A stretch of 64,000 nucleotides of DNA from Andalucia godoyi And28 (GCA_009859145.1 VRVR01000046.1:184064-248063), one strand, 5' to 3'. Numbered from the stretch's first letter, positions 1 through 64,000 are shown. Program-made: numbers and translations. The notes: generated from the sequence alone by a model not told the origin.

Positions 1-509
1 GCAGAAGCAGAAGATCGAGAATTGGAGGCAGCGGCAGTTCCAAACTGTCCAAACGCATCTTCGTCCGAGTCTTCTTCGAACGCCCTGATTTCACGCTCAT
101 CCTCCATTTCATCTTCATCACGCGCCGCCGATCTCGACCCGCGATTGATCTGCCGAAGCTCGGATTCTGAATACCCTCGAGAATTCGCCGTTGCCGTCCT
201 GCCGCTACCGTTGTTGTGGTTGCTCGAGGACAGAGCTGGATGAGAGGCAGGAAGACGCGGGTTTGCGTCCTCGAGACGATCGATCCACTCGCAGTACATA
301 TCAATAGGCTCCGTAAGCTCGTTGACGGGACACTGGAACTCCTCCGAACACTTGCCGCAGCGCACCAACCCCATCTTCCCACGCTCCGTCCGAAGCACCT
401 TGCACGAAACCGTCCGTGTATGCGAACACAACGGACAGTCAAAAATCGTGTCCAATGGTGGAGGCTTCTTCTTTGGCGGAGGCGCCTTTCGTGACTTTTT
501 TCCACCCAT
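1..509 (-). CDS. ELF1: Transcription elongation factor 1 (Elf1/ELOF1) with acidic C-terminal extension; 3' end runs off the window
   Basis: Manual translation from ATG at 509: MGGKKSRKAPPPKKKPPPLDTIFDCPLCSH...CGKC...LTEPIDMYCEWID (CxxC...CxxC zinc ribbon plus EPIDxYxEWID). No stop before base 1, which is why it is missing from the ORF track. Confidence 0.93.
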   Translation of the reverse strand, partial: MGGKKSRKAPPPKKKPPPLDTIFDCPLCSHTRTVSCKVLRTERGKMGLVRCGKCSEEFQCPVNELTEPIDMYCEWIDRLEDANPRLPASHPALSSSNHNNGSGRTATANSRGYSESELRQINRGSRSAARDEDEMEDEREIRAFEEDSDEDAFGQFGTAAASNSRSSAS

Positions 510-926
510 ACCCTTCTTCCTCTTCCTCTTCCTCTTCCAATGATTCGCGGCTCACTAATCACATCCACACGATTCTTTTTGTTTCGTTCCCCCAATCATC
601 CCATTGAGTGAAAGACAATGTAGTGTACAAGGGAGATGGAAGCCTCTCCCAAAGCCTGAGGTCTACGGCAGCTGAGCATCAATTCAGAAAAAAAAAGAAA
701 GCCGAGTATCGACTGTAGTCGTCGCGAATTTTTTTTCGTCTTTCGACTCCATTCTCTTTCTCCTTCTCTCTCTCCTTCTCCCTCTCTCTCTCTCTCTTTC
801 ATTCATTTACTCTTTGTCTCATTTTTTTCTTCTTTATTCAAAAGACTTTTCTTAATTTTTTTTCCTTCCTCTACTTGACAGTTCGCACAGACAAGGGAGA
901 AAAAGAGAAAAGAGAGAAAAGAGAGG

Positions 927-929
<3 letters not shown>

Positions 930-989
<60 letters not shown>

Positions 990-990
990 A
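930..990 (+). repeat. (GAAA)n followed by (GA)n microsatellite upstream of eIF4B
   Basis: Direct reading: aaagaaagaaag...gagagagagaga just before ATG 994. Confidence 0.95.
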
Positions 991-993
991 AAG

Positions 994-2487
994 ATGGGAA
1001 AGAAAGACAAGGGCCAGAAGCTTTCTTTGCAGGCGTTTTTTGCAGCGTCGGACACGTCTGAGAACTGGGCGGCGGAGGATGAGACTGTGGAGAGCAGCGG
1101 GACGGGGGCTAGGTCCTCGTCGTTTGTTCCTGCGATGGCGACGACGACGACGACGACACAGTCCTCTGGGACATACTCTATTCCGGCGTCTGCGACTACG
1201 GCCACTGCCGAGGATGGTTCCCGGGAGCAGGGACAAGGACAGGGGTATCGAGATGGCAGCAGGGACAAGGCGTATGGGCAGCCGCTCGGTGCGTCTGCAT
1301 GGCGCACTCGCAGAGCGGACGATGTCCAGGAGTCTGCTCCGGGATCCGCGGTGGCTGAGGATGGGCAGCAGCAGGGATCGTCGTCGGCGTATCGCCCGCG
1401 CCGCCCAAACTACCAGGATCGTCCCGAACGCGAGAACAATCCGGGTTATCGCAGCAGCCGTGAATACAACAATGGCCAGGGACAGTTTCAGGGCCACGGA
1501 CAGTTTCAGGGCCAGGGACAGTTTCAGGGCGAGGAGGAACGCGCACCGATTGTGCTTCCGGACAAGCCACCCTACATCGCACGACTTGCGAACCTTGATG
1601 ATCGTGTGGATGAGGACGACTTGCGGTTTTTCCTGAGAGACTTTTCGCAGGTTTTGGATTCACTGCGGATTGTGGAAACGGGAGGAAAGGACAGGGAGAG
1701 AGATCCGACGAGGCCTGTGCGCAAGGTTGCGTTTGCAGAGTTCTCGACAGTTGACGATCTCAAGAATGCAGTTGCACTCGATGGACGAGCGCTTCGGTCA
1801 AGAAACGTCCGTGTGTCAGTGGCCGAGCCGCGCAAGACCCCGGTTCTTGAAGAGCGAAAGGATCTCGAACGAGACTTTTCCATCCGTCCTCGATTCAATT
1901 TTGCAAAATCGACGGCGCCCGGTTCTGCTGCACCGTCCACCACTGCCGCCACCACCACTGCTGCTGCAGATGCAGATGCAGGTGCAGGTGCAGCAGAGGC
2001 GAAGACCAGCAAGGTGAACCCGTTTGGAGATGCAAAGCCTGTGGATCGTCCGTATGTTGCCCCGGCTCCATCGCGCAACGAGGCAAAGAAGGAGGTCGAG
2101 CGCGTGGAAGCGCGTGGCCGCACCGAGGAGAAGGCGCGGGAAGAGTCGAAGCGTGTCGAGCGTTCTGAAAAGGAGCGCGAAAATGAACGCGATCGACGTG
2201 TCCAGGACAGACGGCGCACGGATGGAGAGCGCCGAAAGGCACGGTCCGAGAAAGAAACTTCACGCGATGGCGATGAAGACGGATTTGTGGTCGCTGGGGC
2301 GTCCGGAGCAGCTGCTTCGGACCGCAACTCTGGGTCATGGAGAAAACAGCAACAGGGCAAGTCCGGCTCCGCTGCCGCTGGTGGTGCAGCTCCGGCTCCT
2401 GCCCCCGCTCCTGCCCCCGCCCCAGTGGCGGCCCCAGCGGAACGCAAGATTGTCAACAAGTTTGCCGTCTTGTCGACTGATGACTAG
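994..2487 (+). CDS. EIF4B: Eukaryotic translation initiation factor 4B-like RRM protein
   Basis: N-terminal KLSLQAFF...NWAAED; RRM LPDKPPYIARLANL...VAFAEFSTVDDLKNAVALDGRALRSRNVRVSVAE; RPRFNF and KVNPFGDAKPVD motifs typical of eIF4B/4H; C-terminal NKFAVL. Confidence 0.82.
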   Translation: MGKKDKGQKLSLQAFFAASDTSENWAAEDETVESSGTGARSSSFVPAMATTTTTTQSSGTYSIPASATTATAEDGSREQGQGQGYRDGSRDKAYGQPLGASAWRTRRADDVQESAPGSAVAEDGQQQGSSSAYRPRRPNYQDRPERENNPGYRSSREYNNGQGQFQGHGQFQGQGQFQGEEERAPIVLPDKPPYIARLANLDDRVDEDDLRFFLRDFSQVLDSLRIVETGGKDRERDPTRPVRKVAFAEFSTVDDLKNAVALDGRALRSRNVRVSVAEPRKTPVLEERKDLERDFSIRPRFNFAKSTAPGSAAPSTTAATTTAAADADAGAGAAEAKTSKVNPFGDAKPVDRPYVAPAPSRNEAKKEVERVEARGRTEEKAREESKRVERSEKERENERDRRVQDRRRTDGERRKARSEKETSRDGDEDGFVVAGASGAAASDRNSGSWRKQQQGKSGSAAAGGAAPAPAPAPAPAPVAAPAERKIVNKFAVLSTDD

Positions 2488-2978
2488 TATCGCGAGTTTT
2501 GTTGTTTTGCTGTCAGTCTTTTGGTTCCGTATTTGTGAATGTGTGAGTGTGAGTGTGAGTGTGAGTGCGAGTGCGAGTGCGAGTGCGAGTGTGTGTGCTC
2601 TGAAGTGTGTGCGTGTGCGCGCTTCTCTTTGGAAAGGAAAATGTTGCAAGACTCTTAAAAAAATAAATAAATAAAAACCACAAAATAAATAATAATAATA
2701 ATAGTATTAAAAAAGACGTCGGAAGCGACTAATTTCTAATTTCATAGAGTACAATTGCAAACACCAGCACACAAGAACAAGAAGAAGAAGAACAAGAACA
2801 AGGAGAAGAAGAACAAGGAGAAGGAGAAGGAGGGAAATAAAGAAGGAAGATACAATGAAAATTACAATAGCAACGACGATACCGACGGCGACGACGACAC
2901 GGACACGGACACGGACGCGGACGCGGACGCGGACGGCAAGAAAACGAAGTGCCTTGTTAACACACGGGTCCGGGTAGA

Positions 2979-3488
2979 TTACTGGAGAACACAGCACTTT
3001 CCACTCTTCCCCTTGTGTCGAGGCTTGTAGGACTCGAGGAATCTCATTTGTTTCGAGTTGATGGCGCCTCTCCGACGTTCTCTGATGAAGGTGATAGCGT
3101 CGAGTGGTTCCATTCCAGCCTCGATGAGGGCGATAGCGACGAGGACTGGGGCTCTTCCCAATCCTGCGACACAGTGGACTGCAATTGTTCTTCCTGGATC
3201 GTTGACCCGTTCAGCATGTTCTGCAATCACGAGCGAGAGCCAATCATCCACAATCTTTGCCGGCGGTGCGTCTCCGTCCTGGAACGGCCAGTAGTGCACC
3301 GCAATGCCTTCGTCTGCAACCTTTCCGTACGTGTACGTGCAGTCGCACACAATGCACAAGTGCGTTACGTGATGCGCCTTCATTTCCTTGATGTACATTG
3401 CAAGATTTGTGTTCGATGGCGCGTCAAAAATAAGAAACCGGTGTCCATGCGTTTCAATTACGCTCGGCTTGTTCGGAAGCGCACTCAT
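2979..3488 (-). CDS. PTP4A: PRL-type prenylated protein tyrosine phosphatase (169 aa)
   Basis: RFLIFDAP, WPFQDGDAPP, active site HCVAGLGRAPVLVAIALIE, RRGAINSKQ, C-terminal CaaX CCVLQ. The ORF-track extension upstream of ATG 3488 is microsatellite. Confidence 0.96.
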   Translation of the reverse strand: MSALPNKPSVIETHGHRFLIFDAPSNTNLAMYIKEMKAHHVTHLCIVCDCTYTYGKVADEGIAVHYWPFQDGDAPPAKIVDDWLSLVIAEHAERVNDPGRTIAVHCVAGLGRAPVLVAIALIEAGMEPLDAITFIRERRRGAINSKQMRFLESYKPRHKGKSGKCCVLQ

Positions 3489-3532
3489 CACAACGACAAC
3501 AATGATGACGATTGCTCGACGATTGCTCGACC

Positions 3533-3624
3533 ACACACACGCACACACGCACACACGCACACACGCACACACGCACACACGCACACACGCACACACGCAC
3601 ACACGCACACACGCACACACGCAC
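3533..3624. repeat. (GCACACAC)n octamer tandem repeat, about 11 copies
   Basis: Direct reading upstream of the PRL start. Confidence 0.93.
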
Positions 3625-3986
3625 TCACGCACGCAGAGCTTTGTCAATAAAGAGACAAAAAATATGATCAAGGCATAGGAAACGAGGAATTGAAAAGCAG
3701 CAGGAAGATCGAAATGATTTCAATTCCTCCTCTTTTCTTCTTCTTTTTCAATACCTTGTAGAAAATTAAAAAAAGAAGAAACAAGGAATTTCTTAATTTA
3801 AAAATAAAAAATAAAATTATTTAAATTAAAAAGAAAAAGAAAAAGGAAAGGAAAAAAAAAATGGTTTTGAAAAAAAAAAGCAAAAAAAAAAAAAACGCGT
3901 AGAAAAATAACAAACGAATAAAACGAAGCAAAAGAGAAAAAGCTGATTTTTCAGCGGAAACATTTTTTGGAGAAAAGAGAGGGGAA

Positions 3987-4000
3987 GCATCACGTGATGC
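3987..4000. promoter_or_regulatory. Perfect 14-bp palindrome GCATCACGTGATGC containing E-box CACGTG
   Basis: Seen directly in the divergent intergenic between PRL (-) and the SANT gene (+). Function is inferred. Confidence 0.4.
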
Positions 4001-4127
4001 CACTTTCCTTTTTTCAATTGGAGACGTGCGTTCGGGATGTGTCATGTCATGTCATTTGTGCTATCGTTATTGTTCGTTTTTGGTTTTTGGTTTCTGTTTT
4101 CCGTTTTTTCTCTCTGGAGGTTTTGTC

Positions 4128-4129
<2 letters not shown>

Positions 4130-4203
<74 letters not shown>
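4130..4203 (+). repeat. (GA)37 microsatellite
   Basis: Direct reading; ends 26 nt before ATG 4230. Confidence 0.97.
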
Positions 4204-4205
<2 letters not shown>

Positions 4206-4229
4206 AGGATAGGGGAGCGGGAAAAAAAT

Positions 4230-4880
4230 ATGGAGATGCAAGATGATGGAACGTGGCTTCCGGATGAAACGGCACAGTTTGATTTGTACCTGTCGAGTTT
4301 GAACAACTGGACGACGGATCTTCCATCGTTCGAATCTCTTGCGTCACAGATGCCCGCAAAGCACGGACCCGACATTCTTCACAAGTATGCTGTTCTGCTC
4401 TATGATATTACACGACTCGAAATGCTCGCACACACTGCATCTCTTCACTCTCACCCTCCTCCACTTTCTCAGTCACATCCACATCCACATCCACACCCAC
4501 ATTCTCAGTCTCACTCAACAGCCACCACCGCCGCAAACTCCGCAGCATCTTCAACAGCGGGCTTGGCCGGTAGTGCTGCAAAGTCCAAGAAGAGAAACAC
4601 ACCTCCCTCCGGTGCAGCACTCAACCCGCCGCCGAGCAAAAAACAAGAGTTTGGATCCTCGGCATTCGATAACCCGCTGCAATTACCTTCCGCACAACAG
4701 CCACATCAGCAATCTCTGTCTCAATCACAACAGCAGCAGCCGCAGTCTCTACAAATTCCACAGTCACAGCAACCGCAACAGCAACCGCAACCGCAACCGC
4801 AATCGCAGCCGCAGCCGCAGCCGCAGCAGCCTACCAATGACCTATCTCCTTTCAATGAAATGGACGCGCTGTTCAACTAG
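4230..4880 (+). CDS. Single SANT/MYB-repeat protein with His- and Gln/Pro-rich tail (216 aa)
   Basis: WLPDETAQFDLYL...FESLASQMPAKHGPDILHKYAVLLYDITRLE fits the pattern W..EE...F...L...W..IA..hPgK...Dh...Y..L..Dh..IE; basic NLS-like KSKKRN; poly-QP tail. Confidence 0.65.
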   Translation: MEMQDDGTWLPDETAQFDLYLSSLNNWTTDLPSFESLASQMPAKHGPDILHKYAVLLYDITRLEMLAHTASLHSHPPPLSQSHPHPHPHPHSQSHSTATTAANSAASSTAGLAGSAAKSKKRNTPPSGAALNPPPSKKQEFGSSAFDNPLQLPSAQQPHQQSLSQSQQQQPQSLQIPQSQQPQQQPQPQPQSQPQPQPQQPTNDLSPFNEMDALFN

Positions 4881-5106
4881 CTTGCTGTTCAGATGCATCA
4901 TCTTCATTATTTATTATTTGTCAATCATGTATATATACATACAATTGTTGTTCTTCTCTTTGCTTTTGCTTTTGCTTTTCTTCTTCTTCTTCTTTTTCTG
5001 GTTTGTTTTAGTACGTCGTAAACAGCGCCGTCAAAGCCATTTCAAAGCGAGCAACCAACAATGGAATGCAAGGGGATAGAAAAGTTCTTCTGTCCTCTGT
5101 CGAGAC

Positions 5107-6873
5107 CTAGTGTTTTTGAGCGGTAAGAAATGCACGGATTTGTGCTGGAGAAGTACAGCTTCCTGCAACAACGACTTGCGTTGTTGTTGCATCTTCGTCG
5201 CCATCAGCACCATCGTCGACACCGCTGGCTCTCTTCGACAAGTGAAAAAAGCCAAACTCGGGTAGATTTGATTTTGCGGTTGATCGAGAATGGGCTCCAG
5301 CCACCGCCAGCACGTTCGCACTCGCCTTCAACACCGCATCCCAGTCTACCCGCCGCATCTTTCCCTCGCGTCCCGTGTCCAACTCTTCCACCTCACTCCT
5401 ACTATTACTCGCAGTCCCAATTGCAGTTGCAGCGGCAGTTGCTGTTGCTGTTGCAGTCCCACTTCGAGCATTGCTCTCACTCGCTCGGCAAAGGTCGGGC
5501 TGGTCTGTGTGGACGCGGGTCGCAGCAACGACATATGGCTGCACCGGTACAATCTGCCCTGCCATTTTGCATGCACGAACCCACGACACTCCGACAACCG
5601 GCACACCCCACTTGCGCGCCATCTCTCTCTTTCGTGACCGCCCATCCTCCTCCACCTCCTCCGCTGCTTGCTTCTTCATCGTTCTTCCGCCGTCCTTGTC
5701 GTCCGCGTCGGCTACAATAAGAACGCGTGTCCGTCGAAACAGACGTCCGTCTACTACTGCACCAAGCCCTTTCATCACCCATTCACACTCACGCAGCACC
5801 ACCGCATTGTCAATCCCAGTATCATTCTGATCCTCATCCTGATGATCCTTCTTTGCACTACTCTCCTGTTCATCATGCACGACTGCAGTTGAAAACCCCG
5901 AAAAACAGATCACGGTCTCCGTGTCGACGTGATGCTTCCCATCTGCGCGCCGCCTTTTGATCGGAGTGTAGAACATTCGCGCATCAACATCCAACATCCG
6001 ACGCGCCTCGACACACGCGGTGACATACTCGATCGTCACCATTCGAGCATCACTTGCATCCCTTGCACTTTGGAGATATGGCAGAGTGGACGGACACAGA
6101 ATGTGGACTGCAGGAGCCGCAAGAGCATCGAATGCAAGAATCTGCGCACGCATCTTGCGAAAAGCACGGGGGAGCGCAGTTGACATTGACGAAGGGTCAT
6201 CAGTCGAACTCAAAAAGGAAGGGTGAATGCGAGTTGTGAAAGATGCCGGCAGACAAGCGGCGAGCGCGCGACATGCGGATACCCAATGAGCACATACTAC
6301 AGGCACGCCCCAGCGCGTGGCAACGGTCATTTTCTCACTCATTCCATTGGTATTGCCGCTACTACTGCTACTATAACAATTGGCAGTCGTTGTGGTAGCA
6401 GCGGTGAGATCATTGTCATTGCCATTTGCAAAATGACTATCGTTGTGAGAATGACTGTCGTTACTGTCGGAGGGCGAATAAGCAACAAGTATATGGACCG
6501 ATTTGTCGAGGTCTCTGACAACGGCGGCGCCCATATCAGTAAGAGCAGCATGCATGGATGCGCGTGCGCGAGACGGAAACATGGTGGTGCACGCAATGCG
6601 ACCTTGGAGCGGTCGCAGCTCATCAGAGAGGGATATATCTTCCGGGGCCAGCGGGCGGGTTCCCAGACTGTCCAGAAACGCAGACGGCACAATGGGGATC
6701 GCGATCGCGAGGGCTGCGCGATACTTGTCGGATGCACCGGCCGATTCCGTCACAAGCAACGCACAATTATCGGTCAGGTCGCCTTGACACTGCGCTCCAC
6801 GACCCACCAACGCCGTAGACAGACGCGACTTGGTACTAGAGCCATATCCCGAGAGCGTCGCAATCACCTTCAT
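5107..6873 (-). CDS. Tandem BRCT protein (about 4 BRCT repeats), Dpb11/Rad4/TopBP1-like
   Basis: Repeated BRCT signatures: IATLSGY...GAQCQGDLTDNCALLV...KYRAA...IPIVPSAFL; GAAVVRDLDKSVHILVA...KMTVATRWGVPVVCAHWV; ICFSGF...LGAVVDGRL...ARKWGVPVVGVSWVRAC. Confidence 0.75.
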   Translation of the reverse strand: MKVIATLSGYGSSTKSRLSTALVGRGAQCQGDLTDNCALLVTESAGASDKYRAALAIAIPIVPSAFLDSLGTRPLAPEDISLSDELRPLQGRIACTTMFPSRARASMHAALTDMGAAVVRDLDKSVHILVAYSPSDSNDSHSHNDSHFANGNDNDLTAATTTTANCYSSSSSGNTNGMSEKMTVATRWGVPVVCAHWVSACRALAACLPASFTTRIHPSFLSSTDDPSSMSTALPRAFRKMRAQILAFDALAAPAVHILCPSTLPYLQSARDASDARMVTIEYVTACVEARRMLDVDARMFYTPIKRRRADGKHHVDTETVICFSGFSTAVVHDEQESSAKKDHQDEDQNDTGIDNAVVLRECEWVMKGLGAVVDGRLFRRTRVLIVADADDKDGGRTMKKQAAEEVEEDGRSRKREMARKWGVPVVGVSWVRACKMAGQIVPVQPYVVAATRVHTDQPDLCRASESNARSGTATATATAAATAIGTASNSRSEVEELDTGREGKMRRVDWDAVLKASANVLAVAGAHSRSTAKSNLPEFGFFHLSKRASGVDDGADGDEDATTTQVVVAGSCTSPAQIRAFLTAQKH

Positions 6874-6917
6874 TTAATTTCGAACCGGTCTATTTATCGG
6901 CAGATGCGAGCAATCGG

Positions 6918-6933
6918 CAGCAGCAGCAGCAGC

Positions 6934-7006
<73 letters not shown>
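6918..7006. repeat. Compound trinucleotide microsatellite (CAG)n(CAC)n(CAA)n in divergent promoter
   Basis: Direct reading between the BRCT gene start (6873, -) and the methyltransferase start (7256, +). Confidence 0.95.
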
Positions 7007-7255
7007 GAAAGCATGGATTTTGCTTGCGCAGCCCCAAATTCGGGTATAGTGTGCTTGTGCTTGAGTCTGCCGAGGCGACGAGAAAGCAACAGTCGGAGTT
7101 TTTGTTTCCGGCTGTGCAATGGAGCAAAACGCTTGCACGAATTGTTTTCTTCTCCATTTGTCTTCATTCTCGCGACTCGCATCGGTAGGGTGGTAAAGAA
7201 GAAGAGGGGCGAGACAACGAGGACAAGGCAACGGTGGAGGAAAAAGAGAAAAGGC

Positions 7256-8101
7256 ATGAGTCGGACATCGGTGGAGTACTGGAGTAAATTCTACACAGAC
7301 CACACCCAGTTTCAGTGGGGCGGAGTGTCCTCGGATGTTCTTGCGCAGTTTGTGTATCGGCAATGGAAATCTCGGTATCCAGGCGACGACGGATCGATTG
7401 TGCCTCGAATTCTGGTCGCGGGTGCGGGGACGTCTCGCGATGCGGCGTGTCTACAACAGGCATTTTCACTTGTGGAGCGCGCCGTTGTGGCAGCCGATTT
7501 TGTGCCGCACAACGTGGAAATCCAAGTGCGCGAGCATCGAGTGGATGGCGTGCTGCAGGATATGTTGCAGGTGAGGGATGACTGGATCGCGTCGTTTGAT
7601 GTGGTGGTAGACGCCGCATTCACCGATGTGTTCGTTGCATCGTGGGGCGCGAAAGACGAGGAGAATCGCACGGTTCGATCGGCGGTTTCGCCAAATGCCA
7701 AACGAGCATTCGCAAACTTGTGGAGTTATCTGAAGCCAGAGGGCCTGTTTGTTTGCAAATCTGCGGTTGCAAGCGAGGAGCAGTACGCAGAGGTCGTCAT
7801 GCAGGCTACCGGAGTTGCCTACGAGCCTTCCTCGCAACCAGATGGTGCTGCCCTTGACGCCTCCATGATGAGAGACGTTTCCAACGCCTCTGCCCTTTCT
7901 CCATCGTCTTCCAATCCCCATTTTTCTTCTTCATCTTCTGGACCGGAATCTGGACTCCTGAGAACGAGAAGTGGGAGGATTGTCAGAGGCGCACGCACTT
8001 CCGAGGGACACGTAGGCTGCATTTGGAAGGATTCAGCAGTGGTTGTGAAGAAGTCGCGCACGCTCCAAAAACAAACGAATCCTGTGAAAAAAAGTTCATG
8101 A
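7256..8101 (+). CDS. Class I SAM-dependent methyltransferase, METTL13-N/EEF1AKMT4-like
   Basis: N-terminal EYWSKFY...FQW; motif I RILVAGAGTS; VVAADF; DMLQ...SFDVVVDAAFTDVF; LKPEGLF. Confidence 0.72.
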   Translation: MSRTSVEYWSKFYTDHTQFQWGGVSSDVLAQFVYRQWKSRYPGDDGSIVPRILVAGAGTSRDAACLQQAFSLVERAVVAADFVPHNVEIQVREHRVDGVLQDMLQVRDDWIASFDVVVDAAFTDVFVASWGAKDEENRTVRSAVSPNAKRAFANLWSYLKPEGLFVCKSAVASEEQYAEVVMQATGVAYEPSSQPDGAALDASMMRDVSNASALSPSSSNPHFSSSSSGPESGLLRTRSGRIVRGARTSEGHVGCIWKDSAVVVKKSRTLQKQTNPVKKSS

Positions 8102-8245
8102 GCCTTTACTATTTCAATCCGTTCTTTCCAATCATTCTTGTCAAAGAGGTAACAGTAACCCCAAAGAATAAACAAACTAAACCGTTGAATAATAACACGC
8201 AATTGTCATGCATAAGGGAAGTATCCATAAACAGACACCGACACT

Positions 8246-8380
8246 AGCACGTTTGTTTCACAGGAATTCGTGCTTATGCACGCTCGGCCAAAATTCAGCC
8301 GGTGACACGTGTTGGGACCTATCTCCTTCCCGGCAACGGGATGCAAGATTGAATATGCATATCTACGAATAGACATGCAT
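8246..8380. ncRNA. Candidate structured ncRNA (four adjacent hairpins), family unassigned
   Basis: Hairpins visible by eye, including cccg-GCAA-cggg and atgcat/tcta-cgaa-taga/atgcat; no ORF. Confidence 0.25.
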
Positions 8381-8708
8381 GTTTCAGTGTATTATGTAGG
8401 CGAATCAATTAAAATAAATATTGAGGACAGGAAGAAGTGTCAAAGGGGTTTTTGCGGGACTTTGGAGACACGACTTGCTTCAGTTCTGCAAAATTTGTCG
8501 ACAGTGGTCGATATCATTCTGCGAATACACTCGAAGCAACGGATGTCACTTTTTTTTTTTAACGCCAGATAATCTGCTTGAGGCGCAGAATGCGAGCCCA
8601 ATGTTTTGGAGAGGTTTTGAGTTGGAGGATAGTACTTTACTTTATTGTTGTTGTTATTATCATTATTATTTCGATTTATTGGAAGACTTGAAGGGGTGAT
8701 TGTGGAGG

Positions 8709-9908
8709 ATGTTGTCGAATCTCAAGAAAACGTTGGCAAGTGCAGCAGATGCAGTGCACGACAAGATGCAGACGGTGAAGCACAAGATCAACAGTCGTCG
8801 TGATGGCGCGCGGTTGCGGGACTGCTCGACTGCGGCAGCGGAGGTGAAGACACAGACGCAGAAACTTGTTTCTGCGATGGATTCTGCATGGTCCAGCTTC
8901 ACTGAGTTTTTGAACTCGGACTGCAACGCCAATCTTGAGAAGCCAAGCGCAAATGCTGTGCTGCAAGCGTTGGAATCCGTGAAGCACGAATGCTACGCAG
9001 GGTTTGTGGATGCGACAAAGGCCTTGGATGCGTGTGTTGCCGACGAAATTCAGCTGCGGAAAATGGCTCCGAATACTCCTGAACACGACTTCGATGTTCA
9101 GAGAATGCCCATGAGGCACAAGACGGTGTCGATTGCGCTTCGCCAGACGCTGAATTCGCTGCAGCTGTTCACGTCGGCTCTTGGATCCGTGTGCGAGCTG
9201 TGCGTCTCGGATCTCTCCACGAGGGTCTCTGTTCCTGCGACAGTCACTCATGTGCCGTGGGAGGAACTGTGGGATGAGTATCGCCCTGCCACAGGCGCCG
9301 CTCCGCAGAAGGTGGTGGCTGCTAGTGCCAGCGGCTCCGATGAGTCGGCAGCTGCCAAGAAGAGTGAAAAAAAGACTCAAAAGTGGGAGAAGCTCATGCA
9401 GTACCCGCGGCCTATGGACGGCGATACCCGCGCATATTTTGCAAAGCAGTACAATGCTATGCTCCTTGACGCGACTCTCGACAAGTTTGCAAAGGTCGTG
9501 CTGCGTTATGAAAAGTGGACGGAATCCATCGCCGAGTTCTTTTCATACGTCGCGGTTTGCGTGGAAGATGAACTTGCAGCACTGGAGTCAAAGGATGCCC
9601 TTTGCAAGGTGCTGCGAGTCTATGAGGGCCAGGCGCACAACAAGCACAATCCGGCAGTCACCCAGGCATACACGGAAACCGTTGAGCCGTTGGTCGAGAA
9701 ACAGTCGGCCTTGGTCCCGACGCCCAGCGTCCAGCCTACTGCGGACCAGCAAGCTGCGCACCAAGAAATCCCTCGAGCCAGAAGCACAGATCTGATTCGT
9801 GCCGCCCAGGCATTCATGGCCGTCGTCCTGGACAAGATTGCAAAGGCACAAAAGGAGGAACTCGCAATGTTGGGAGGTGTTATTGACCGGTATCTCGTGA
9901 AACAGTAA
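8709..9908 (+). CDS. Hypothetical all-helical protein (399 aa), possibly BAR-like
   Basis: Long clean ORF with coding-like composition; amphipathic N-terminus MLSNLKKTLASAADAV; long helical runs; no recognised motif. Confidence 0.75.
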   Translation: MLSNLKKTLASAADAVHDKMQTVKHKINSRRDGARLRDCSTAAAEVKTQTQKLVSAMDSAWSSFTEFLNSDCNANLEKPSANAVLQALESVKHECYAGFVDATKALDACVADEIQLRKMAPNTPEHDFDVQRMPMRHKTVSIALRQTLNSLQLFTSALGSVCELCVSDLSTRVSVPATVTHVPWEELWDEYRPATGAAPQKVVAASASGSDESAAAKKSEKKTQKWEKLMQYPRPMDGDTRAYFAKQYNAMLLDATLDKFAKVVLRYEKWTESIAEFFSYVAVCVEDELAALESKDALCKVLRVYEGQAHNKHNPAVTQAYTETVEPLVEKQSALVPTPSVQPTADQQAAHQEIPRARSTDLIRAAQAFMAVVLDKIAKAQKEELAMLGGVIDRYLVKQ

Positions 9909-9948
9909 CCATAAAACACGAAAAACCAGTTACGCTGCGGAGTCGTCT

Positions 9949-12228
9949 TTACAAATCGAGAAGAATGTTGCTTCTGTCCTTTTCTTTGGGCTTCGGGGCT
10001 CCTGTCCCAAGTATCTCGTCGAACATGTTGGACGACACCGACCCGCTGATGGAATTCACACTCAGCGACGACGAACAAGAAGTGGACTGCGCGAGATGGG
10101 GATTCGAGTCGTCATCAAAACTGAGAAGACTGCTCGTAGCAATAGGTTGTGCCTCTTCCATCACCTGCTCCATCCCTTCGTCATCCGCATCGTCAGCATC
10201 CTCCACACTTGAAACATACGCAAAGAAGTTGGGAACAGAAAAATTGGCAGGTACCGAGCTGACGCGAGACGACTTTTCCAGCGGCTTCGAGAGCGTGTTC
10301 GGATCAAGAAGGTTCCTGCCGGAAGAGTCGCATTCCTTGTGGAACAGAGAAAACAGGGAATGACTGCCATAAAAGACCCCCCAGGCTTTCCCACGGAACA
10401 TCATGTGCTCGACAAATCCCGCAGGAGCACTCTGCGGACTGCCGCTCGAGGCGTCCCCTTCCCCTTCATCATTCAGCGACTGCGCAGAACTGCCTTTGAA
10501 CCTGTCCATCCACTTGGAGGCCTTCGCTTTCAACGTCGATTTCATGTCCTCCCACTTCTTCTCGACTTTCTCCTTTGTGGACGGACCGCTCTTTGCCTCA
10601 TCATCCTCCAAGGGAGCTGCGATTTCGTAAAACTGCGGAAAGGACTTGGAAGCAAGCAGGTCAATGGAGGAGTGTGGCGGGACGGAAAACGGATACTTGA
10701 ATGCGCCGTCGATCACACGGGACTCCCACGTCGCCCACATGTGCGTTTTGCACAGCTTCTTTAGCAGCATGGAAAACGGATGCTGTTGTGCAGGAGAGCC
10801 ACCGGAAGCAGTGGAGTACGAATTTGCAATATTCTGCGCTTCTACGGAGTGCTGACCATGGTACTGTATCAAGCGATCCACAGAGATTCTTCTTGAGGTC
10901 CAGTCAATGCAGTGTCTATAGGGTCCGAGCACATGTGTCCAAAACCGGAAGACGGACGCCTGTACAGTTTCCGATCTGAGTGTTTTTCTGGCCTGTCTCA
11001 TCTGTGCAGAGACATCTTTCAAAAGAGAAGAAAACATAACCAGCGCAGACCGGCGCAAGTGCTCAATTCCTTCAACCTTTCCCGAGTCGATCCGAATGTT
11101 CACAATCTGGCCGACTGCCCTTTTTGACGGTTGAATTGCCACGCAGGTGGAATACACAGTGTCCGGAACCCCAACGATTCCGCAAATATCAGAGGGAAGT
11201 GTTCTTGCCAGCATCGCCGAAACGACAGGATGCACGGTTCTCGATACGTCGAACGGTGACAGACACTGTTCAATCGCCAGCACAGTTTCCGCAATCAGAC
11301 CAATCTGGGGAAGTGGAGCCGAGACCACAACAAGTGTGTTCTCCAAACACAGGGTGGCGATGACACACATCAGATCCTCTGGGGCCATTCTCGAGAACGG
11401 GATGGAAAGGAACGCATGCGGCGCCAGCAGTGCAGGCCGATTCAGAGTCGCGCAGTACAAGAAACCAGGTGGATGCTGCATGTTCCTTTGCAGAGCACTT
11501 CTTCCACTGGAATTACGAATGCTTGTGCTTGACGACGACGGCGACAGGGAGTTTTGTGACGACGCCAGACTGTTGGAACTAGAAGACGCCGACACCACGG
11601 GAGAGTTGTTTCCACTTGCAGCTGTTCCGGACGCTTCCTTGCTCTTCCGAATCACGTCCGTCGCCCATACCGAAGACGTTGTTCCGTCGTGTGGCAACGG
11701 ACTCGCTATCAAGTCTCGAATGAAATCGCTTGCATATCCGACCTTTGCATTCAACAACGCATACGCGTGCAGCAGGACTTGCCGCATCACAAAGTACGCT
11801 CGATGCTTGCAAACAATGTATACACAGTGGCGTTCGGTGGCCGTCGCCCATCGCACAGCCGATCCGTACACGACACCCACCGCCGCCGCCCTTGACGAAT
11901 CCTCAAACACCTGATCGTCGAAATTTGCTTCAAACAGCGCATCTGGGTCCACCTCCCTTTTCTTGTCCTTTTGGATACTGACGGTCGCTGACTTTGTCTT
12001 CGCTGGCGCACTCAAATCAAGAGGAAATGAAAACGGGACCACAACCGGACGAGCTCGCGGCGCAGGAATTCCAATCGTCGCGAGCGAAAACACCAACGAA
12101 GAATGGCTGTACCTGCGATCAGAGGACCCAATTACGACCTTGTGAGAAAGCTGGTATGAAGGACTCGAGGCAGTCACGTACACTAAGGCCTCGGCGACCG
12201 CAACCGATGGATGATAAGAGACAGTCAT
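9949..12228 (-). CDS. DENN-domain protein (putative Rab GEF)
   Basis: uDENN/cDENN-like HCVYIVCKH; EDLMCVIATLCLENTLVVVS...QCLSPF...GIVGVP; dDENN-like VFRFWTHVLGPYR and LCKTHMWATW; low-complexity tail. Confidence 0.75.
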   Translation of the reverse strand: MTVSYHPSVAVAEALVYVTASSPSYQLSHKVVIGSSDRRYSHSSLVFSLATIGIPAPRARPVVVPFSFPLDLSAPAKTKSATVSIQKDKKREVDPDALFEANFDDQVFEDSSRAAAVGVVYGSAVRWATATERHCVYIVCKHRAYFVMRQVLLHAYALLNAKVGYASDFIRDLIASPLPHDGTTSSVWATDVIRKSKEASGTAASGNNSPVVSASSSSNSLASSQNSLSPSSSSTSIRNSSGRSALQRNMQHPPGFLYCATLNRPALLAPHAFLSIPFSRMAPEDLMCVIATLCLENTLVVVSAPLPQIGLIAETVLAIEQCLSPFDVSRTVHPVVSAMLARTLPSDICGIVGVPDTVYSTCVAIQPSKRAVGQIVNIRIDSGKVEGIEHLRRSALVMFSSLLKDVSAQMRQARKTLRSETVQASVFRFWTHVLGPYRHCIDWTSRRISVDRLIQYHGQHSVEAQNIANSYSTASGGSPAQQHPFSMLLKKLCKTHMWATWESRVIDGAFKYPFSVPPHSSIDLLASKSFPQFYEIAAPLEDDEAKSGPSTKEKVEKKWEDMKSTLKAKASKWMDRFKGSSAQSLNDEGEGDASSGSPQSAPAGFVEHMMFRGKAWGVFYGSHSLFSLFHKECDSSGRNLLDPNTLSKPLEKSSRVSSVPANFSVPNFFAYVSSVEDADDADDEGMEQVMEEAQPIATSSLLSFDDDSNPHLAQSTSCSSSLSVNSISGSVSSNMFDEILGTGAPKPKEKDRSNILLDL

Positions 12229-12786
12229 TCAGCCGTTTCTTCTTTTTTCTTTTCTTTTCTTTTCTTTTCGGGTTTCACTTTCCTATCCACTTGGCTCCTT
12301 CTATTCCCGTTCTTGTTCCAGCTCTTCCACAACCTCCCCTCTATCAAATCAGAACGAGGAAAAACAACAGTCACGCAACATACAGTTTATTCGTAAAAAA
12401 TAAAAATATAATTTAAAATTTAAAATATTAAACAAAAACCACGAAGAAGAATATGCCATCAACAATGAAGACGAGCAAACGCAACAACGACTGTCTCAGC
12501 ATAGGAGTACACAAAAGGCGAGTTGGGGCTGGACCCTTTGGGGTTGGTTCACGAGGCAGTCTATGAATGTCGACAACGGACTTTTCAAACTCCGTCAAAA
12601 AAAGCGACGGTTTTTCGTGGATGTTCTTTGAATTTTAATAATAATAATAATCATAATCATAATAATTTTTGTTGAGCTGTTGTTGTTATTGTTATTTTCG
12701 TGGTTGCAGCGAACGGACAAGGAGTGGTGCTGCAGGTGCATGCTGTGATCTGTGTACCTGCGGATGGAACATGCAAAGGTTGGAAG

Positions 12787-14631
12787 ATGAGTACGACACG
12801 GCCGAGTTTATTGTCGTATTTCTCGTCGTATGATATGAAGAAGCAGCGGAAGTCTGGGAGCGGAGGGTATGGGGAGGCTAGGTATCCGATGCTTCCGGAT
12901 GACGCAGATCGAGTGTTTGGTCCCGTTCAGACTCGTCCTGCTCGACAGACTTCTCAATTTCTAAAGAGGAATTTCACTCCGATTGCAGTCGAACTGCTCG
13001 CGCTGTTCACGTCGATTTTCAGTGTTGCACTGATCATCATCGTGGACCCGCAGCTCGGAACGTTTCACTGGATGTTTGCGATTGAGGTGTTGATTTTGAT
13101 TGAATGTTTGGGAGTGCTGGCAGCAATTTGGTTTGCACATGCGGTGTACACGAAACCAGTGAGTAAGTATCGGTCGGATCCCGGATTCGTCGACATGTTT
13201 TGGATCGAAACTGTGTTTTGGTACTTCATCGAATTGTCGTCGACGGTGGTCAGTCGACAGCGTTTTCAGTCCAAGTTGTCCTTGTACGAGCTGATGGCTG
13301 CCGCGTTTACCAACACCGACGAAACGATGAGTTGGCTGAGGTCGAGCTTTTCACAGCGGTTTCTGATGCAGTCGTTCGCCAATGAAGCTGAACCACCATC
13401 CGCAGAGGCCCAAAGAGCGCGAGCAGAGAGAATGGAAAAGACGATATCAAGCATGGAAGAGTGGGAAAAGAGACTCATGACTCCGTGGAAAGACCGCGGT
13501 CCCAATCTTGCCATCCTGCGGAATGTCCATGTGGCCAGACATGCGTGCTCCACATTCTACGAACACCGATGTCGCATTGGACGCATCGGACGGTGGTTTG
13601 CACTGTATCTTGTTGTGCATCGCGCATCCTGGATTCGATTATTATCGCTCGCGAGTCTGCGGTCATTTGCGGTTTCCCACGGTCACAGCGCCGATGTTGC
13701 GCAAGCCATCCAAGTGCTGTCTGTGCTGACAATTGCTCAAGGCGTGTCGTCGCTGATTTTGGATTTGTTGCTTATTCTGCACACCGCACTCATGGTTAGT
13801 GTCGTGGCATCGTCCCAGAAGGTATGTAAGCCTGCCACGACGGTTCCCGGTGCTTTGGATGGGTATCATCAGCTGCACGGAGTGATCATTCCTGCATTTT
13901 GCGGATCTTTGGGGCTCTCTCCGGCCTTCTCGCACCTCTCCACTGCACGGGTAGACGAGCCAACGATCGAGTCAATGCGGCCGTCGTCGCAGACTGTTCC
14001 ACCGCCCACGGCCACGCGTTTGCGGACGAGGTCGTCATCGAACCCAGAGGATCCTGACTACAGCGAGGATTCTGGGCTAGCAATTTCTGCAGCTCATTTC
14101 TTCCCTCAAGTGGTTGCGACTCCTTCAGATCCTTCAAGTAGACCTTCCCCGGCACGACGGCTCACTGCTACAGCCGGGTTTCCAAGCACCCGCGCAATGC
14201 AGTTGGGAATGATCCCGGACGCAGACCCTCGACTGGATGCTTCTCGTGTGCATTGGCTGTACGATCGCATTTTTTCGACAGCACTGTTCCATGAGTTTGG
14301 GACCTCTCCAGTTCATTACGGTGCCGCGATGCCGTCCGCAACCAACTTCCAGGTTTGTTCCTTCATGCGCTTTGTCGACAGCCTAGAGCCCATGTACTAT
14401 GACGATTTTTCCATTGTCAACGCGGACCTCCGAGTAATCTGGGTTCTCGAAGCACTTTCCGGCATGTGGAGTCTTGTCTGGGGCGAGGACGCTGTCGAGA
14501 TGCGAGTGGTTGTGTCTCATGTCATCAATCGACGGCTCATTTCCATCATTGATTCCATGGAATGGGACCCCGTTAATTTCGCTCCGCCCAGCCCAGAAGC
14601 CCTGCACCATGCTCTTTTGCATCCTGTGTGA
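12787..14631 (+). CDS. Hypothetical multi-pass membrane protein (614 aa)
   Basis: Long ORF with hydrophobic stretches (VELLALFTSIFSVALIIIV; MFAIEVLILIECLGVLAAIWF; VSSLILDLLLILHTALMVSVVA). No family recognised. Confidence 0.75.
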   Translation: MSTTRPSLLSYFSSYDMKKQRKSGSGGYGEARYPMLPDDADRVFGPVQTRPARQTSQFLKRNFTPIAVELLALFTSIFSVALIIIVDPQLGTFHWMFAIEVLILIECLGVLAAIWFAHAVYTKPVSKYRSDPGFVDMFWIETVFWYFIELSSTVVSRQRFQSKLSLYELMAAAFTNTDETMSWLRSSFSQRFLMQSFANEAEPPSAEAQRARAERMEKTISSMEEWEKRLMTPWKDRGPNLAILRNVHVARHACSTFYEHRCRIGRIGRWFALYLVVHRASWIRLLSLASLRSFAVSHGHSADVAQAIQVLSVLTIAQGVSSLILDLLLILHTALMVSVVASSQKVCKPATTVPGALDGYHQLHGVIIPAFCGSLGLSPAFSHLSTARVDEPTIESMRPSSQTVPPPTATRLRTRSSSNPEDPDYSEDSGLAISAAHFFPQVVATPSDPSSRPSPARRLTATAGFPSTRAMQLGMIPDADPRLDASRVHWLYDRIFSTALFHEFGTSPVHYGAAMPSATNFQVCSFMRFVDSLEPMYYDDFSIVNADLRVIWVLEALSGMWSLVWGEDAVEMRVVVSHVINRRLISIIDSMEWDPVNFAPPSPEALHHALLHPV

Positions 14632-15202
14632 CAGTATTCCTGCCCACCACCTCTCATCCACCCGGCACCCTTCTGTGTCTCCATTCGTTGTTCATAGTTC
14701 TTTCCTTTTATACTATTTTTTTATATAATAATGTTAAAAGATTAACGAGGCGTATCCAGCCGGGTCGCTGTGCATCGATCTCATGAAAAGCTGATGCATC
14801 GAGTTTTCTGACCGTGCGCATGTTCTTGGAGAGACTGCTGTGACCCAAGGGCTCCCCATGAGCTGGCGTCTCGAAATACGACCAGGGTTGTCCATGCTCC
14901 ACGGAGAAGGAGCCAGACAGTCCAACATTCCATGCAACAACACTCGCCTCCAAAGAAAAAAGAAAAAGGGAAAGAAAAAAAGGGAAAAAAGAAAGGGGCG
15001 GCGCGGCTGTAAATGAGCATTTTCCTTGACCCAAGCAATTTGACCCAATTTTCTGCATTCAAAATGCTCCTTTTTCCTTTCCTTTCTGTTTCCTTCTTTT
15101 CTTTTAGTTTCTTCGCCTTTTCCCGCTTGTTTCCTTTGCTTTCGTCGACTACTTTTCATACTTGTCCAGTGTGTTGTTTTATCCAACGTGCGACTTGAGG
15201 TG

Positions 15203-18200
15203 ATGTCAGAAAAGGTGGTTGAAAAAGCAGCTGCGCGTTCAGAAGACGATGCAGGAGGCGATGGTCTGCCGACTGACGAGGACGAGTACGACTTTGACAA
15301 CGACTCGGAGGGCAACATCAGCGACGATCCTGTGGACGCTGCAGACGAGGATCTTGTGGAGGCTTCTGGATCTTCTGAGAAGGTTGCGAAGCGCGCCGAC
15401 AAGGAAAATCGAAAGAGGGAGCGCAAGGAGTCGAGCCGAGACAAGCCGACAAAGAAGAAGAAACGTACGTTGTCGAGGTTCTTGGACATCGAAGCCGGTG
15501 AGGGTGACGAGGACGAGGACGAGGGGGATGATTTCAATGGGGAAAGCCGCGAGGTGAAGAAAAACGTTGATTATTTGAAACAAAAGTCGAGCGTGAAGGT
15601 TTACAGAACCGAAGAAGAGCTGTTGAGACACTTTGAAGAGGCGTATGGGCGTGATGACGATCGCGAAATTGATGTTCGTACGGGAAAGGTTCTCGTCAAG
15701 AGAAAGAAGGTTCCAGGGGCGTCTGTAGGAGCGTCCTCGGCGACTGGTGCTGGTCAGAAACAGTCCGCTGCTGTTGCCGCGCCGGCGAAAAGACCCGCGC
15801 CGAAAGTCGCGGAGGCAGCGAGTAGAGACCAGGACGAGGACGAGGAGGAAGACGAGGATCTGTCGCGCGCACGTGCCAATGTTGCCAATGAGCTCACTGG
15901 AGATTTGGACGTGGAGTCTGAGGATGAAATGGTGGAGGCCGAAGACCAGGATGAAGAGGAGGACGAAATTGCATTCGGCGCCGACTATGATGCGTATGGC
16001 CGTCGCTCAACTGTTGTGATGCGTGGGATTCCAAAAGGCGCAAAGTTGTTCATGGTGAAGTGCCGAATCGGACATGAAAGAGAGGCAGTGAAGCAGATCA
16101 TGGATCGATATGTGGGGAGATTGGGTACACAGGCACCGCTGTTGATCAACTCGGTTGTCCAGCGAGATCACATCAAGGCGTACATCTACGTGGAGGCGGA
16201 CAACGAATCGCATGTCAAGGCAGCTATCGAAGGTGTTGCAATTATCAATCCACGGTCGATTGCGATGGTGAAAGAAGAAGACATGGCTCGTATTTTGCAT
16301 GTTGTTTCACAGAGCACATCGGTGCAGCCCGGTGCATTCGTTCGAGTTAGACGCGGTGTGTACAAGAACGACCTTGGGCAGGTTTTGGACGTGCACCCAG
16401 AGTCGGACTCTCTGACTGTTCGCATAGTCCCTCGATTGGATCTCGATGAAATTGCCGAAGCCAAGGTGATTGGTACGTCGATGTCCAAGAAAAAGAAGAA
16501 GAGTTCTGCCCTCCGACCCCCTCAGCGCAAGTTTGATGCGGAGCAGGTCAGGCAACATGTGCGAGCCGGCAGCGCGATTGCGGAACCGTTTACAAAACGT
16601 CTTGATGGCAAGACGTACAACATTTTTATGGGACAGAAGTTCTTGGGAGGATTCTTGATCAAGACAATCAACATGCAAGCTTTGCAGGTTGTCGACGTGC
16701 AGCCGTCAATTGACGAACTTGCGCAGTTCCCTGCAGAATCCACCAAATCTTTTTCTGCGACCTCTAGAGAAAATGTTTCCCAGGGCAAGGGTGCTGATCG
16801 TTCGATGGATCTTAAGAAAGGAGAGGTTGTTCGGGTTGCGGAGGGAGATATGCAGAATCTGATCGCCGTTGTTGTCCAGTGGGTGTCCAAAGATACTGTC
16901 GAAATTGCGCCAAAAGACAAAACGCTGAAACTGCCATCGTTGATTCGAGCGAATGCTTCGCAGCTCCAGAAGTTTTTCGTTGTTTCCGATCGAGTTCGTG
17001 TGATTCGTGGAATCCACACCGGCGTTACGGGTCTCGTTACACATGTTGCCGGCGTGCGTGTACGATTGGTCCCCGATACGGATGTATCACAAGAGCTGTC
17101 CGTCTTTGCGAAGGATATTGAGCTCGCCGAACTTGCAGAGCTCAAGACAGGGTCGTCTGCACTTCCTGCGGGGGCCGCCGCAGCGCCGTCTTCAGGGTCA
17201 GCGGCGACGAAGCAGATCTTCAATTTTGCTATCGAGGATCCCGTTCGAATTGATGCAGACACCGTGGGCATTGTTCTTAGTGCAGATCAGGACGCATATG
17301 CTGTTCTGGATTCCTCCGGGCGGACTCGTCGCCTTCGAGGAGCCGAGTTGGGACAACCGCTTCTCCCCGATGCAAGCAAGCGGAAAGTTAAGTGCCCGCA
17401 TGCTGCAGATCACTTCTCGAACAAGATTTCGGCCAGCGATGTCGTTCGCATCGGTGCCGGACCCCACCGTGGGCAACTTGCAACGATCTTGTGGATTCAT
17501 CACAACACGGCCTTTTGCAAGGAGACGTCGATTGCTGTTGGCACCAAAGGAGTGATCTACGTGGTGCGTACGGAGGATGTTCAGTTGGTCGGCGGTCGTG
17601 TAACCCTGGATTCGCTGTCCACGCTGAGAGGACAGGGTGCAAGTGCAATGGGCAATGATCGTGATCCTTTGTTCAGAAAACGCGTGCGCATTGTTGGTGG
17701 CTGCCACAAGGGTCTGCAGGGACGTGTGTTGTTTGCATCGGAAGAAAAGGTGCGCATTGAAGTCGAGTCACGGACTGGTCCTCCATTGGAGGTGCTGAAG
17801 AAGGATGTTCGCGAGCTGACATTCAACGGAGACGGTTTGCAGACTTCGACACCGAACACGTATGGTAATATCTCTCAAGGCGGTGCCGCAGGGTACGGGC
17901 CGGCGGCAGGCTCGTTGGCCGGATATGGGACCGGCAGCCAAGGGTATGGGTCACAGTATGATGCTTTTGCGCAATCGCAAAGGAGTATGGGAGGAGCGAC
18001 TCCGTTTCATCCTTCCTCGAGTGCAAGCGGCATGGCATCCGCATTGTCGCAAGCCACATATGCACCGACGCCTGTCAGCGGCAGCACCGCGATTGGCAGC
18101 ATGACTGCGCCCACGGGGTATTATTCCCAAACCTACAACTCGGCCACTGGCATCTATGCCCAGTCTCAAACTCCTGCTGCGGGATATGCCAGCGGTTACA

Positions 18201-18622
18201 ACACCTATGCCCAATCCCACACTCCTGCGCCCAGCAGCTTTTACGCCGAAACTCCTGCACCTACCCAGCAGATGTCTATTCCGCCTGTGAACACGTATTT
18301 GCAAGGTGTTGAAGTCTCTCTCGGGGACGGAAGAACAGCCGTGGTTCGAGAGGTCGTTCCCGAAGAAGGGTCGTACCGTATCCAGCTGCTGGATTCGAGA
18401 GGCATGTATGGAGGTGAAATCATGTCGGTTCGCGGAGACTCTGTGTTGCTGACTGCTCCTCGCGTAAGAGGCTCTGTCAAGGTCATTGCAGGCTCGGAGG
18501 GTGTTGGACGCACGATGCGCTACGAAGGCCCGCTGCCCAACGATGATCAGAAACTCATCTTGCTCGATGGAAACAATTACGTCTTTATGCCTGCTGGTCT
18601 CATCGGAAACTATGTTGCTTAG
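15203..18622 (+). CDS. SPT5: Transcription elongation factor SPT5
   Basis: Acidic N-terminus with FLDIEAGE; NGN domain KLFMVKCRIGHERE...HIKAYIYVEA; KOWs (VRVRRGVYKNDLGQV, VRIVGGCHKGLQG); G/S/Y-rich CTR with TP repeats. Confidence 0.96.
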   Translation: MSEKVVEKAAARSEDDAGGDGLPTDEDEYDFDNDSEGNISDDPVDAADEDLVEASGSSEKVAKRADKENRKRERKESSRDKPTKKKKRTLSRFLDIEAGEGDEDEDEGDDFNGESREVKKNVDYLKQKSSVKVYRTEEELLRHFEEAYGRDDDREIDVRTGKVLVKRKKVPGASVGASSATGAGQKQSAAVAAPAKRPAPKVAEAASRDQDEDEEEDEDLSRARANVANELTGDLDVESEDEMVEAEDQDEEEDEIAFGADYDAYGRRSTVVMRGIPKGAKLFMVKCRIGHEREAVKQIMDRYVGRLGTQAPLLINSVVQRDHIKAYIYVEADNESHVKAAIEGVAIINPRSIAMVKEEDMARILHVVSQSTSVQPGAFVRVRRGVYKNDLGQVLDVHPESDSLTVRIVPRLDLDEIAEAKVIGTSMSKKKKKSSALRPPQRKFDAEQVRQHVRAGSAIAEPFTKRLDGKTYNIFMGQKFLGGFLIKTINMQALQVVDVQPSIDELAQFPAESTKSFSATSRENVSQGKGADRSMDLKKGEVVRVAEGDMQNLIAVVVQWVSKDTVEIAPKDKTLKLPSLIRANASQLQKFFVVSDRVRVIRGIHTGVTGLVTHVAGVRVRLVPDTDVSQELSVFAKDIELAELAELKTGSSALPAGAAAAPSSGSAATKQIFNFAIEDPVRIDADTVGIVLSADQDAYAVLDSSGRTRRLRGAELGQPLLPDASKRKVKCPHAADHFSNKISASDVVRIGAGPHRGQLATILWIHHNTAFCKETSIAVGTKGVIYVVRTEDVQLVGGRVTLDSLSTLRGQGASAMGNDRDPLFRKRVRIVGGCHKGLQGRVLFASEEKVRIEVESRTGPPLEVLKKDVRELTFNGDGLQTSTPNTYGNISQGGAAGYGPAAGSLAGYGTGSQGYGSQYDAFAQSQRSMGGATPFHPSSSASGMASALSQATYAPTPVSGSTAIGSMTAPTGYYSQTYNSATGIYAQSQTPAAGYASGYNTYAQSHTPAPSSFYAETPAPTQQMSIPPVNTYLQGVEVSLGDGRTAVVREVVPEEGSYRIQLLDSRGMYGGEIMSVRGDSVLLTAPRVRGSVKVIAGSEGVGRTMRYEGPLPNDDQKLILLDGNNYVFMPAGLIGNYVA

Positions 18623-18808
18623 CAGAATGATGCTCCGCGCTTCCTCGCCTTTCCTCTTTCTTTTTGTATCCAAACCTTTAGTACATCTATTATCTCTCTT
18701 CTTCTTTTTTTCCCCCCCTTCCCCGCCTTCTCTTCCTCACTCTACAGCCTTTGGTCTCATTCGTCTCTACAAAATGCACACCAATGTATTTTCATATAGC
18801 GACGGAGC

Positions 18809-19372
18809 TCATCTGGACTCCGGCGCGCCTTCTAGCGGGTCCCGTCCTTTCGTTTCGATGATCGCGACATCCGCGGAGGACGAACGAACCGCGGCGCGAT
18901 GTAGGTCCGGCGGCGCATACTCGGGCTCCACGGCCCGTTGAAGAAAGCCAGCAGAGTGAACAGGCCACACATTGCAGACGACTTTACCCTCGTACAAGCT
19001 CAGCGACACCGGGCCAAAATGCCTGGAATCACGACTTTGTGTCTTATTGTCGCCCTCGATCCACGCACAGTTCCGCGGAATTTCAACCCAACGGCCGCGC
19101 ACAAGCACCCGATCGCCTTCCATTGCGACAAGTCTCTTCACAATGCTCTTGCTGCGATCTTCTGGAGACCGAAAAACCACAACGTCTCCGCGGTCCGAAG
19201 ACGAAACCTTGCTAATCACGCTGACATTCACACCGTCTGTAAGCGTCGGCCACATGCTCGGCCCCGTCGACACGGCAAGCGTCCCCACGTTCGACTGGAA
19301 CACCTCAACGGCACTGATCGTCACCAACGCATACTTGCACGACGTGAATACCGTACGAACCAACCTCTGCAT
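18809..19372 (-). CDS. IMP1: Mitochondrial inner membrane peptidase subunit 1 (S26 family)
   Basis: TGPSMWPTL (catalytic Ser), RGDVVVFRSP, IVKRL (catalytic Lys), WIEGDN...SRDSRHFGPV; DSR rather than DSN favours IMP1. Confidence 0.88.
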   Translation of the reverse strand: MQRLVRTVFTSCKYALVTISAVEVFQSNVGTLAVSTGPSMWPTLTDGVNVSVISKVSSSDRGDVVVFRSPEDRSKSIVKRLVAMEGDRVLVRGRWVEIPRNCAWIEGDNKTQSRDSRHFGPVSLSLYEGKVVCNVWPVHSAGFLQRAVEPEYAPPDLHRAAVRSSSADVAIIETKGRDPLEGAPESR

Positions 19373-19492
19373 CCTATCATCCAAACAACCAACTCTCTCT
19401 CTCTCTCTCTCTCTCTCTCGCGGATGTGCGCAGGTTTTTTTTTTTTTTTGTTGTTGTTGGATGCGTGTCACTGCAGCATCAGCCCCCAAGCA

Positions 19493-20524
19493 TCAACTGG
19501 GATTTTTGCTGGAATCGACGACGGTCCAGGACGCCCGTAGTGGGCCGACTGGAAGGAATCCAAGGCTTCTGTACAGCCGGTTTGGAGCGACTTCGCGTGC
19601 GTCTGCGGCGAGGAATACGATGCTTGTCTGCGGATGATTGTGGTAGATGTCTCGAATGTACATTGCCAAAGCACGCTTCGTCACCCCCTTTCCTCGATGT
19701 GCAGGGCTCGTGTAGACTGCACGGATGCGTCTGCCATTCGGCGTCGGTCCGCCCGATAGGAAGAAGCCCACGGGTGCTCCACGATGCACCACCAACACTC
19801 CGTGAAACGACGGGTTCGCATCGCCTGCATGCATCTGCTGCATCACATCCGTCGCAATGCTCGACACCCGGTCTTTGAGCGCAGCCTCTCCTATATACAC
19901 GTAAAACTCTCTCATGAATTGCTCAATGTACGGTCGATACGCTTCGGAAAACAACTCCAGGCGCACTTCATCATCGTCCACGGCATCGGGGTGGCCATGA
20001 CGTCGATTGGTCGCTGCGTCGATGCACTGACGCAGCGTCGCATTGTCGCGGTGCACTTCATACACACACTCTGTCCGGTGGAGTTCATACGGAAACGCAC
20101 CTGCATGGCACTTTGCGAACCGATCGAGCACACCAAACGCCGCAGAAATTCTCAAAATCCTTCTCTTTTCGACTGCAACTACACGAGTAAACAGCGCATC
20201 GAATGCGCGATCGCACACTTCCTCGTCCTCATCTTTGCTGGTCTCGTCGCTGGAGCGGGGGAGGTGACGGCTGCGGGAGAGCGGACACGAAAATACCAGC
20301 GTATTCAGAAATACTTCGGATGCAACCATGATCGGCCGGACGCAGTTTTGATCGTCGTTGCTGTGCATTGGCAATCCAGCAACGTAATACTGCACTGCTC
20401 CGACATCCGCGACTTGCGCACTGGACCGCTTCCCCAGCAAAAGACAGTTCTGCGATTCATCATTCAAAAGCTCAGGAATCGGCTCGTCCACAACGCTCAC
20501 AATCAGCATGCCAAACTCACTCAT
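19493..20524 (-). CDS. GNAT-family N-acetyltransferase, bacterial FR47-like type
   Basis: Motif A IRAVYTSPAHRGKGVTKRAL and motif B VFLAADAREVAPNRLYRSLGF; N-terminal ELLNDESQNCLLLG. Confidence 0.85.
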   Translation of the reverse strand: MSEFGMLIVSVVDEPIPELLNDESQNCLLLGKRSSAQVADVGAVQYYVAGLPMHSNDDQNCVRPIMVASEVFLNTLVFSCPLSRSRHLPRSSDETSKDEDEEVCDRAFDALFTRVVAVEKRRILRISAAFGVLDRFAKCHAGAFPYELHRTECVYEVHRDNATLRQCIDAATNRRHGHPDAVDDDEVRLELFSEAYRPYIEQFMREFYVYIGEAALKDRVSSIATDVMQQMHAGDANPSFHGVLVVHRGAPVGFFLSGGPTPNGRRIRAVYTSPAHRGKGVTKRALAMYIRDIYHNHPQTSIVFLAADAREVAPNRLYRSLGFLPVGPLRASWTVVDSSKNPS

Positions 20525-20542
20525 ACCCACTCACTCACTCAC

Positions 20543-20582
<40 letters not shown>

Positions 20583-20932
20583 CCATACACTCACACACAC
20601 AGACACAAGTACACGCACTTAAGCAGGACGTAAAAGAAGGGATGGGGAAGGGGAGCGTAAAAAATGCACCAGCTTTCGAAAGACAGAACACAAGAAAACG
20701 AGCATTTTCAGGAAAGTGATTGTCTTTTGCATGTCAGATGACGGGCGATGACTGGGATACAACAGGGCATTGTGCGATCAGACAAAGTCCGATTCCAAAC
20801 CTCTGCTTGGGATTTTTCTCTCTGAAGAACCTTCGCAAACCTAAAACAGAGGGGAGAAAAAAAAGAAGAAAGAAGAAGGAGACATCTTTCCACGGAAACG
20901 ATCTGAACGTGTTGGTTGGTACTCTTGCAAAT

Positions 20933-21780
20933 ATGAGCCAAGGAGAGACAGGTAGCGCGATTGGCCAAGCGGATCTCTCGGGTATTGACGCTGCGTCAAT
21001 GTCTGTATTGCAGCAGCAGCAGCATTTCGCGTCGTTGCCGCAGTCTCCGCGATCCCAATGTTCCTCCCCCATCGCGAACGGGCCCCGCGGAACCAGAGCG
21101 TCGGAGCTTCGCAAATCACTCTCTCAAAGTATGTGTCTGTTTTCTTCTTCTACTCTTTCTCTCCGTACCTCATGTCCTTCTTTTTTTGGTTTGCTGTTTC
21201 TAATTTTCTTGTGGTGGCGGGCTGCTGAGTGATAGACAAGCTGGGAGGATGGAAGGAAATGTGTGTTCATCGACCGTCTCCTTCGTTTTCATCGACTTCG
21301 GAACGATTTACAAGTCGCAGTGGGTCGTCGAATGATCTTTCGACGTTGGCGAATACGTCTCGATCGTCGTCGAAATCCAACTCTCCAACGCACGCGACCG
21401 GCGCATCGATGATGTACCGCACCACCCCGACTGAGCACTGGGCGGCTGCGGGGGGATCGTTGGATGCGAGTGCCAGCATGAACGCAATCTCCGGGCTCGG
21501 GTCGCATTCTCACAAACCGTCCAGAGCATCTGCGCCGTTTGGGGGCATGTCTCCGCGGTTCCCGTCTGTCGTCAGTCCGCTTGAGACTCGTCCGGCAAGC
21601 AGCACGTTCATGGGCCACCAGGATCTGCTCAAGACCACTCCGAACCGCTCGGGAACCACCCTGAGCCGCGGTGGCCGGTTTGAAGAGCCAAAGTCACATG
21701 CTCCTCCACCGGGCGCCTACGATGCCGACGACTGGTTCCTTTCCAAGCCGTCCATTCGTGCAGGCCGCGCAAACCAGTAG
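20933..21780 (+). CDS. Ser/Pro/Gly-rich protein with SHIPPO/STPG-like motifs; join(20933..21128,21236..21780)
   Basis: Two ORFs joined in frame by a GT-AG intron; motifs PSFSSTSERF, APFGGMSPRF, GGRFEE...PPPGAYD. Confidence 0.62.
21129..21235 (+). other. Spliceosomal intron (107 nt, phase 1)
   Basis: GTATGT...CTAAT...GATAG; removal joins the two frames (A+AC = Asn). Confidence 0.75.
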
Positions 21781-21959
21781 CCCTGCGATGAACCGCGTAC
21801 CTCGAACGGCTGTGTGTGCTTGTGTTCGTTTCTCTTATATGTTATGCTTATGTTTATGTTTAAGTTGTGTAATTGTATCATATGATTTCTCTCCATTCCA
21901 TGTCTGTGACTCTCTGTCTGTTTTTTCTTCTTCTTTTAAAAATAATAAAATCGATTGGA

Positions 21960-22415
<456 letters not shown>

Positions 22416-22539
22416 TTATTAATATTATTATTATTGTTGTTGTTGTAATTGTTAGGATTGTTTGTGGTCACAGCAAAATAGGTTTAGTGCTGGAAAGAAC
22501 GGTGAGACTCGGGCGCGCACACACACACACGTACACACA

Positions 22540-22576
<37 letters not shown>

Positions 22577-23055
22577 GCGCACGCACGTAGACAAATGAGG
22601 AAGAAAAAAAGAATAGTAATTATCAAAGGAAAGAAGGAAGAAGACGATCAAAGAGAAATTCGAAAACTGGAACGTCTCTTGACATTCATACTTGAGAAAA
22701 GAAAAGCCTTTCCCGAATTTCGTGCGTTGGGAGGGACTGACACGTCACGACACCACACAAGAAAGCTCAAACACTCGAAACCGAGAAGAGGACTGTCAGG
22801 CAACTGTCAGAGTTGCTCTGACACACGGTTGCATCAGGTGATGCTTGAACCGGAGGGGGAGCACAACCGTACTGCCGTCCTGGCGCTCTTTTTTCCCTTT
22901 AACCCAGTTCCCACGCACTACGTTTCCTTTGGTTTATGCCCTCTATCAACAGTGAAACGTTTTTTGATATTAATATAATATTCTATAATTAACTTATTAT
23001 TATTATTATTATTATTTGGTTTTGGTTTCTTGTTTTGCGGGAGAGGGGGAGAAGA

Positions 23056-23059
<4 letters not shown>

Positions 23060-23147
<88 letters not shown>
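23060..23147 (+). repeat. (GA)n microsatellite, about 44 units
   Basis: Direct reading; ends about 40 nt before ATG 23190. Confidence 0.96.
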
Positions 23148-23152
<5 letters not shown>

Positions 23153-23189
23153 GAAAGGAAAGGAACAGAAAAGAAAAAAGGGAGAGGAA

Positions 23190-24785
23190 ATGTCTTTGGT
23201 AAATGAAGCCTCGGCAACGTTCCGGGCGTTGCTTTCGCAGGCGTACAGTTCTCTTGGAGTGATCTCTTCTGGAAAATATCTTCCTCCGACAGAGGAGTCG
23301 GTTTCTGCGTTTCTTTCGACGAAGCAGGCTGACGAGATCAACACGGCGTCCGACACGCTTCGTACGCTGACGACGCTTTTGTATTCGCAGTATTCTGAAA
23401 TGGTGGAGTTTGATACGCTGTTCAACGAGGCATTTTCGCATCTCAAAGGAGCAATCGAGTCGATCACGACACCGGAAGACGCGGCGATCCAGCAGCTTCA
23501 TGACCAGCGGGTGTATATGCAGCAGATGTCTCTTGCGTCGCTGTCTGCGGGGCCGTCTGTGGTTCAGCCGCCTCCGGCTGCGGCGATCTCTGCTCCGTCG
23601 ACGCGGCGCTCGGTGGGGAGGTCCCTTGTGTCGGATTCCGACTTGCGCAAGGCGATTGACGAGTTCAAGCGTGAGCAGAGGATCAAGAACAGGAAGGCTG
23701 CGGGAAAGGGAGATGACAACGATGGTGCAAGCGGACAAGGAAACGGAGATCATAATGCGGAGGATGATGATGGCTGGGATGAACAGGACGTCAGCCCACC
23801 GTCCTTGCTGTATAATTCACACTCGATTGTCGGCGGAAAGGACTCCAAAACGAGATTGACGGCGTTTGCCAACCGCGTGCTTACCGAGTGGCTCGAGCAG
23901 CATTGTTTGGATCCATATCCAGATGCACAGGAAAAGGACATCTTGTGCGGAGTGACGGGGCTTTCAAAGAGACAGATTGACAATTGGTTCGTTAACAATA
24001 GAAAGAGAAAGTGGCAGCCGCTGTTTGACTTTCTGAAGGATCGGAATCTGGTTGAAACCAATGAGGAGTCGTCAGAAAACTTTCGAAAATTGCTTGTTGG
24101 ACATAATATTTCACAAATTGCAGAATTGTCAAAGAGGAAGTCGTCATCACAGGCTGGTGCGGCAGGCGATCTTCAGCATGATGTTGCAGGTGCCAACGAC
24201 GACGACAATGATGATGTCGACGACGATGTTGATGATGATGATGATGATGATGACGCCAGCGACGATGGCGAGGGCGATCGCAATCACCTCAGTGAGAATA
24301 ATATTCGTAGTATGGAGAGGGGTGAGGATGAAGAAGCTGGAAATGATGTAGAAGAAGTCGTTCTAAATGACGACGAGCCAAATGTTTCGCAACCGAAGGA
24401 CAAGCGCCATGCGCCTTCCGCTTCATCGCGCGGCAAGAGATCTTCAGACAATTTCGGTGCTTTGCAGTCAACAAAGAAGGAGTCATTTGCAGGGGTGGAA
24501 TCCACCCAGCAGGACGATAATGACGACGACAGCGACGATGTGGATGACAGCGGAACAGCGGAAGACGTTGCCCAAAACACAGGGAGCGCTGCAAAGTCCA
24601 AGAAACAAGCCAAGACCGCTATGGAGCACGGCCCATCCACCGCGAAGGGCAAAGCTCCCAGAAGAAGGCCTGCAGATATGGTCGAAAATTCCCATGATGA
24701 CGCTGCACAGTCAAAAGCAAAACGCCATCGATCGTCGAACCTGGACAATTTGGACGCTGTGCAGCCAACCAAGTCCAAAGATTAA
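23190..24785 (+). CDS. TALE-class homeodomain transcription factor A (531 aa)
   Basis: VLTEWLEQHCLDPYPDAQEKDILCGVTGLSKRQIDNWFVNNRKRKW (H-x3-PYP loop extension, WFxN); helical N-terminus; acidic tail. Confidence 0.92.
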   Translation: MSLVNEASATFRALLSQAYSSLGVISSGKYLPPTEESVSAFLSTKQADEINTASDTLRTLTTLLYSQYSEMVEFDTLFNEAFSHLKGAIESITTPEDAAIQQLHDQRVYMQQMSLASLSAGPSVVQPPPAAAISAPSTRRSVGRSLVSDSDLRKAIDEFKREQRIKNRKAAGKGDDNDGASGQGNGDHNAEDDDGWDEQDVSPPSLLYNSHSIVGGKDSKTRLTAFANRVLTEWLEQHCLDPYPDAQEKDILCGVTGLSKRQIDNWFVNNRKRKWQPLFDFLKDRNLVETNEESSENFRKLLVGHNISQIAELSKRKSSSQAGAAGDLQHDVAGANDDDNDDVDDDVDDDDDDDDASDDGEGDRNHLSENNIRSMERGEDEEAGNDVEEVVLNDDEPNVSQPKDKRHAPSASSRGKRSSDNFGALQSTKKESFAGVESTQQDDNDDDSDDVDDSGTAEDVAQNTGSAAKSKKQAKTAMEHGPSTAKGKAPRRRPADMVENSHDDAAQSKAKRHRSSNLDNLDAVQPTKSKD

Positions 24786-25218
24786 CAGCGACTCGATGTA
24801 CACACGCCCTTCCTGCCCTTTTTATTTTTTATTATTTTATTTTTGCGCATTACATGTCCAATCGTTTTTGTGCAGTGAGCTCTTCGTGGTTCCTCAGGGG
24901 CGCGTCTTTTGCGATTGAGAACGTGGTTCATTTTCTCGTTGCTGCTCAAAGATAGTATTTATGTGTTTGTGGACTTCGTACCGTGCTCGCACTCTGATGG
25001 TTTTTCTCTTCTCTGTTATCCTTGTTTTTCAAGTACAGACATTTTTTGTTCATTCTGTTCGCTGGGATTTCTTCTATATACATGCTCATTTTCTTCTTCT
25101 TCAAAGTTTGTACTGCATCTTCATGCCCAATCCACTTCCCCGCAAGAAAAAGAACGGGGAGACGTCACCTATGCGACCATGCCCAAATCAATTCTTCTTG
25201 ACGTTCTTACCAGCATGT

Positions 25219-26370
25219 TCAGTGGGACAGTAGCTTAACAAGAATGCGCAGCGTGTCTTCTCCGTGTGCCTCGACAATTTCCTCGCACGAGTCCTGCAGG
25301 TGCGCCAGTTCGTCCTTCCATTTTCTGTACAAAATATCTCTCATTTGCTGCAGCCGTCCACTCGCAGCATTCTGGCTCTGCATTGTCAGAACCTCGACAC
25401 ATCGGAACGCCACAATCCACTTGTTTCGCAGCGATGCCGAGTCTGTCGAAAAGAGCAGTGTCAAGCTCGCTCCGGTTGTGATCACAAACAAGAACTTTCC
25501 CTCTGATTTGACCAACGAGTCGTCAATGAGGACGGAAAACTCGCCAAGCGGGATTACCTGGATCGGCATCTGATCCTGGTTGGAATGAAACAGATACAGT
25601 GTGTTCTCCACAAGCGCCATAAAGCACGGTTTCCACGGAAAGTCTCTCACCTTGACGTCTCGAATCATTAAATCCGATGCCATTTCCGCAAACGACTCTA
25701 CCGGAATGGATCGCAAGTATACGTACGGATTGTTTGCTCGTGTGTCCCAGGTAGTCGATGCAGCACCGCCACTCCGCACAGACGCAGACGTCGACGGCGA
25801 CAGCAATGGTGACACCAACAACGACGATGAGGATGACGACGACGGGCTGTCAAACAGGACCCTGGAGCGCGGATAGCTCTCAAGACTTAGTCGATGCAAA
25901 GGAACTGCAGAAACGACACTTTGGTTCAATATCGGTGGAATGTGGCCTGCAAGCGAGCGTTGGGAAGCTGGCACGGGTGCAAATACCAACAATCCAGGAT
26001 TCTTCAGCGATGGAGGCCCAGCCACCTCCCTGTCCCTGTCCGTGTCCCTGTCCCTGTCCGTGTTCCTGTCGGCGGTCGTGGCTGTGGTCGAGGGTGGTTC
26101 CAGAACATGGTCGACGTGTGACTGTTGTAGACTGAGGCCTCTGTTCCTGCGAGACGACTTGGCAGTTGGCGACGACGCGGACAAAGACCGGGGGAAGAAG
26201 TAGTGCTCCGGAAGCGACGGCAGGTGCAGCACCGCTGGGCCAAACGGACTGTAGCAAAACGGAAATGGTGAAGACGAAGAATGACTCGACTCGGACGACG
26301 ATGCATGGTGTGCAACTAACGGAGATTGTGGCGCATCAATCGAAACGACCAGCGCATGATTTCTGCTCAT
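25219..26370 (-). CDS. PH-domain protein with low-complexity N-terminus
   Basis: WKPCFMALVENTLYLFHS...IPLGEFSV...FLFVIT...LLFSTDSASLRNKWIVAF (PH C-terminal helix Trp). Confidence 0.82.
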   Translation of the reverse strand: MSRNHALVVSIDAPQSPLVAHHASSSESSHSSSSPFPFCYSPFGPAVLHLPSLPEHYFFPRSLSASSPTAKSSRRNRGLSLQQSHVDHVLEPPSTTATTADRNTDRDRDTDRDREVAGPPSLKNPGLLVFAPVPASQRSLAGHIPPILNQSVVSAVPLHRLSLESYPRSRVLFDSPSSSSSSSLLVSPLLSPSTSASVRSGGAASTTWDTRANNPYVYLRSIPVESFAEMASDLMIRDVKVRDFPWKPCFMALVENTLYLFHSNQDQMPIQVIPLGEFSVLIDDSLVKSEGKFLFVITTGASLTLLFSTDSASLRNKWIVAFRCVEVLTMQSQNAASGRLQQMRDILYRKWKDELAHLQDSCEEIVEAHGEDTLRILVKLLSH

Positions 26371-26495
26371 GGTGTCTGTTGATCCATACCCTTTATTTCA
26401 TTAACCACAGCCAAAAAAAAGAAAACAAAAATGGAAGAAAGGAAAACAAAACCAAAACAACTGAGAAAGAGCAAATAAGAACAGAAAAAACGTAC

Positions 26496-26712
26496 CGTAG
26501 TGCACTACGATCGCCCCTTTCAAGACTCTCCAAGTAAATCTCTCTGCCGGATCTTTTCTGGTTCCATATCCACTTGAGGCGTCTTCGTTAAAAGTCCGGC
26601 ATTCCGGTACTCAAGTAGGGGATGCGTTCCCAAGTTCTCCATTTTGGTGCGCAGACCCACTAACATCCGACTCTAAATAGCATATTGGATGGGTGCTGAT
26701 GCGGATTTTTTT
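26496..26712 (+). ncRNA. Candidate structured ncRNA (pseudoknot, terminal hairpin, T7 run), family unassigned
   Basis: Interleaved stems 26545-57/26590-601 and 26568-78/26610-23; hairpin 26649-26702; TTTTTTT at 26706-12. Confidence 0.35.
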
Positions 26713-26907
26713 AAAAGTCATTTTATTTCAAAGACTCTGGATGAGGCTGTAGCTGCGCGACGAAAAATTCGGAGAGTTTGCGTTGGAGGGTAGTACTTAT
26801 CTTATTATTATTATTATTATTTTGGTTTGATTTCTTCTTCTTCTTCCTTCCCGCATAGGTACAGACAGACATCATTTCTTGTGGGGATCTTGTGGGAGTG
26901 GGAAGTG

Positions 26908-27651
26908 ATGGAGGACCAAATACTGTTTCCGCATGGCTCGATTCCGTCGTCATTGCGCGTGTTTTGTAATTTATCTGGGCTTTTCCCAGACGCCGTGCTG
27001 AAAAAGTCTGTGAGGCTTGCCGCGGAACTGCTTGCGACGACCGCGACTGGGTGTAGTAGTGTTGGTGGAGGTTCAGTGGGCGTGGACGAGGTGCTTACAG
27101 AGGAGATGCAAGCTGCGGCAAACTCGGAGCTCCTTGCGCTGCTTGTGAAGATACCTGAAGGATCGGTCAAGAAGACGCAAAAGGATGATTTGGCGAACTT
27201 GGTTCAGCATGGCGAGCCGTTCACTACGATTGTTACTGCCTGTTTCTTGCTCTTGCAACAGGCGCTGCGACACTCGACAATGTCGGTGGCGTCTGTGATG
27301 GAGCAAATCAAGGTTTTTGGGGTCCCTGGCTCCGTGTACGCGGCGATCGAAGCAGTGCTGTCGAAAAGAGGAGACGAGCTTAGGCAATGCTTGGCAGTTA
27401 GGACGGCTGCAATTGGGCTTCCGCACTTGGCAAACGTCCGCTGGAGAATCGACGTCGTCATCTCAACTTCGACTGTAAACAAGATCATGAGACCCGTCCT
27501 CCAGCTCGAGCTCATCGTGCGGGGCGGGGCGGCAACGACCGTCGAGCTCCCCATGGACAAGCTTGCAGAGCTGAGGTTTGCCGTCGCTACCGCTCTCAAA
27601 GACTTGCAGCAACTCGAAGAACACCCTATTCTCAATATCAAGCCTCACTAG
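26908..27651 (+). CDS. COMMD5: COMM domain-containing protein 5
   Basis: C-terminal COMM domain LPHLANVRWRIDVVISTSTVNKIMRPVLQLEL...ELPMDKLAELRFAVATALKDLQQLE, matching the COMMD5 pattern. Confidence 0.85.
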   Translation: MEDQILFPHGSIPSSLRVFCNLSGLFPDAVLKKSVRLAAELLATTATGCSSVGGGSVGVDEVLTEEMQAAANSELLALLVKIPEGSVKKTQKDDLANLVQHGEPFTTIVTACFLLLQQALRHSTMSVASVMEQIKVFGVPGSVYAAIEAVLSKRGDELRQCLAVRTAAIGLPHLANVRWRIDVVISTSTVNKIMRPVLQLELIVRGGAATTVELPMDKLAELRFAVATALKDLQQLEEHPILNIKPH

Positions 27652-27683
27652 GCCGATACTTCGACTGTGGCTCACGCTTCGGC

Positions 27684-29516
27684 TTAGGGTTTCCTCTTCC
27701 TGCTTCCCTCTTCCCTCAAGTTATAATATTGTAAAGATGAAAACGGTACTGTTCTCGCTTTACGCTCGTTGTGCGTTTCTTTGTTCCTACTCGGAGATGC
27801 ACCTCTGGACATGGAAAGCTGAGAAGCTGATATCAGTGATGACGAGGATGATGACGAGGATGACGAGGGGGCAGAACTGAAGCTGCGCAGACGACACAAA
27901 TCCTGAATATCTGTAATGTTTGCCGCTGGCAGACTCTGGCCAAAACACTGAGACACCTCTGCGCCCGAGAGAACGAGCCCCTTCGTCTGCAGTCTTTCAA
28001 AAAACGGCATCCATCGACGTTTCCGGTTGTTGGTGAACCAGTTGTCCAGCTGCTTCCTGCTCATTCCTGTTTTTTGTAAAAGGTCTTTCTTTTCCTCTTC
28101 TCCAGGATACGGATCAGCAATATGGTCAAAGCTGAACATCCAGTCTTCCAGCAGCCGAGTAACATCGCAGGCCACTTCACTCGGCGACGAGCGTCCACCA
28201 ACGTGAGCAAGTGCTTGATTCCATTGGTCCTTGGACTCGTCATGCGGGTTCGACGGACAGGAATTCGAGATGTCGGCTGACTCGGAACCTGTCCGTTCCT
28301 TTCGCACCGACCGTCTATAGTCATCGATCTCGACACGCAGCACTTCTCTGCTGCACAATATCTTTCCCATCACCGTTCTCTTGAGCGCAAGGCCTTGCGG
28401 ACACATGAACAAGTGGTCTTCAAGAGAGTTCGCCGCTTGCATGGCGGGAAGAGCTCCATTATTCGCACGTGGTTCGTCCTGCGGTTGCAAAACCGGTATG
28501 TGCCCCACCGAGTCTGCCAGCATTCTCAACGCGCTATCCATCAGTTGCTGAAACTCACGGTCCTCCACATGTACGCTGTGTAGAGCACTCATCCAAGCCT
28601 GAGCAGTTTCAAGGAGCTTCGCTTCGAGTCTGCCTTTTCTGTCTGTTTCTGAGCTCGCAGCTTCGAAATAGTCAGCTGCGAATGCAGCAGCGATTTCAAA
28701 CTGGAGCTGAGGGCGAGCAGCCAAGTACGCGCACAGATCTTGTGCAGTGCGCACTGAATGAGAAGGAGCTTCCACCGGCAAGAGAAGAAATACTGAAATG
28801 ACGGCTATTTCCGCGAGCTTCTCATGGAGCAGGTCGCAGATCTGGCGGATAGTGTCTTCGATCAGACGGGACGAGGACACCTCAGGTTCCGGGTTGCCGG
28901 TGTGCATTGTGAGGGATGCGTCGTCACTAGCGTCGTGAAGTTGCCCCTGCAGACTTTCAAACAGGTCACAGCAGTCGAGTGAATCTGCGGACTGCGTGGG
29001 AGCCGGCAGCCGATGTGCAGAGTAAGTGATACATTCGGGTGCCCACGAACGGACACCGAGATGTGAGTGGGAGTGTGGATGCGGGTGCGGTTCTGTGGTA
29101 GTCGAACGGGAGGAGCCTGCTCGAGGATCGCAGCAGTCAACCGGGGACATGTGCCGCTGACATCGCGCCGGAGTGATCAGGTACTCGGAAACAGGATCGA
29201 GAGACGATGGACTCATGGACGTTCGGAAAGGGCGAGGGGGCGTGAAAAGCAGGGATGGCGCGGGATACTCGGAAGACGTGCTATGGAAAGGATCCGAGCA
29301 GACTGGAGGAACAAAGAGAACTGCTGAGCCGTCAAGTAGCTCCATGTCGGCTCGAGAGTGCAGTACCCCCGTTGATTCCTGGTTCGGGAGATGGGCTGTT
29401 TTGAAGTTCGATGGGGGAGAACTGGCAGCCGACGTGTCACCACCGCCTGACGCACCCATCTTGCGCAGGCTTGTTGACTGACCTGCGGCACTGGCCGTCG
29501 ATTTTGTCTTTCGCAT
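27684..29516 (-). CDS. TALE-class homeodomain transcription factor B (start uncertain; in-frame ATGs up to 29645)
   Basis: LLEDWMFSFDHIADPYPGEEEKKDLLQKTGMSRKQLDNWFTNNRKRRWMP. Confidence 0.9.
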   Translation of the reverse strand: MRKTKSTASAAGQSTSLRKMGASGGGDTSAASSPPSNFKTAHLPNQESTGVLHSRADMELLDGSAVLFVPPVCSDPFHSTSSEYPAPSLLFTPPRPFRTSMSPSSLDPVSEYLITPARCQRHMSPVDCCDPRAGSSRSTTTEPHPHPHSHSHLGVRSWAPECITYSAHRLPAPTQSADSLDCCDLFESLQGQLHDASDDASLTMHTGNPEPEVSSSRLIEDTIRQICDLLHEKLAEIAVISVFLLLPVEAPSHSVRTAQDLCAYLAARPQLQFEIAAAFAADYFEAASSETDRKGRLEAKLLETAQAWMSALHSVHVEDREFQQLMDSALRMLADSVGHIPVLQPQDEPRANNGALPAMQAANSLEDHLFMCPQGLALKRTVMGKILCSREVLRVEIDDYRRSVRKERTGSESADISNSCPSNPHDESKDQWNQALAHVGGRSSPSEVACDVTRLLEDWMFSFDHIADPYPGEEEKKDLLQKTGMSRKQLDNWFTNNRKRRWMPFFERLQTKGLVLSGAEVSQCFGQSLPAANITDIQDLCRLRSFSSAPSSSSSSSSSSLISASQLSMSRGASPSRNKETHNERKARTVPFSSLQYYNLREEGSRKRKP

Positions 29517-30009
29517 CCTCACAACGGACCTTTTTACACTGCTGATCCAAGAGAGAAGAAAACGAAGGTTGTTTTTTTGGGGCATTCTTGTGCAACTTGC
29601 GGTGATTGGTCGGTCGGTCTCCGTCATTCTCCATCGTTGAGCCATCACCCATCACTTTTCATGCACCCCAGAGCCATCACAGATGTTATTTCTTGGGGGG
29701 AGAGGTTCGCGTTACTTTTGGTCTCTACAATAGAAGCTTTCGAGTATTCTGAAAGATAATGCACGGGATTACAATGTGAAGGGTGTTTTTTTCGTTTCAT
29801 CCATTATGTAGAAGAACATGAACAGATGATCGGATGTGCGGGCTTTGCAAGCATTGGGAAAAGAGGGGTGGTGGGTGCATCCTGCATGAGTGCTTGTATT
29901 ACAAAAACGCTTTGCTGCGGTTGCGAGAGGAACCGGCGGAACGGACGAACTCGCCCGCAATGCAGGGAAAGCTGTCGCTTTGCGGTCCTCCTGGAGTCCT
30001 TTTTGGAGA

Positions 30010-31764
30010 TTATGCCTCGAGCATGGCAAGGATCGAGACGGGATCGAACGGAAGCCTGTCCAGCTCACCGCCACTCCTGCCCAACGTCGGCGCCATTGTC
30101 GTCCAGTACTTGCAAAGCATTTCGTGAATTTCGAGCCTTCTGTCTGGAATTTCGAACAACACACAGCGGTTTGTGATTCGGTCCGTGCACCGACCGGAAT
30201 CTCGGAGAGGGCTGTGTGATGGATGGTGCGAAGGGTCCTCGAAATGCAGAGTCTGCATGATTCCGCTGTCGAGGGGCCAGTCTTCAGCCATTGTGCTCGC
30301 AGCCCGGACTGACGACGGCAACTCTGGCACCGGTTCCGCATGCAGTTCGGGGCTGATTTGGACTGGAGCAGGAGCAGTCGAACCTTGCGTGTTCTGCAGT
30401 GGAACGGCTGGTGACGAGTCCTCCCCGTGATCTGTCAGGGGAGATCCGTCTTCTGCCTTGCCCTTGCCCTTGCCCTTGCCCTTGCCTGCATCTTCCAGTT
30501 TGCTACATGTTCTTTCGGGGGTGCAGAGCTGCTCTTGAGTATTTGTGAAAGAGTCTCCGCCACTCTCATCTCTGGCCCCCCCATTTTGCAGGTCTTCTTC
30601 GAGTGCCAGGTAGTTGCCGCGATCCAGCTCGTCCAGCAAGAGCCGAACGGATTTACGAATAGCGTCGGATTTGGCGACAGAGACGCAGGCGACCGCATCC
30701 TTCGTGCGCTCCACCAAGTCGAGCACCACGGGGAATGTTCGCGGCCTTGTCGTGGCCTGGACGGAAAACGCTTCTGCGGTCTCCTCCGCAGACAAGGTGT
30801 TTGAACTGAGAATGTGGACGTCGTCTTCGCGAGAAAGAAACCATCTCAGAAACTGTGTCAGCATCAGGGACAGGTCCCCTTTGATGCCGTCGGAAGCGAA
30901 TACCAAGCAGAAATGCAGAATGATCAGCGACCAGGCATATGGAGTAACGGAGGTTGAGGACGGATCTGCAAGGCCATTGCGTTTGGCCCAGTTCATGAAC
31001 AACACATACAGGGGACGGAACATGAAGTGCGCCATGGATTCGTCAATAATCCGAATTGCGCGAGCTGCACAAATAGTGTTGTTTGCCGTGATGTCTACTT
31101 CGGTGTTGGATGCCGTGTGAAGAAGCGTGATGACGGGGGTCTTTGCCGAGAACAGCGATCTTCGCACCTCAAACTCGGTGGCCTTGCTGTTCTTGACAGC
31201 ACGGCAAACAGCACGAAGGATCTTCTTAATGTTCGGCTCCTCTTTCTGGTTTGTTGCATTCTGTCCCACTGAAACACAAAAATCAACGTCGGATCCACGA
31301 AGCGCAAGGTTGCATGCATGCGAGCCAATGAGCACAAGACTGAACCCGGCAAGCTCTGGCTCCCCTGCTTTTCGTAGCAAGCTGTCCAGACACTGCTGAA
31401 TTGTCGAAGGAACCGTAATGAACGCGGAAGATGGGGCTGCAGTTCGCACAGTGTTCCACAAATGCTTATTCATATCATCATCGGCGATGCTCGCATGCAG
31501 CGCCACGGTTGTCCGTCCGTTTTGGTCGATTAGCACGCGAAACAAGCACGGATACTTACAAAAGAACGCCGCAAGGCCTCCTTGGGACACCCAGAAATCA
31601 TGCACCGTCACTTCCTGAACTTTGCATGTGTTTGCAACCCGCCTTCCCACTTCGTTTGCAAGAGTCGCCAGCAAAACTGCGCTGTGATCTGGTCGTTCGG
31701 CAAGGTAGGTGAATGTCACTTCCACAGCATAATAGCTGATTTGGCACAACAGAAGCGACCTCAT
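30010..31764 (-). CDS. Non-canonical nucleotidyltransferase (Cid1/TUT/GLD-2/Trf-like) with N-terminal winged-helix-like domain
   Basis: LIGSHACNLALRGSDVDFCV (hGS-x10-SDVD); AKTPVITL...EVDITANN (third Asp); FRPLYVLFMNWAKRNGL...TPYAWSLIILHF (PAP-associated region). Confidence 0.85.
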   Translation of the reverse strand: MRSLLLCQISYYAVEVTFTYLAERPDHSAVLLATLANEVGRRVANTCKVQEVTVHDFWVSQGGLAAFFCKYPCLFRVLIDQNGRTTVALHASIADDDMNKHLWNTVRTAAPSSAFITVPSTIQQCLDSLLRKAGEPELAGFSLVLIGSHACNLALRGSDVDFCVSVGQNATNQKEEPNIKKILRAVCRAVKNSKATEFEVRRSLFSAKTPVITLLHTASNTEVDITANNTICAARAIRIIDESMAHFMFRPLYVLFMNWAKRNGLADPSSTSVTPYAWSLIILHFCLVFASDGIKGDLSLMLTQFLRWFLSREDDVHILSSNTLSAEETAEAFSVQATTRPRTFPVVLDLVERTKDAVACVSVAKSDAIRKSVRLLLDELDRGNYLALEEDLQNGGARDESGGDSFTNTQEQLCTPERTCSKLEDAGKGKGKGKGKAEDGSPLTDHGEDSSPAVPLQNTQGSTAPAPVQISPELHAEPVPELPSSVRAASTMAEDWPLDSGIMQTLHFEDPSHHPSHSPLRDSGRCTDRITNRCVLFEIPDRRLEIHEMLCKYWTTMAPTLGRSGGELDRLPFDPVSILAMLEA

Positions 31765-32294
31765 ATTACGTCGCTTTGCTTGATTGTTTTGTGGTGGTGG
31801 AAAAAACAAACAATAAATTGAGAAGCAACCAGTGTGAAAATTGACAATGTTAAATAAAAACAAGAGAGAAGAAGCGATGTTTTTTCTGTTTCGTTTTTTC
31901 CAAAAAATAAATTAATTAATAAATGCAGAGAAAAGAGTCTTTTCGGATTGTGGTTTTCTCTCTCTTATTTTTCGTGTTTCTTTTTCCGTCCCAGCTTTCC
32001 CAATGGAAGAAGAAGACACGAGAAACGGAAAGAGTTGTTTTGCAAAAAATTAAAATCCCACGGTCGTTCCCGCCAAATCACTACAGCCCGCGCTATCCAT
32101 TTTTGGCAATTTTCTCCGATCATCGCGGGTAAGCATTCTGTTAGGGAACAGAAAAATGAGCATCGTTAAATTTCGTCATGCATCATTGTCTCCAGAACGA
32201 CAAATGAATTAATTGTATTTTTGGGCGATCGTCTTTTGCAAAGTTAACGAATATCATCTGCGTTTATTTTTGAATGTGACGACGCATTTGCTGT

Positions 32295-32537
32295 ATGTCT
32301 TGTCACATGGAATCCCCGGCGTACGTGAAGCCACCCCGCTTGCGACGGTGCGACGGTGCGACGGTGGCACACCTGATCAGAAGCGTCCGAACCGTATCTC
32401 ACCACATGTACAACATCGAGGATATCGAAAAGGTCACGACAGAATACCCTTTCAAGACGTACAGACTCTGTGGCATGGTTTCATCCCGTTACTTCGGTGG
32501 AAACAAGATCTTCTTCACATGTCCGTGTTGCGCATAG
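32295..32537 (+). CDS. Possible small orphan protein (80 aa, C-terminal TCPCCA)
   Basis: ATG-to-TAG ORF with protein-like segment MYNIEDIEKVTTEYPFKTYRLCG; no motif recognised. Confidence 0.3.
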   Translation: MSCHMESPAYVKPPRLRRCDGATVAHLIRSVRTVSHHMYNIEDIEKVTTEYPFKTYRLCGMVSSRYFGGNKIFFTCPCCA

Positions 32538-32885
32538 CTATCATCTTACGAACGCCACAGCGTGTTGGGGTCTGTTCCCCCTTCCAAGTACTGCAGCAAC
32601 AGTGATGATACATCGTCAGCGGGGGGTGATGCATGATCACAGTTATATCGTCGACGTACGTAAAAGACGAGAATTGTGTTTTATGGAAAGCGGCCCTGAA
32701 GAGGAAGAATACATGAGTCTGTGACACGCCTCTTCTTGCAGGCTCTTTCGAGTTTGATGGATTCAGGTTCATTTGTCTTTGTTGTGTGTTTTTCTTTTTC
32801 TTCACGTATTTAATAATAACAATACCAATACCAATAACAATAACAATAGTAAATTATTAGTGCTGGGTGTTGGGGTTAGGGGATT

Positions 32886-33590
32886 ATGAGTAGTGCATCG
32901 CCTTCTGTGAAAGAGCCTCCCGTGTCAATCAGCAAGGACGAGTGGTTCCAGGCAATGAGCTCCGTCGACATTGACCACCATCAGATTGACAATCTGATTA
33001 TGAACTATCTTGTGATTGAGGGGTATCAAGAAGCTGCCCAGCTTTTTGAAACCGAGTCTGGAGTATCTGCAGGCATCGATCTGTCGACAATCCAAGAAAG
33101 AATGCAAATCCGATCTGCGGTGGAGCGAGGAGACATTCACGCTGCGATCGACAAGGTTAATGACTTGAATCCAGAGATTCTGGACACAAACCAAACGCTG
33201 TGTTTCCATCTGCAGCAGCAGAAGTTCATCGAGCTTATCCGCCTGAATAAGATTGAAGAGGCACTGGATTTCGCGCAGGATGAAATGGCCCCGAGGGCTG
33301 CAGCGGACCCCAGTCTTGTCGAGGATCTCGAGCGGACCATGACGCTCCTGGCGCTCGGCGGATTGCCTAATGTCCCGGGTGTCTCGGAGTTGTTGGATGT
33401 GTCACAGCGTTACAAGACTGCGTCAGAGCTGAATGCTGCGATCCTGGCGTCGCTGAGCCAGGAAAAGGATCCGAAGCTGCCCACGCTGTTGCGCATGGTC
33501 GCGTGGGTCCAGGAAGAGCTCTCGCAAAGAATGTCCTTTCCAAAAATCAAGGATTTTGAAACGGGAGAGTGGACCGTCGTTGACAAGTAA
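32886..33590 (+). CDS. GID8: CTLH/GID E3 complex subunit GID8 (LisH-CTLH-CRA)
   Basis: IDNLIMNYLVIEGYQEAAQLF (LisH); RMQIRSAVERGDIHAAIDKVNDLNPEILD (CTLH); LERTMTLLA, SQRYKTASELNAAIL, PKLPTLLRMVAWVQEEL. Confidence 0.96.
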   Translation: MSSASPSVKEPPVSISKDEWFQAMSSVDIDHHQIDNLIMNYLVIEGYQEAAQLFETESGVSAGIDLSTIQERMQIRSAVERGDIHAAIDKVNDLNPEILDTNQTLCFHLQQQKFIELIRLNKIEEALDFAQDEMAPRAAADPSLVEDLERTMTLLALGGLPNVPGVSELLDVSQRYKTASELNAAILASLSQEKDPKLPTLLRMVAWVQEELSQRMSFPKIKDFETGEWTVVDK

Positions 33591-33715
33591 ATCATGCGCA
33601 GCAACAATATCATTTAAGGAAAAGATCAGGGGAGGGGGGCGGGGGCGGGGGCGGGGGTGGGGTCTGACGGGTTTTTGGAAAGGCGTTGTCATTGCGTAAA
33701 ACAGAAGATTTACTT

Positions 33716-35245
33716 TTAAAAAAAGGTGGCGTCTGCATGGAGGATGCTCACAGCAGCGCGCCTAGAAAACTGAATTCGCAGTTCGCGCAGCCTGGAAAGG
33801 TCTGTTTTCGGAAGAGAGTTTCTGACCGAGTCAATGAGCCCCAAGCAGATGGACAGCTGAACGGGATCGAGAGCGAACTCGGAAGGCGATAGTGTCTGGA
33901 GATGCTCGATAAGCGCCAAGCGGAACTGGTGGGAGAGCCGTGAAGCATGCTGCAGCATGACAGTCAGCTCTGCCGACGACAGAGAGTGGCGGAGGGTTGG
34001 TGAAAATAGCTTTTGGAGCGAAGCCAGCCAGCCTTGTTGGGCCGTCGGATGGACCTTGAGCGCCTCGGCAAGCGTGAGCGTCTCCTCCAGCTCGCGTTCG
34101 TCAAAGGCATAAGTCCCGACAACCTTTGACCATTGACCGGTCTTGACGTACTCGGCTCTCCAAGGAGACTTTGTCAGCCAGGATTCAAACGTCATGATGC
34201 GATTCTTCGACACCCACTTTGCCCATTCATTCCATTCTCCTTCCGAGTCCACGTGCAGTTCGTCGAGGAGCTTCGTGGTCAAATCACGAGAGATTCGAAG
34301 GGAATACTCGAGTGCAACGAGTGGCAAACTGGGAAATATCTCCATAATGTAGTCCTCCATGTACTGCTTCATCACGTCTTCATCGACGAGCTTTTTGACA
34401 AAGAACAAATGTGCCAAGTGCGCAGCAAACCAAATTTGAGGAGGCTCAAAGGAATCTCTGACTTTCAGCAAGATGTCCACCGGTCGGTTCTCCATGATTA
34501 GTGCAATCAGTTCTGCAAACCAGATTCCCATCTCATCTTCTTGTTTGTCTTTTGAGCTGTGGTAATCTCTGAATGCATTCTGCAGCTGCATGATGGCGTC
34601 CTCTCGTTTCAGAACTGGAAACCGAAAGAGCAGTCGTGCCGCGAACAACTCCAAAGCACCTGGAGCGTGTTCAATCATGGCGTGATCCTCTCCAGAGAGA
34701 ATTTGCCAAATCTGAAGAGTATACTCATCATCCGAAAGCGGAATTCGGCGCAGCGATGCTTGCCAGGACCGAAACACTGCCAGATAGTCCTGCGCATGAT
34801 GCGGATTCTGGTGCTGCTGCGAGGCCTGAAGCACAGGAAACATCGAAATTGCACACGCAAATTCAGGGTTTTGGTCTTCAACGTAAAGGAGAGGGATGTC
34901 AAAAGACCCAACCATCGCCCTTTGCACAGCCAGTTTTCCAATTTCTGCCCTACTCAACTTGTCCAGCGACACCGGATCGACACACAGCGACGACTTGACA
35001 AACGGCAGAAACAGCTCTTGAAAACACATGCTTGCTCGCTGCGGCACAAGAAGAAACGAATGCACAAGCTGCAGTGCGCCGAGCAGCCAAAAGGACTCGA
35101 GCGACTTGCGACTTCCCAGTGCCAATGCATACACCGAGACCGTTTCCTCGAGACTGCGCGCATCCGGCCGATCCCCAAAGTTTAGAAACTGCTCACACGA
35201 ACTCAGTTCACACTCTAAACCGTCCGCCGCCTCCTCGACTTGCAT
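33716..35245 (-). CDS. NUP85: Nucleoporin Nup85-like
   Basis: YLAVFRSWQ, LQIWQILSGE, ELFAARLLFRFP, WFAAHLAHLF, LPLVALEY: motif order matches the Nup85 alpha-solenoid. Confidence 0.7.
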   Translation of the reverse strand: MQVEEAADGLECELSSCEQFLNFGDRPDARSLEETVSVYALALGSRKSLESFWLLGALQLVHSFLLVPQRASMCFQELFLPFVKSSLCVDPVSLDKLSRAEIGKLAVQRAMVGSFDIPLLYVEDQNPEFACAISMFPVLQASQQHQNPHHAQDYLAVFRSWQASLRRIPLSDDEYTLQIWQILSGEDHAMIEHAPGALELFAARLLFRFPVLKREDAIMQLQNAFRDYHSSKDKQEDEMGIWFAELIALIMENRPVDILLKVRDSFEPPQIWFAAHLAHLFFVKKLVDEDVMKQYMEDYIMEIFPSLPLVALEYSLRISRDLTTKLLDELHVDSEGEWNEWAKWVSKNRIMTFESWLTKSPWRAEYVKTGQWSKVVGTYAFDERELEETLTLAEALKVHPTAQQGWLASLQKLFSPTLRHSLSSAELTVMLQHASRLSHQFRLALIEHLQTLSPSEFALDPVQLSICLGLIDSVRNSLPKTDLSRLRELRIQFSRRAAVSILHADATFF

Positions 35246-35516
35246 CTTCTCTCTCTCTCTCTCTGTCTCTCTCTCTCTCTATGTGTGCCTCTGTCTGTTT
35301 CCTTTGCTTTCGCAAAAACCAAAATTCTGAAAAGGTAGAGTTTTACTGAATGAGGAAACTTGAGTCCTTGTTCAGAACTGCTTGAAGCACGATTTGAGTG
35401 CTTTTTCCCTTTCCTTTTTCTTTCCCATTGTCTTCCTTTTCTTGTTTTATAAAATTAAAAATTTAAATATCCCGAGGAGAGGAGCGTACCGGGTAAGAAA
35501 AGAGGAAGTGCGAAGG

Positions 35517-36443
35517 ATGTTATCTGGTTCTCGGCTGCGATTGCTCGTTCTTCCTGCGTGTGTTTCCGGCGGATTGCTGTCGATTCATGCAGAGTCAAAA
35601 CCGAATAAACCAAAGTATCACATTCCGTCATTCAGCCACTCGCTGTATTTTGTGTCGAAGCACCAGTCGCGACGGGAAATGCAGTCGTTGATCATGCTGG
35701 ACGACGCGGCTCGGAAGTCCACGGTTGTTGCAACAAGCAAGTCTGGACAATCGGAAGGCGTCTTCCTGTCCGATTTAAGCGATTCCATGTTCGACGACCT
35801 GATTGCCAATGTTGCGGCCATAGCGTTGAGGTCCGAAGGCCCAGTATCACTGATTGAGCATCATGGATCTTCGCGAGCCCTCGATACTTCGTTCTATGCA
35901 TTTCTGCAGTTTTCGAACCCGTCCGACTTTGTTAGGCAGGTCGATCCGTGGTTCGAGCCTTCGGTGCAGGCGGCGCTGCTTCGCCGAGAACGACGGTCCG
36001 TCCGGTTGGGTCTGCACATGAGAAGCGGGTGCGCAGCGGCACTGGATGTGCTTGCAGAATCGTTGATGTCCAAATTCAAAACATTTCCAGAAGACTTGCC
36101 TTCCGTGAAGAACCAGTTGAAAAGCACAGTTGTCTATCATGAAACGTGTGCCACGCTCGCTTTCGAGCTTTCCACGAGCAGTGGATCTGCTTCGTACAAG
36201 GATGCTGCGTCGTCTCTGTGGTCGGAAATGGATTTGTTTGCAAAGGATGCAGGACTGGTGAACTACCACAAGATTTTGCAATTTTCGGCGGATGGAAAGG
36301 TCTGCGGCGTCTTGCAATTGTGGCCTCCAGACATGGCTGCTCTTATGCTCCGAACGCGATCACTGCAGGAAACGGTGAAGTGGGTTGGTGCATACTGTGC
36401 CGACTCCACTTGCGAGAAACCACATTGCCTTGTGTTTACTTAA
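35517..36443 (+). CDS. Hypothetical protein (308 aa), possible mitochondrial presequence
   Basis: Clean ORF; Arg/Leu/Ser-rich N-terminus MLSGSRLRLLVL; no motif recognised. Confidence 0.7.
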   Translation: MLSGSRLRLLVLPACVSGGLLSIHAESKPNKPKYHIPSFSHSLYFVSKHQSRREMQSLIMLDDAARKSTVVATSKSGQSEGVFLSDLSDSMFDDLIANVAAIALRSEGPVSLIEHHGSSRALDTSFYAFLQFSNPSDFVRQVDPWFEPSVQAALLRRERRSVRLGLHMRSGCAAALDVLAESLMSKFKTFPEDLPSVKNQLKSTVVYHETCATLAFELSTSSGSASYKDAASSLWSEMDLFAKDAGLVNYHKILQFSADGKVCGVLQLWPPDMAALMLRTRSLQETVKWVGAYCADSTCEKPHCLVFT

Positions 36444-36715
36444 ATTTGAACGGGGAACGAGGGGGAAGGAAAAGAGGATATGGGGTGGAAAAAGAAAGCA
36501 AAAAAACCAACAACAACAACAACAACAACAAAAAAAAACAAAAAAAAAAACAAAGCATCGCTGGAGAAGTGCTTGTTTGTGCCAATATGTTTTGCGCAGG
36601 TTGTGGGAAGGACGAAAACAAAATGAAAAAATGCGCCACTCATGCACCGAAAACACAGCGTGCCCGTCTGTCAATGACTATCTGTTCCGCTGCTGTGCGG
36701 ACTCAAAGACCATGG

Positions 36716-38359
36716 TTACTTCTTTGTCTTTGAAGAGGATGAAGACCCCCCAATGCTCAGTACCTCTTCATACAGTTTCTTGAGCCGCTGCCTCCTTCCT
36801 TCCTTTTCTTCCGTCGATGCAGAAGCGGATGACTTCTTTTTCGGACTCAGCTTGCTTCCCATAATATCATGAACGGCTCCACGTAGCTGGTCATCCCCAA
36901 CTGTCTTTTTTGACGACGTTTTCTTCTTGCGAATGGACTCATCTCTCTCGAGGTCCTCTTCTGTGGTTTTCACAATGCGCGATGTTTTGATCGCCGACGA
37001 TGTTGCCTTTGCTGGGGAGTGTTCCATTGTGTGGACCAGTGCCCGCAAATCAGACAGCGAACCCTCGAGAGTCGCAATTTTTGCGTCTGCGGATCGCGTA
37101 TCAATTCCGGGAGGCTGGTGCTGATGCAAACGCACAGACGACAATGGTGTAGTGCTGCTCGCACCCATCATGGGAGAAAAATGAGATGTATGCGAGGCAG
37201 GAGTGAACTGCTGCCGCAGGTCGTCGCTCAGCATTCCTTCCCACGCACGTGCTTCCTTTTCCTTGAGCGACACCTTTTCCTTCAATCTATCATTGTCCAT
37301 TTGGACCCTGGAGAAGGACGACGTCACTTCTGCCATGGAGCGTGTGCATTCATCAAGCTGACCGCGGAACTGTGCAATGCGATTCGCGGTGTCCTCGTCG
37401 AGTTGCTCCAGAGTGCGCTCGACTGCGCTGATCTTCTTGTGGGCCTCTTTCCATCGCATTTCGCTCTTTGCATCGATCGCCTGCGGAAGATCCATTAGTG
37501 TGTCTGATATTTTCTTGACAGTATCCACCAGCTCTCGGCGACGGTCTCGTTCTTCCAACAGGGCGTCTGTGAGCGATTGCAAGTCGGCCCGGAATGCTGA
37601 TTCTGCATCGGATCTCTTTTGCTCTACGACTTTGACTTGGTCTTCCATTTCCTGCACTTCTTCGTGGATCTGCTCCCGGACATCGTCTCCATGCCGAATG
37701 ACCGCTTGCGCCAATGATGCCAGCTTGTACTTGAGGTCGTCCACGACCTTGTATTCCTCTTCCTTGAAAAGCTGGAATTCTCTCGATACCTCCGCAACGT
37801 TCTTGTGAAGCGATCCCAGATCTTTCTTCACCTCGCGCTCGAGGAGATTCAGCCTAGAGTCCATCTGCGATTTGTACGCAGACAGCTCATTCTCCACTGC
37901 GGATTGCCGAGTTCGAAGTTCCTCAATCTCACATCGAAGCCGCTTCGAATCCTCGTCCACTCGTGTTATTTTTGTACTGGTGTCTTGTGCATGCCCATCC
38001 AGCAACGACCGAAATCGCGATTCCGAAGACGCAATCTTCACAGACACCGACTCGGGATCCACTGTGCGCGCAACCGTTTCCCTGACAGATGCCAAGTCAC
38101 TTTTGATTTCCGAATGCACAGAGTCCGTCATTCCTTGGCTCATTTTAACAAGCTTCGCCAAGCCCGAGACCTTTTCATCGATCGATCCAAGGCGCTCATC
38201 ATAGTCTCGAACAGACGACAGTGCCTTCGTTACGCGCTCCATCTGAACCTCAAGATACGCAATGTATGCATTCTTGTCCGTCATTAGTCGTTTCGGATCC
38301 GCCCTCGCCACTTGCTTTTTTGTGAATTCGTCATAGTACGACGAATGCGGAGAACTCAT
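36716..38359 (-). CDS. Long coiled-coil protein (547 aa)
   Basis: Heptad-rich E/K/L/R body; N-terminal RLMTDKNAYIAYLEVQMERVT; terminal RRQRLKKLYEEV helix. Confidence 0.82.
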   Translation of the reverse strand: MSSPHSSYYDEFTKKQVARADPKRLMTDKNAYIAYLEVQMERVTKALSSVRDYDERLGSIDEKVSGLAKLVKMSQGMTDSVHSEIKSDLASVRETVARTVDPESVSVKIASSESRFRSLLDGHAQDTSTKITRVDEDSKRLRCEIEELRTRQSAVENELSAYKSQMDSRLNLLEREVKKDLGSLHKNVAEVSREFQLFKEEEYKVVDDLKYKLASLAQAVIRHGDDVREQIHEEVQEMEDQVKVVEQKRSDAESAFRADLQSLTDALLEERDRRRELVDTVKKISDTLMDLPQAIDAKSEMRWKEAHKKISAVERTLEQLDEDTANRIAQFRGQLDECTRSMAEVTSSFSRVQMDNDRLKEKVSLKEKEARAWEGMLSDDLRQQFTPASHTSHFSPMMGASSTTPLSSVRLHQHQPPGIDTRSADAKIATLEGSLSDLRALVHTMEHSPAKATSSAIKTSRIVKTTEEDLERDESIRKKKTSSKKTVGDDQLRGAVHDIMGSKLSPKKKSSASASTEEKEGRRQRLKKLYEEVLSIGGSSSSSKTKK

Positions 38360-38872
38360 CCCTGCAATGCTCCGAAAATCAACTAGTGATTCTGATGGTC
38401 GTGATCGCAACAATAATGACGATGGCGATAAAAACGAATGAACTGTTGGGGTTCCTCTGAATTTTTCCGAATTTTTCTGAATATCTTCTTCTACGCTCTG
38501 CTTGGCATTTTTTCAGTGCTTGCAGGCATTTCCCAAAAGACGACTCCTCCCTTCGTACGAAAAACACGGAAACGGCTCTTTCCAAAACCCGCCGAGGGGG
38601 GTCCAGCCACATCTACAGCCGTTTTCTGCTTTATTATTTTCTGTCATGACTTGATACCAACTATCCGGCTTGAGACTTCATCCGATTTCCCAAAGGACTT
38701 GAACGAGTGGTTCAAGTCAAAAGGGGGCGTCGTCGGTGCGATTGTTCTCGATTTTTTGCAGTGTTGCTGCTATTAACATTGTTGGTGGTTTTTTTTCTCT
38801 CTTTCTTTTTTTTTCGAGACAAGAAGACTTTGGAAAACCAACGAGGTACGTTTCTAGGGAGAGAGAGTTGCA

Positions 38873-41420
38873 ATGGTGTCGAATCCTATTCCGCGCAACG
38901 TTTCGGCGGTTCGGTACAATATTCATCTTATTCCTGATCTTGAGGCGTTTGTCTTTCGTGGCGAAGTGGAGATTGAGTTGGAGGTTGTGGAGCATTCGTC
39001 GCAGATTGTGCTGAATGCTGCAGAGCTGACGTTTGAATCGGCGTTCGTGGACTCGGTGGCCGTGAAGGCGATTGATACCGATGTAAAAGAGTCGACCGTG
39101 ACATTCGTGCTGGAAAAGGCCCTGGAAAAAGGCGCAAAATCGATGATTCGCATCGTGTATTCGGGGATTTTGAACGACAGAATGCAGGGATTCTACCGCT
39201 CAAAGTACACGCTGAATGGACAGACGCGGTATATGGGCGTTACGCAGTTTGAGGACACGGACTTCCGCCGGGCAGTGCCTTCGCAGGATCATCCGTTATA
39301 CAAGGCAACGTTCGTCGTTCGCATGACAGTGCCTTCGGACCGCACGTGCCTGTCCAACATGCCAATCAAATCGAGCCGTCCTGTGGAGGGTGGAAAGCTG
39401 ACGTATTATGAGTTTGAGGAAACACCACGAATCTCGACGTATCTTGTCGCATGGGCTGTTGGTGACTGTGACTACGTGGAGCGGGTTGCAGAAAACGGAG
39501 TCAAGGTTCGTGTGTATACGCCGGTTGGAGATTCCAAGCGCGGACAGTTTGCGCTTGATGTTGCATGCAAGGGATTGGTGTTTTTCGAAGAATTCTTCGG
39601 AATCAAGTACTATGTGCCAAAGATGGACCTGCTGTCGGTTGCTTCGTTCGCAATGGGTGCGATGGAAAATGTCTCGCTGATTACGTTTCGGGAAACCGCG
39701 CTCCTGTGCGACGAGTCGAGTTCGCTGACGGTTCGTCAGTGGGTTGCGTTGGTTGTCCTGCACGAGCTTGGCCACATGTGGTTCGGAAACTACGTGACGA
39801 TGGCCGACTGGAACGGTCTGTGGCTGAATGAAGGTTTTGCGACTTGGGCTGAGTATTTGGCATGCGACCACCTGTTCCCCGAATGGAACATCTTCCGCCA
39901 GTTTGTCACTCTCGACTACGCCAATGCCCTCCGACTGGCTGCGTTGGAAAACGCGCACCCTGTGGATGTGGAAATCACAAAAGAAGTCCAAGTCAAGGAA
40001 ATCTTCGATGCCATTTCGTATTCTTGGGTGTGCCTTGATCCGCATGTTGAACTACGTTCTGGGTCCCGAGGTCTTCCGCGATGGAATTCGTAGCTATCTG
40101 AAGAAGTTTGCATGGTCGAACGCCCAGACGGATGATCTTTGGCAGTCCTTGAGCGACGTTTCCGGTCTGAATGTTCTCGATATCATGAACACATGGGCGC
40201 GCAAGACCGGCTATCCAGTCGTCAAGGTTCTTGCAGAAGAGGACCGTGGTGCGCAGGGCCACAAGTGTTGGAGATGCCAGCAAACTCGTTTCTTGTCCTC
40301 TGGAAAGACGTTTGACGACAGTGATGCGGACCAGAACCCGACGTGGAACATTCCCGTTGCACGAGGAAAGGTTGTTTCGGGACGCGAATTTACCGTTGAT
40401 GCTCCGAATTCGGGCAAGCTGAACGAAGGTCAGCACTGTATTTTCAGAGTCCTGTACACGGAGGATCAGTGGCGGCAGCTGATCAGGAGCGTTGGTGCTT
40501 TGTCCGACCCGCTTGATCGGTGGGCTCTCGGAAACGATGCTTTTACGCTGTCCAAAGCTGGCATGTTGAAGCCGGAAATCGCATTGGAAATGGTTGCCGC
40601 TCTCGGGCGGGCGGAGGAAGCGGACATTGCTGTCTGGTCAGAAGTCACGAGCGCATTCAGTTCCTTCATGGGTCTTTTGTCTGGGTCTTCTGCTCTCCCT
40701 GCGCTGGAGAAGCTCATCAAGAAGACTTTGAAGCCCGCGTTTGATCGTGTTGGATTTGCGCCGAAGGCGGGCGAGCCCACCTCGGATGCCCTCACGAGAT
40801 CATCCCTTCTTGGTCTTTTGTGCATCGTGCAAGACGAGGAGACGATCGAGACGTGCAAGCATTTGTTTGAAAATCGTGCAACCACCCCAGTCCACCCGGA
40901 TTTGCGCAGCGCCGTGTACGGAACTATGGTTCGGTCTTTCGGCGAAGTGGATGCGCTCCTGAAGATCTTGAAGGAGTCGACTCAACAGGAGGAGCAAGTC
41001 CGTTGCATCCGCGGCTTTGGCTGCACTCGCGATGTGGCGGTCATGAACCGTGTTCTTGACTTTGCTCTCGACGAGGACATTGTCCGTTCGCAGGATATCT
41101 ACTACTTGGTGAACACAGTTGCAACGGAATCAGCCGCTGGCCGCAGCGTCGCGTGGAGCTGGATCAAGAAGAACTGGCCTGAGATGGTCCGTCGCTACGG
41201 AGAGAGCGGATCCCTTCTCGGCCGAGTTATCCAGGGCTCCTTGTCCGGGTCCACAGACGATTCTCTGCGTCAGGACCTCGCTGCATTCATCGAAGCACAC
41301 CCTCTTGAATCCATCCACCGCACGATGAAGCAAACTCTGGAAGCCATGGAGTCCAACGTCCGCTGGAAGGCCCGTGACTACGATGCTGTTGCTTCCTGGT
41401 TGGCGAAGACCGTTCAGTAG
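38873..41420 (+). pseudogene. NPEPPS: M1 puromycin-sensitive aminopeptidase with a single frameshift at about 40025 (pseudogene, assembly error or recoding)
   Basis: Frame 1 carries GFYRSKY, TQFE, GAMEN, HELGH-x18-E and DAISYS. Frame 2 resumes GCALIRML...YLKKFAWSNAQTDDLW and the ERAP1-like C-terminus. Confidence 0.88.
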
Positions 41421-41468
41421 TAGCAGTAGCAGTAGCAGTAGCAGTAGCAGTAGCAGTAGCAGTAGTAA
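41418..41468 (+). repeat. (TAGCAG)n hexamer repeat beginning at the aminopeptidase stop codon
   Basis: Direct reading: tag tag cag tag cag...tag taa. Confidence 0.95.
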
Positions 41469-41862
41469 AGCAGGAAATGCTACATGCAAAGGGCAGTCGT
41501 TTTCTTTTGTGTATTGCATGCTGCGCACAGGACTTTTCTTCTCGCTGCATTTCCTAAGCGATCTCGTCGGAAAACACAGTCTTCATGCTGCACCCCTCAG
41601 ACGCCAAACCACGAATCCAATCATTCCAATCACGAAACAAGACACAAAGAACAAATAAAATTTACGAGTTTTGCAAGCACGCATGCTTCTATGTCTCAGC
41701 GAATTCGGGAGATACTAAAGAAAACAATAATAATAATATTTCAGAGAAAAAAGGACGGGTGGGTGGAGGAGGAGAGTAAAACCAAAGAATAAATGTGCAA
41801 ATCCAATCATGACACTACCTGCTAACAATCTCAACGACAAGAATCATTAACAGGCACAGCAC

Positions 41863-42714
41863 CTATACAATGTTGCAGTAGTCGACGACTGCTACTGGAT
41901 CCTTTGCCGGGGCGAGTTTCCTTGGAGAAGGTGGGACGTTCATTCCCAGCGCAGACATTCGCAGAGCAGCTCGGGCCCAGTCCTTGCCTTTTGTCATCGC
42001 AAGCCGGACAACCACGACGTAGACGAGTCCGCCAAGCAAGTCCACAAAATAGTGGTGCTCCAGGTACATTGCAGCCCACCAAACTATCGCAGCATAACAT
42101 CCAACCCAAAATCGCAGTGCTCGATTGACAGTGAGCGTCGCCACGATTGGCCATGCGGCATGCAACGACGGAAACGATCCAAAGACGATTGGCGACTTCT
42201 CATACGTCGCTGCAAAGAACCTCGCATTGAGCATATTGTCGACCCGCGAGAGCCCGGCGGGATTCCCTGATTCTGCATACGACGGCTGTGTGTACTGGTA
42301 CAACTCAAGCCACCATGGAGGTGCCGTCGGAAACACGAGGTGCGTCATCACCGCGATGAGCGACACCGAGCCGAAGAACACTGCAAAAAACGGGACATGG
42401 GTCTTCCTTCCGTCCTTGCACAGATGCAGAATGCACAGGAACGGAAGCAGCGCATGCATTGCATAGACGAGTGCTGCCAGGATATCATGAGGTGTCGATG
42501 TGTACGCCGATGCCCAGCGGTGCGGCAGCCCTTGGAAAAGCACCGTCTCTACAAACGGCAGTGTGGACACATCCACCGAAGGCCGGATCGAGCACGGCAA
42601 AAACGGCGATAGCTGGAACAGCAGGTACCACAACACAACCGGCACAAAAGAAGCAAGCAGCGGGTACGACGCAGCAACAGGCTTCGCGCAGCCGTTCACG
42701 TTCGGCCACAACAT
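41863..42714 (-). CDS. AUR1: Inositol phosphorylceramide synthase, AUR1-like (PAP2 superfamily)
   Basis: FPTAPPWW, GNPAGLSRVD, FGSFPSLHAAW (catalytic His), MYLEHHYFVDLLGG (His/Asp); multiple TM helices. Confidence 0.88.
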   Translation of the reverse strand: MLWPNVNGCAKPVAASYPLLASFVPVVLWYLLFQLSPFLPCSIRPSVDVSTLPFVETVLFQGLPHRWASAYTSTPHDILAALVYAMHALLPFLCILHLCKDGRKTHVPFFAVFFGSVSLIAVMTHLVFPTAPPWWLELYQYTQPSYAESGNPAGLSRVDNMLNARFFAATYEKSPIVFGSFPSLHAAWPIVATLTVNRALRFWVGCYAAIVWWAAMYLEHHYFVDLLGGLVYVVVVRLAMTKGKDWARAALRMSALGMNVPPSPRKLAPAKDPVAVVDYCNIV

Positions 42715-43225
42715 TGCACAACAAAAAAAAGCAGGATCAGAAAGAAAAAAACTGGATTAAACAAACACACTCAGTCAGTCACGCACAGACACGCACGCAG
42801 ACACGCGAAGAGAGTCGATTGGTTTGTGTGGACGGTCCGCTTCAATTTCAATTACACGATACTCCTTGCATCCGAAGCAGAATTTGATGCGGACGATGAC
42901 GACGACAACAACGACGACGACGCACAAGGATTTAGGGGTAAAATATAAATGAAAAGCGCAAAAAGCAGAATAAAAATAAAAATAAAAAGGTAAGTAGAAT
43001 CGTCAAGTCCGTGTCAAGTAGAAAATAACACAGCAAAGAAATCGTGTTGTTTTATTAAGGGCGCAAAATGAAAGGAAACATTGAGAGAATAAAAGGAAAG
43101 AGCAGGCAGGCAGGGTTAAGAGGGTTAGGACGGAAACGGGGATTTCGGGAAATCGGGAATGGCAACTCGGCCCGATTCGGCTTCCACCTCGTGCTTGATC
43201 TATGCATGAATCTTTTACAACGGGT

Positions 43226-43299
43226 GGTGGCGATGATGAAAGTGAGCAGAATTTACGCCTACATTGTACGCTAACCTCGGATGATCATCGCTGATCACC
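43226..43299 (+). ncRNA. Candidate box C/D snoRNA or hairpin RNA
   Basis: Box C ATGATGA at 43233-39, box D CTGA at 43291-94, terminal stem GGTGG/TCACC. Confidence 0.3.
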
Positions 43300-43815
43300 C
43301 ATCATCAATGCTGCAACCCAACAACATGCATAGCATGATTGGGAAGGGGGAGGCCCGAACACGCCCCTCGGCATGAGAGACGTTCCTAAGATAGATGTAG
43401 ATGTTGCGCGCGCCGTTCCAGTCGCGGTCGAGATGTTATGAGTCTTGCGCAGCGTTGCGGGCGTGATGTACATGCTGCGCTGCATGGACAATAAAAATAA
43501 AAATAAAGAAATGAAATGAGCGTCGCTGTGCAAGAGTGCAACGCGGTGGCGTGCTTATATAGGGATTTCATGATCAAAATGGGACGAAACGAATCGGGCA
43601 TGGTATGACGGGGTTGTTAAGATACCGTAACAAACGCATGCGCATGGCGCGTGGCAGTGTTCTTTGTTTGCGTGCGCTTTAGATTGCTTCGTCATGTCGC
43701 AATAGGCAGCAGCGGTACCATTTCTTTCGTTTTCCGAGGCATTTTTTCGTGTTAATTTTTGAAAAAAGTATATTTCAAAATTAAAATTAAAATGTTTGTA
43801 AATACCTTTTTTTAA

Positions 43816-46062
43816 TTAACGCTTCTGCAAAAAGGATGAAAACCACTCGGTTCCACGCTGTCCCACGACGTTTTCCACAAACGAGAATGTTGAGCTTTTT
43901 TGTTGTTGTTGTTGTTGTTGCTGCTGCTGCTGTAGTTGAGCCTGTTGGTGCTGTGCGAATCGTGCGGCCCGTTCCTTTTCCCGGGGATCCGAGACAGGAA
44001 GGTACGGGATTCTTGCAGATGGTGGGCAGAATATCGCAAGGGATTCCGTCTGACTCGGGAGCGGCGGTTCATCCTTGGTGTGCGCAATGATGGATGCAGC
44101 GATGTCCGCAATGCTCGGAGACAGGATCCCAAGAGTTGATGCATGCTGTGCAAGATACTTGGCGGCATGTAGGATGATCAAAGGCTCGTTTGTGCCAAGC
44201 GACACCGGATCAAGCTTGGAAGCAGGCCATGCCGCATGGGGAATTGACACGCGCGAGGAAGGATCCGCACACAAGATTGCCACGCACTGTAAATCCAAAG
44301 TAAACTGAAGAAGGGCTGCATCTGAATAAGACGAAGACGAAGAGGCAGAGGTGGACTGCAAGCACCAGTTCTCCGTCGACGAAAAGAAATCCATAAAGCG
44401 AGTCCAGATGAGATTAGAAAGTCCTGAAATCAAAATTAACAACAAGTTGTAGCCTTCTCGAGAGACCACTTCTTGGACGGCTGTGTGGAGAAACGAGCTT
44501 AGAGCGCGGGAAATAGCAGTCGGTGCTCCTTTCTCGTGGTGTGGTTCTTCCACGACAAGAGAAATGTATCTTGCAAGAAATGAGTCGAGGAGCGCAGAAA
44601 AGACAGACAGCCGCTGCTGGATGAACCTGTCTTCCAAGTCCGCAATCTGCGGCTCGACAGGAGGAACGATGCGTCCTTCGCTCTTTGCAACAATGAAATT
44701 CACAAATGTCCGCAATTGATAAATAATCTGATCCAACGGCATTTTCAGCTTTGTCTGCGCCAGCTTTGTCGTTTCCAGCGCAGTCCACTGTGGAAGAACC
44801 TCGCTTAGGTGCATGGAGGCCGTCTCCAAAAGGCGCTCTGCACGAAGCGTGTTAAGAGACCGGTAGCGCGTGACAAGAACCTTTAGACTCGACAAATCCA
44901 GAGTATCTACCCCGACACACACTACATGGTCCTCCAACACATCGGTTGCACGATTGAGTTCCACGGAGACGGACTTGATAGTACGAAGGGAGGCGTCTGC
45001 AAGCGAATGAATTCGAGGATCTCGCAGAAATTCCTGGACGGCGCGAACTTCGTGATCCAGTTGCGAAACGTGCCTTACCGACTGCTTCCAATGCGCAACC
45101 AGCCCGTCTTCAAAGACTCTCTGTGCAACAGAAACGTCCAAGAGAAGAGGAAATCGCGGCGAAGTCAAAGGCGGGGACACGGAGGGCGACGCGAGAGCAG
45201 CATCCGATGCACCCGCACCTGCAACAATCCGCTCGGAGTCAATATACATGGAGAGTAGCATGTAAATTCGTTCTTGCACCGAGAAAGCAGTCGCCTGAAG
45301 CTGTTCCATGCGCATGCGCACCAGAATGTTCGCCACAAGCTCGGCGGAGTTTCTCGAATTCCATGCACGGAGAGCAGCACTCGCCGACGTGCTAAAAGAC
45401 CCGGATGCAGGTGGCGGCGACGACGACGTTGAAGAAGAAGAAGAAATCGTCTCGACGAGCGCCAGAAACACGAGTCTCTTTTGGAGGTCTGGCAGAGTGT
45501 ACTCCAACTTTGCAACAGCAGTTCGCCACAATGTTGCAGCCCATCGTTTGGCATCCGCCATGAACTGTCTCAGTTTTCTCGCAAGCAAAGGGTCGGATGC
45601 TTTCATAGAGCGTGAAAGCGCAGCGTGCGATTCCAAGACAGACATCACAATCTTGCACGCGGCCTCATAGTTTTGCGCCTCGACGGCTTTCCACAGCCTG
45701 GAGCACGACTGCAGAACAGTTTCTATATTTTCCTTTTCGGACAGTGACAAGCCTGCATGGTCCGGCTTCTGTTTCTGTTCTTCCAATGTCCTCATCGTTG
45801 TCGCAGCGGTCGCAGCGGTGGTAGTAGCAGCAGAGGAATGCTCGACGGTTTTTAAAAGGCGATCTAAATGCGTCTGTGTAACGGAAAGCGCGGTTCGCAT
45901 GCTTGACAGCACATCTGTGGCTTCCAGCAAATCGTGGTAGCGGTTCGAAACAAGCCCGCGAAGCTCATGCTGCTTTTGCGAGAGTTCGCGAGATGTTTTG
46001 AGTTCCAATTCTCGGATGTCCGCCAAAGACTGTGTTTGAAACAGCAAATCGACATCCGCCAT
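43816..46062 (-). CDS. COG1: Conserved oligomeric Golgi complex subunit 1
   Basis: Vps51-type N-terminus DLLFQTQSLADIRELE...KQHELRGLVSNRYHDLLEATD; C-terminal LQFTLDLQ, LDPVSL and ARIPYLPVS match the COG1 pattern. Confidence 0.8.
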   Translation of the reverse strand: MADVDLLFQTQSLADIRELELKTSRELSQKQHELRGLVSNRYHDLLEATDVLSSMRTALSVTQTHLDRLLKTVEHSSAATTTAATAATTMRTLEEQKQKPDHAGLSLSEKENIETVLQSCSRLWKAVEAQNYEAACKIVMSVLESHAALSRSMKASDPLLARKLRQFMADAKRWAATLWRTAVAKLEYTLPDLQKRLVFLALVETISSSSSTSSSPPPASGSFSTSASAALRAWNSRNSAELVANILVRMRMEQLQATAFSVQERIYMLLSMYIDSERIVAGAGASDAALASPSVSPPLTSPRFPLLLDVSVAQRVFEDGLVAHWKQSVRHVSQLDHEVRAVQEFLRDPRIHSLADASLRTIKSVSVELNRATDVLEDHVVCVGVDTLDLSSLKVLVTRYRSLNTLRAERLLETASMHLSEVLPQWTALETTKLAQTKLKMPLDQIIYQLRTFVNFIVAKSEGRIVPPVEPQIADLEDRFIQQRLSVFSALLDSFLARYISLVVEEPHHEKGAPTAISRALSSFLHTAVQEVVSREGYNLLLILISGLSNLIWTRFMDFFSSTENWCLQSTSASSSSSYSDAALLQFTLDLQCVAILCADPSSRVSIPHAAWPASKLDPVSLGTNEPLIILHAAKYLAQHASTLGILSPSIADIAASIIAHTKDEPPLPSQTESLAIFCPPSARIPYLPVSDPREKERAARFAQHQQAQLQQQQQQQQQQQKSSTFSFVENVVGQRGTEWFSSFLQKR

Positions 46063-46070
46063 CTCTGCGC

Positions 46071-46129
<59 letters not shown>
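46071..46129. repeat. (CA)n(CT)n compound microsatellite directly upstream of COG1
   Basis: Direct reading; produces the spurious MCVCVCV N-terminus in the ORF track. Confidence 0.95.
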
Positions 46130-46132
<3 letters not shown>

Positions 46133-46673
46133 GATTCTCGTGTGCTTCCAAATAGCAGTGAAGAAATACACGAAAAAGCTGTGCTTGCGAAGAAGCGTGA
46201 CGAATGAAAACCCGACGACAGAGCGTGCTCCCGTAGTATCAGGTTGATGCTACGGAGTTTTTTTTTGAGGGAAAGAAAAGTTACACGATGCTCGAAGCAC
46301 GTCCATCACACATCAGCACGAATCTGGCGCGAAGCACCTCACACGTCAATTCAACAATTTTCCCTTCTCTGGATTCGCGTCTTCCTCCAATTCAACTGTG
46401 AGCTTTTTTCTGTAACCCCACAATTCCACCTTCATTTTCCGTTTCTTTCTCTTCCTTTCTTTTTTTCTTTTTTCCGTTTCTGCCTCTCCCTCTCCTCTGC
46501 CTCTGCCTCTTCCTCTTTCTTCCCTCTTCCATCTTCATCTTCTTTATTTGCTACCTCACTTCCCGTCCCTTTTCAGAACCCCTACTGTTTCAAAGGAAAG
46601 AAAGAGCGCGAGAGGAAAGAAAAAAAAACAAAAAAACAAAAACGGAAAGAGAGAAAGAAGGAAAGAGAAAAAC

Positions 46674-48509
46674 ATGGATCTTGTTCGTCCTTCCGCGTTT
46701 CGGCCTGTCACTCCAGTTCGCCACTGTCCGTCGTTGCCTGATGTTCTTCTTCGCAGAACTTCGGCACCTGTTTCTTTGACTACATCGCCCACGTCATTCT
46801 CCCATGTGTATTCGTTCAATGCCACCTCGATTCCCTTCACACAGCAGCATCTGCAGCCGCAATCCGATCTTATAGTTCCGTTTACTCCTTGTGAAACTCC
46901 TTGCAAGACTCCATCGCGTGCGTCGTCCAGATCGCCCGTAGCCTCATCCATGTACTGCCATTCGTATCCAGTCACCACGACCTCATTGGTCATTCCAGCG
47001 GCCATTTCGGCGTTCTCGACTCCGACTTCCGTGTCCCCGCTTCAGGGATCTATCCCGCGGTACATGCATTCAAGTTGCAGCGGATTCCCACACAATTCGG
47101 GTCCAACGCTCGTGGCACGTGATCTGCCGTCTCCGGAGAATGACGGAAGGTTTGATTCGGAGCGTGATGCAGAGGCCCAGAACGAGAATGAGCATGAGAG
47201 TGAGAGGGCGTTGCATGATGCAGCTTCACTCGTAATTCGCCATTCCCAGTCGTCGTGTTTTTCGCCGTTTCAGAGAGCGCGACCGTTGTTGCCTGCCTTT
47301 TCGTCCACAGCCGTGGATGTAGTGTCAAAGCCAGTGTCCATTGTGATCCCGAGCACGACTGCTCCAATTCTGCAGAAACCAAGGAAGCTGCCACGAGCGC
47401 GCAATTCTCGAGGATCACATGGATTGCAGCATCGGGATGCAAAGAACGAGAATGATGCTGCCGTCCAGAGTGATGACGAGTCACAGGACACTGTCTACAC
47501 ACATTCTCCGCACCAAATTGTCATTTCCACGCCCCGGACTTCCACAACAGCGGTTGCGTCGAAGAGCGCACGATCGTCGAAGGGACCCGGCACCCGTGGA
47601 ATCCGTCTTCCTGTGGAAATGCGAACTGCATTGTCACCTTCCCCTCTGCAGACTCCGATGAGTAGCAGCGCCAGCACCAGCAGCAGGCAGCGCCCGATGC
47701 ATGTTTCCGTTTCCGTTTCCGTGCCGTCCTATCCAAATGAGAGCAGCATTAGCATCGGGCATTTGAGCAGTAGCATGACGATGAACGAAGACGATTCTCC
47801 CAATTCCGCGTCAGGTCGGCGTCATGCTGTTGCGTGGTCCGCAGAAGAGGATGCTATTCTGCGCGATTTGATGACGAATCATTCAGGAAAAAAGTGGCGT
47901 GACATCGCACAATTTCTTCCCGGTCGAACTGGAAAGCAGGTCAGGCAAAGGTGGTGTGAGCAGCTGCAAACAACCATCAACCACGGGCCACTTGAACCTG
48001 AAGAGTCGTTGTTTATTGCAAGGAAACACGAGGAGATGGGAAATCGCTGGGCTGAGATCGCGAGAAAGCTGAATGGTCGCACTGCAAATGCTGTGAAGAA
48101 TCATTGGAACTCTACGCTTCACAAAGTCGTCAAGGGGCTTCAAGAGCAGGGTATTACGCCTGACCAATGGACACTGGATCATTTTGAGAATGTGTATCGG
48201 AAGAAGATCGTTTCCGCGAATACTCCCACCGCGTCCTTTTCAATGTCTTCCTCTCGCAAGCGAGAACTGGGAGACGCCGATCTGTACGACGATGACGACG
48301 ACGACGGCGGCGGCGGCGATGAGGATGGCAATGCCGACGACTGTGGCCTTGATCTGGATGTGGATGGTGAAGACGACGATGGGCAGCAGCGCTCACGCAT
48401 CTCGTCTAAGAGATCAAGACTTGGAAACGACATGTCATCCATCTCTGTTTCCGGAAGTTCGTCTCCAGCCGTTTCTGCGACCAGTTCAAATTCGACCATG
48501 CTGTCTTAG
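46674..48509 (+). CDS. R2R3-type MYB transcription factor with long S/T/P-rich N-terminus
   Basis: [12 protein letters not shown]...[22 protein letters not shown]...[40 protein letters not shown]. Confidence 0.93.
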
Positions 48510-49360
48510 TGCTTCGGCCGTAATCCATGCAACTCCGCCCTGCTCTGCAAACTGATTGCCAGAAAGGGGTCTTTATTTCTTTTTTCTTTGAATTTTTTTA
48601 TATTGTTCGACGTCTTCTTCTTCGTCTTCTGCTGCTGCCTCGTGTTTCCAAGTCGTTAGCCTTGTTTCTTTTTGGTCGAGTCTTTGTATCCTATTCTCTT
48701 TTTGGTATTTACATGTCATCTTGTACATTTCAAGATTGTTTTATATATATATATATACATATATATTTCTTTTTCCCTATTCGTCATAAAAGGAAAATCT
48801 TTCTTTGACCGCTCGCCAAAACATGAAAATCATTATTAATCATCGGGCCAAGCTGTGTCACCGACGACAGATCCAATTTGGGGCGAGCACCACCTCTTCC
48901 ATGCAGATTGCTCTGCATCAAAGGGTCATCGCTTCTTCTTGTTACTCTCCGCCTCCGACGAGAGGGGATCAACGGGCTTCTTGGTTCTCGGCATCTTCAG
49001 GCATGGCCGGTGTGAGTTTGTTGGGAAGATCCCTCTTTGGAGCCATGAGATGTGCTTTGTCTTTGTCTCTGATGAAAGGTGCTGCTTGAGGGCTCGATTA
49101 CATAAAGCACAAACAAACAGAAAATAATAGAAAGACAGAAAAAAGGGTGAAGATTGAAGAAATTCTAGACTTGACCACGGTAGGAAAACCGTGTTGTTGG
49201 ATGTACAATGTTGATGCACAAAAAACGGGCAGCCGTTTATTGTTGCTCTCTGTGGACGAGTCCTCTGCAAAAACTTGAAATGCATCCAATTTGCAGTTTT
49301 CTTTCTCTTCTTCTTCTGTCTGCATTCCCATGTGTTGCATTCCTGCGGAACATCAAGTCA

Positions 49361-50635
49361 ATGAAGCGATTTCTCATTCCAGACGCTGAGAAGGCAGCGA
49401 AAACAGCGAGGCTCGCGCAGCAGTCTGTGTGGCAGATCGCGGAGAACGAGTCGCTTCTGATTGGCAAGTTCAAGAGCCCATCACCGAGCAGAAAGATTGC
49501 TGCGTTTGATTTTGACGGAACACTTTCTGTGACAAAGAGCGGCAAGAGTTTTGCAATCAACGGCGAAGATGCCAAACTGTGGAATCCTGCCATTACAGAC
49601 AAGATCCGTGATCTTCATAGCCAAGCCTTTGTATGCCCGCTTTTCTGTATTCTCTCCGTTTTCTCTCTTCTCTTCTTCATCAAAGAGTGAACTAATTGTG
49701 ATTGGCACCATGCATAGACGTTTGTTATATTTTCAAATCAAAAAGGAATCGAAAAGAAGAAGACGACCGTGGAAGATGTCGAGTCCAGGATAACGATCAT
49801 TCTGGACCAAATTGGCGTTCCGTGCTATGTTTTCTGCGCGTGTTCCGACTCAAAGTACCGCAAACCGAGTCCCGGAATGTGGCTGCATTTCGTGGAGCAG
49901 GAGATGGAGATGCAGCTGCGTGACATTGACTATGAGGCCAGCTTCTTTTGCGGCGATGCCGGTGGTCGACACAAGCCGGCTTTCAGCGATTTCTCCGACT
50001 CTGACCGAAAATTTGCTTTGAATTGCAACCTGAAATTCCACACCCCGGAAGAGTTCTTCCTCTCCAAATCAGTTGCGCCGTTTTCTCTCAAGGGTGTTGA
50101 TCCGCGGCAGCTCATGAGCTCGACGGTGTCTCAGCCAGTCTCCTTCACAGCCTCCAAAACGCCCGAGCTCGTCATCCTTGTTGGATATCCAGGCTGCGGA
50201 AAGACCAGTTTTGCAAAAAAGCATCTTTCGAGCTATGTGTACGTTAATCTGGACACCTTGAAGTCGAAGCCAAAGTGCGTCAAAGCTGCTGCGGAGGCTC
50301 TTTCCGCGAGCCGTTCCTGTGTGATTGACGCCACGCACCCGTCCCGAGCGGACCGAGCTCCATACATCCAGATTGCCCAGTCTGCAAATGTTCCTGTGCG
50401 GTGTGTCGTGTTCAAAGCTTCAAGAGAACTGGCCGCACACTTGAATGCGTTCCGAACCTTCACCGGCTCCGACCGGTCCCTCGTTCCAGAAATCGCCTAC
50501 CGAAGTTTCGAGAGCCGTCTTGAATCTCCGCTCCTCTCCGAAGGGTTTTCGGCCATTGTCGAAGTTCCCTTTGTATTTGACGCAGATCTTGTCAATGACG
50601 ATTGTCGTACCTACCTCACAAGCTTTCTCGTGTGA
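49361..50635 (+). CDS. PNKP: Bifunctional polynucleotide kinase/3'-phosphatase; join(49361..49630,49718..50635)
   Basis: HAD motif AAFDFDGTL; splicing restores FVIFSNQ; YRKPSPGMW; FFCGDAGGR; DFSDSDRKFA; P-loop GYPGCGKT. No FHA domain. Confidence 0.95.
49631..49717 (+). other. Spliceosomal intron (87 nt, phase 0)
   Basis: GTATGC...ACTAAT (49691-96)...CATAG; removal restores the conserved VIFSNQ motif in frame. Confidence 0.92.
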
Positions 50636-50948
50636 TTTCTCGCGTGTACAGGTATTGGACGTAAAAAACCGTGCACTTTTGCAGTCCCCTGAACAGCAGC
50701 CTCATTATTCATGATCTTCTGTGCTCGCTGGCGTTCACAGCCACCTGCTGTACATCGATCGAGCCAACGAGTCCGCTTTCCCGCCAGATGGTCAGCACTC
50801 AGCAGCCTTTCATTCCCAGTTCTCTCTGTCATTCATTTTATTTTTTTTCCCTGCCACATTTCTTCTCTCCTCCTCTGCAAAAATGACCAGAAAGGTAACC
50901 GAAGCTCCAGCATAAAGAAGAAGAAGAAGAAGAAGAGTTGGCGGAGAA

Positions 50949-53900
50949 ATGACAACATTAGAAAAAGTCGGCATTTGCGGAATTCGGTCTTTTGACTCTT
51001 CCAAGATTCATGTTCTCGAGTTTGATCCTCGTTTGACAGTCATCGTTGGCCCTAATGGAGCAGGAAAAACCTCCATTATTGTATGTTTCGTATTATTGTG
51101 TTTCTTTTTTTAAATTTTATTTTAAATCTTAAAAAAATAATTGGCTTTTCCACCCTTTCAGTGTCTTACGTGTTTTGGAAACATATACGTAATTATGTAT
51201 TTTGAATGGTTTTCTGCTTCTTCTCACTGAGGGACATGAGAGAGGACAAAACCAATTCACGTACATGGCGTATGTGTATTCGTATGTGTAGGAGTCTATT
51301 CGTTGTGCTTGCACGGGTGATTTTCCTCCGAATGCAGACAAGGGGAAGTCGTTTCTTCATGATCCAAAGATGAGTGGGGACACGGAAACGCGTGCACAGA
51401 TTGTTTTGGATTTCAAGTCTCGAAACGGCAACCGATATTCGGTGAGGAGGATGTTTTCGCTAACTACGAAATCGGCGTCGACACTGAGTATCAAGACAGA
51501 TTCCGTGTCGCTCATACTGAGGAAGCCGGAAGGCGATGTCACACATTCTCGGACTTGCGTGGACGTGAACAGATTCATCCCCGAGATCCTCGGAACTTCA
51601 AAGGCACTGCTGGACAATGTCATTTTTTGCCACCAGGAAGAATCCAACTGGCCTTTGGAATCGACATCGCAGATGTTAAAAAAGAAGTTTGATGACATCT
51701 TTGCATCCACTCGATATTCCAAAGCACTAGCTCAGATTACGGACGAGATCAAGAACAAGGATCACGCGCTAGCGCTTGCTGTTGAGCAGCTTAAAGCGGC
51801 AAGGAAGGACCTGACGGTGAAGAAAGAGAAGCTCGACGAATCATCAAAGATTCGCGAAGAAATCGTTCAGATCGACAGGATGATGGAGAGGCAAAAGGAC
51901 GATATTGACAAATTGACAGCCAGATACAAAGACTCGGTGTCGAAAAGAGACGAGGTGAAGCGGCTTTTGGAGTCTATTCAGCTTCTGAAGAAGGAAGAAG
52001 AGCTCTTTCGGAGCCATATTTCTGTCGAATTGGAGGAGGATGAGGCGACAATCCGTAGCATGATACCGCTGCTGGATGCAAAGATTGAACAACGGAAAAT
52101 GCAGCTTGAAAAGCTGTCCAAGGAAGCAGATTCCGAGATCTGCTTGTTGAAGGATGCGGAATTGAATCTGAAAAGCGCACAGGAACAGCGAGCTCGTCTG
52201 GAAGCAGAGCTGACCGTTGGGCGACAATCTCACGCTGAGTGGGACCGTCGAATAATCGATTTTCTTCAAAACTTCGACGCTACGACGGCGTCGTCGTCAG
52301 CAAGTTCGAGCTCGGGGACTCCAGTAACGATGGAGGACGTTCTGCGGGTCCAGAAGAAGTATGAATCTGAAGAGACTGCGCAAAATCAAAAGTATCGATC
52401 CGATGTTCGAGAAATGCAAAAACGCTCCGAGGAGGCTTCGCAGCTTGTGTCCAGTCTGATGCAGAAGGTGAATGTTTCACAAGACAGGATTGATGAGATA
52501 TCGCAGCTCCTGAATCGAAGTGAGTCAGACCGCCTCTCCCTCGGGGATGTTCATTCTGATATGGTGACTATCTTGCGTTCCCAGGATAAAGTGCTTGAAG
52601 CAAAGATCACCGACTGCTCTTCCGACAAAGAGGCCATTTCGGCAAAGATCAGTCGGATTGAGAGACGGAGAGACTATTTGAGCCGGACAGCCGAAACAGT
52701 GCTGCAGAAGAAGCATTACAGCGAACTCGTTGCAGGTCTTCAGGAAATGATTGTCGACCGACAGTCTATTACTGCGAGTCGAAGGCAGGAGGAGAAAGCA
52801 TCTGGAATCCAGTTATCGTCCTCTTCGTCCTCGAGTGCTGTTCAGAATGACATTGATCGCGCCCTTGCAACTCGCACCGAGGCAGAGACGGAACAACGCA
52901 TGAAGGAAATGCTTCTGAAATCTGAAGAACAAACAGTTGGGGACTTTTTGTCTCGCGTCCCCCAGGAACTTCGACAGGAGGGCAAATCCCAAGTGGAGGA
53001 TTTTGACAACATTGAAGAAACCATATCCGCTTTTCAGTCCGAGCTGGATCTGCTGGATTTAGAGGTATCCAACGCCGATCATATGGGCAAGGTATACGCA
53101 AAATTTTTAGATATTTCGCAGAAGCACCACGCGTGTGCATTGTGTTCTCGTGCATTTGACGATGACCAAGAACTTTCAGTGTTTGTTCGCTCTGTTTCAG
53201 ATAAGCTCAAAAAGTTACCTTTGGCTTTTGAAGAGAAGAGAGCGCGACTCTCTGCTGGCCGGGAACGGCTTCGGCTCCTAAACGGTGTCATTTCCCTCGT
53301 CGAGTCTGCGCGCAAGTCTCAACTTGCGATCCCAGCCTTGAAGGCGGACATTGCGATTTGTGCATCCACAGTAGAGACCCAGAGATCCAGAACGGTGAGG
53401 CTTCAAAAGTTGAAAGAGTTGTTGGAAAAGGAGGAGCGGCTTTCGGAATTCATCACCAAAACGGAGAAGGAGATGAAGTGCTTGGAGATGTCGCTGCACC
53501 TTGCGGAAGATGACGGCCCTGCTTCATTTTCATCGACGTTCCCCGACGAGCAGGTTTCTACTGTCGACGAAGCCACTGAACGACTGATGAAGTTGCGCAG
53601 CGAAGAGCAAGAAGTATCAAGACAAATGGAAAGCGCGTTTCGTACGAGAAGCATGCTGGATCGACAAATCCGTGATGCGGAGGAAAAGATCGAGCGGAAA
53701 GCACGCATTCAATCCGAGATCGACAAGTTACAGAAGGAGAAGAGTAACCTGGTGCAACTACTTTCTTCATGGAAAAGTACCGCTCTCCCGGCCGCGGAGC
53801 GGCGACGAGACCAGGTTTTTAACGATTTCCGATGTTGGGATGCCCAGCAGCAGGCCCATTTGCGTGCATTTGAGCAGCGATGTTCGAATGTGCGGTCATT

Positions 53901-55071
53901 CTCAGCAGAGCTGGGCAACTTGTGGAACGGGTTTCGATTCATACGTGACGGGTCAAAGGAGGAAGCCGTCCGAGTCTTGGAGACACAAGTGACGAAGTTT
54001 GCGGCTTTGAAGGCCGAGTGTGAGCAAAAGCAAACGTCCAAGGACAGACGCGTCGGGGATCTCGATGCCTCAATTCAAAAAGCTGTGGAACTTCGTGGAG
54101 TTGCAGAAAATACTTTATTGCTGTACGAAACGGAACGCAGCATCCGGAGAAATCGCGCGACGCTGACGCAACTGCTCTTTCAGACGCTCAAGATCCAGGT
54201 GGCTCCAGAAGAGCCGGAAAGAGCGGAGCAAGCAGGGGTTGATGCACTCACGCGATTGTCTCAGGAGATCGACCAGTTTCAGGTACAAGTGCAAACTGCA
54301 AGAGATCAGTACGAATATCGACGAGGTGAAAGGACAAAGTCGCAACAGCAGCTGGACGAGATTCTTCGCAACCTCGAAAGCAAGGATGTGTACAGGGATG
54401 CAGAGAAGACAGTTGCTGCGAACCAGGTCAAAGTCAAGATGTTGAACCTTGCCAAGCAGGATCTCGCAACGTATCGAATTGCTCTTGAAGCTGCGCTTGT
54501 CGCGTTCCATGAATGCAAGATGCGCGAAGTGAATGCATTTGTCCGCGAAATCTGGCACTCCACGTATACTGGACAGGATATTGATAATATTGAAATTGTT
54601 TCTACATGCGAATCAGGAAAGCGTACGGCGTACAAGTATGCAGTTGTGATGCGCCGTCACGGCTCATCTCTTGAGATGAGAGGTCGCTGCTCGACTGGGC
54701 AAAAGGTGCTGGCATCCATCGTTATAAGACTTGCTCTTGCGCGTGCGTTTTCACTTCAGTGCGGTGTGCTCGTGCTGGATGAGCCCACGACCAATCTCGA
54801 TGCTCAGAATGCTGCTTCCTTGGCCACGGGGCTTTCAACGCTTCTTAGGCGATCTTGGCAATCTCCAGACTCGAATCCCGCAACAGGCAATTCGCTTGTC
54901 AATCAGAGCGTTCGTTCCTCCGGCGGCAAAATGCAGCTGGTCATTATTACTCATGACGAAGACTTTGTACAGCTCTTGGGACGATCTGAGTTCTGTGATG
55001 TGTTTTATCGTGTCAGCAAGGATCTTCAAACCGAGTCTTCGCTCATCCGTCAGCATCGATTCTCACACTGA
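50949..55071 (+). CDS. RAD50: DNA repair protein RAD50; join(50949..51080,51292..55071)
   Basis: Exon 1 MTTLEKVGICGIRSF...IVGPNGAGKTSII (Walker A); exon 2 ESIRCACTGDFPP...FLHDPK; FCHQEESNWPL; zinc hook CALC; MRGRCSTGQKVLAS, LDEPTTNLD, IITHDEDF. Confidence 0.97.
51081..51291 (+). other. Spliceosomal intron (211 nt, phase 0)
   Basis: GTATGT...TGTAG; removal joins GKTSII to ESIR in the canonical GKTxIIExh motif. Confidence 0.92.
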
Positions 55072-55527
55072 CGACGATTCTTCCGATTCTCAGCCGGCGT
55101 CTGGCAAGTCTAGTCTCTTTTTCTCCACCGCGTTTCTTCGCCCGTTGTAAAACAAACAAACAAGCAAACAACAAACAACACTCACTTGACCTTCCCATCC
55201 CCAAGGTCAAAATGTCAATATGATCGTGTCAGCCTGTGTCAGCGCCACAAAGACGCAAAAGGTCTTCCACTTCTGCCACCTTTTACCCCACAAACCTCTC
55301 TCTTTCTCTTTCTGTCTTCGTTTGATGGGAAAACACTTGTAGCGCCTTCTTCTTTCTTTAAACTTAAAAATAGTGAAAGCCTATTTTTTTTTTTTTGCCG
55401 TGCCTTTTCCACTCGATTTTTCTCTCCTTTTTAAATATTAAATCATCGTTGTTTTCTTCACCCCCTCCCCTCTCCCCGCTAACCTCGCACATTCACATTC
55501 ATTTACTCTTGTTGTTGTTTGTACACG

Positions 55528-57264
55528 ATGGACTTTGACTTTTTCTCCAACGACGAAAGCCGTGCTACTCGCACGTCGCCATGGCGGCGCACGCGCATTA
55601 TCTGCACGATTGGACCGAAGACGCAGTCTGTAGATATGCTGAAGCAGTTGCTGGACTCCGGGATGAATATTTGTCGTCTGAACTTTTCTCATGGGTCGCA
55701 TGAGTACCACCAGCAGACTGTGGACAACATCAAGATCGCTCGCCAGGAGGCCAACAAGATTTGCTCCATCTTGTTGGACACGAAAGGTCCTGAGATCCGT
55801 ACTGGAAATGTCGATCCCAGCATTGAAGGCGGCGAGTTCGTGTTGAAGAAAGGCCAGAAACTGACTGTTGAAGCGGGCAAGGAGGCAGTCAAAAAGCCGT
55901 GTACTCCTGAGCGCATTGCAATCGACTATGAGAACGCAGTGAAGAGATTGAAGGCTGGCGGGTCCATCCTAATCAACGACGGCATGCTTGGTTTGAAGGT
56001 CCTTGAAGTGTTTCCGGATGAGAATCGATGTGTTTGTGAAGTGATGAATACGTCTGTGTTTTCGTCCAAAAAGGGTGTGAACTTGCCTGGTGTGGAGGTG
56101 GACTTGCCTGCAATGTCTGAACAGGACAAGCTGGACATTGCCTTTGCATCGAAGAACTGGCTGGACTATGTTGCAGCATCCTTCATTCGTTGTGCGGATG
56201 ACGTTCATGCAATCAGGAAGCTGTTGTCGTCCGATAAAGAGCGACATGGACACAATGTGAAAATCATCGCAAAGATTGAAAATCAGCAAGGACTCGACAA
56301 CTTTGACGAGATCCTTGCAGCTGCCGATGGAATCATGGTTGCGCGTGGAGACCTTGGAGTTGAAATTCCGTTTGAAAAAGTTTGTCTTGCGCAGAAGATG
56401 ATGATTGCAAAATGTAACGCTGCAGGAAAGCTTGTCGTCACAGCCACGCAGATGTTGGAGACCATGATCTATTCGCCGTATCCAACGCGTGCAGAGGCAA
56501 CCGATGTGGCGAACGCAGTATTTGACGGAACAGACTGTGTCATGTTGTCTGCAGAAACTGCCAAAGGTGCATATCCGTTAGAAGCTGTTGATCGCATGGC
56601 CCGTATTTGCGCTGGTGCAGAGGCGGTTTTTGATAACCAGGGCGTGTTTCATTCCCTGCATGACCGTGCGTCCAAGTTGCAGCTTTCTCTTGATGAAGCC
56701 ATCGCCCTCTCTGCGGTCAAGACAGCAAATGACCTGGGAGCGTCGTTGATTGTGACGTACACCAACTCTGGCCGCACCGCGCGTCTCGTTGCGAAGTATC
56801 GTCCGTCTGCGCTGGTGTTCTGCATGACACCATTTGACCGAACTGCTCGGCAGATTCTTGCGTATCGCGGCTTGTTCCCTGTTGTGATTCGTCCGACGAC
56901 AATTCCGCCTGATGGCACTCCGACGTCTGAGATGTCGGAAGAGTTTGATCCGTCGCAGGCGTTTGCACAAGTGCAGTCTCCCGCACGAGAACAAGGCGCG
57001 GATGCATTCACTCGCCATCCTATACACTCTGCGGATTACATGAAGGGAATGGACATGCATGACTTCGAGGAAGGAGTCGACTTTGATTTCGTGTTGATCC
57101 AGTGCTTGAACATGGCTCGTGCTCGCGGAATCGTTCGTGTTGGAGACTTTGTCATTGTCGTTCGATCGCTCGCCGCAACCGCTGAATCGTCGAACAACAA
57201 CACCAATGTCCTGCGTGTTCTCACCGTCCCCGAGCCCCAGGTCAGTTTTGACTCTGTTCTGTAA
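55528..57264 (+). CDS. PYK: Pyruvate kinase with an insertion in the C domain
   Basis: RTRIICTIGP, MNICRLNFSHGSHEYH, LDTKGPEIRTG, IIAKIEN, DGIMVARGDLGVEIP, ATQMLETM, PTRAEATDVANAVFDGTDCVMLS. Confidence 0.98.
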   Translation: MDFDFFSNDESRATRTSPWRRTRIICTIGPKTQSVDMLKQLLDSGMNICRLNFSHGSHEYHQQTVDNIKIARQEANKICSILLDTKGPEIRTGNVDPSIEGGEFVLKKGQKLTVEAGKEAVKKPCTPERIAIDYENAVKRLKAGGSILINDGMLGLKVLEVFPDENRCVCEVMNTSVFSSKKGVNLPGVEVDLPAMSEQDKLDIAFASKNWLDYVAASFIRCADDVHAIRKLLSSDKERHGHNVKIIAKIENQQGLDNFDEILAAADGIMVARGDLGVEIPFEKVCLAQKMMIAKCNAAGKLVVTATQMLETMIYSPYPTRAEATDVANAVFDGTDCVMLSAETAKGAYPLEAVDRMARICAGAEAVFDNQGVFHSLHDRASKLQLSLDEAIALSAVKTANDLGASLIVTYTNSGRTARLVAKYRPSALVFCMTPFDRTARQILAYRGLFPVVIRPTTIPPDGTPTSEMSEEFDPSQAFAQVQSPAREQGADAFTRHPIHSADYMKGMDMHDFEEGVDFDFVLIQCLNMARARGIVRVGDFVIVVRSLAATAESSNNNTNVLRVLTVPEPQVSFDSVL

Positions 57265-57680
57265 GGCTGCCTTGTTCCTCTCCTCTCTTCTCCTCTGCCT
57301 GCTGTCTTTTTTCTTCCATTTTTAATTTTTTCAGGTTTTCTCATCCTTCCCCGTTCGTCCCTTGCCAACAACAATTCGATTAAATTAAAACAGAATCCCA
57401 CCCTCTTTTTTTCTTCTCGTTTTCCCATTTTTTTCCTTCCCTTTCTCGAATCAACGTTTATCGTCGCCGTCTTTCGACACGTCGATTCTGCGAGCCCAGA
57501 AGGGCCTTGGCTTCCAGTCCTGTGTTTTTCTCGTTCGAAAAGGAAATGGAGATTGCTCTACCTCGTTGTCGATTTCTTTCTTTCTTTTTCTTTCTGTTTT
57601 ACTGTCGAGTATTGATGCTCGCATCCGATTTTCCTGCGGTTTGCACAGAAAAATAATTAAAAAATTAAAAAATTAAAAAA

Positions 57681-59894
57681 ATGTGTGCCAACGCCAATGT
57701 GAATGCAAGTGCGCGTGAACCGGGAACGGAGACATCGTCGCGCTCACCATCACCGACAACCCAAGAGCGCCGGATTGGATCGCTGTTGCGTCTGTTTCAG
57801 TCGGAGTTTTTTGATCTGTGGATGTGCGTGGTGTACATGCGAAGGTACCGTGATCACAAAGGCGTGTTTTCGTATCTCTGTCATGAATTGTACAAGTTTC
57901 CTCAAGAGCAGGTGGAGTTCTTCCTTCCTCAAATGGTGTTTCTCCTCGTTCGATTCCCAGATGTTTTTCACGATTTGGAGCGATTCATTGTCGATCGGTG
58001 CGCAACATCAACACACTTTGCTCTTCGAGTCACATGGATGCTCTTTTCTTGCGATCCACATTTGAGTCCAGAACTGAAGGCAAACGCAATCCGAATCAGA
58101 GATCTAGTCGAGATTGTGTGCGTCAATATGAACCAGCCTGGACAGCAATCCTCCATGGATATCAACAATTCGCCGCTGATCCAGCTCAGCATACAGGCCG
58201 CTGCTCCCAGAGATACTGCATGTTCGCAAGCGTCTGTGTCTTCGGTTTGCTCGGCAGGAAAGGAACTCACGCCAAACAACCGCGAACATGGAGCCGAGGA
58301 CGCTGCAATGGGCCGTGTGTACCCGCGAGAAGACAGCGCTGTTGTTGTTTCGATCGACGCAGTTTCGCCGACGGAGCTGTCTCTGCGTCATGCGCTGATT
58401 AAGTCTGAGCGTGCCGACTTTTTTGTCAATGAAAACAAGTTTCTTCGTTTTCTTGTAGAACTGTCGACAAATTTGCGGAGTGTGGACTTGCAGCAAAGGA
58501 ACGAAGTGTTGCAGGAGAAGCTTATGAAACTCAACGGAATCTTGCCGCCGAGATTGTACTTGCCGTTGTATGACTCCAATAAGCCATTTTGCGAAATCTT
58601 ACGAATCGTTCCGGAGTGTTGCTTTGTCTTGAAGAGCAGAGAGAGAGTTCCGTACATGATGGTTGTCGAAGTTGCGAATCGAGGGCATCCATGTGCAGAT
58701 CCGATTTCTTTCATTTCAGAGCACGGAGTCTCGGACGAATTTTCCTCCAATTTTGGTCGAAATCTCCAAGGGCTCAAGGGACCGTCCGTTCGGAGGCGCT
58801 CCAGTTTTTCGAACGGGAATGCGGATGGAAGCGATCATCCTCATCACAGCCATTCACGCTCCGCAACTGTTGGTGGGTCTACCAAGCATTTATCGCTATT
58901 TCAGAATGAAGAGCATGCTGCTGATGCTGGCTCGCGTTTCTCATTGTCATATTCTGCATCCGACTTGGAGTACTTGACGACGTTCCAGGGCGTTCCGGAA
59001 GTCGTCCGCAACCCGGTCGTGGGTCCATTTTCAGACACATGGTTGGAGCGAAAACACCGCATGCGCTTAGAGTCTCCATTTCGCTTCGAGCCGGGCTGGG
59101 ATATGTTGTCCGTGATTGTGAAAGCCGGGGACGATATCCGTCAAGAAGAATTAGCCCAGCAGTTAATATCTCAGTTTGCGTTGATTTTTGCCTCTGCAAA
59201 ACTTCCGTTGTGGCTCAAACCGTACAAAGTGCTTGCAATTACTGCGGAAGCTGGTTTCGTGGAAACCATTACGGATGCGGTTTCGATTGACCAAATGAAA
59301 AAGAGCATCCCGAATTTTGTTTCGCTGAAGGGATACTTTGAAGAATTGTATGGAAAGGGTACGATGAATCTAAGACAGGCGCAACGGAACTTCGTGGAAA
59401 GTATGGCGGGCTATTCTATTCTTTGCTATCTTTTGCAGATCAAGGACCGTCACAATGGGAACATTTTGATGGACAAAGAAGGGCATGTCATCCACATTGA
59501 TTTTGGGTTTATGCTTTCCCGATCCCCCGGAAACATCAATTTCGAAGGCGAAGGGTTCAAATTGAGTGCAGAATTTGTCGAGCTTATGGATGGTGTCGAG
59601 TCCGATTTGTTCAACTACTTTCGCGTTCTTCTTCTTCGTGGCTTCTTGGAGTGTCGGAAGCACATGGATCGCGTGGTTTCTATTGTGGAACTAATGATTC
59701 CTGATAAGAGTATGCCTTGCTTCTCCAAAGATGGCGGGACCGAAACTGTAGAGGAACTTCGACAGCGTTTTAATCTGGGATTGCCCGAAGCAAATTTCAT
59801 CGAGTGGGTCAACAATCTCATTGACGATAGCATAGAGAATTGGCGGACCCGACAATACGATAACTTCCAGCGTCTGACAAACGGGATTTTGTAA
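57681..59894 (+). CDS. PI4KB: Phosphatidylinositol 4-kinase type III beta (Pik1-like)
   Basis: LLRLFQSEFFD...EFFLPQ helical domain; LKSRERVPYM; VIVKAGDDIRQEELAQQLI; KDRHNGNIL, HIDFGF; C-terminal QYDNFQRLTNGIL. Confidence 0.97.
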   Translation: MCANANVNASAREPGTETSSRSPSPTTQERRIGSLLRLFQSEFFDLWMCVVYMRRYRDHKGVFSYLCHELYKFPQEQVEFFLPQMVFLLVRFPDVFHDLERFIVDRCATSTHFALRVTWMLFSCDPHLSPELKANAIRIRDLVEIVCVNMNQPGQQSSMDINNSPLIQLSIQAAAPRDTACSQASVSSVCSAGKELTPNNREHGAEDAAMGRVYPREDSAVVVSIDAVSPTELSLRHALIKSERADFFVNENKFLRFLVELSTNLRSVDLQQRNEVLQEKLMKLNGILPPRLYLPLYDSNKPFCEILRIVPECCFVLKSRERVPYMMVVEVANRGHPCADPISFISEHGVSDEFSSNFGRNLQGLKGPSVRRRSSFSNGNADGSDHPHHSHSRSATVGGSTKHLSLFQNEEHAADAGSRFSLSYSASDLEYLTTFQGVPEVVRNPVVGPFSDTWLERKHRMRLESPFRFEPGWDMLSVIVKAGDDIRQEELAQQLISQFALIFASAKLPLWLKPYKVLAITAEAGFVETITDAVSIDQMKKSIPNFVSLKGYFEELYGKGTMNLRQAQRNFVESMAGYSILCYLLQIKDRHNGNILMDKEGHVIHIDFGFMLSRSPGNINFEGEGFKLSAEFVELMDGVESDLFNYFRVLLLRGFLECRKHMDRVVSIVELMIPDKSMPCFSKDGGTETVEELRQRFNLGLPEANFIEWVNNLIDDSIENWRTRQYDNFQRLTNGIL

Positions 59895-59940
59895 TTAATT
59901 AAAATAAATAAAATAAAAAGGTGTTCACGGCCTTCACTCT

Positions 59941-61599
59941 TCATGCAGTGAATGACGGTACTGCAGACTCCAAGACTTGACGAACTTCCTGCAGATCTGC
60001 AAGATCACTTACTGCAGCGAAATGATTATGTGCAATGAGGTCTTCGATCAACAGGTACTTGAAACCAGAAAATCTTTCGATAACATGGCCACGAGCTTCC
60101 TTGGATGGAGCATTGTCGTACAGCTGGAGGGCCTCGAGTTGGTCGTGGTGTTTTTCGTACAGTGCTCGCAATGTACAACTCCACAGTGGCACATCGTCGT
60201 ACAGCATTCGTTGGACAAGACGAAAAAACAACGAAAGGAGACTCAAAGATCGCCGCAACCACACGGACCCAAGAAGCGGTGCACCTGGAATGAAGGATGT
60301 CATGGCGTCTAAACCCTGATCGGTTTCAGTAACAAATTCCTGGAAGGGCCAGAAGCGGATTACAACATCCAGTTTGTTGGTCAGAAACAAATGCGGCAGG
60401 GGATCCGCGAGACCGGTCCACGAGAGCGGGCATTGGGAATCCAGATCGAAGAATGCCTGAAGGACTTGTCGAGCAATAAACCGAAACACCACACCTTCTT
60501 GCAGCTTTCCAACCTGATGAAGGACTTTTTGGAGCAACGCCGCTGGATCTGGCTTCTTCATGAACATTGCAAACTGCTTTCCGTACTTGTCGCTGCCGAT
60601 TCCGATATAGGGTTCAAAAAAGGGGCTGAGACTCAACTGATAGTGTGCAACGGCATAGCTTGTTATCTTGCAGTCCTCGGCCAGCTGATTTCTCGGCAAA
60701 AGTAGGAGAATGAGTGGAATCCGAGAACGCGATTCACAGCCGTAATGGAATCCAAAGGCAGCAGGCTTCATCACCGAGTCCACTATGGGCTTGATGAGTT
60801 TTGAAGCGTCATTTGCTTCCTTGATTTGGGAAGCATGATTCTCAAGGAACGCATATGCATGTGGATACTTTCTTCGCGACTGGCATGCTGCTTCAGCAAA
60901 CAAGAATCTGCGTTCCCACTCATCCCGGGACTTCTGGCGCACCTTGTCCAGGGCAACACTAAACTTCAAGCGCAACTTTTCAATCTCATCCAGAAGAGCA
61001 CTCACATCGTCGTCGACAACGACGCACTCGTCAAAGGATGCTTCGTCCAGACCGAATCTGTTCATCTGACGTGTCAGCGCTTCGCACGCTCTTTCAAGCC
61101 GCAGCAGCTTTGCAGAAATCGCTAGAACATTATCGTCAGTGGACAGTGAACAAAGCTTCTGACATAGCGCATCGAACGTTACCGCAGCAAAGCCATCTTC
61201 CGGTATCAGCAGTTGTAGCTCGGGGACGAAATCAGACTGAATTACCTGCTGGCTGTACAAAAGATCGCAGAAACGCGACCACCGTTCCGGAGAATCAATC
61301 TCCGGAGGCTTCGAGGACGTTGCGCACTCGAGGAATGCATCCTGCATTCGTTCGACATACGACTTCATCCTCGAGTTTCGGTCGTCGAAATACTGACCAG
61401 CGATTTCGAGGAACCACACGGAAAACTCGGCGGACTGCAGACGACATCGGACTACGGTCCTCCTCAGACACTCAAGTGCCCAGCAACCGTTGCACAAAAC
61501 AATTGAGTCGCTGGCAACCTCTGCGTGGGCGTGCCTGAGGAGGTGATGGTTCCAAGACTGAGCGCTGTTGCCGCACGCAGATTGCACTTGAGAGAACAT
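59941..61599 (-). CDS. Pseudokinase with N-terminal helical/coiled-coil region
   Basis: Kinase-fold scaffold (SPFFEPYIG, FAMFMKK, GKLQEGVVFRFIARQVLQAFFDLDSQ, IEDLIAHNHF) without VAIK-Lys, HRD or DFG. Confidence 0.65.
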   Translation of the reverse strand: MFSQVQSACGNSAQSWNHHLLRHAHAEVASDSIVLCNGCWALECLRRTVVRCRLQSAEFSVWFLEIAGQYFDDRNSRMKSYVERMQDAFLECATSSKPPEIDSPERWSRFCDLLYSQQVIQSDFVPELQLLIPEDGFAAVTFDALCQKLCSLSTDDNVLAISAKLLRLERACEALTRQMNRFGLDEASFDECVVVDDDVSALLDEIEKLRLKFSVALDKVRQKSRDEWERRFLFAEAACQSRRKYPHAYAFLENHASQIKEANDASKLIKPIVDSVMKPAAFGFHYGCESRSRIPLILLLLPRNQLAEDCKITSYAVAHYQLSLSPFFEPYIGIGSDKYGKQFAMFMKKPDPAALLQKVLHQVGKLQEGVVFRFIARQVLQAFFDLDSQCPLSWTGLADPLPHLFLTNKLDVVIRFWPFQEFVTETDQGLDAMTSFIPGAPLLGSVWLRRSLSLLSLFFRLVQRMLYDDVPLWSCTLRALYEKHHDQLEALQLYDNAPSKEARGHVIERFSGFKYLLIEDLIAHNHFAAVSDLADLQEVRQVLESAVPSFTA

Positions 61600-61751
61600 A
61601 TCGAAAAAAAATATAATAATAATAACATATATCTAAATCAAGAAGGGCCTGTCAGCTGTTATTTCGACAACTTCACAGACTCACTTTCTGCCCAGAAAAG
61701 GAATCGAACACGAACTCGAACACGAACACGAACACGAACACATCCACGATC

Positions 61752-61970
61752 ATGGGATTTACTGCTGTTTTGGTGGGCTCTGTGCTTGGACTTGGCGTTC
61801 AAGTATACTCGAATGCTGTTCGAAAGTTGCCATTGTTTCGACGGCCGTGGGAGCACTTGATCGCCGTGGGAGTTGGTGGTGCCTTTGGATACACGATTCG
61901 AAAAGTGGAGTTGGAGCAAGCCGAGTCTCTGCAACATCTTCTCTCCAGACAAGCGGCGAGGAAAGAATAG
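61752..61970 (+). CDS. NDUFC2: Mitochondrial complex I accessory subunit B14.5b (NDUFC2)
   Basis: VLVGSVLGLGVQVYSNAVRKLPLFRRPWEHLIAVGVGGAFG matches the GxhhGLGxQhYSNAhRKLPhhRxPWEH signature of plant/protist B14.5b. Confidence 0.9.
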   Translation: MGFTAVLVGSVLGLGVQVYSNAVRKLPLFRRPWEHLIAVGVGGAFGYTIRKVELEQAESLQHLLSRQAARKE

Positions 61971-62286
61971 ACGCGTTTCATGGCTTGACTGTTTAAGTGT
62001 TCTTTTTTTCTTTTCCAGATGATTTTGCTATGCAAAAAGAATTATGATAGAATATCCGTAGCTTTGTAAACCATTTTCCGCGGGGGTTTTTTTTTTTTTT
62101 TGTTGTTGCTGCGCCTATGGCCTGTTTATTGAAAGAGGAACAAGACGATGGCGAAAAACGCTCCAGAACAGTACCAAGCGGGAGATGCCTCATCGAGTAG
62201 AAGAAAAAGAATCAGGAAGTGTTTCAAAAAGTGCTGGCAGCGTGAAACAGAGACCTCCTCTCGAGAGACGTGCATCCGTGTGGAAA

Positions 62287-63912
62287 CTAGTACAGGTATC
62301 CAACCGTGTCCCAGAAGTTGCAATCTTCATGCTTGACGTTCTGTGCGGACTTCGGATTCGTGTTGAGAATCATGAGCATGTCGCTCTGCTCGTCCCACTG
62401 GGGCCACTGGGTACCTTTCCACGACCCGGGCTGTCCCGAGGCAACGTGGTTGAGCCAGAAGGTCTGCATGGCGTCCACCAAGACAAGCTCGGCGTCCGAA
62501 AAAGAGTAGCCACCCACATTCGGAGTGTCAAAGATGTACGCAAGCTCCACGCCGTGGCACACATGTCCCTCGCAGAACGGGAAGTTGGGGCCCCACGCAC
62601 CCTTGAACGACAGTGCCTGCGCGAACTCGTACATGTAGATCTTGTTTCCAGCCTTTGCCAGCTGCGCTGCTGCATTTCTAGACGGGCAGGCGAACATGTA
62701 GTTTGTGCAAAGCGTCACGAGCCAGTCACGCGTGTCCCTGTCTTCTGTTGACGGAATCGGATAATTCTTCAGAATGCGGCCAGTCTGCACAACACCAAAC
62801 AAGTCCACAAGAAACGCCTCCGCCTCGATCTTGCTCACGTTGAATGTTGCCCCTTCGAAAATAAACATTGTTCCCTCGTCTGCGTTCGTCCCAATAAGGA
62901 CAGGCACCGACGAGTCCACGGGACCCTTGGTCTGCAACACGGCGAGCGGCTGTCCCGGGACGTTATCCGTTCCATCAATCGACGGCGAGAATGCATACAC
63001 TGTTCGCAGGGTGTGGACAACGGGGATCTCCGGGGCGCATTTTCCTTGGTACTCGACAAACATGGTGGTGTTCACCTTTCGCATGCACTCAATGTCTGCC
63101 GGCTTGCACCCCACGTGCTTGGCGAGTCTGTCTGCATACTCGAAGTTCTCGGAAACCGTCTTGAGCGGCAGTGCAAACGGATTCGACTCGATGATCACCG
63201 CCTGGAAAAGCCCCTTCGACTTTGGAGACGTCAGATGAACAGCAATCGACGTCCCGCCCGCGGACTCGCCTCCGAGTGTAACCCGGCTTGCATCGCCGCC
63301 AAAGCTCTTGATATTCCTCTGGATCCACTTCAGTGCGAATCGCTGATCTTCCAGCCCATAGTTTCCGATCAGGTCTGCCTGACCCTGCGTATCGGACTTT
63401 GACGCCATGAAGCCCAGTGCACCCAACCGATACGCAATCGTCACGACCACGGCCTTGGATCTCGCAGCCAGGTGCGCACCCGAGTAGAACGGAGACGATC
63501 CGCCTCCTTGCAGGAACCTTCCGCCAGGCAAAAATGCATAGACTGGTAAAAGTTGTCCAGAACCATCCGATGGAGGCACAAACACGTTCACAAAGAGACA
63601 ATCCTCGGACTGCACCGTCGGGCACGTCCCCGGCGGCTGGTCGCACGACTGCGGACATCCTGCCCCATAGGACACAGCCTGCCGGACCCCAGACCATGGC
63701 GCAACCGGCTGTGGATTAGCCCACCGAAGAGCATCCACTGGCGGCGCTGCAAACGGGATCCCCAAAAACATGTCACTGCCCGTCGTCGCATCGACCACTC
63801 CTTCCAGCGATCCTGAGTCCACCGTCACGACCGGCCCGCACAGCACTCCGCTTACAAGAAGAAGCGCCACAGCCCCCACAAGCAGCGCTCGTTGCGGCAG
63901 AAAAGCGGTCAT
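62287..63912 (-). CDS. Secreted type-B carboxylesterase (cholinesterase/crystal-protein-like)
   Basis: Signal peptide; FLGIPFAAPP; SEDCLFVNVF; GNYGLEDQ; catalytic GESAGG; GTNADEG (Glu); CHGVELAYIF (His). Confidence 0.96.
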   Translation of the reverse strand: MTAFLPQRALLVGAVALLLVSGVLCGPVVTVDSGSLEGVVDATTGSDMFLGIPFAAPPVDALRWANPQPVAPWSGVRQAVSYGAGCPQSCDQPPGTCPTVQSEDCLFVNVFVPPSDGSGQLLPVYAFLPGGRFLQGGGSSPFYSGAHLAARSKAVVVTIAYRLGALGFMASKSDTQGQADLIGNYGLEDQRFALKWIQRNIKSFGGDASRVTLGGESAGGTSIAVHLTSPKSKGLFQAVIIESNPFALPLKTVSENFEYADRLAKHVGCKPADIECMRKVNTTMFVEYQGKCAPEIPVVHTLRTVYAFSPSIDGTDNVPGQPLAVLQTKGPVDSSVPVLIGTNADEGTMFIFEGATFNVSKIEAEAFLVDLFGVVQTGRILKNYPIPSTEDRDTRDWLVTLCTNYMFACPSRNAAAQLAKAGNKIYMYEFAQALSFKGAWGPNFPFCEGHVCHGVELAYIFDTPNVGGYSFSDAELVLVDAMQTFWLNHVASGQPGSWKGTQWPQWDEQSDMLMILNTNPKSAQNVKHEDCNFWDTVGYLY

Positions 63913-64000
63913 TGCTCTTGTAAAATGAAAATAATACTTGCTAATGATACGACTTGATTAATTCAGACACCAAAAAACCCAATAAGAACAAAAACAGAAA

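Follow-up and report, generated by a model that had tools for sequence, protein, structure and literature searches.

A convergent pair of TALE homeobox paralogues enclosing PH-domain and COMMD5 genes in Andalucia godoyi

Are two neighboring TALE homeobox genes of the jakobid protist Andalucia godoyi partners in a regulatory switch, as the original prediction proposed, or simply the two products of an old local duplication? The genes, here called A and B, lie in a 64-kb stretch of DNA (the window), in which they encode the only WFxNxR homeodomains. The locus is part of the A. godoyi nuclear DNA.

Gene order and protein architecture

Genes A and B are convergent, tail to tail, with 2,898 bp from stop codon to stop codon. 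Gene A (23190..24785, + strand) is an intronless open reading frame (ORF) of 531 aa and gene B (27684..29516, − strand) an uninterrupted ORF of 610 aa; both matched Pfam Homeobox_KN (E values, 7e−16 and 7e−15, respectively). Only two genes lie between them, a PH-domain gene (25219..26370, −; Pfam PH E value, 1e−7) convergent with A and an orthologue of COMMD5 (26908..27651, +; Pfam COMM E value, 5e−11) convergent with B. The closest solved structure in PDB to the COMM gene was COMMD5, at 59.5 bits compared with 30.5 for COMMD4. Thus, the predicted arrangement, two TALE genes ∼2.9 kb apart with nothing but a PH gene and COMMD5 between them, was borne out.

The product of gene A matched database protein P0001 at 100%. 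Its N-terminal helical domain (aa 1 to 116; 23190..23537, +) has predicted helices at residues 3 to 25, 35 to 44, 47 to 90, and 97 to 116, with EFDTLFNEAFSHL at aa 73 to 85, and is kept among A-type orthologues (TFDGMxxEAxxxL). AlphaFold2 pLDDT was 71 to 85 for aa 1 to 80 and ∼42 to 58 for aa 81 to 120, helix 4 included. A pre-homeodomain block (aa 136 to 172; 23595..23705, +) consists of the strand TRRSVGRSLVSD and the amphipathic helix DLRKAIDEFKREQR, modeled at residues 143 to 145 and 149 to 172 (pLDDT, 80 to 87), and contains alignment columns invariant across all family members. The TALE homeodomain (aa 216 to 278; 23835..24023, +) has the standard three-residue loop extension and the recognition helix WFVNNRKRKW. 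It aligned with the MEIS1/2 homeodomains without gaps (45 bits), and the top Foldseek matches to the A model were MEIS1 and TGIF1 (rmsd, 0.6 to 2.0 Å). A post-homeodomain extension (aa 279 to 317; 24024..24140, +), kept in all six family members, is predicted to form a strand (residues 288 to 290) and two helices (291 to 304 and 308 to 317) and ends in NISQIAEL. The C-terminal tail (24141..24782, +) is of acidic/basic low complexity, with D/E runs, KRHR-type clusters, and tandem GAC/GAT repeats at 24197 to 24255; it did not align with the tails of the orthologues and is unconserved.

The start of gene B is uncertain, with in-frame upstream ATGs as far as 29645; its orthologue is P0040/P0283. 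The first 214 aa (28875..29516, −) form an S/P/H-rich extension without counterpart in P0040 or the A-types in the alignment, and are probably disordered, judged by composition and absent conservation. The N-terminal helical region that follows (aa 216 to 338; 28503..28871, −) has four predicted helices that follow the order of those in A and are of similar lengths (model residues 2 to 30, 44 to 52, 56 to 100, and 106 to 124), modeled at low pLDDT (34 to 63), and includes a KNOX2/HM2-like motif, EFQQLMDSALRML, at aa 321 to 333. The pre-homeodomain block of B (aa 377 to 409; 28290..28388, −), matched to A and P0040 by BLASTP, combines the strand LKRTVMGKIL with the helix VLRVEIDDYRRSVRK (model strand 170 to 172 and helix 176 to 195; pLDDT, 82 to 89). 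In the TALE homeodomain (aa 441 to 505; 28002..28196, −), with recognition helix WFTNNRKRRW, the loop extension is five residues; the loop (WMFSFDHIADPYP) exceeds that of MEIS by two residues and is equally long in P0040. Phmmer aligned this homeodomain with MEIS1/2 at 46 bits, the MEIS row being gapped by two residues. The post-homeodomain extension (aa 506 to 546; 27879..28001, −) ends in NITDIQDL.

Comparison of the P0011 sequence with the ORF located a 185-nt GT..AG "intron" of the public gene model ANDGO_08109 at 27926..28110 (−). Its removal would delete homeodomain helices 2 and 3 and shift the reading frame, and the segment encodes the residues that B shares most strongly with A, P0040, and MEIS. 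This intron is probably an annotation error.

Class assignment and paralogy of A and B

By the TALE criterion of three extra residues between helices 1 and 2 with PYP and WFxNxR (Pfam Homeobox_KN), both proteins belong to the superclass, scoring 58 (A) and 55 (B) bits against a cutoff of 24. The closest solved relatives of both homeodomains were MEIS1/2, followed by TGIF, PKNOX, and PBX; the animal MEIS/PKNOX/TGIF proteins are their best homeodomain match (45 to 46 bits to MEIS1/2; rmsd, ∼1 Å), sharing the three-residue loop extension, PYP motif, and WFxNxR recognition helix. Since the homeodomains of A and B are equally MEIS-like, the pair represents a within-class duplication and not a MEIS/KNOX versus PBC/BELL pairing.

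The isoleucine found at homeodomain position 50 in MEIS and KNOX (WFIN) is replaced in A and P0040 (WFVN) and in B (WFTN), B has its two extra loop residues, Pfam matched Meis_PKNOX_N in neither, and only the A/B family has the pre- and post-homeodomain modules. The ELK domain that abuts the homeodomain in the KNOX class gave no Pfam match, and an acidic linker of ∼45 to 55 aa separates the pre-homeodomain helix from the homeodomain. For the PBC class (PBC-A/B plus WFGN), Pfam PBC was not matched at an E value of ≤10, position 50 is V or T rather than G, and PBX homeodomains scored below MEIS against both A and B. The POX region (SKY plus BELL) upstream of BELL homeodomains was likewise unmatched, although it is present in P0147, a true BELL protein recovered by the same search.

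The original prediction had also claimed a shared MEINOX-like dimerization motif, which was not supported here. None of Pfam KNOX1, KNOX2, ELK, Meis_PKNOX_N, PBC, or POX matched any of six N termini at an E value of ≤10, and the N termini of A and B were not significantly alike. With hhalign, the B-type N-terminal profile reached a score of 23.4 against KNOX2 (equaled in 1 of 400 shuffles) by a method whose KNOX-versus-MEIS positive control failed (P = 0.30). A-type against MEIS or KNOX was not significant, nor was B-type against MEIS (P = 0.18), and because the method missed this same control these negatives carry little weight. By HMMER, B alone resembled KNOX2 (26 of 2,000 shuffles; P ≈ 0.013) and P0040 was not significant. 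The KNOX2-like motif is weak and appears confined to the B-type (P ≈ 0.002 to 0.013), where VEDREFQQLMDSALRML lines up with GEDPALDQFMEAYCEML of KNOX2 (P ≈ 0.002 with the B-type profile; P ≈ 0.013 with B on its own). NWFVNNRKRKWQP resembles KNOX NWFINQRKRHWKP, and the short motif is similar to the start of HM2/KNOX2.

Beyond the homeodomain, the predicted similarity of A and B held for the flanking blocks and not for the N termini. BLASTP aligned the two at 33% identity over 181 aa (E value, 9e−27), from the pre-homeodomain LRKAIDEFKREQR/LRVEIDDYRRSVR through the homeodomain to NISQIAEL/NITDIQDL. Taken alone, the post-homeodomain extension was significantly similar over roughly 40 aa (P ≈ 7e−6; 0 of 2,000 shuffles), as was the pre-homeodomain part (P ≈ 0.001; 4 of 2,000). 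The N-terminal pairings LLSQAYSSLGVISSGKYLP/LLHEKLAEIAVISVFLLLP and EFDTLFNEAFSHL/EFQQLMDSALRML did not rise above chance: Smith-Waterman comparison of the N termini gave P = 0.08 (178 of 2,000 shuffles), column shuffles reached the observed hhalign score of the A-type and B-type profiles in 50 of 120 cases, and the A-type HMM scored at shuffle level against the N termini of B (249 of 3,000) and P0040 (1,367 of 3,000). How the EF motifs of the two proteins should be aligned is ambiguous. MAFFT, hhalign, and the AlphaFold2 helix order placed EFQQLMDSALRML of B opposite the fourth helix of A, EDAAIQQLHDQRVYM, and the originally proposed EF pairing emerged only by way of the B-type orthologue P0040 (MFDSFLDNACIQLAGFADS versus EFDTLFNEAFSHLKGAIES of A). 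The AlphaFold2-predicted secondary-structure elements of A and B come in the same order. Their N-terminal domains are not demonstrably homologous. At the DNA level, A and B share no similarity, so the duplication is old.

Family, synteny, and selection

An exhaustive profile HMM search of 1.84 billion protein representatives identified a family of six members: A, B, one protein of each type from an environmental relative, and a further two A-types that belong to a third organism. Full-length profile matches were limited to P0001 (A), P0002, P0003, P0004, and P0011 (B), with P0040 matching as a B-type; the other ∼8,700 matches covered the homeodomain region only, a few extending into the acidic linker. 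A neighbor-joining (NJ) tree supported the family at 90%, the A-type clade at 100%, and B with P0040 at 62%. Orthology of P0040 to B is also indicated by the five-residue loop, the shared pre- and post-homeodomain blocks, and adjacency to COMMD5. The best database matches to the B homeodomain (43%) were diatom (stramenopile) TALEs such as Skeletonema ACHAWT_011243, which share with B a five-residue loop (WMMSPEHVAHPYP) and also have WFVNNRKR; however, they are without the jakobid-type N-terminal domain, pre-homeodomain block, and post-homeodomain extension and fell outside the A/B family in the NJ tree. On sequence grounds, A and B define a small lineage-specific TALE class, undescribed in the literature searched. 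The class is so far known in A. godoyi and two related organisms only.

Gene order in relatives matched the expectation of shared synteny. In the environmental relative, the gene order on contigs L003 and L093 is B-type(+), COMMD5(−), one additional gene(−), PH(+), and then the C terminus of the A-type gene(−); L004, which bears the A orthologue P0002/P0282, shares a 170-nt overlap (99.4%) with the end of L003. The relative therefore retains the block of B, COMMD5, PH, and A with its TALE genes convergent, and with one gene extra between COMMD5 and PH, even though identity to A. godoyi is only 34% for COMMD5 and 32% for PH (A, 56.5% over 299 aa; B, 36%). The COMMD5 orthologue adjoins the B-type gene on both L003 and L093, and the PH orthologue adjoins an A-type gene in both other organisms (tblastn identity, 32% on L003 and 29% on L002). 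On L002, from the third organism, P0003(+) and PH(−) are convergent. E2, GNAT, TUTase, CTLH, and Nup85 were not found on the relatives' contigs, and the visible flanking genes differ. For the third organism, whose contigs are short, two A-type genes (P0003 and P0004) but no B-type were found, so the A/B pairing may not be universal in the family.

Within the population of the environmental relative, A-type sequences differed by 13 synonymous and 3 nonsynonymous changes and B-type sequences by 14 and 6, with none of the nonsynonymous changes in the homeodomain. Both TALE genes are under purifying selection in this population.

Partnership, rival explanations, and biological meaning

Domain content, paralogy, family size, synteny, and purifying selection are together held with high confidence. 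The explanation we favor, on balance, is that A and B are two working products of an ancient duplication within a small TALE class and may be partners of each other. In each protein, a MEIS-like homeodomain, which would bind DNA, is accompanied by a family-specific "extended homeodomain," with a strand and helix before it and a strand and two helices after it, parts that probably pack together. An acidic linker is the third part of each protein, and a four-helix N-terminal domain of ∼115 aa, diverged almost beyond recognition between A-type and B-type, could serve as a protein-protein interaction module. The duplication predates the divergence of Andalucia from the environmental relative, and A-PH-COMMD5-B has persisted as a four-gene block ever since.

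By analogy with MEIS/PBX and KNOX/BELL, and with the duplication-and-subfunctionalization model for TALE proteins (Joo et al. 2018; PMC6219170), A with B is the likeliest partnership, although as a specific claim it is only tentative. That the pair acts at a life-cycle transition is a weaker suggestion still. Classical TALE partners come from different classes, whereas the homeodomains of A and B are both MEIS-like, which counts against partnership. To our knowledge, the genes of classical TALE partners are unlinked in the genome, and linkage is therefore not in itself evidence of partnership. KNOX/BELL partners of Archaeplastida, such as Chlamydomonas GSM1/GSP1, trigger the zygote program; A and B likewise are TALE paralogues that differ in their N-terminal helical domains, but Pfam detected no KNOX1, KNOX2, ELK, or POX in their family, they are within-class duplicates rather than KNOX and non-KNOX, and they are linked, whereas KNOX and BELL genes are not.

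The strongest competitor, less probable than the favored explanation but a real possibility, is an ordinary old local inverted duplication, with A and B acting as independent TALE factors (monomers, homodimers, or with other partners) held together by gene-order inertia in compact genomes. The lack of significant similarity between the N-terminal domains, the failure of Pfam to find a known dimerization domain in six N termini, the single class of both homeodomains, and the location of P0004, the further A-type copy of the third organism, away from COMMD5 and PH are all in keeping with it, and adjacency of four genes in two or three genomes could itself be inertia. However, the block has persisted at 32 to 34% passenger-gene identity while visible neighbors on either side differ, both paralogues, already present before the species diverged, have been preserved intact by purifying selection, and shared flanking modules with sharply diverged N-terminal domains are the pattern expected after partner subfunctionalization.

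Basidiomycete HD1/HD2 (bE/bW) and yeast a1/alpha2 are mating-type homeodomain pairs; the fungal pairs unite a TALE-like with a typical homeodomain gene, and the two genes are adjacent, divergently transcribed, and multiallelic. The original prediction named a mating-type regulatory locus as one candidate; in the HD1/HD2 sense, such a locus would have allelic self/non-self N termini and suppressed recombination across 23 to 30 kb. A and B are also linked homeodomain genes that stay together in every haplotype seen, and their N termini vary between species and could carry partner specificity. Nevertheless, both are TALE and convergent, with two housekeeping-type genes (PH and COMMD5) between them, rather than a divergent TALE/non-TALE pair. 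In the two to three haplotypes compared, all from the environmental relative and not Andalucia itself, the strong allelic divergence looked for was absent: two haplotypes from one metagenome were collinear with coding divergence of 2 to 3% throughout, the A-type alleles were 3 amino acids apart, and the B-type N-terminal domain had diverged least of all segments (2 of 420 nt, with 600 nt identical; 0.5% versus 2 to 3% elsewhere), its alleles being nearly identical. The very few SNPs reported in the Andalucia genome paper (PMC7050145) were also counted against this reading. This reading is disfavored and very improbable; the locus does not resemble an allelic mating-type locus.

Least probable of all is that B is degenerating or homeodomain-less, leaving one working TALE plus a relic or dominant-negative isoform: the ANDGO_08109 product (514 aa, without helices 2 and 3) lacks any Pfam domain and 185 nt falls within the 55 to 756 nt of verified Andalucia introns (PMC7050145), but the length of the "intron" is not divisible by three, splicing it out would append a 48-aa hydrophobic nonsense tail, the unspliced ORF encodes a complete TALE homeodomain with W48, F49, N51, and R53 all present, resemblance to A and P0040 runs 40 aa past it, and the orthologue is an uninterrupted ORF with zero nonsynonymous homeodomain changes between haplotypes.

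Beyond the favored explanation of A and B as ancient, functional paralogues, a more speculative and rather doubtful extension is that they form a Discoba TALE heterodimer system gating a cryptic sexual or cyst transition, as either an ancestral MEINOX-type relic or a reinvention. We know of no description of sex in the lineage of Andalucia. Elsewhere in Discoba, the TALE genes reported for Naegleria gruberi include one homologous to MEIS/KNOX and one homologous to PBC, and none was reported for Bodo saltans (PMC6219170). The Naegleria proteins carry recognizable MEINOX or PBC domains (PMC6219170), whereas Pfam recognized neither in the jakobid family. If such a system exists, the B-type may retain a KNOX2/HM2-like helix of an ancestral eukaryotic MEINOX-type partnership, or the pair would have originated independently by duplication of a homodimerizing TALE; the conserved A-PH-COMMD5-B block would then reflect coregulation.

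Two convergent TALE genes and the model of gene B

Genes A (23190 to 24785, plus strand) and B (27684 to 29516, minus strand) both scored well over the threshold of the Pfam Homeobox_KN model and carry the only WFxNxR homeodomains in the 64-kb window. The original prediction was largely right in what it observed: Pfam searches and ORF analysis agreed that two convergent TALE genes, with 2,898 bp from stop codon to stop codon, bracket only a PH-domain gene (25219 to 26370, minus strand) and a COMM-domain gene (26908 to 27651, plus strand) whose closest solved relative is COMMD5. Other neighbors encode Spt5 (15188 to 18622), a UBC-type E2 (21960 to 22403), a noncanonical poly(A)/TUTase-like nucleotidyltransferase (30010 to 31863), a LisH-CTLH protein (32886 to 33590), Nup85 (33716 to 35245), and RAD50 (51370 to 55071; a 1,233-aa ORF in a 90% cluster with EukProt EP00762 ANDGO_08011). 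These genes around A and B are ordinary housekeeping genes, with no sign of a sex- or mating-related island among them. The RAD50 cluster and the public model of B (ANDGO_08109) assign the window to the nuclear genome of the jakobid Andalucia godoyi (Discoba). Long unbroken ORFs on both strands and a G+C content of about 50% fit with the compact, roughly 20-Mb genome of A. godoyi, in which introns are mostly absent (PMC7050145).

The 790 bp that separate the E2 gene from the start codon of A contain two long microsatellites, (CA)28 at 22518 to 22573 and (GA)54 at 23041 to 23147; in the frame of the ORF 5′ of that codon, (GA)n translates as ERERER. A 38-nt element consisting of (TTA)n followed by TTTGGTTTTGGTTTCTTGTT was found on the plus strand both 5′ of A (22997 to 23034) and 5′ of COMMD5 (26802 to 26839), with 89% identity between the copies. 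It may be a promoter or 5′-untranslated region element common to the two genes, or mere low complexity.

The public protein model of B (P0011; ANDGO_08109) is 514 aa long and has no Pfam domain on record. It includes a 185-nt GT..AG intron (28110 to 27926, minus strand) that removes helices 2 and 3 of the homeodomain, shifts the frame, and leads into a hydrophobic tail. The skipped stretch, 27926 to 28110, is where B is best conserved with A, with MEIS, and with P0040, the B-type protein of an environmental relative, in which the orthologous ORF is uninterrupted. On these sequence comparisons the intron is almost certainly a prediction error, and the possibility that B is a pseudogene or a gene without a homeodomain was rejected on the same grounds; a minor isoform without the homeodomain may exist. 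On the 5′ side of the annotated ATG of B, the reading frame stays open (29517 to 29648) and contains other in-frame ATGs, one of them at 29645, which makes the true start uncertain and could add up to 44 residues. In the published Andalucia proteome, B thus appears as a domain-less hypothetical protein, and as the gene model removes the homeodomain of B, surveys by domain will count too few TALEs in this reference genome for excavates.

Paralogy, predicted anatomy, and the MEINOX question

BLASTP aligned A and B with 33% identity over 181 aa (E value, 9e−27); the match starts in a block about 80 aa N terminal to the homeodomain and extends about 40 aa beyond it. When the parts were compared separately using 2,000 shuffles, the post-homeodomain extension (P of about 7e−6) and the pre-homeodomain block (P of about 0.001) were each significantly similar, whereas the N-terminal 120 to 130 aa were not (P = 0.08). 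The predicted similarity beyond the homeodomain therefore held for the two flanking modules but did not rise above chance for the N termini, and no mode of hhalign or HMMER gave a significant match between A-type and B-type N termini. The pairing originally proposed, EFDTLFNEAFSHL of A with EFQQLMDSALRML of B, is one of two possible registers, neither of them significant; most alignments and the order of helices favor the other, which places the B motif opposite helix 4 of A. A repeat search detected no similarity between A and B at the DNA level, indicating that the duplication is old.

Structures were predicted using AlphaFold2 for A, with a shallow family alignment, and for aa 215 to 548 of B. 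The N-terminal helices of A were placed at residues 3 to 25, 35 to 44, 47 to 90, and 97 to 116, with pLDDT values of 71 to 85 over aa 1 to 80 and about 42 to 58 over aa 81 to 120. These are followed by a disordered stretch, a 3-residue strand (143 to 145), a helix (149 to 172; pLDDT, 80 to 87), an acidic disordered linker, the homeodomain, a second strand (288 to 290), and two helices. The elements of B match those of A in order and length: N-terminal helices of 29, 9, 45, and 19 residues, predicted at low confidence (pLDDT, 34 to 63), and then a strand, a helix, the homeodomain, a strand, and two helices. Each model holds exactly two short strands, one on either side of the homeodomain, and they presumably pair with each other. 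From these models we infer that the conserved flanks build an extended homeodomain within one molecule and not a dimer interface. The homeodomains of A and B were each closest to those of MEIS1/2, followed by TGIF, PKNOX, and PBX. Foldseek searches of the PDB with the A model returned homeodomains only, with no match for the N-terminal domain.

None of the Pfam domains KNOX1, KNOX2, ELK, Meis_PKNOX_N, PBC, or POX was detected in six N-terminal regions, even at an E value of ≤10, and membership of A and B in the PBC, BELL, or KNOX classes was rejected. Profiles were also compared with N-terminal sequences from 101 MEIS/PKNOX and 19 KNOX proteins using hhalign with column-shuffle controls. A-type profiles matched MEIS and KNOX at chance level, and the positive control, KNOX against MEIS, likewise was not significant (P = 0.30). 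As the accepted MEINOX relationship was not recovered, negatives from this comparison are uninformative and provide no evidence of absence. The B-type profile aligned to KNOX with a score of 23.4, reached by 1 of 400 shuffles (Gumbel P = 0.002), with VEDREFQQLMDSALRMLA opposite the beginning of KNOX2, GEDPALDQFMEAYCEMLTKY. The same motif was picked against MEIS (ELDNLMIQA; P = 0.18). Using HMMER, the score of B alone against KNOX2 was reached by 26 of 2,000 shuffles, and P0040 aligned at the same KNOX2 position without significance. After correction for about five comparisons, the resemblance of B to KNOX2 is suggestive rather than conclusive. A MEINOX-like motif common to A and B, as had been proposed, was not demonstrated, given the Pfam results and the lack of significant similarity between the two N termini.

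A small TALE family with a conserved four-gene block

A profile HMM of the conserved region was searched against 1.84 billion representative proteins and gave about 8,700 TALE hits, only six of which shared the architecture outside the homeodomain. These were A and B of Andalucia; P0002/P0282 (A-type) and P0040/P0283 (B-type) of the relative, from JGI metagenomes 3300042922 and 3300042934 and Logan run SRR22388075; and P0003 and P0004 (both A-type) of a third organism, from Logan run SRR15116022. An exact-sequence look-up of A among contigs gave no match. A word-indexed homology search with B missed A and the rest of the family, its hits being limited to the public model of B and diatom homeodomains, and the exhaustive HMM search was needed. 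A metagenome DNA scan, on a set without the relative's contig L003 or the P0002 contig L004, yielded 79 loci, all unrelated TALEs matching at the homeodomain level, and no new member. A 47-aa cluster member, P0281, was rejected as an unrelated peptide from unrelated contigs.

P0040 and B have in common an unusual 5-residue loop between helices 1 and 2 (LEDWLFDVDHVLHPYP versus LEDWMFSFDHIADPYP), a pre-homeodomain block (RRSVVGRLL...LKVAVAAFRD), and the post-homeodomain sequence SGAQLTERIGQGL. In a neighbor-joining tree of the core region, support was 90% for the family, 100% for the A-type clade, and 62% for B with P0040. The diatom (stramenopile) TALEs P0013, P0136, and P0160 carry WFVNNRKR together with the 5-residue loop of the B-type (WMMSPEHVAHPYP); this longer loop may predate the jakobid family or be convergent.

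The gene order on the 6.5-kb contig L003 of the relative and on its sister haplotype L093 was Sec20(−), a small ORF, the B-type gene(+), COMMD5(−), an extra gene(−), PH(+), and the end of the A-type gene(−), represented by its final 33 codons. The separate 1.2-kb contig with P0002 shares a 170-nt overlap (99.4%) with the end of L003, and with the gene order this shows that the relative also has the block, its TALE genes convergent as in Andalucia. The block is kept even though identity to the Andalucia proteins is just 34% for COMMD5 and 32% for PH. The extra gene (L003, 3772 to 4710; L093, 3761 to 4582) encodes a proline- and asparagine-rich signal-peptide/transmembrane-like protein and is not in the Andalucia block.

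In the third organism, P0003 is followed by a convergent PH orthologue, and P0004 lies elsewhere, adjoining a DUF829 gene. These two A-type genes (L001, 749 to 2854, and L002, 582 to 2402, the latter carrying P0003) share 47% identity in the core and look like a second, independent duplication inside the family; no B-type gene was found in run SRR15116022. The outer window neighbors (E2, GNAT, TUTase, CTLH, and Nup85) were absent from these contigs of the relative and the third organism, and the gene 5′ of the B-type gene in the relative differs from that in Andalucia. In this small sample it is thus the four-gene block that has been conserved as a unit, an adjacency that may also reflect short-range gene-order inertia.

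Constraint and functional interpretation

Of the genes in the block, A has changed much the least from Andalucia to the relative (56.5% identity over 299 aa, N-terminal domain included); B has 36% identity, over the core only. Alleles in the relative's population differ at 13 synonymous and 3 nonsynonymous codons in the A-type gene and at 14 and 6, respectively, in the B-type gene, with none in the homeodomain of the latter; the synonymous excess indicates that both are functional. The two haplotypes are collinear and diverge by 2 to 3% in coding and 4 to 10% in intergenic sequence. The least diverged part of the haplotypes is the B-type N-terminal domain (2 of 420 nt), contrary to the pattern expected of a multiallelic specificity domain. 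On the two or three haplotypes available, the predicted mating-type locus is thus unlikely, and an allelic locus of this kind was rejected. A tract of 600 nt (L003, 1461 to 2060; B-type codons 22 to 221) is identical to L093 where about 7 synonymous differences were expected, possibly through a sweep, gene conversion, or nucleotide-level constraint.

A and B are functional, linked TALE genes that form an old and conserved pair and belong to a new lineage-restricted class. A literature search found no published work on jakobid TALEs; the excavates covered by Joo et al. (2018; PMC6219170) were Naegleria, with 12 TALEs including one MEIS/KNOX-like and one PBC-like, and Bodo, with none. In the model of those authors, heterodimeric TALEs arise by duplication and subfunctionalization of a self-associating TALE (PMC6219170). 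A and B share the DNA-binding core, differ sharply in their N-terminal helical domains, and have both been kept since before the species split. Because this pattern is the one expected after these steps, an A:B partnership is the likeliest specific mechanism, a tentative proposal about which doubt outweighs confidence. Its main rival is that A and B are simply two independent paralogous factors. A life-cycle role for the pair, also part of the original prediction, seems less likely again than the partnership.

Heterodimeric TALEs are known as switches for the diploid program in plants, green algae, brown algae, fungi, and amoebae, and their presence already in the last eukaryotic common ancestor has been argued. 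To our knowledge, Discoba is the supergroup least sampled for TALE partnership, with TALEs reported in Naegleria only and none in Bodo. A jakobid that is available in culture, has a tiny and intron-poor genome, and keeps a conserved set of two TALE genes would offer a tractable test of whether this partnership logic is ancestral or was reinvented repeatedly.
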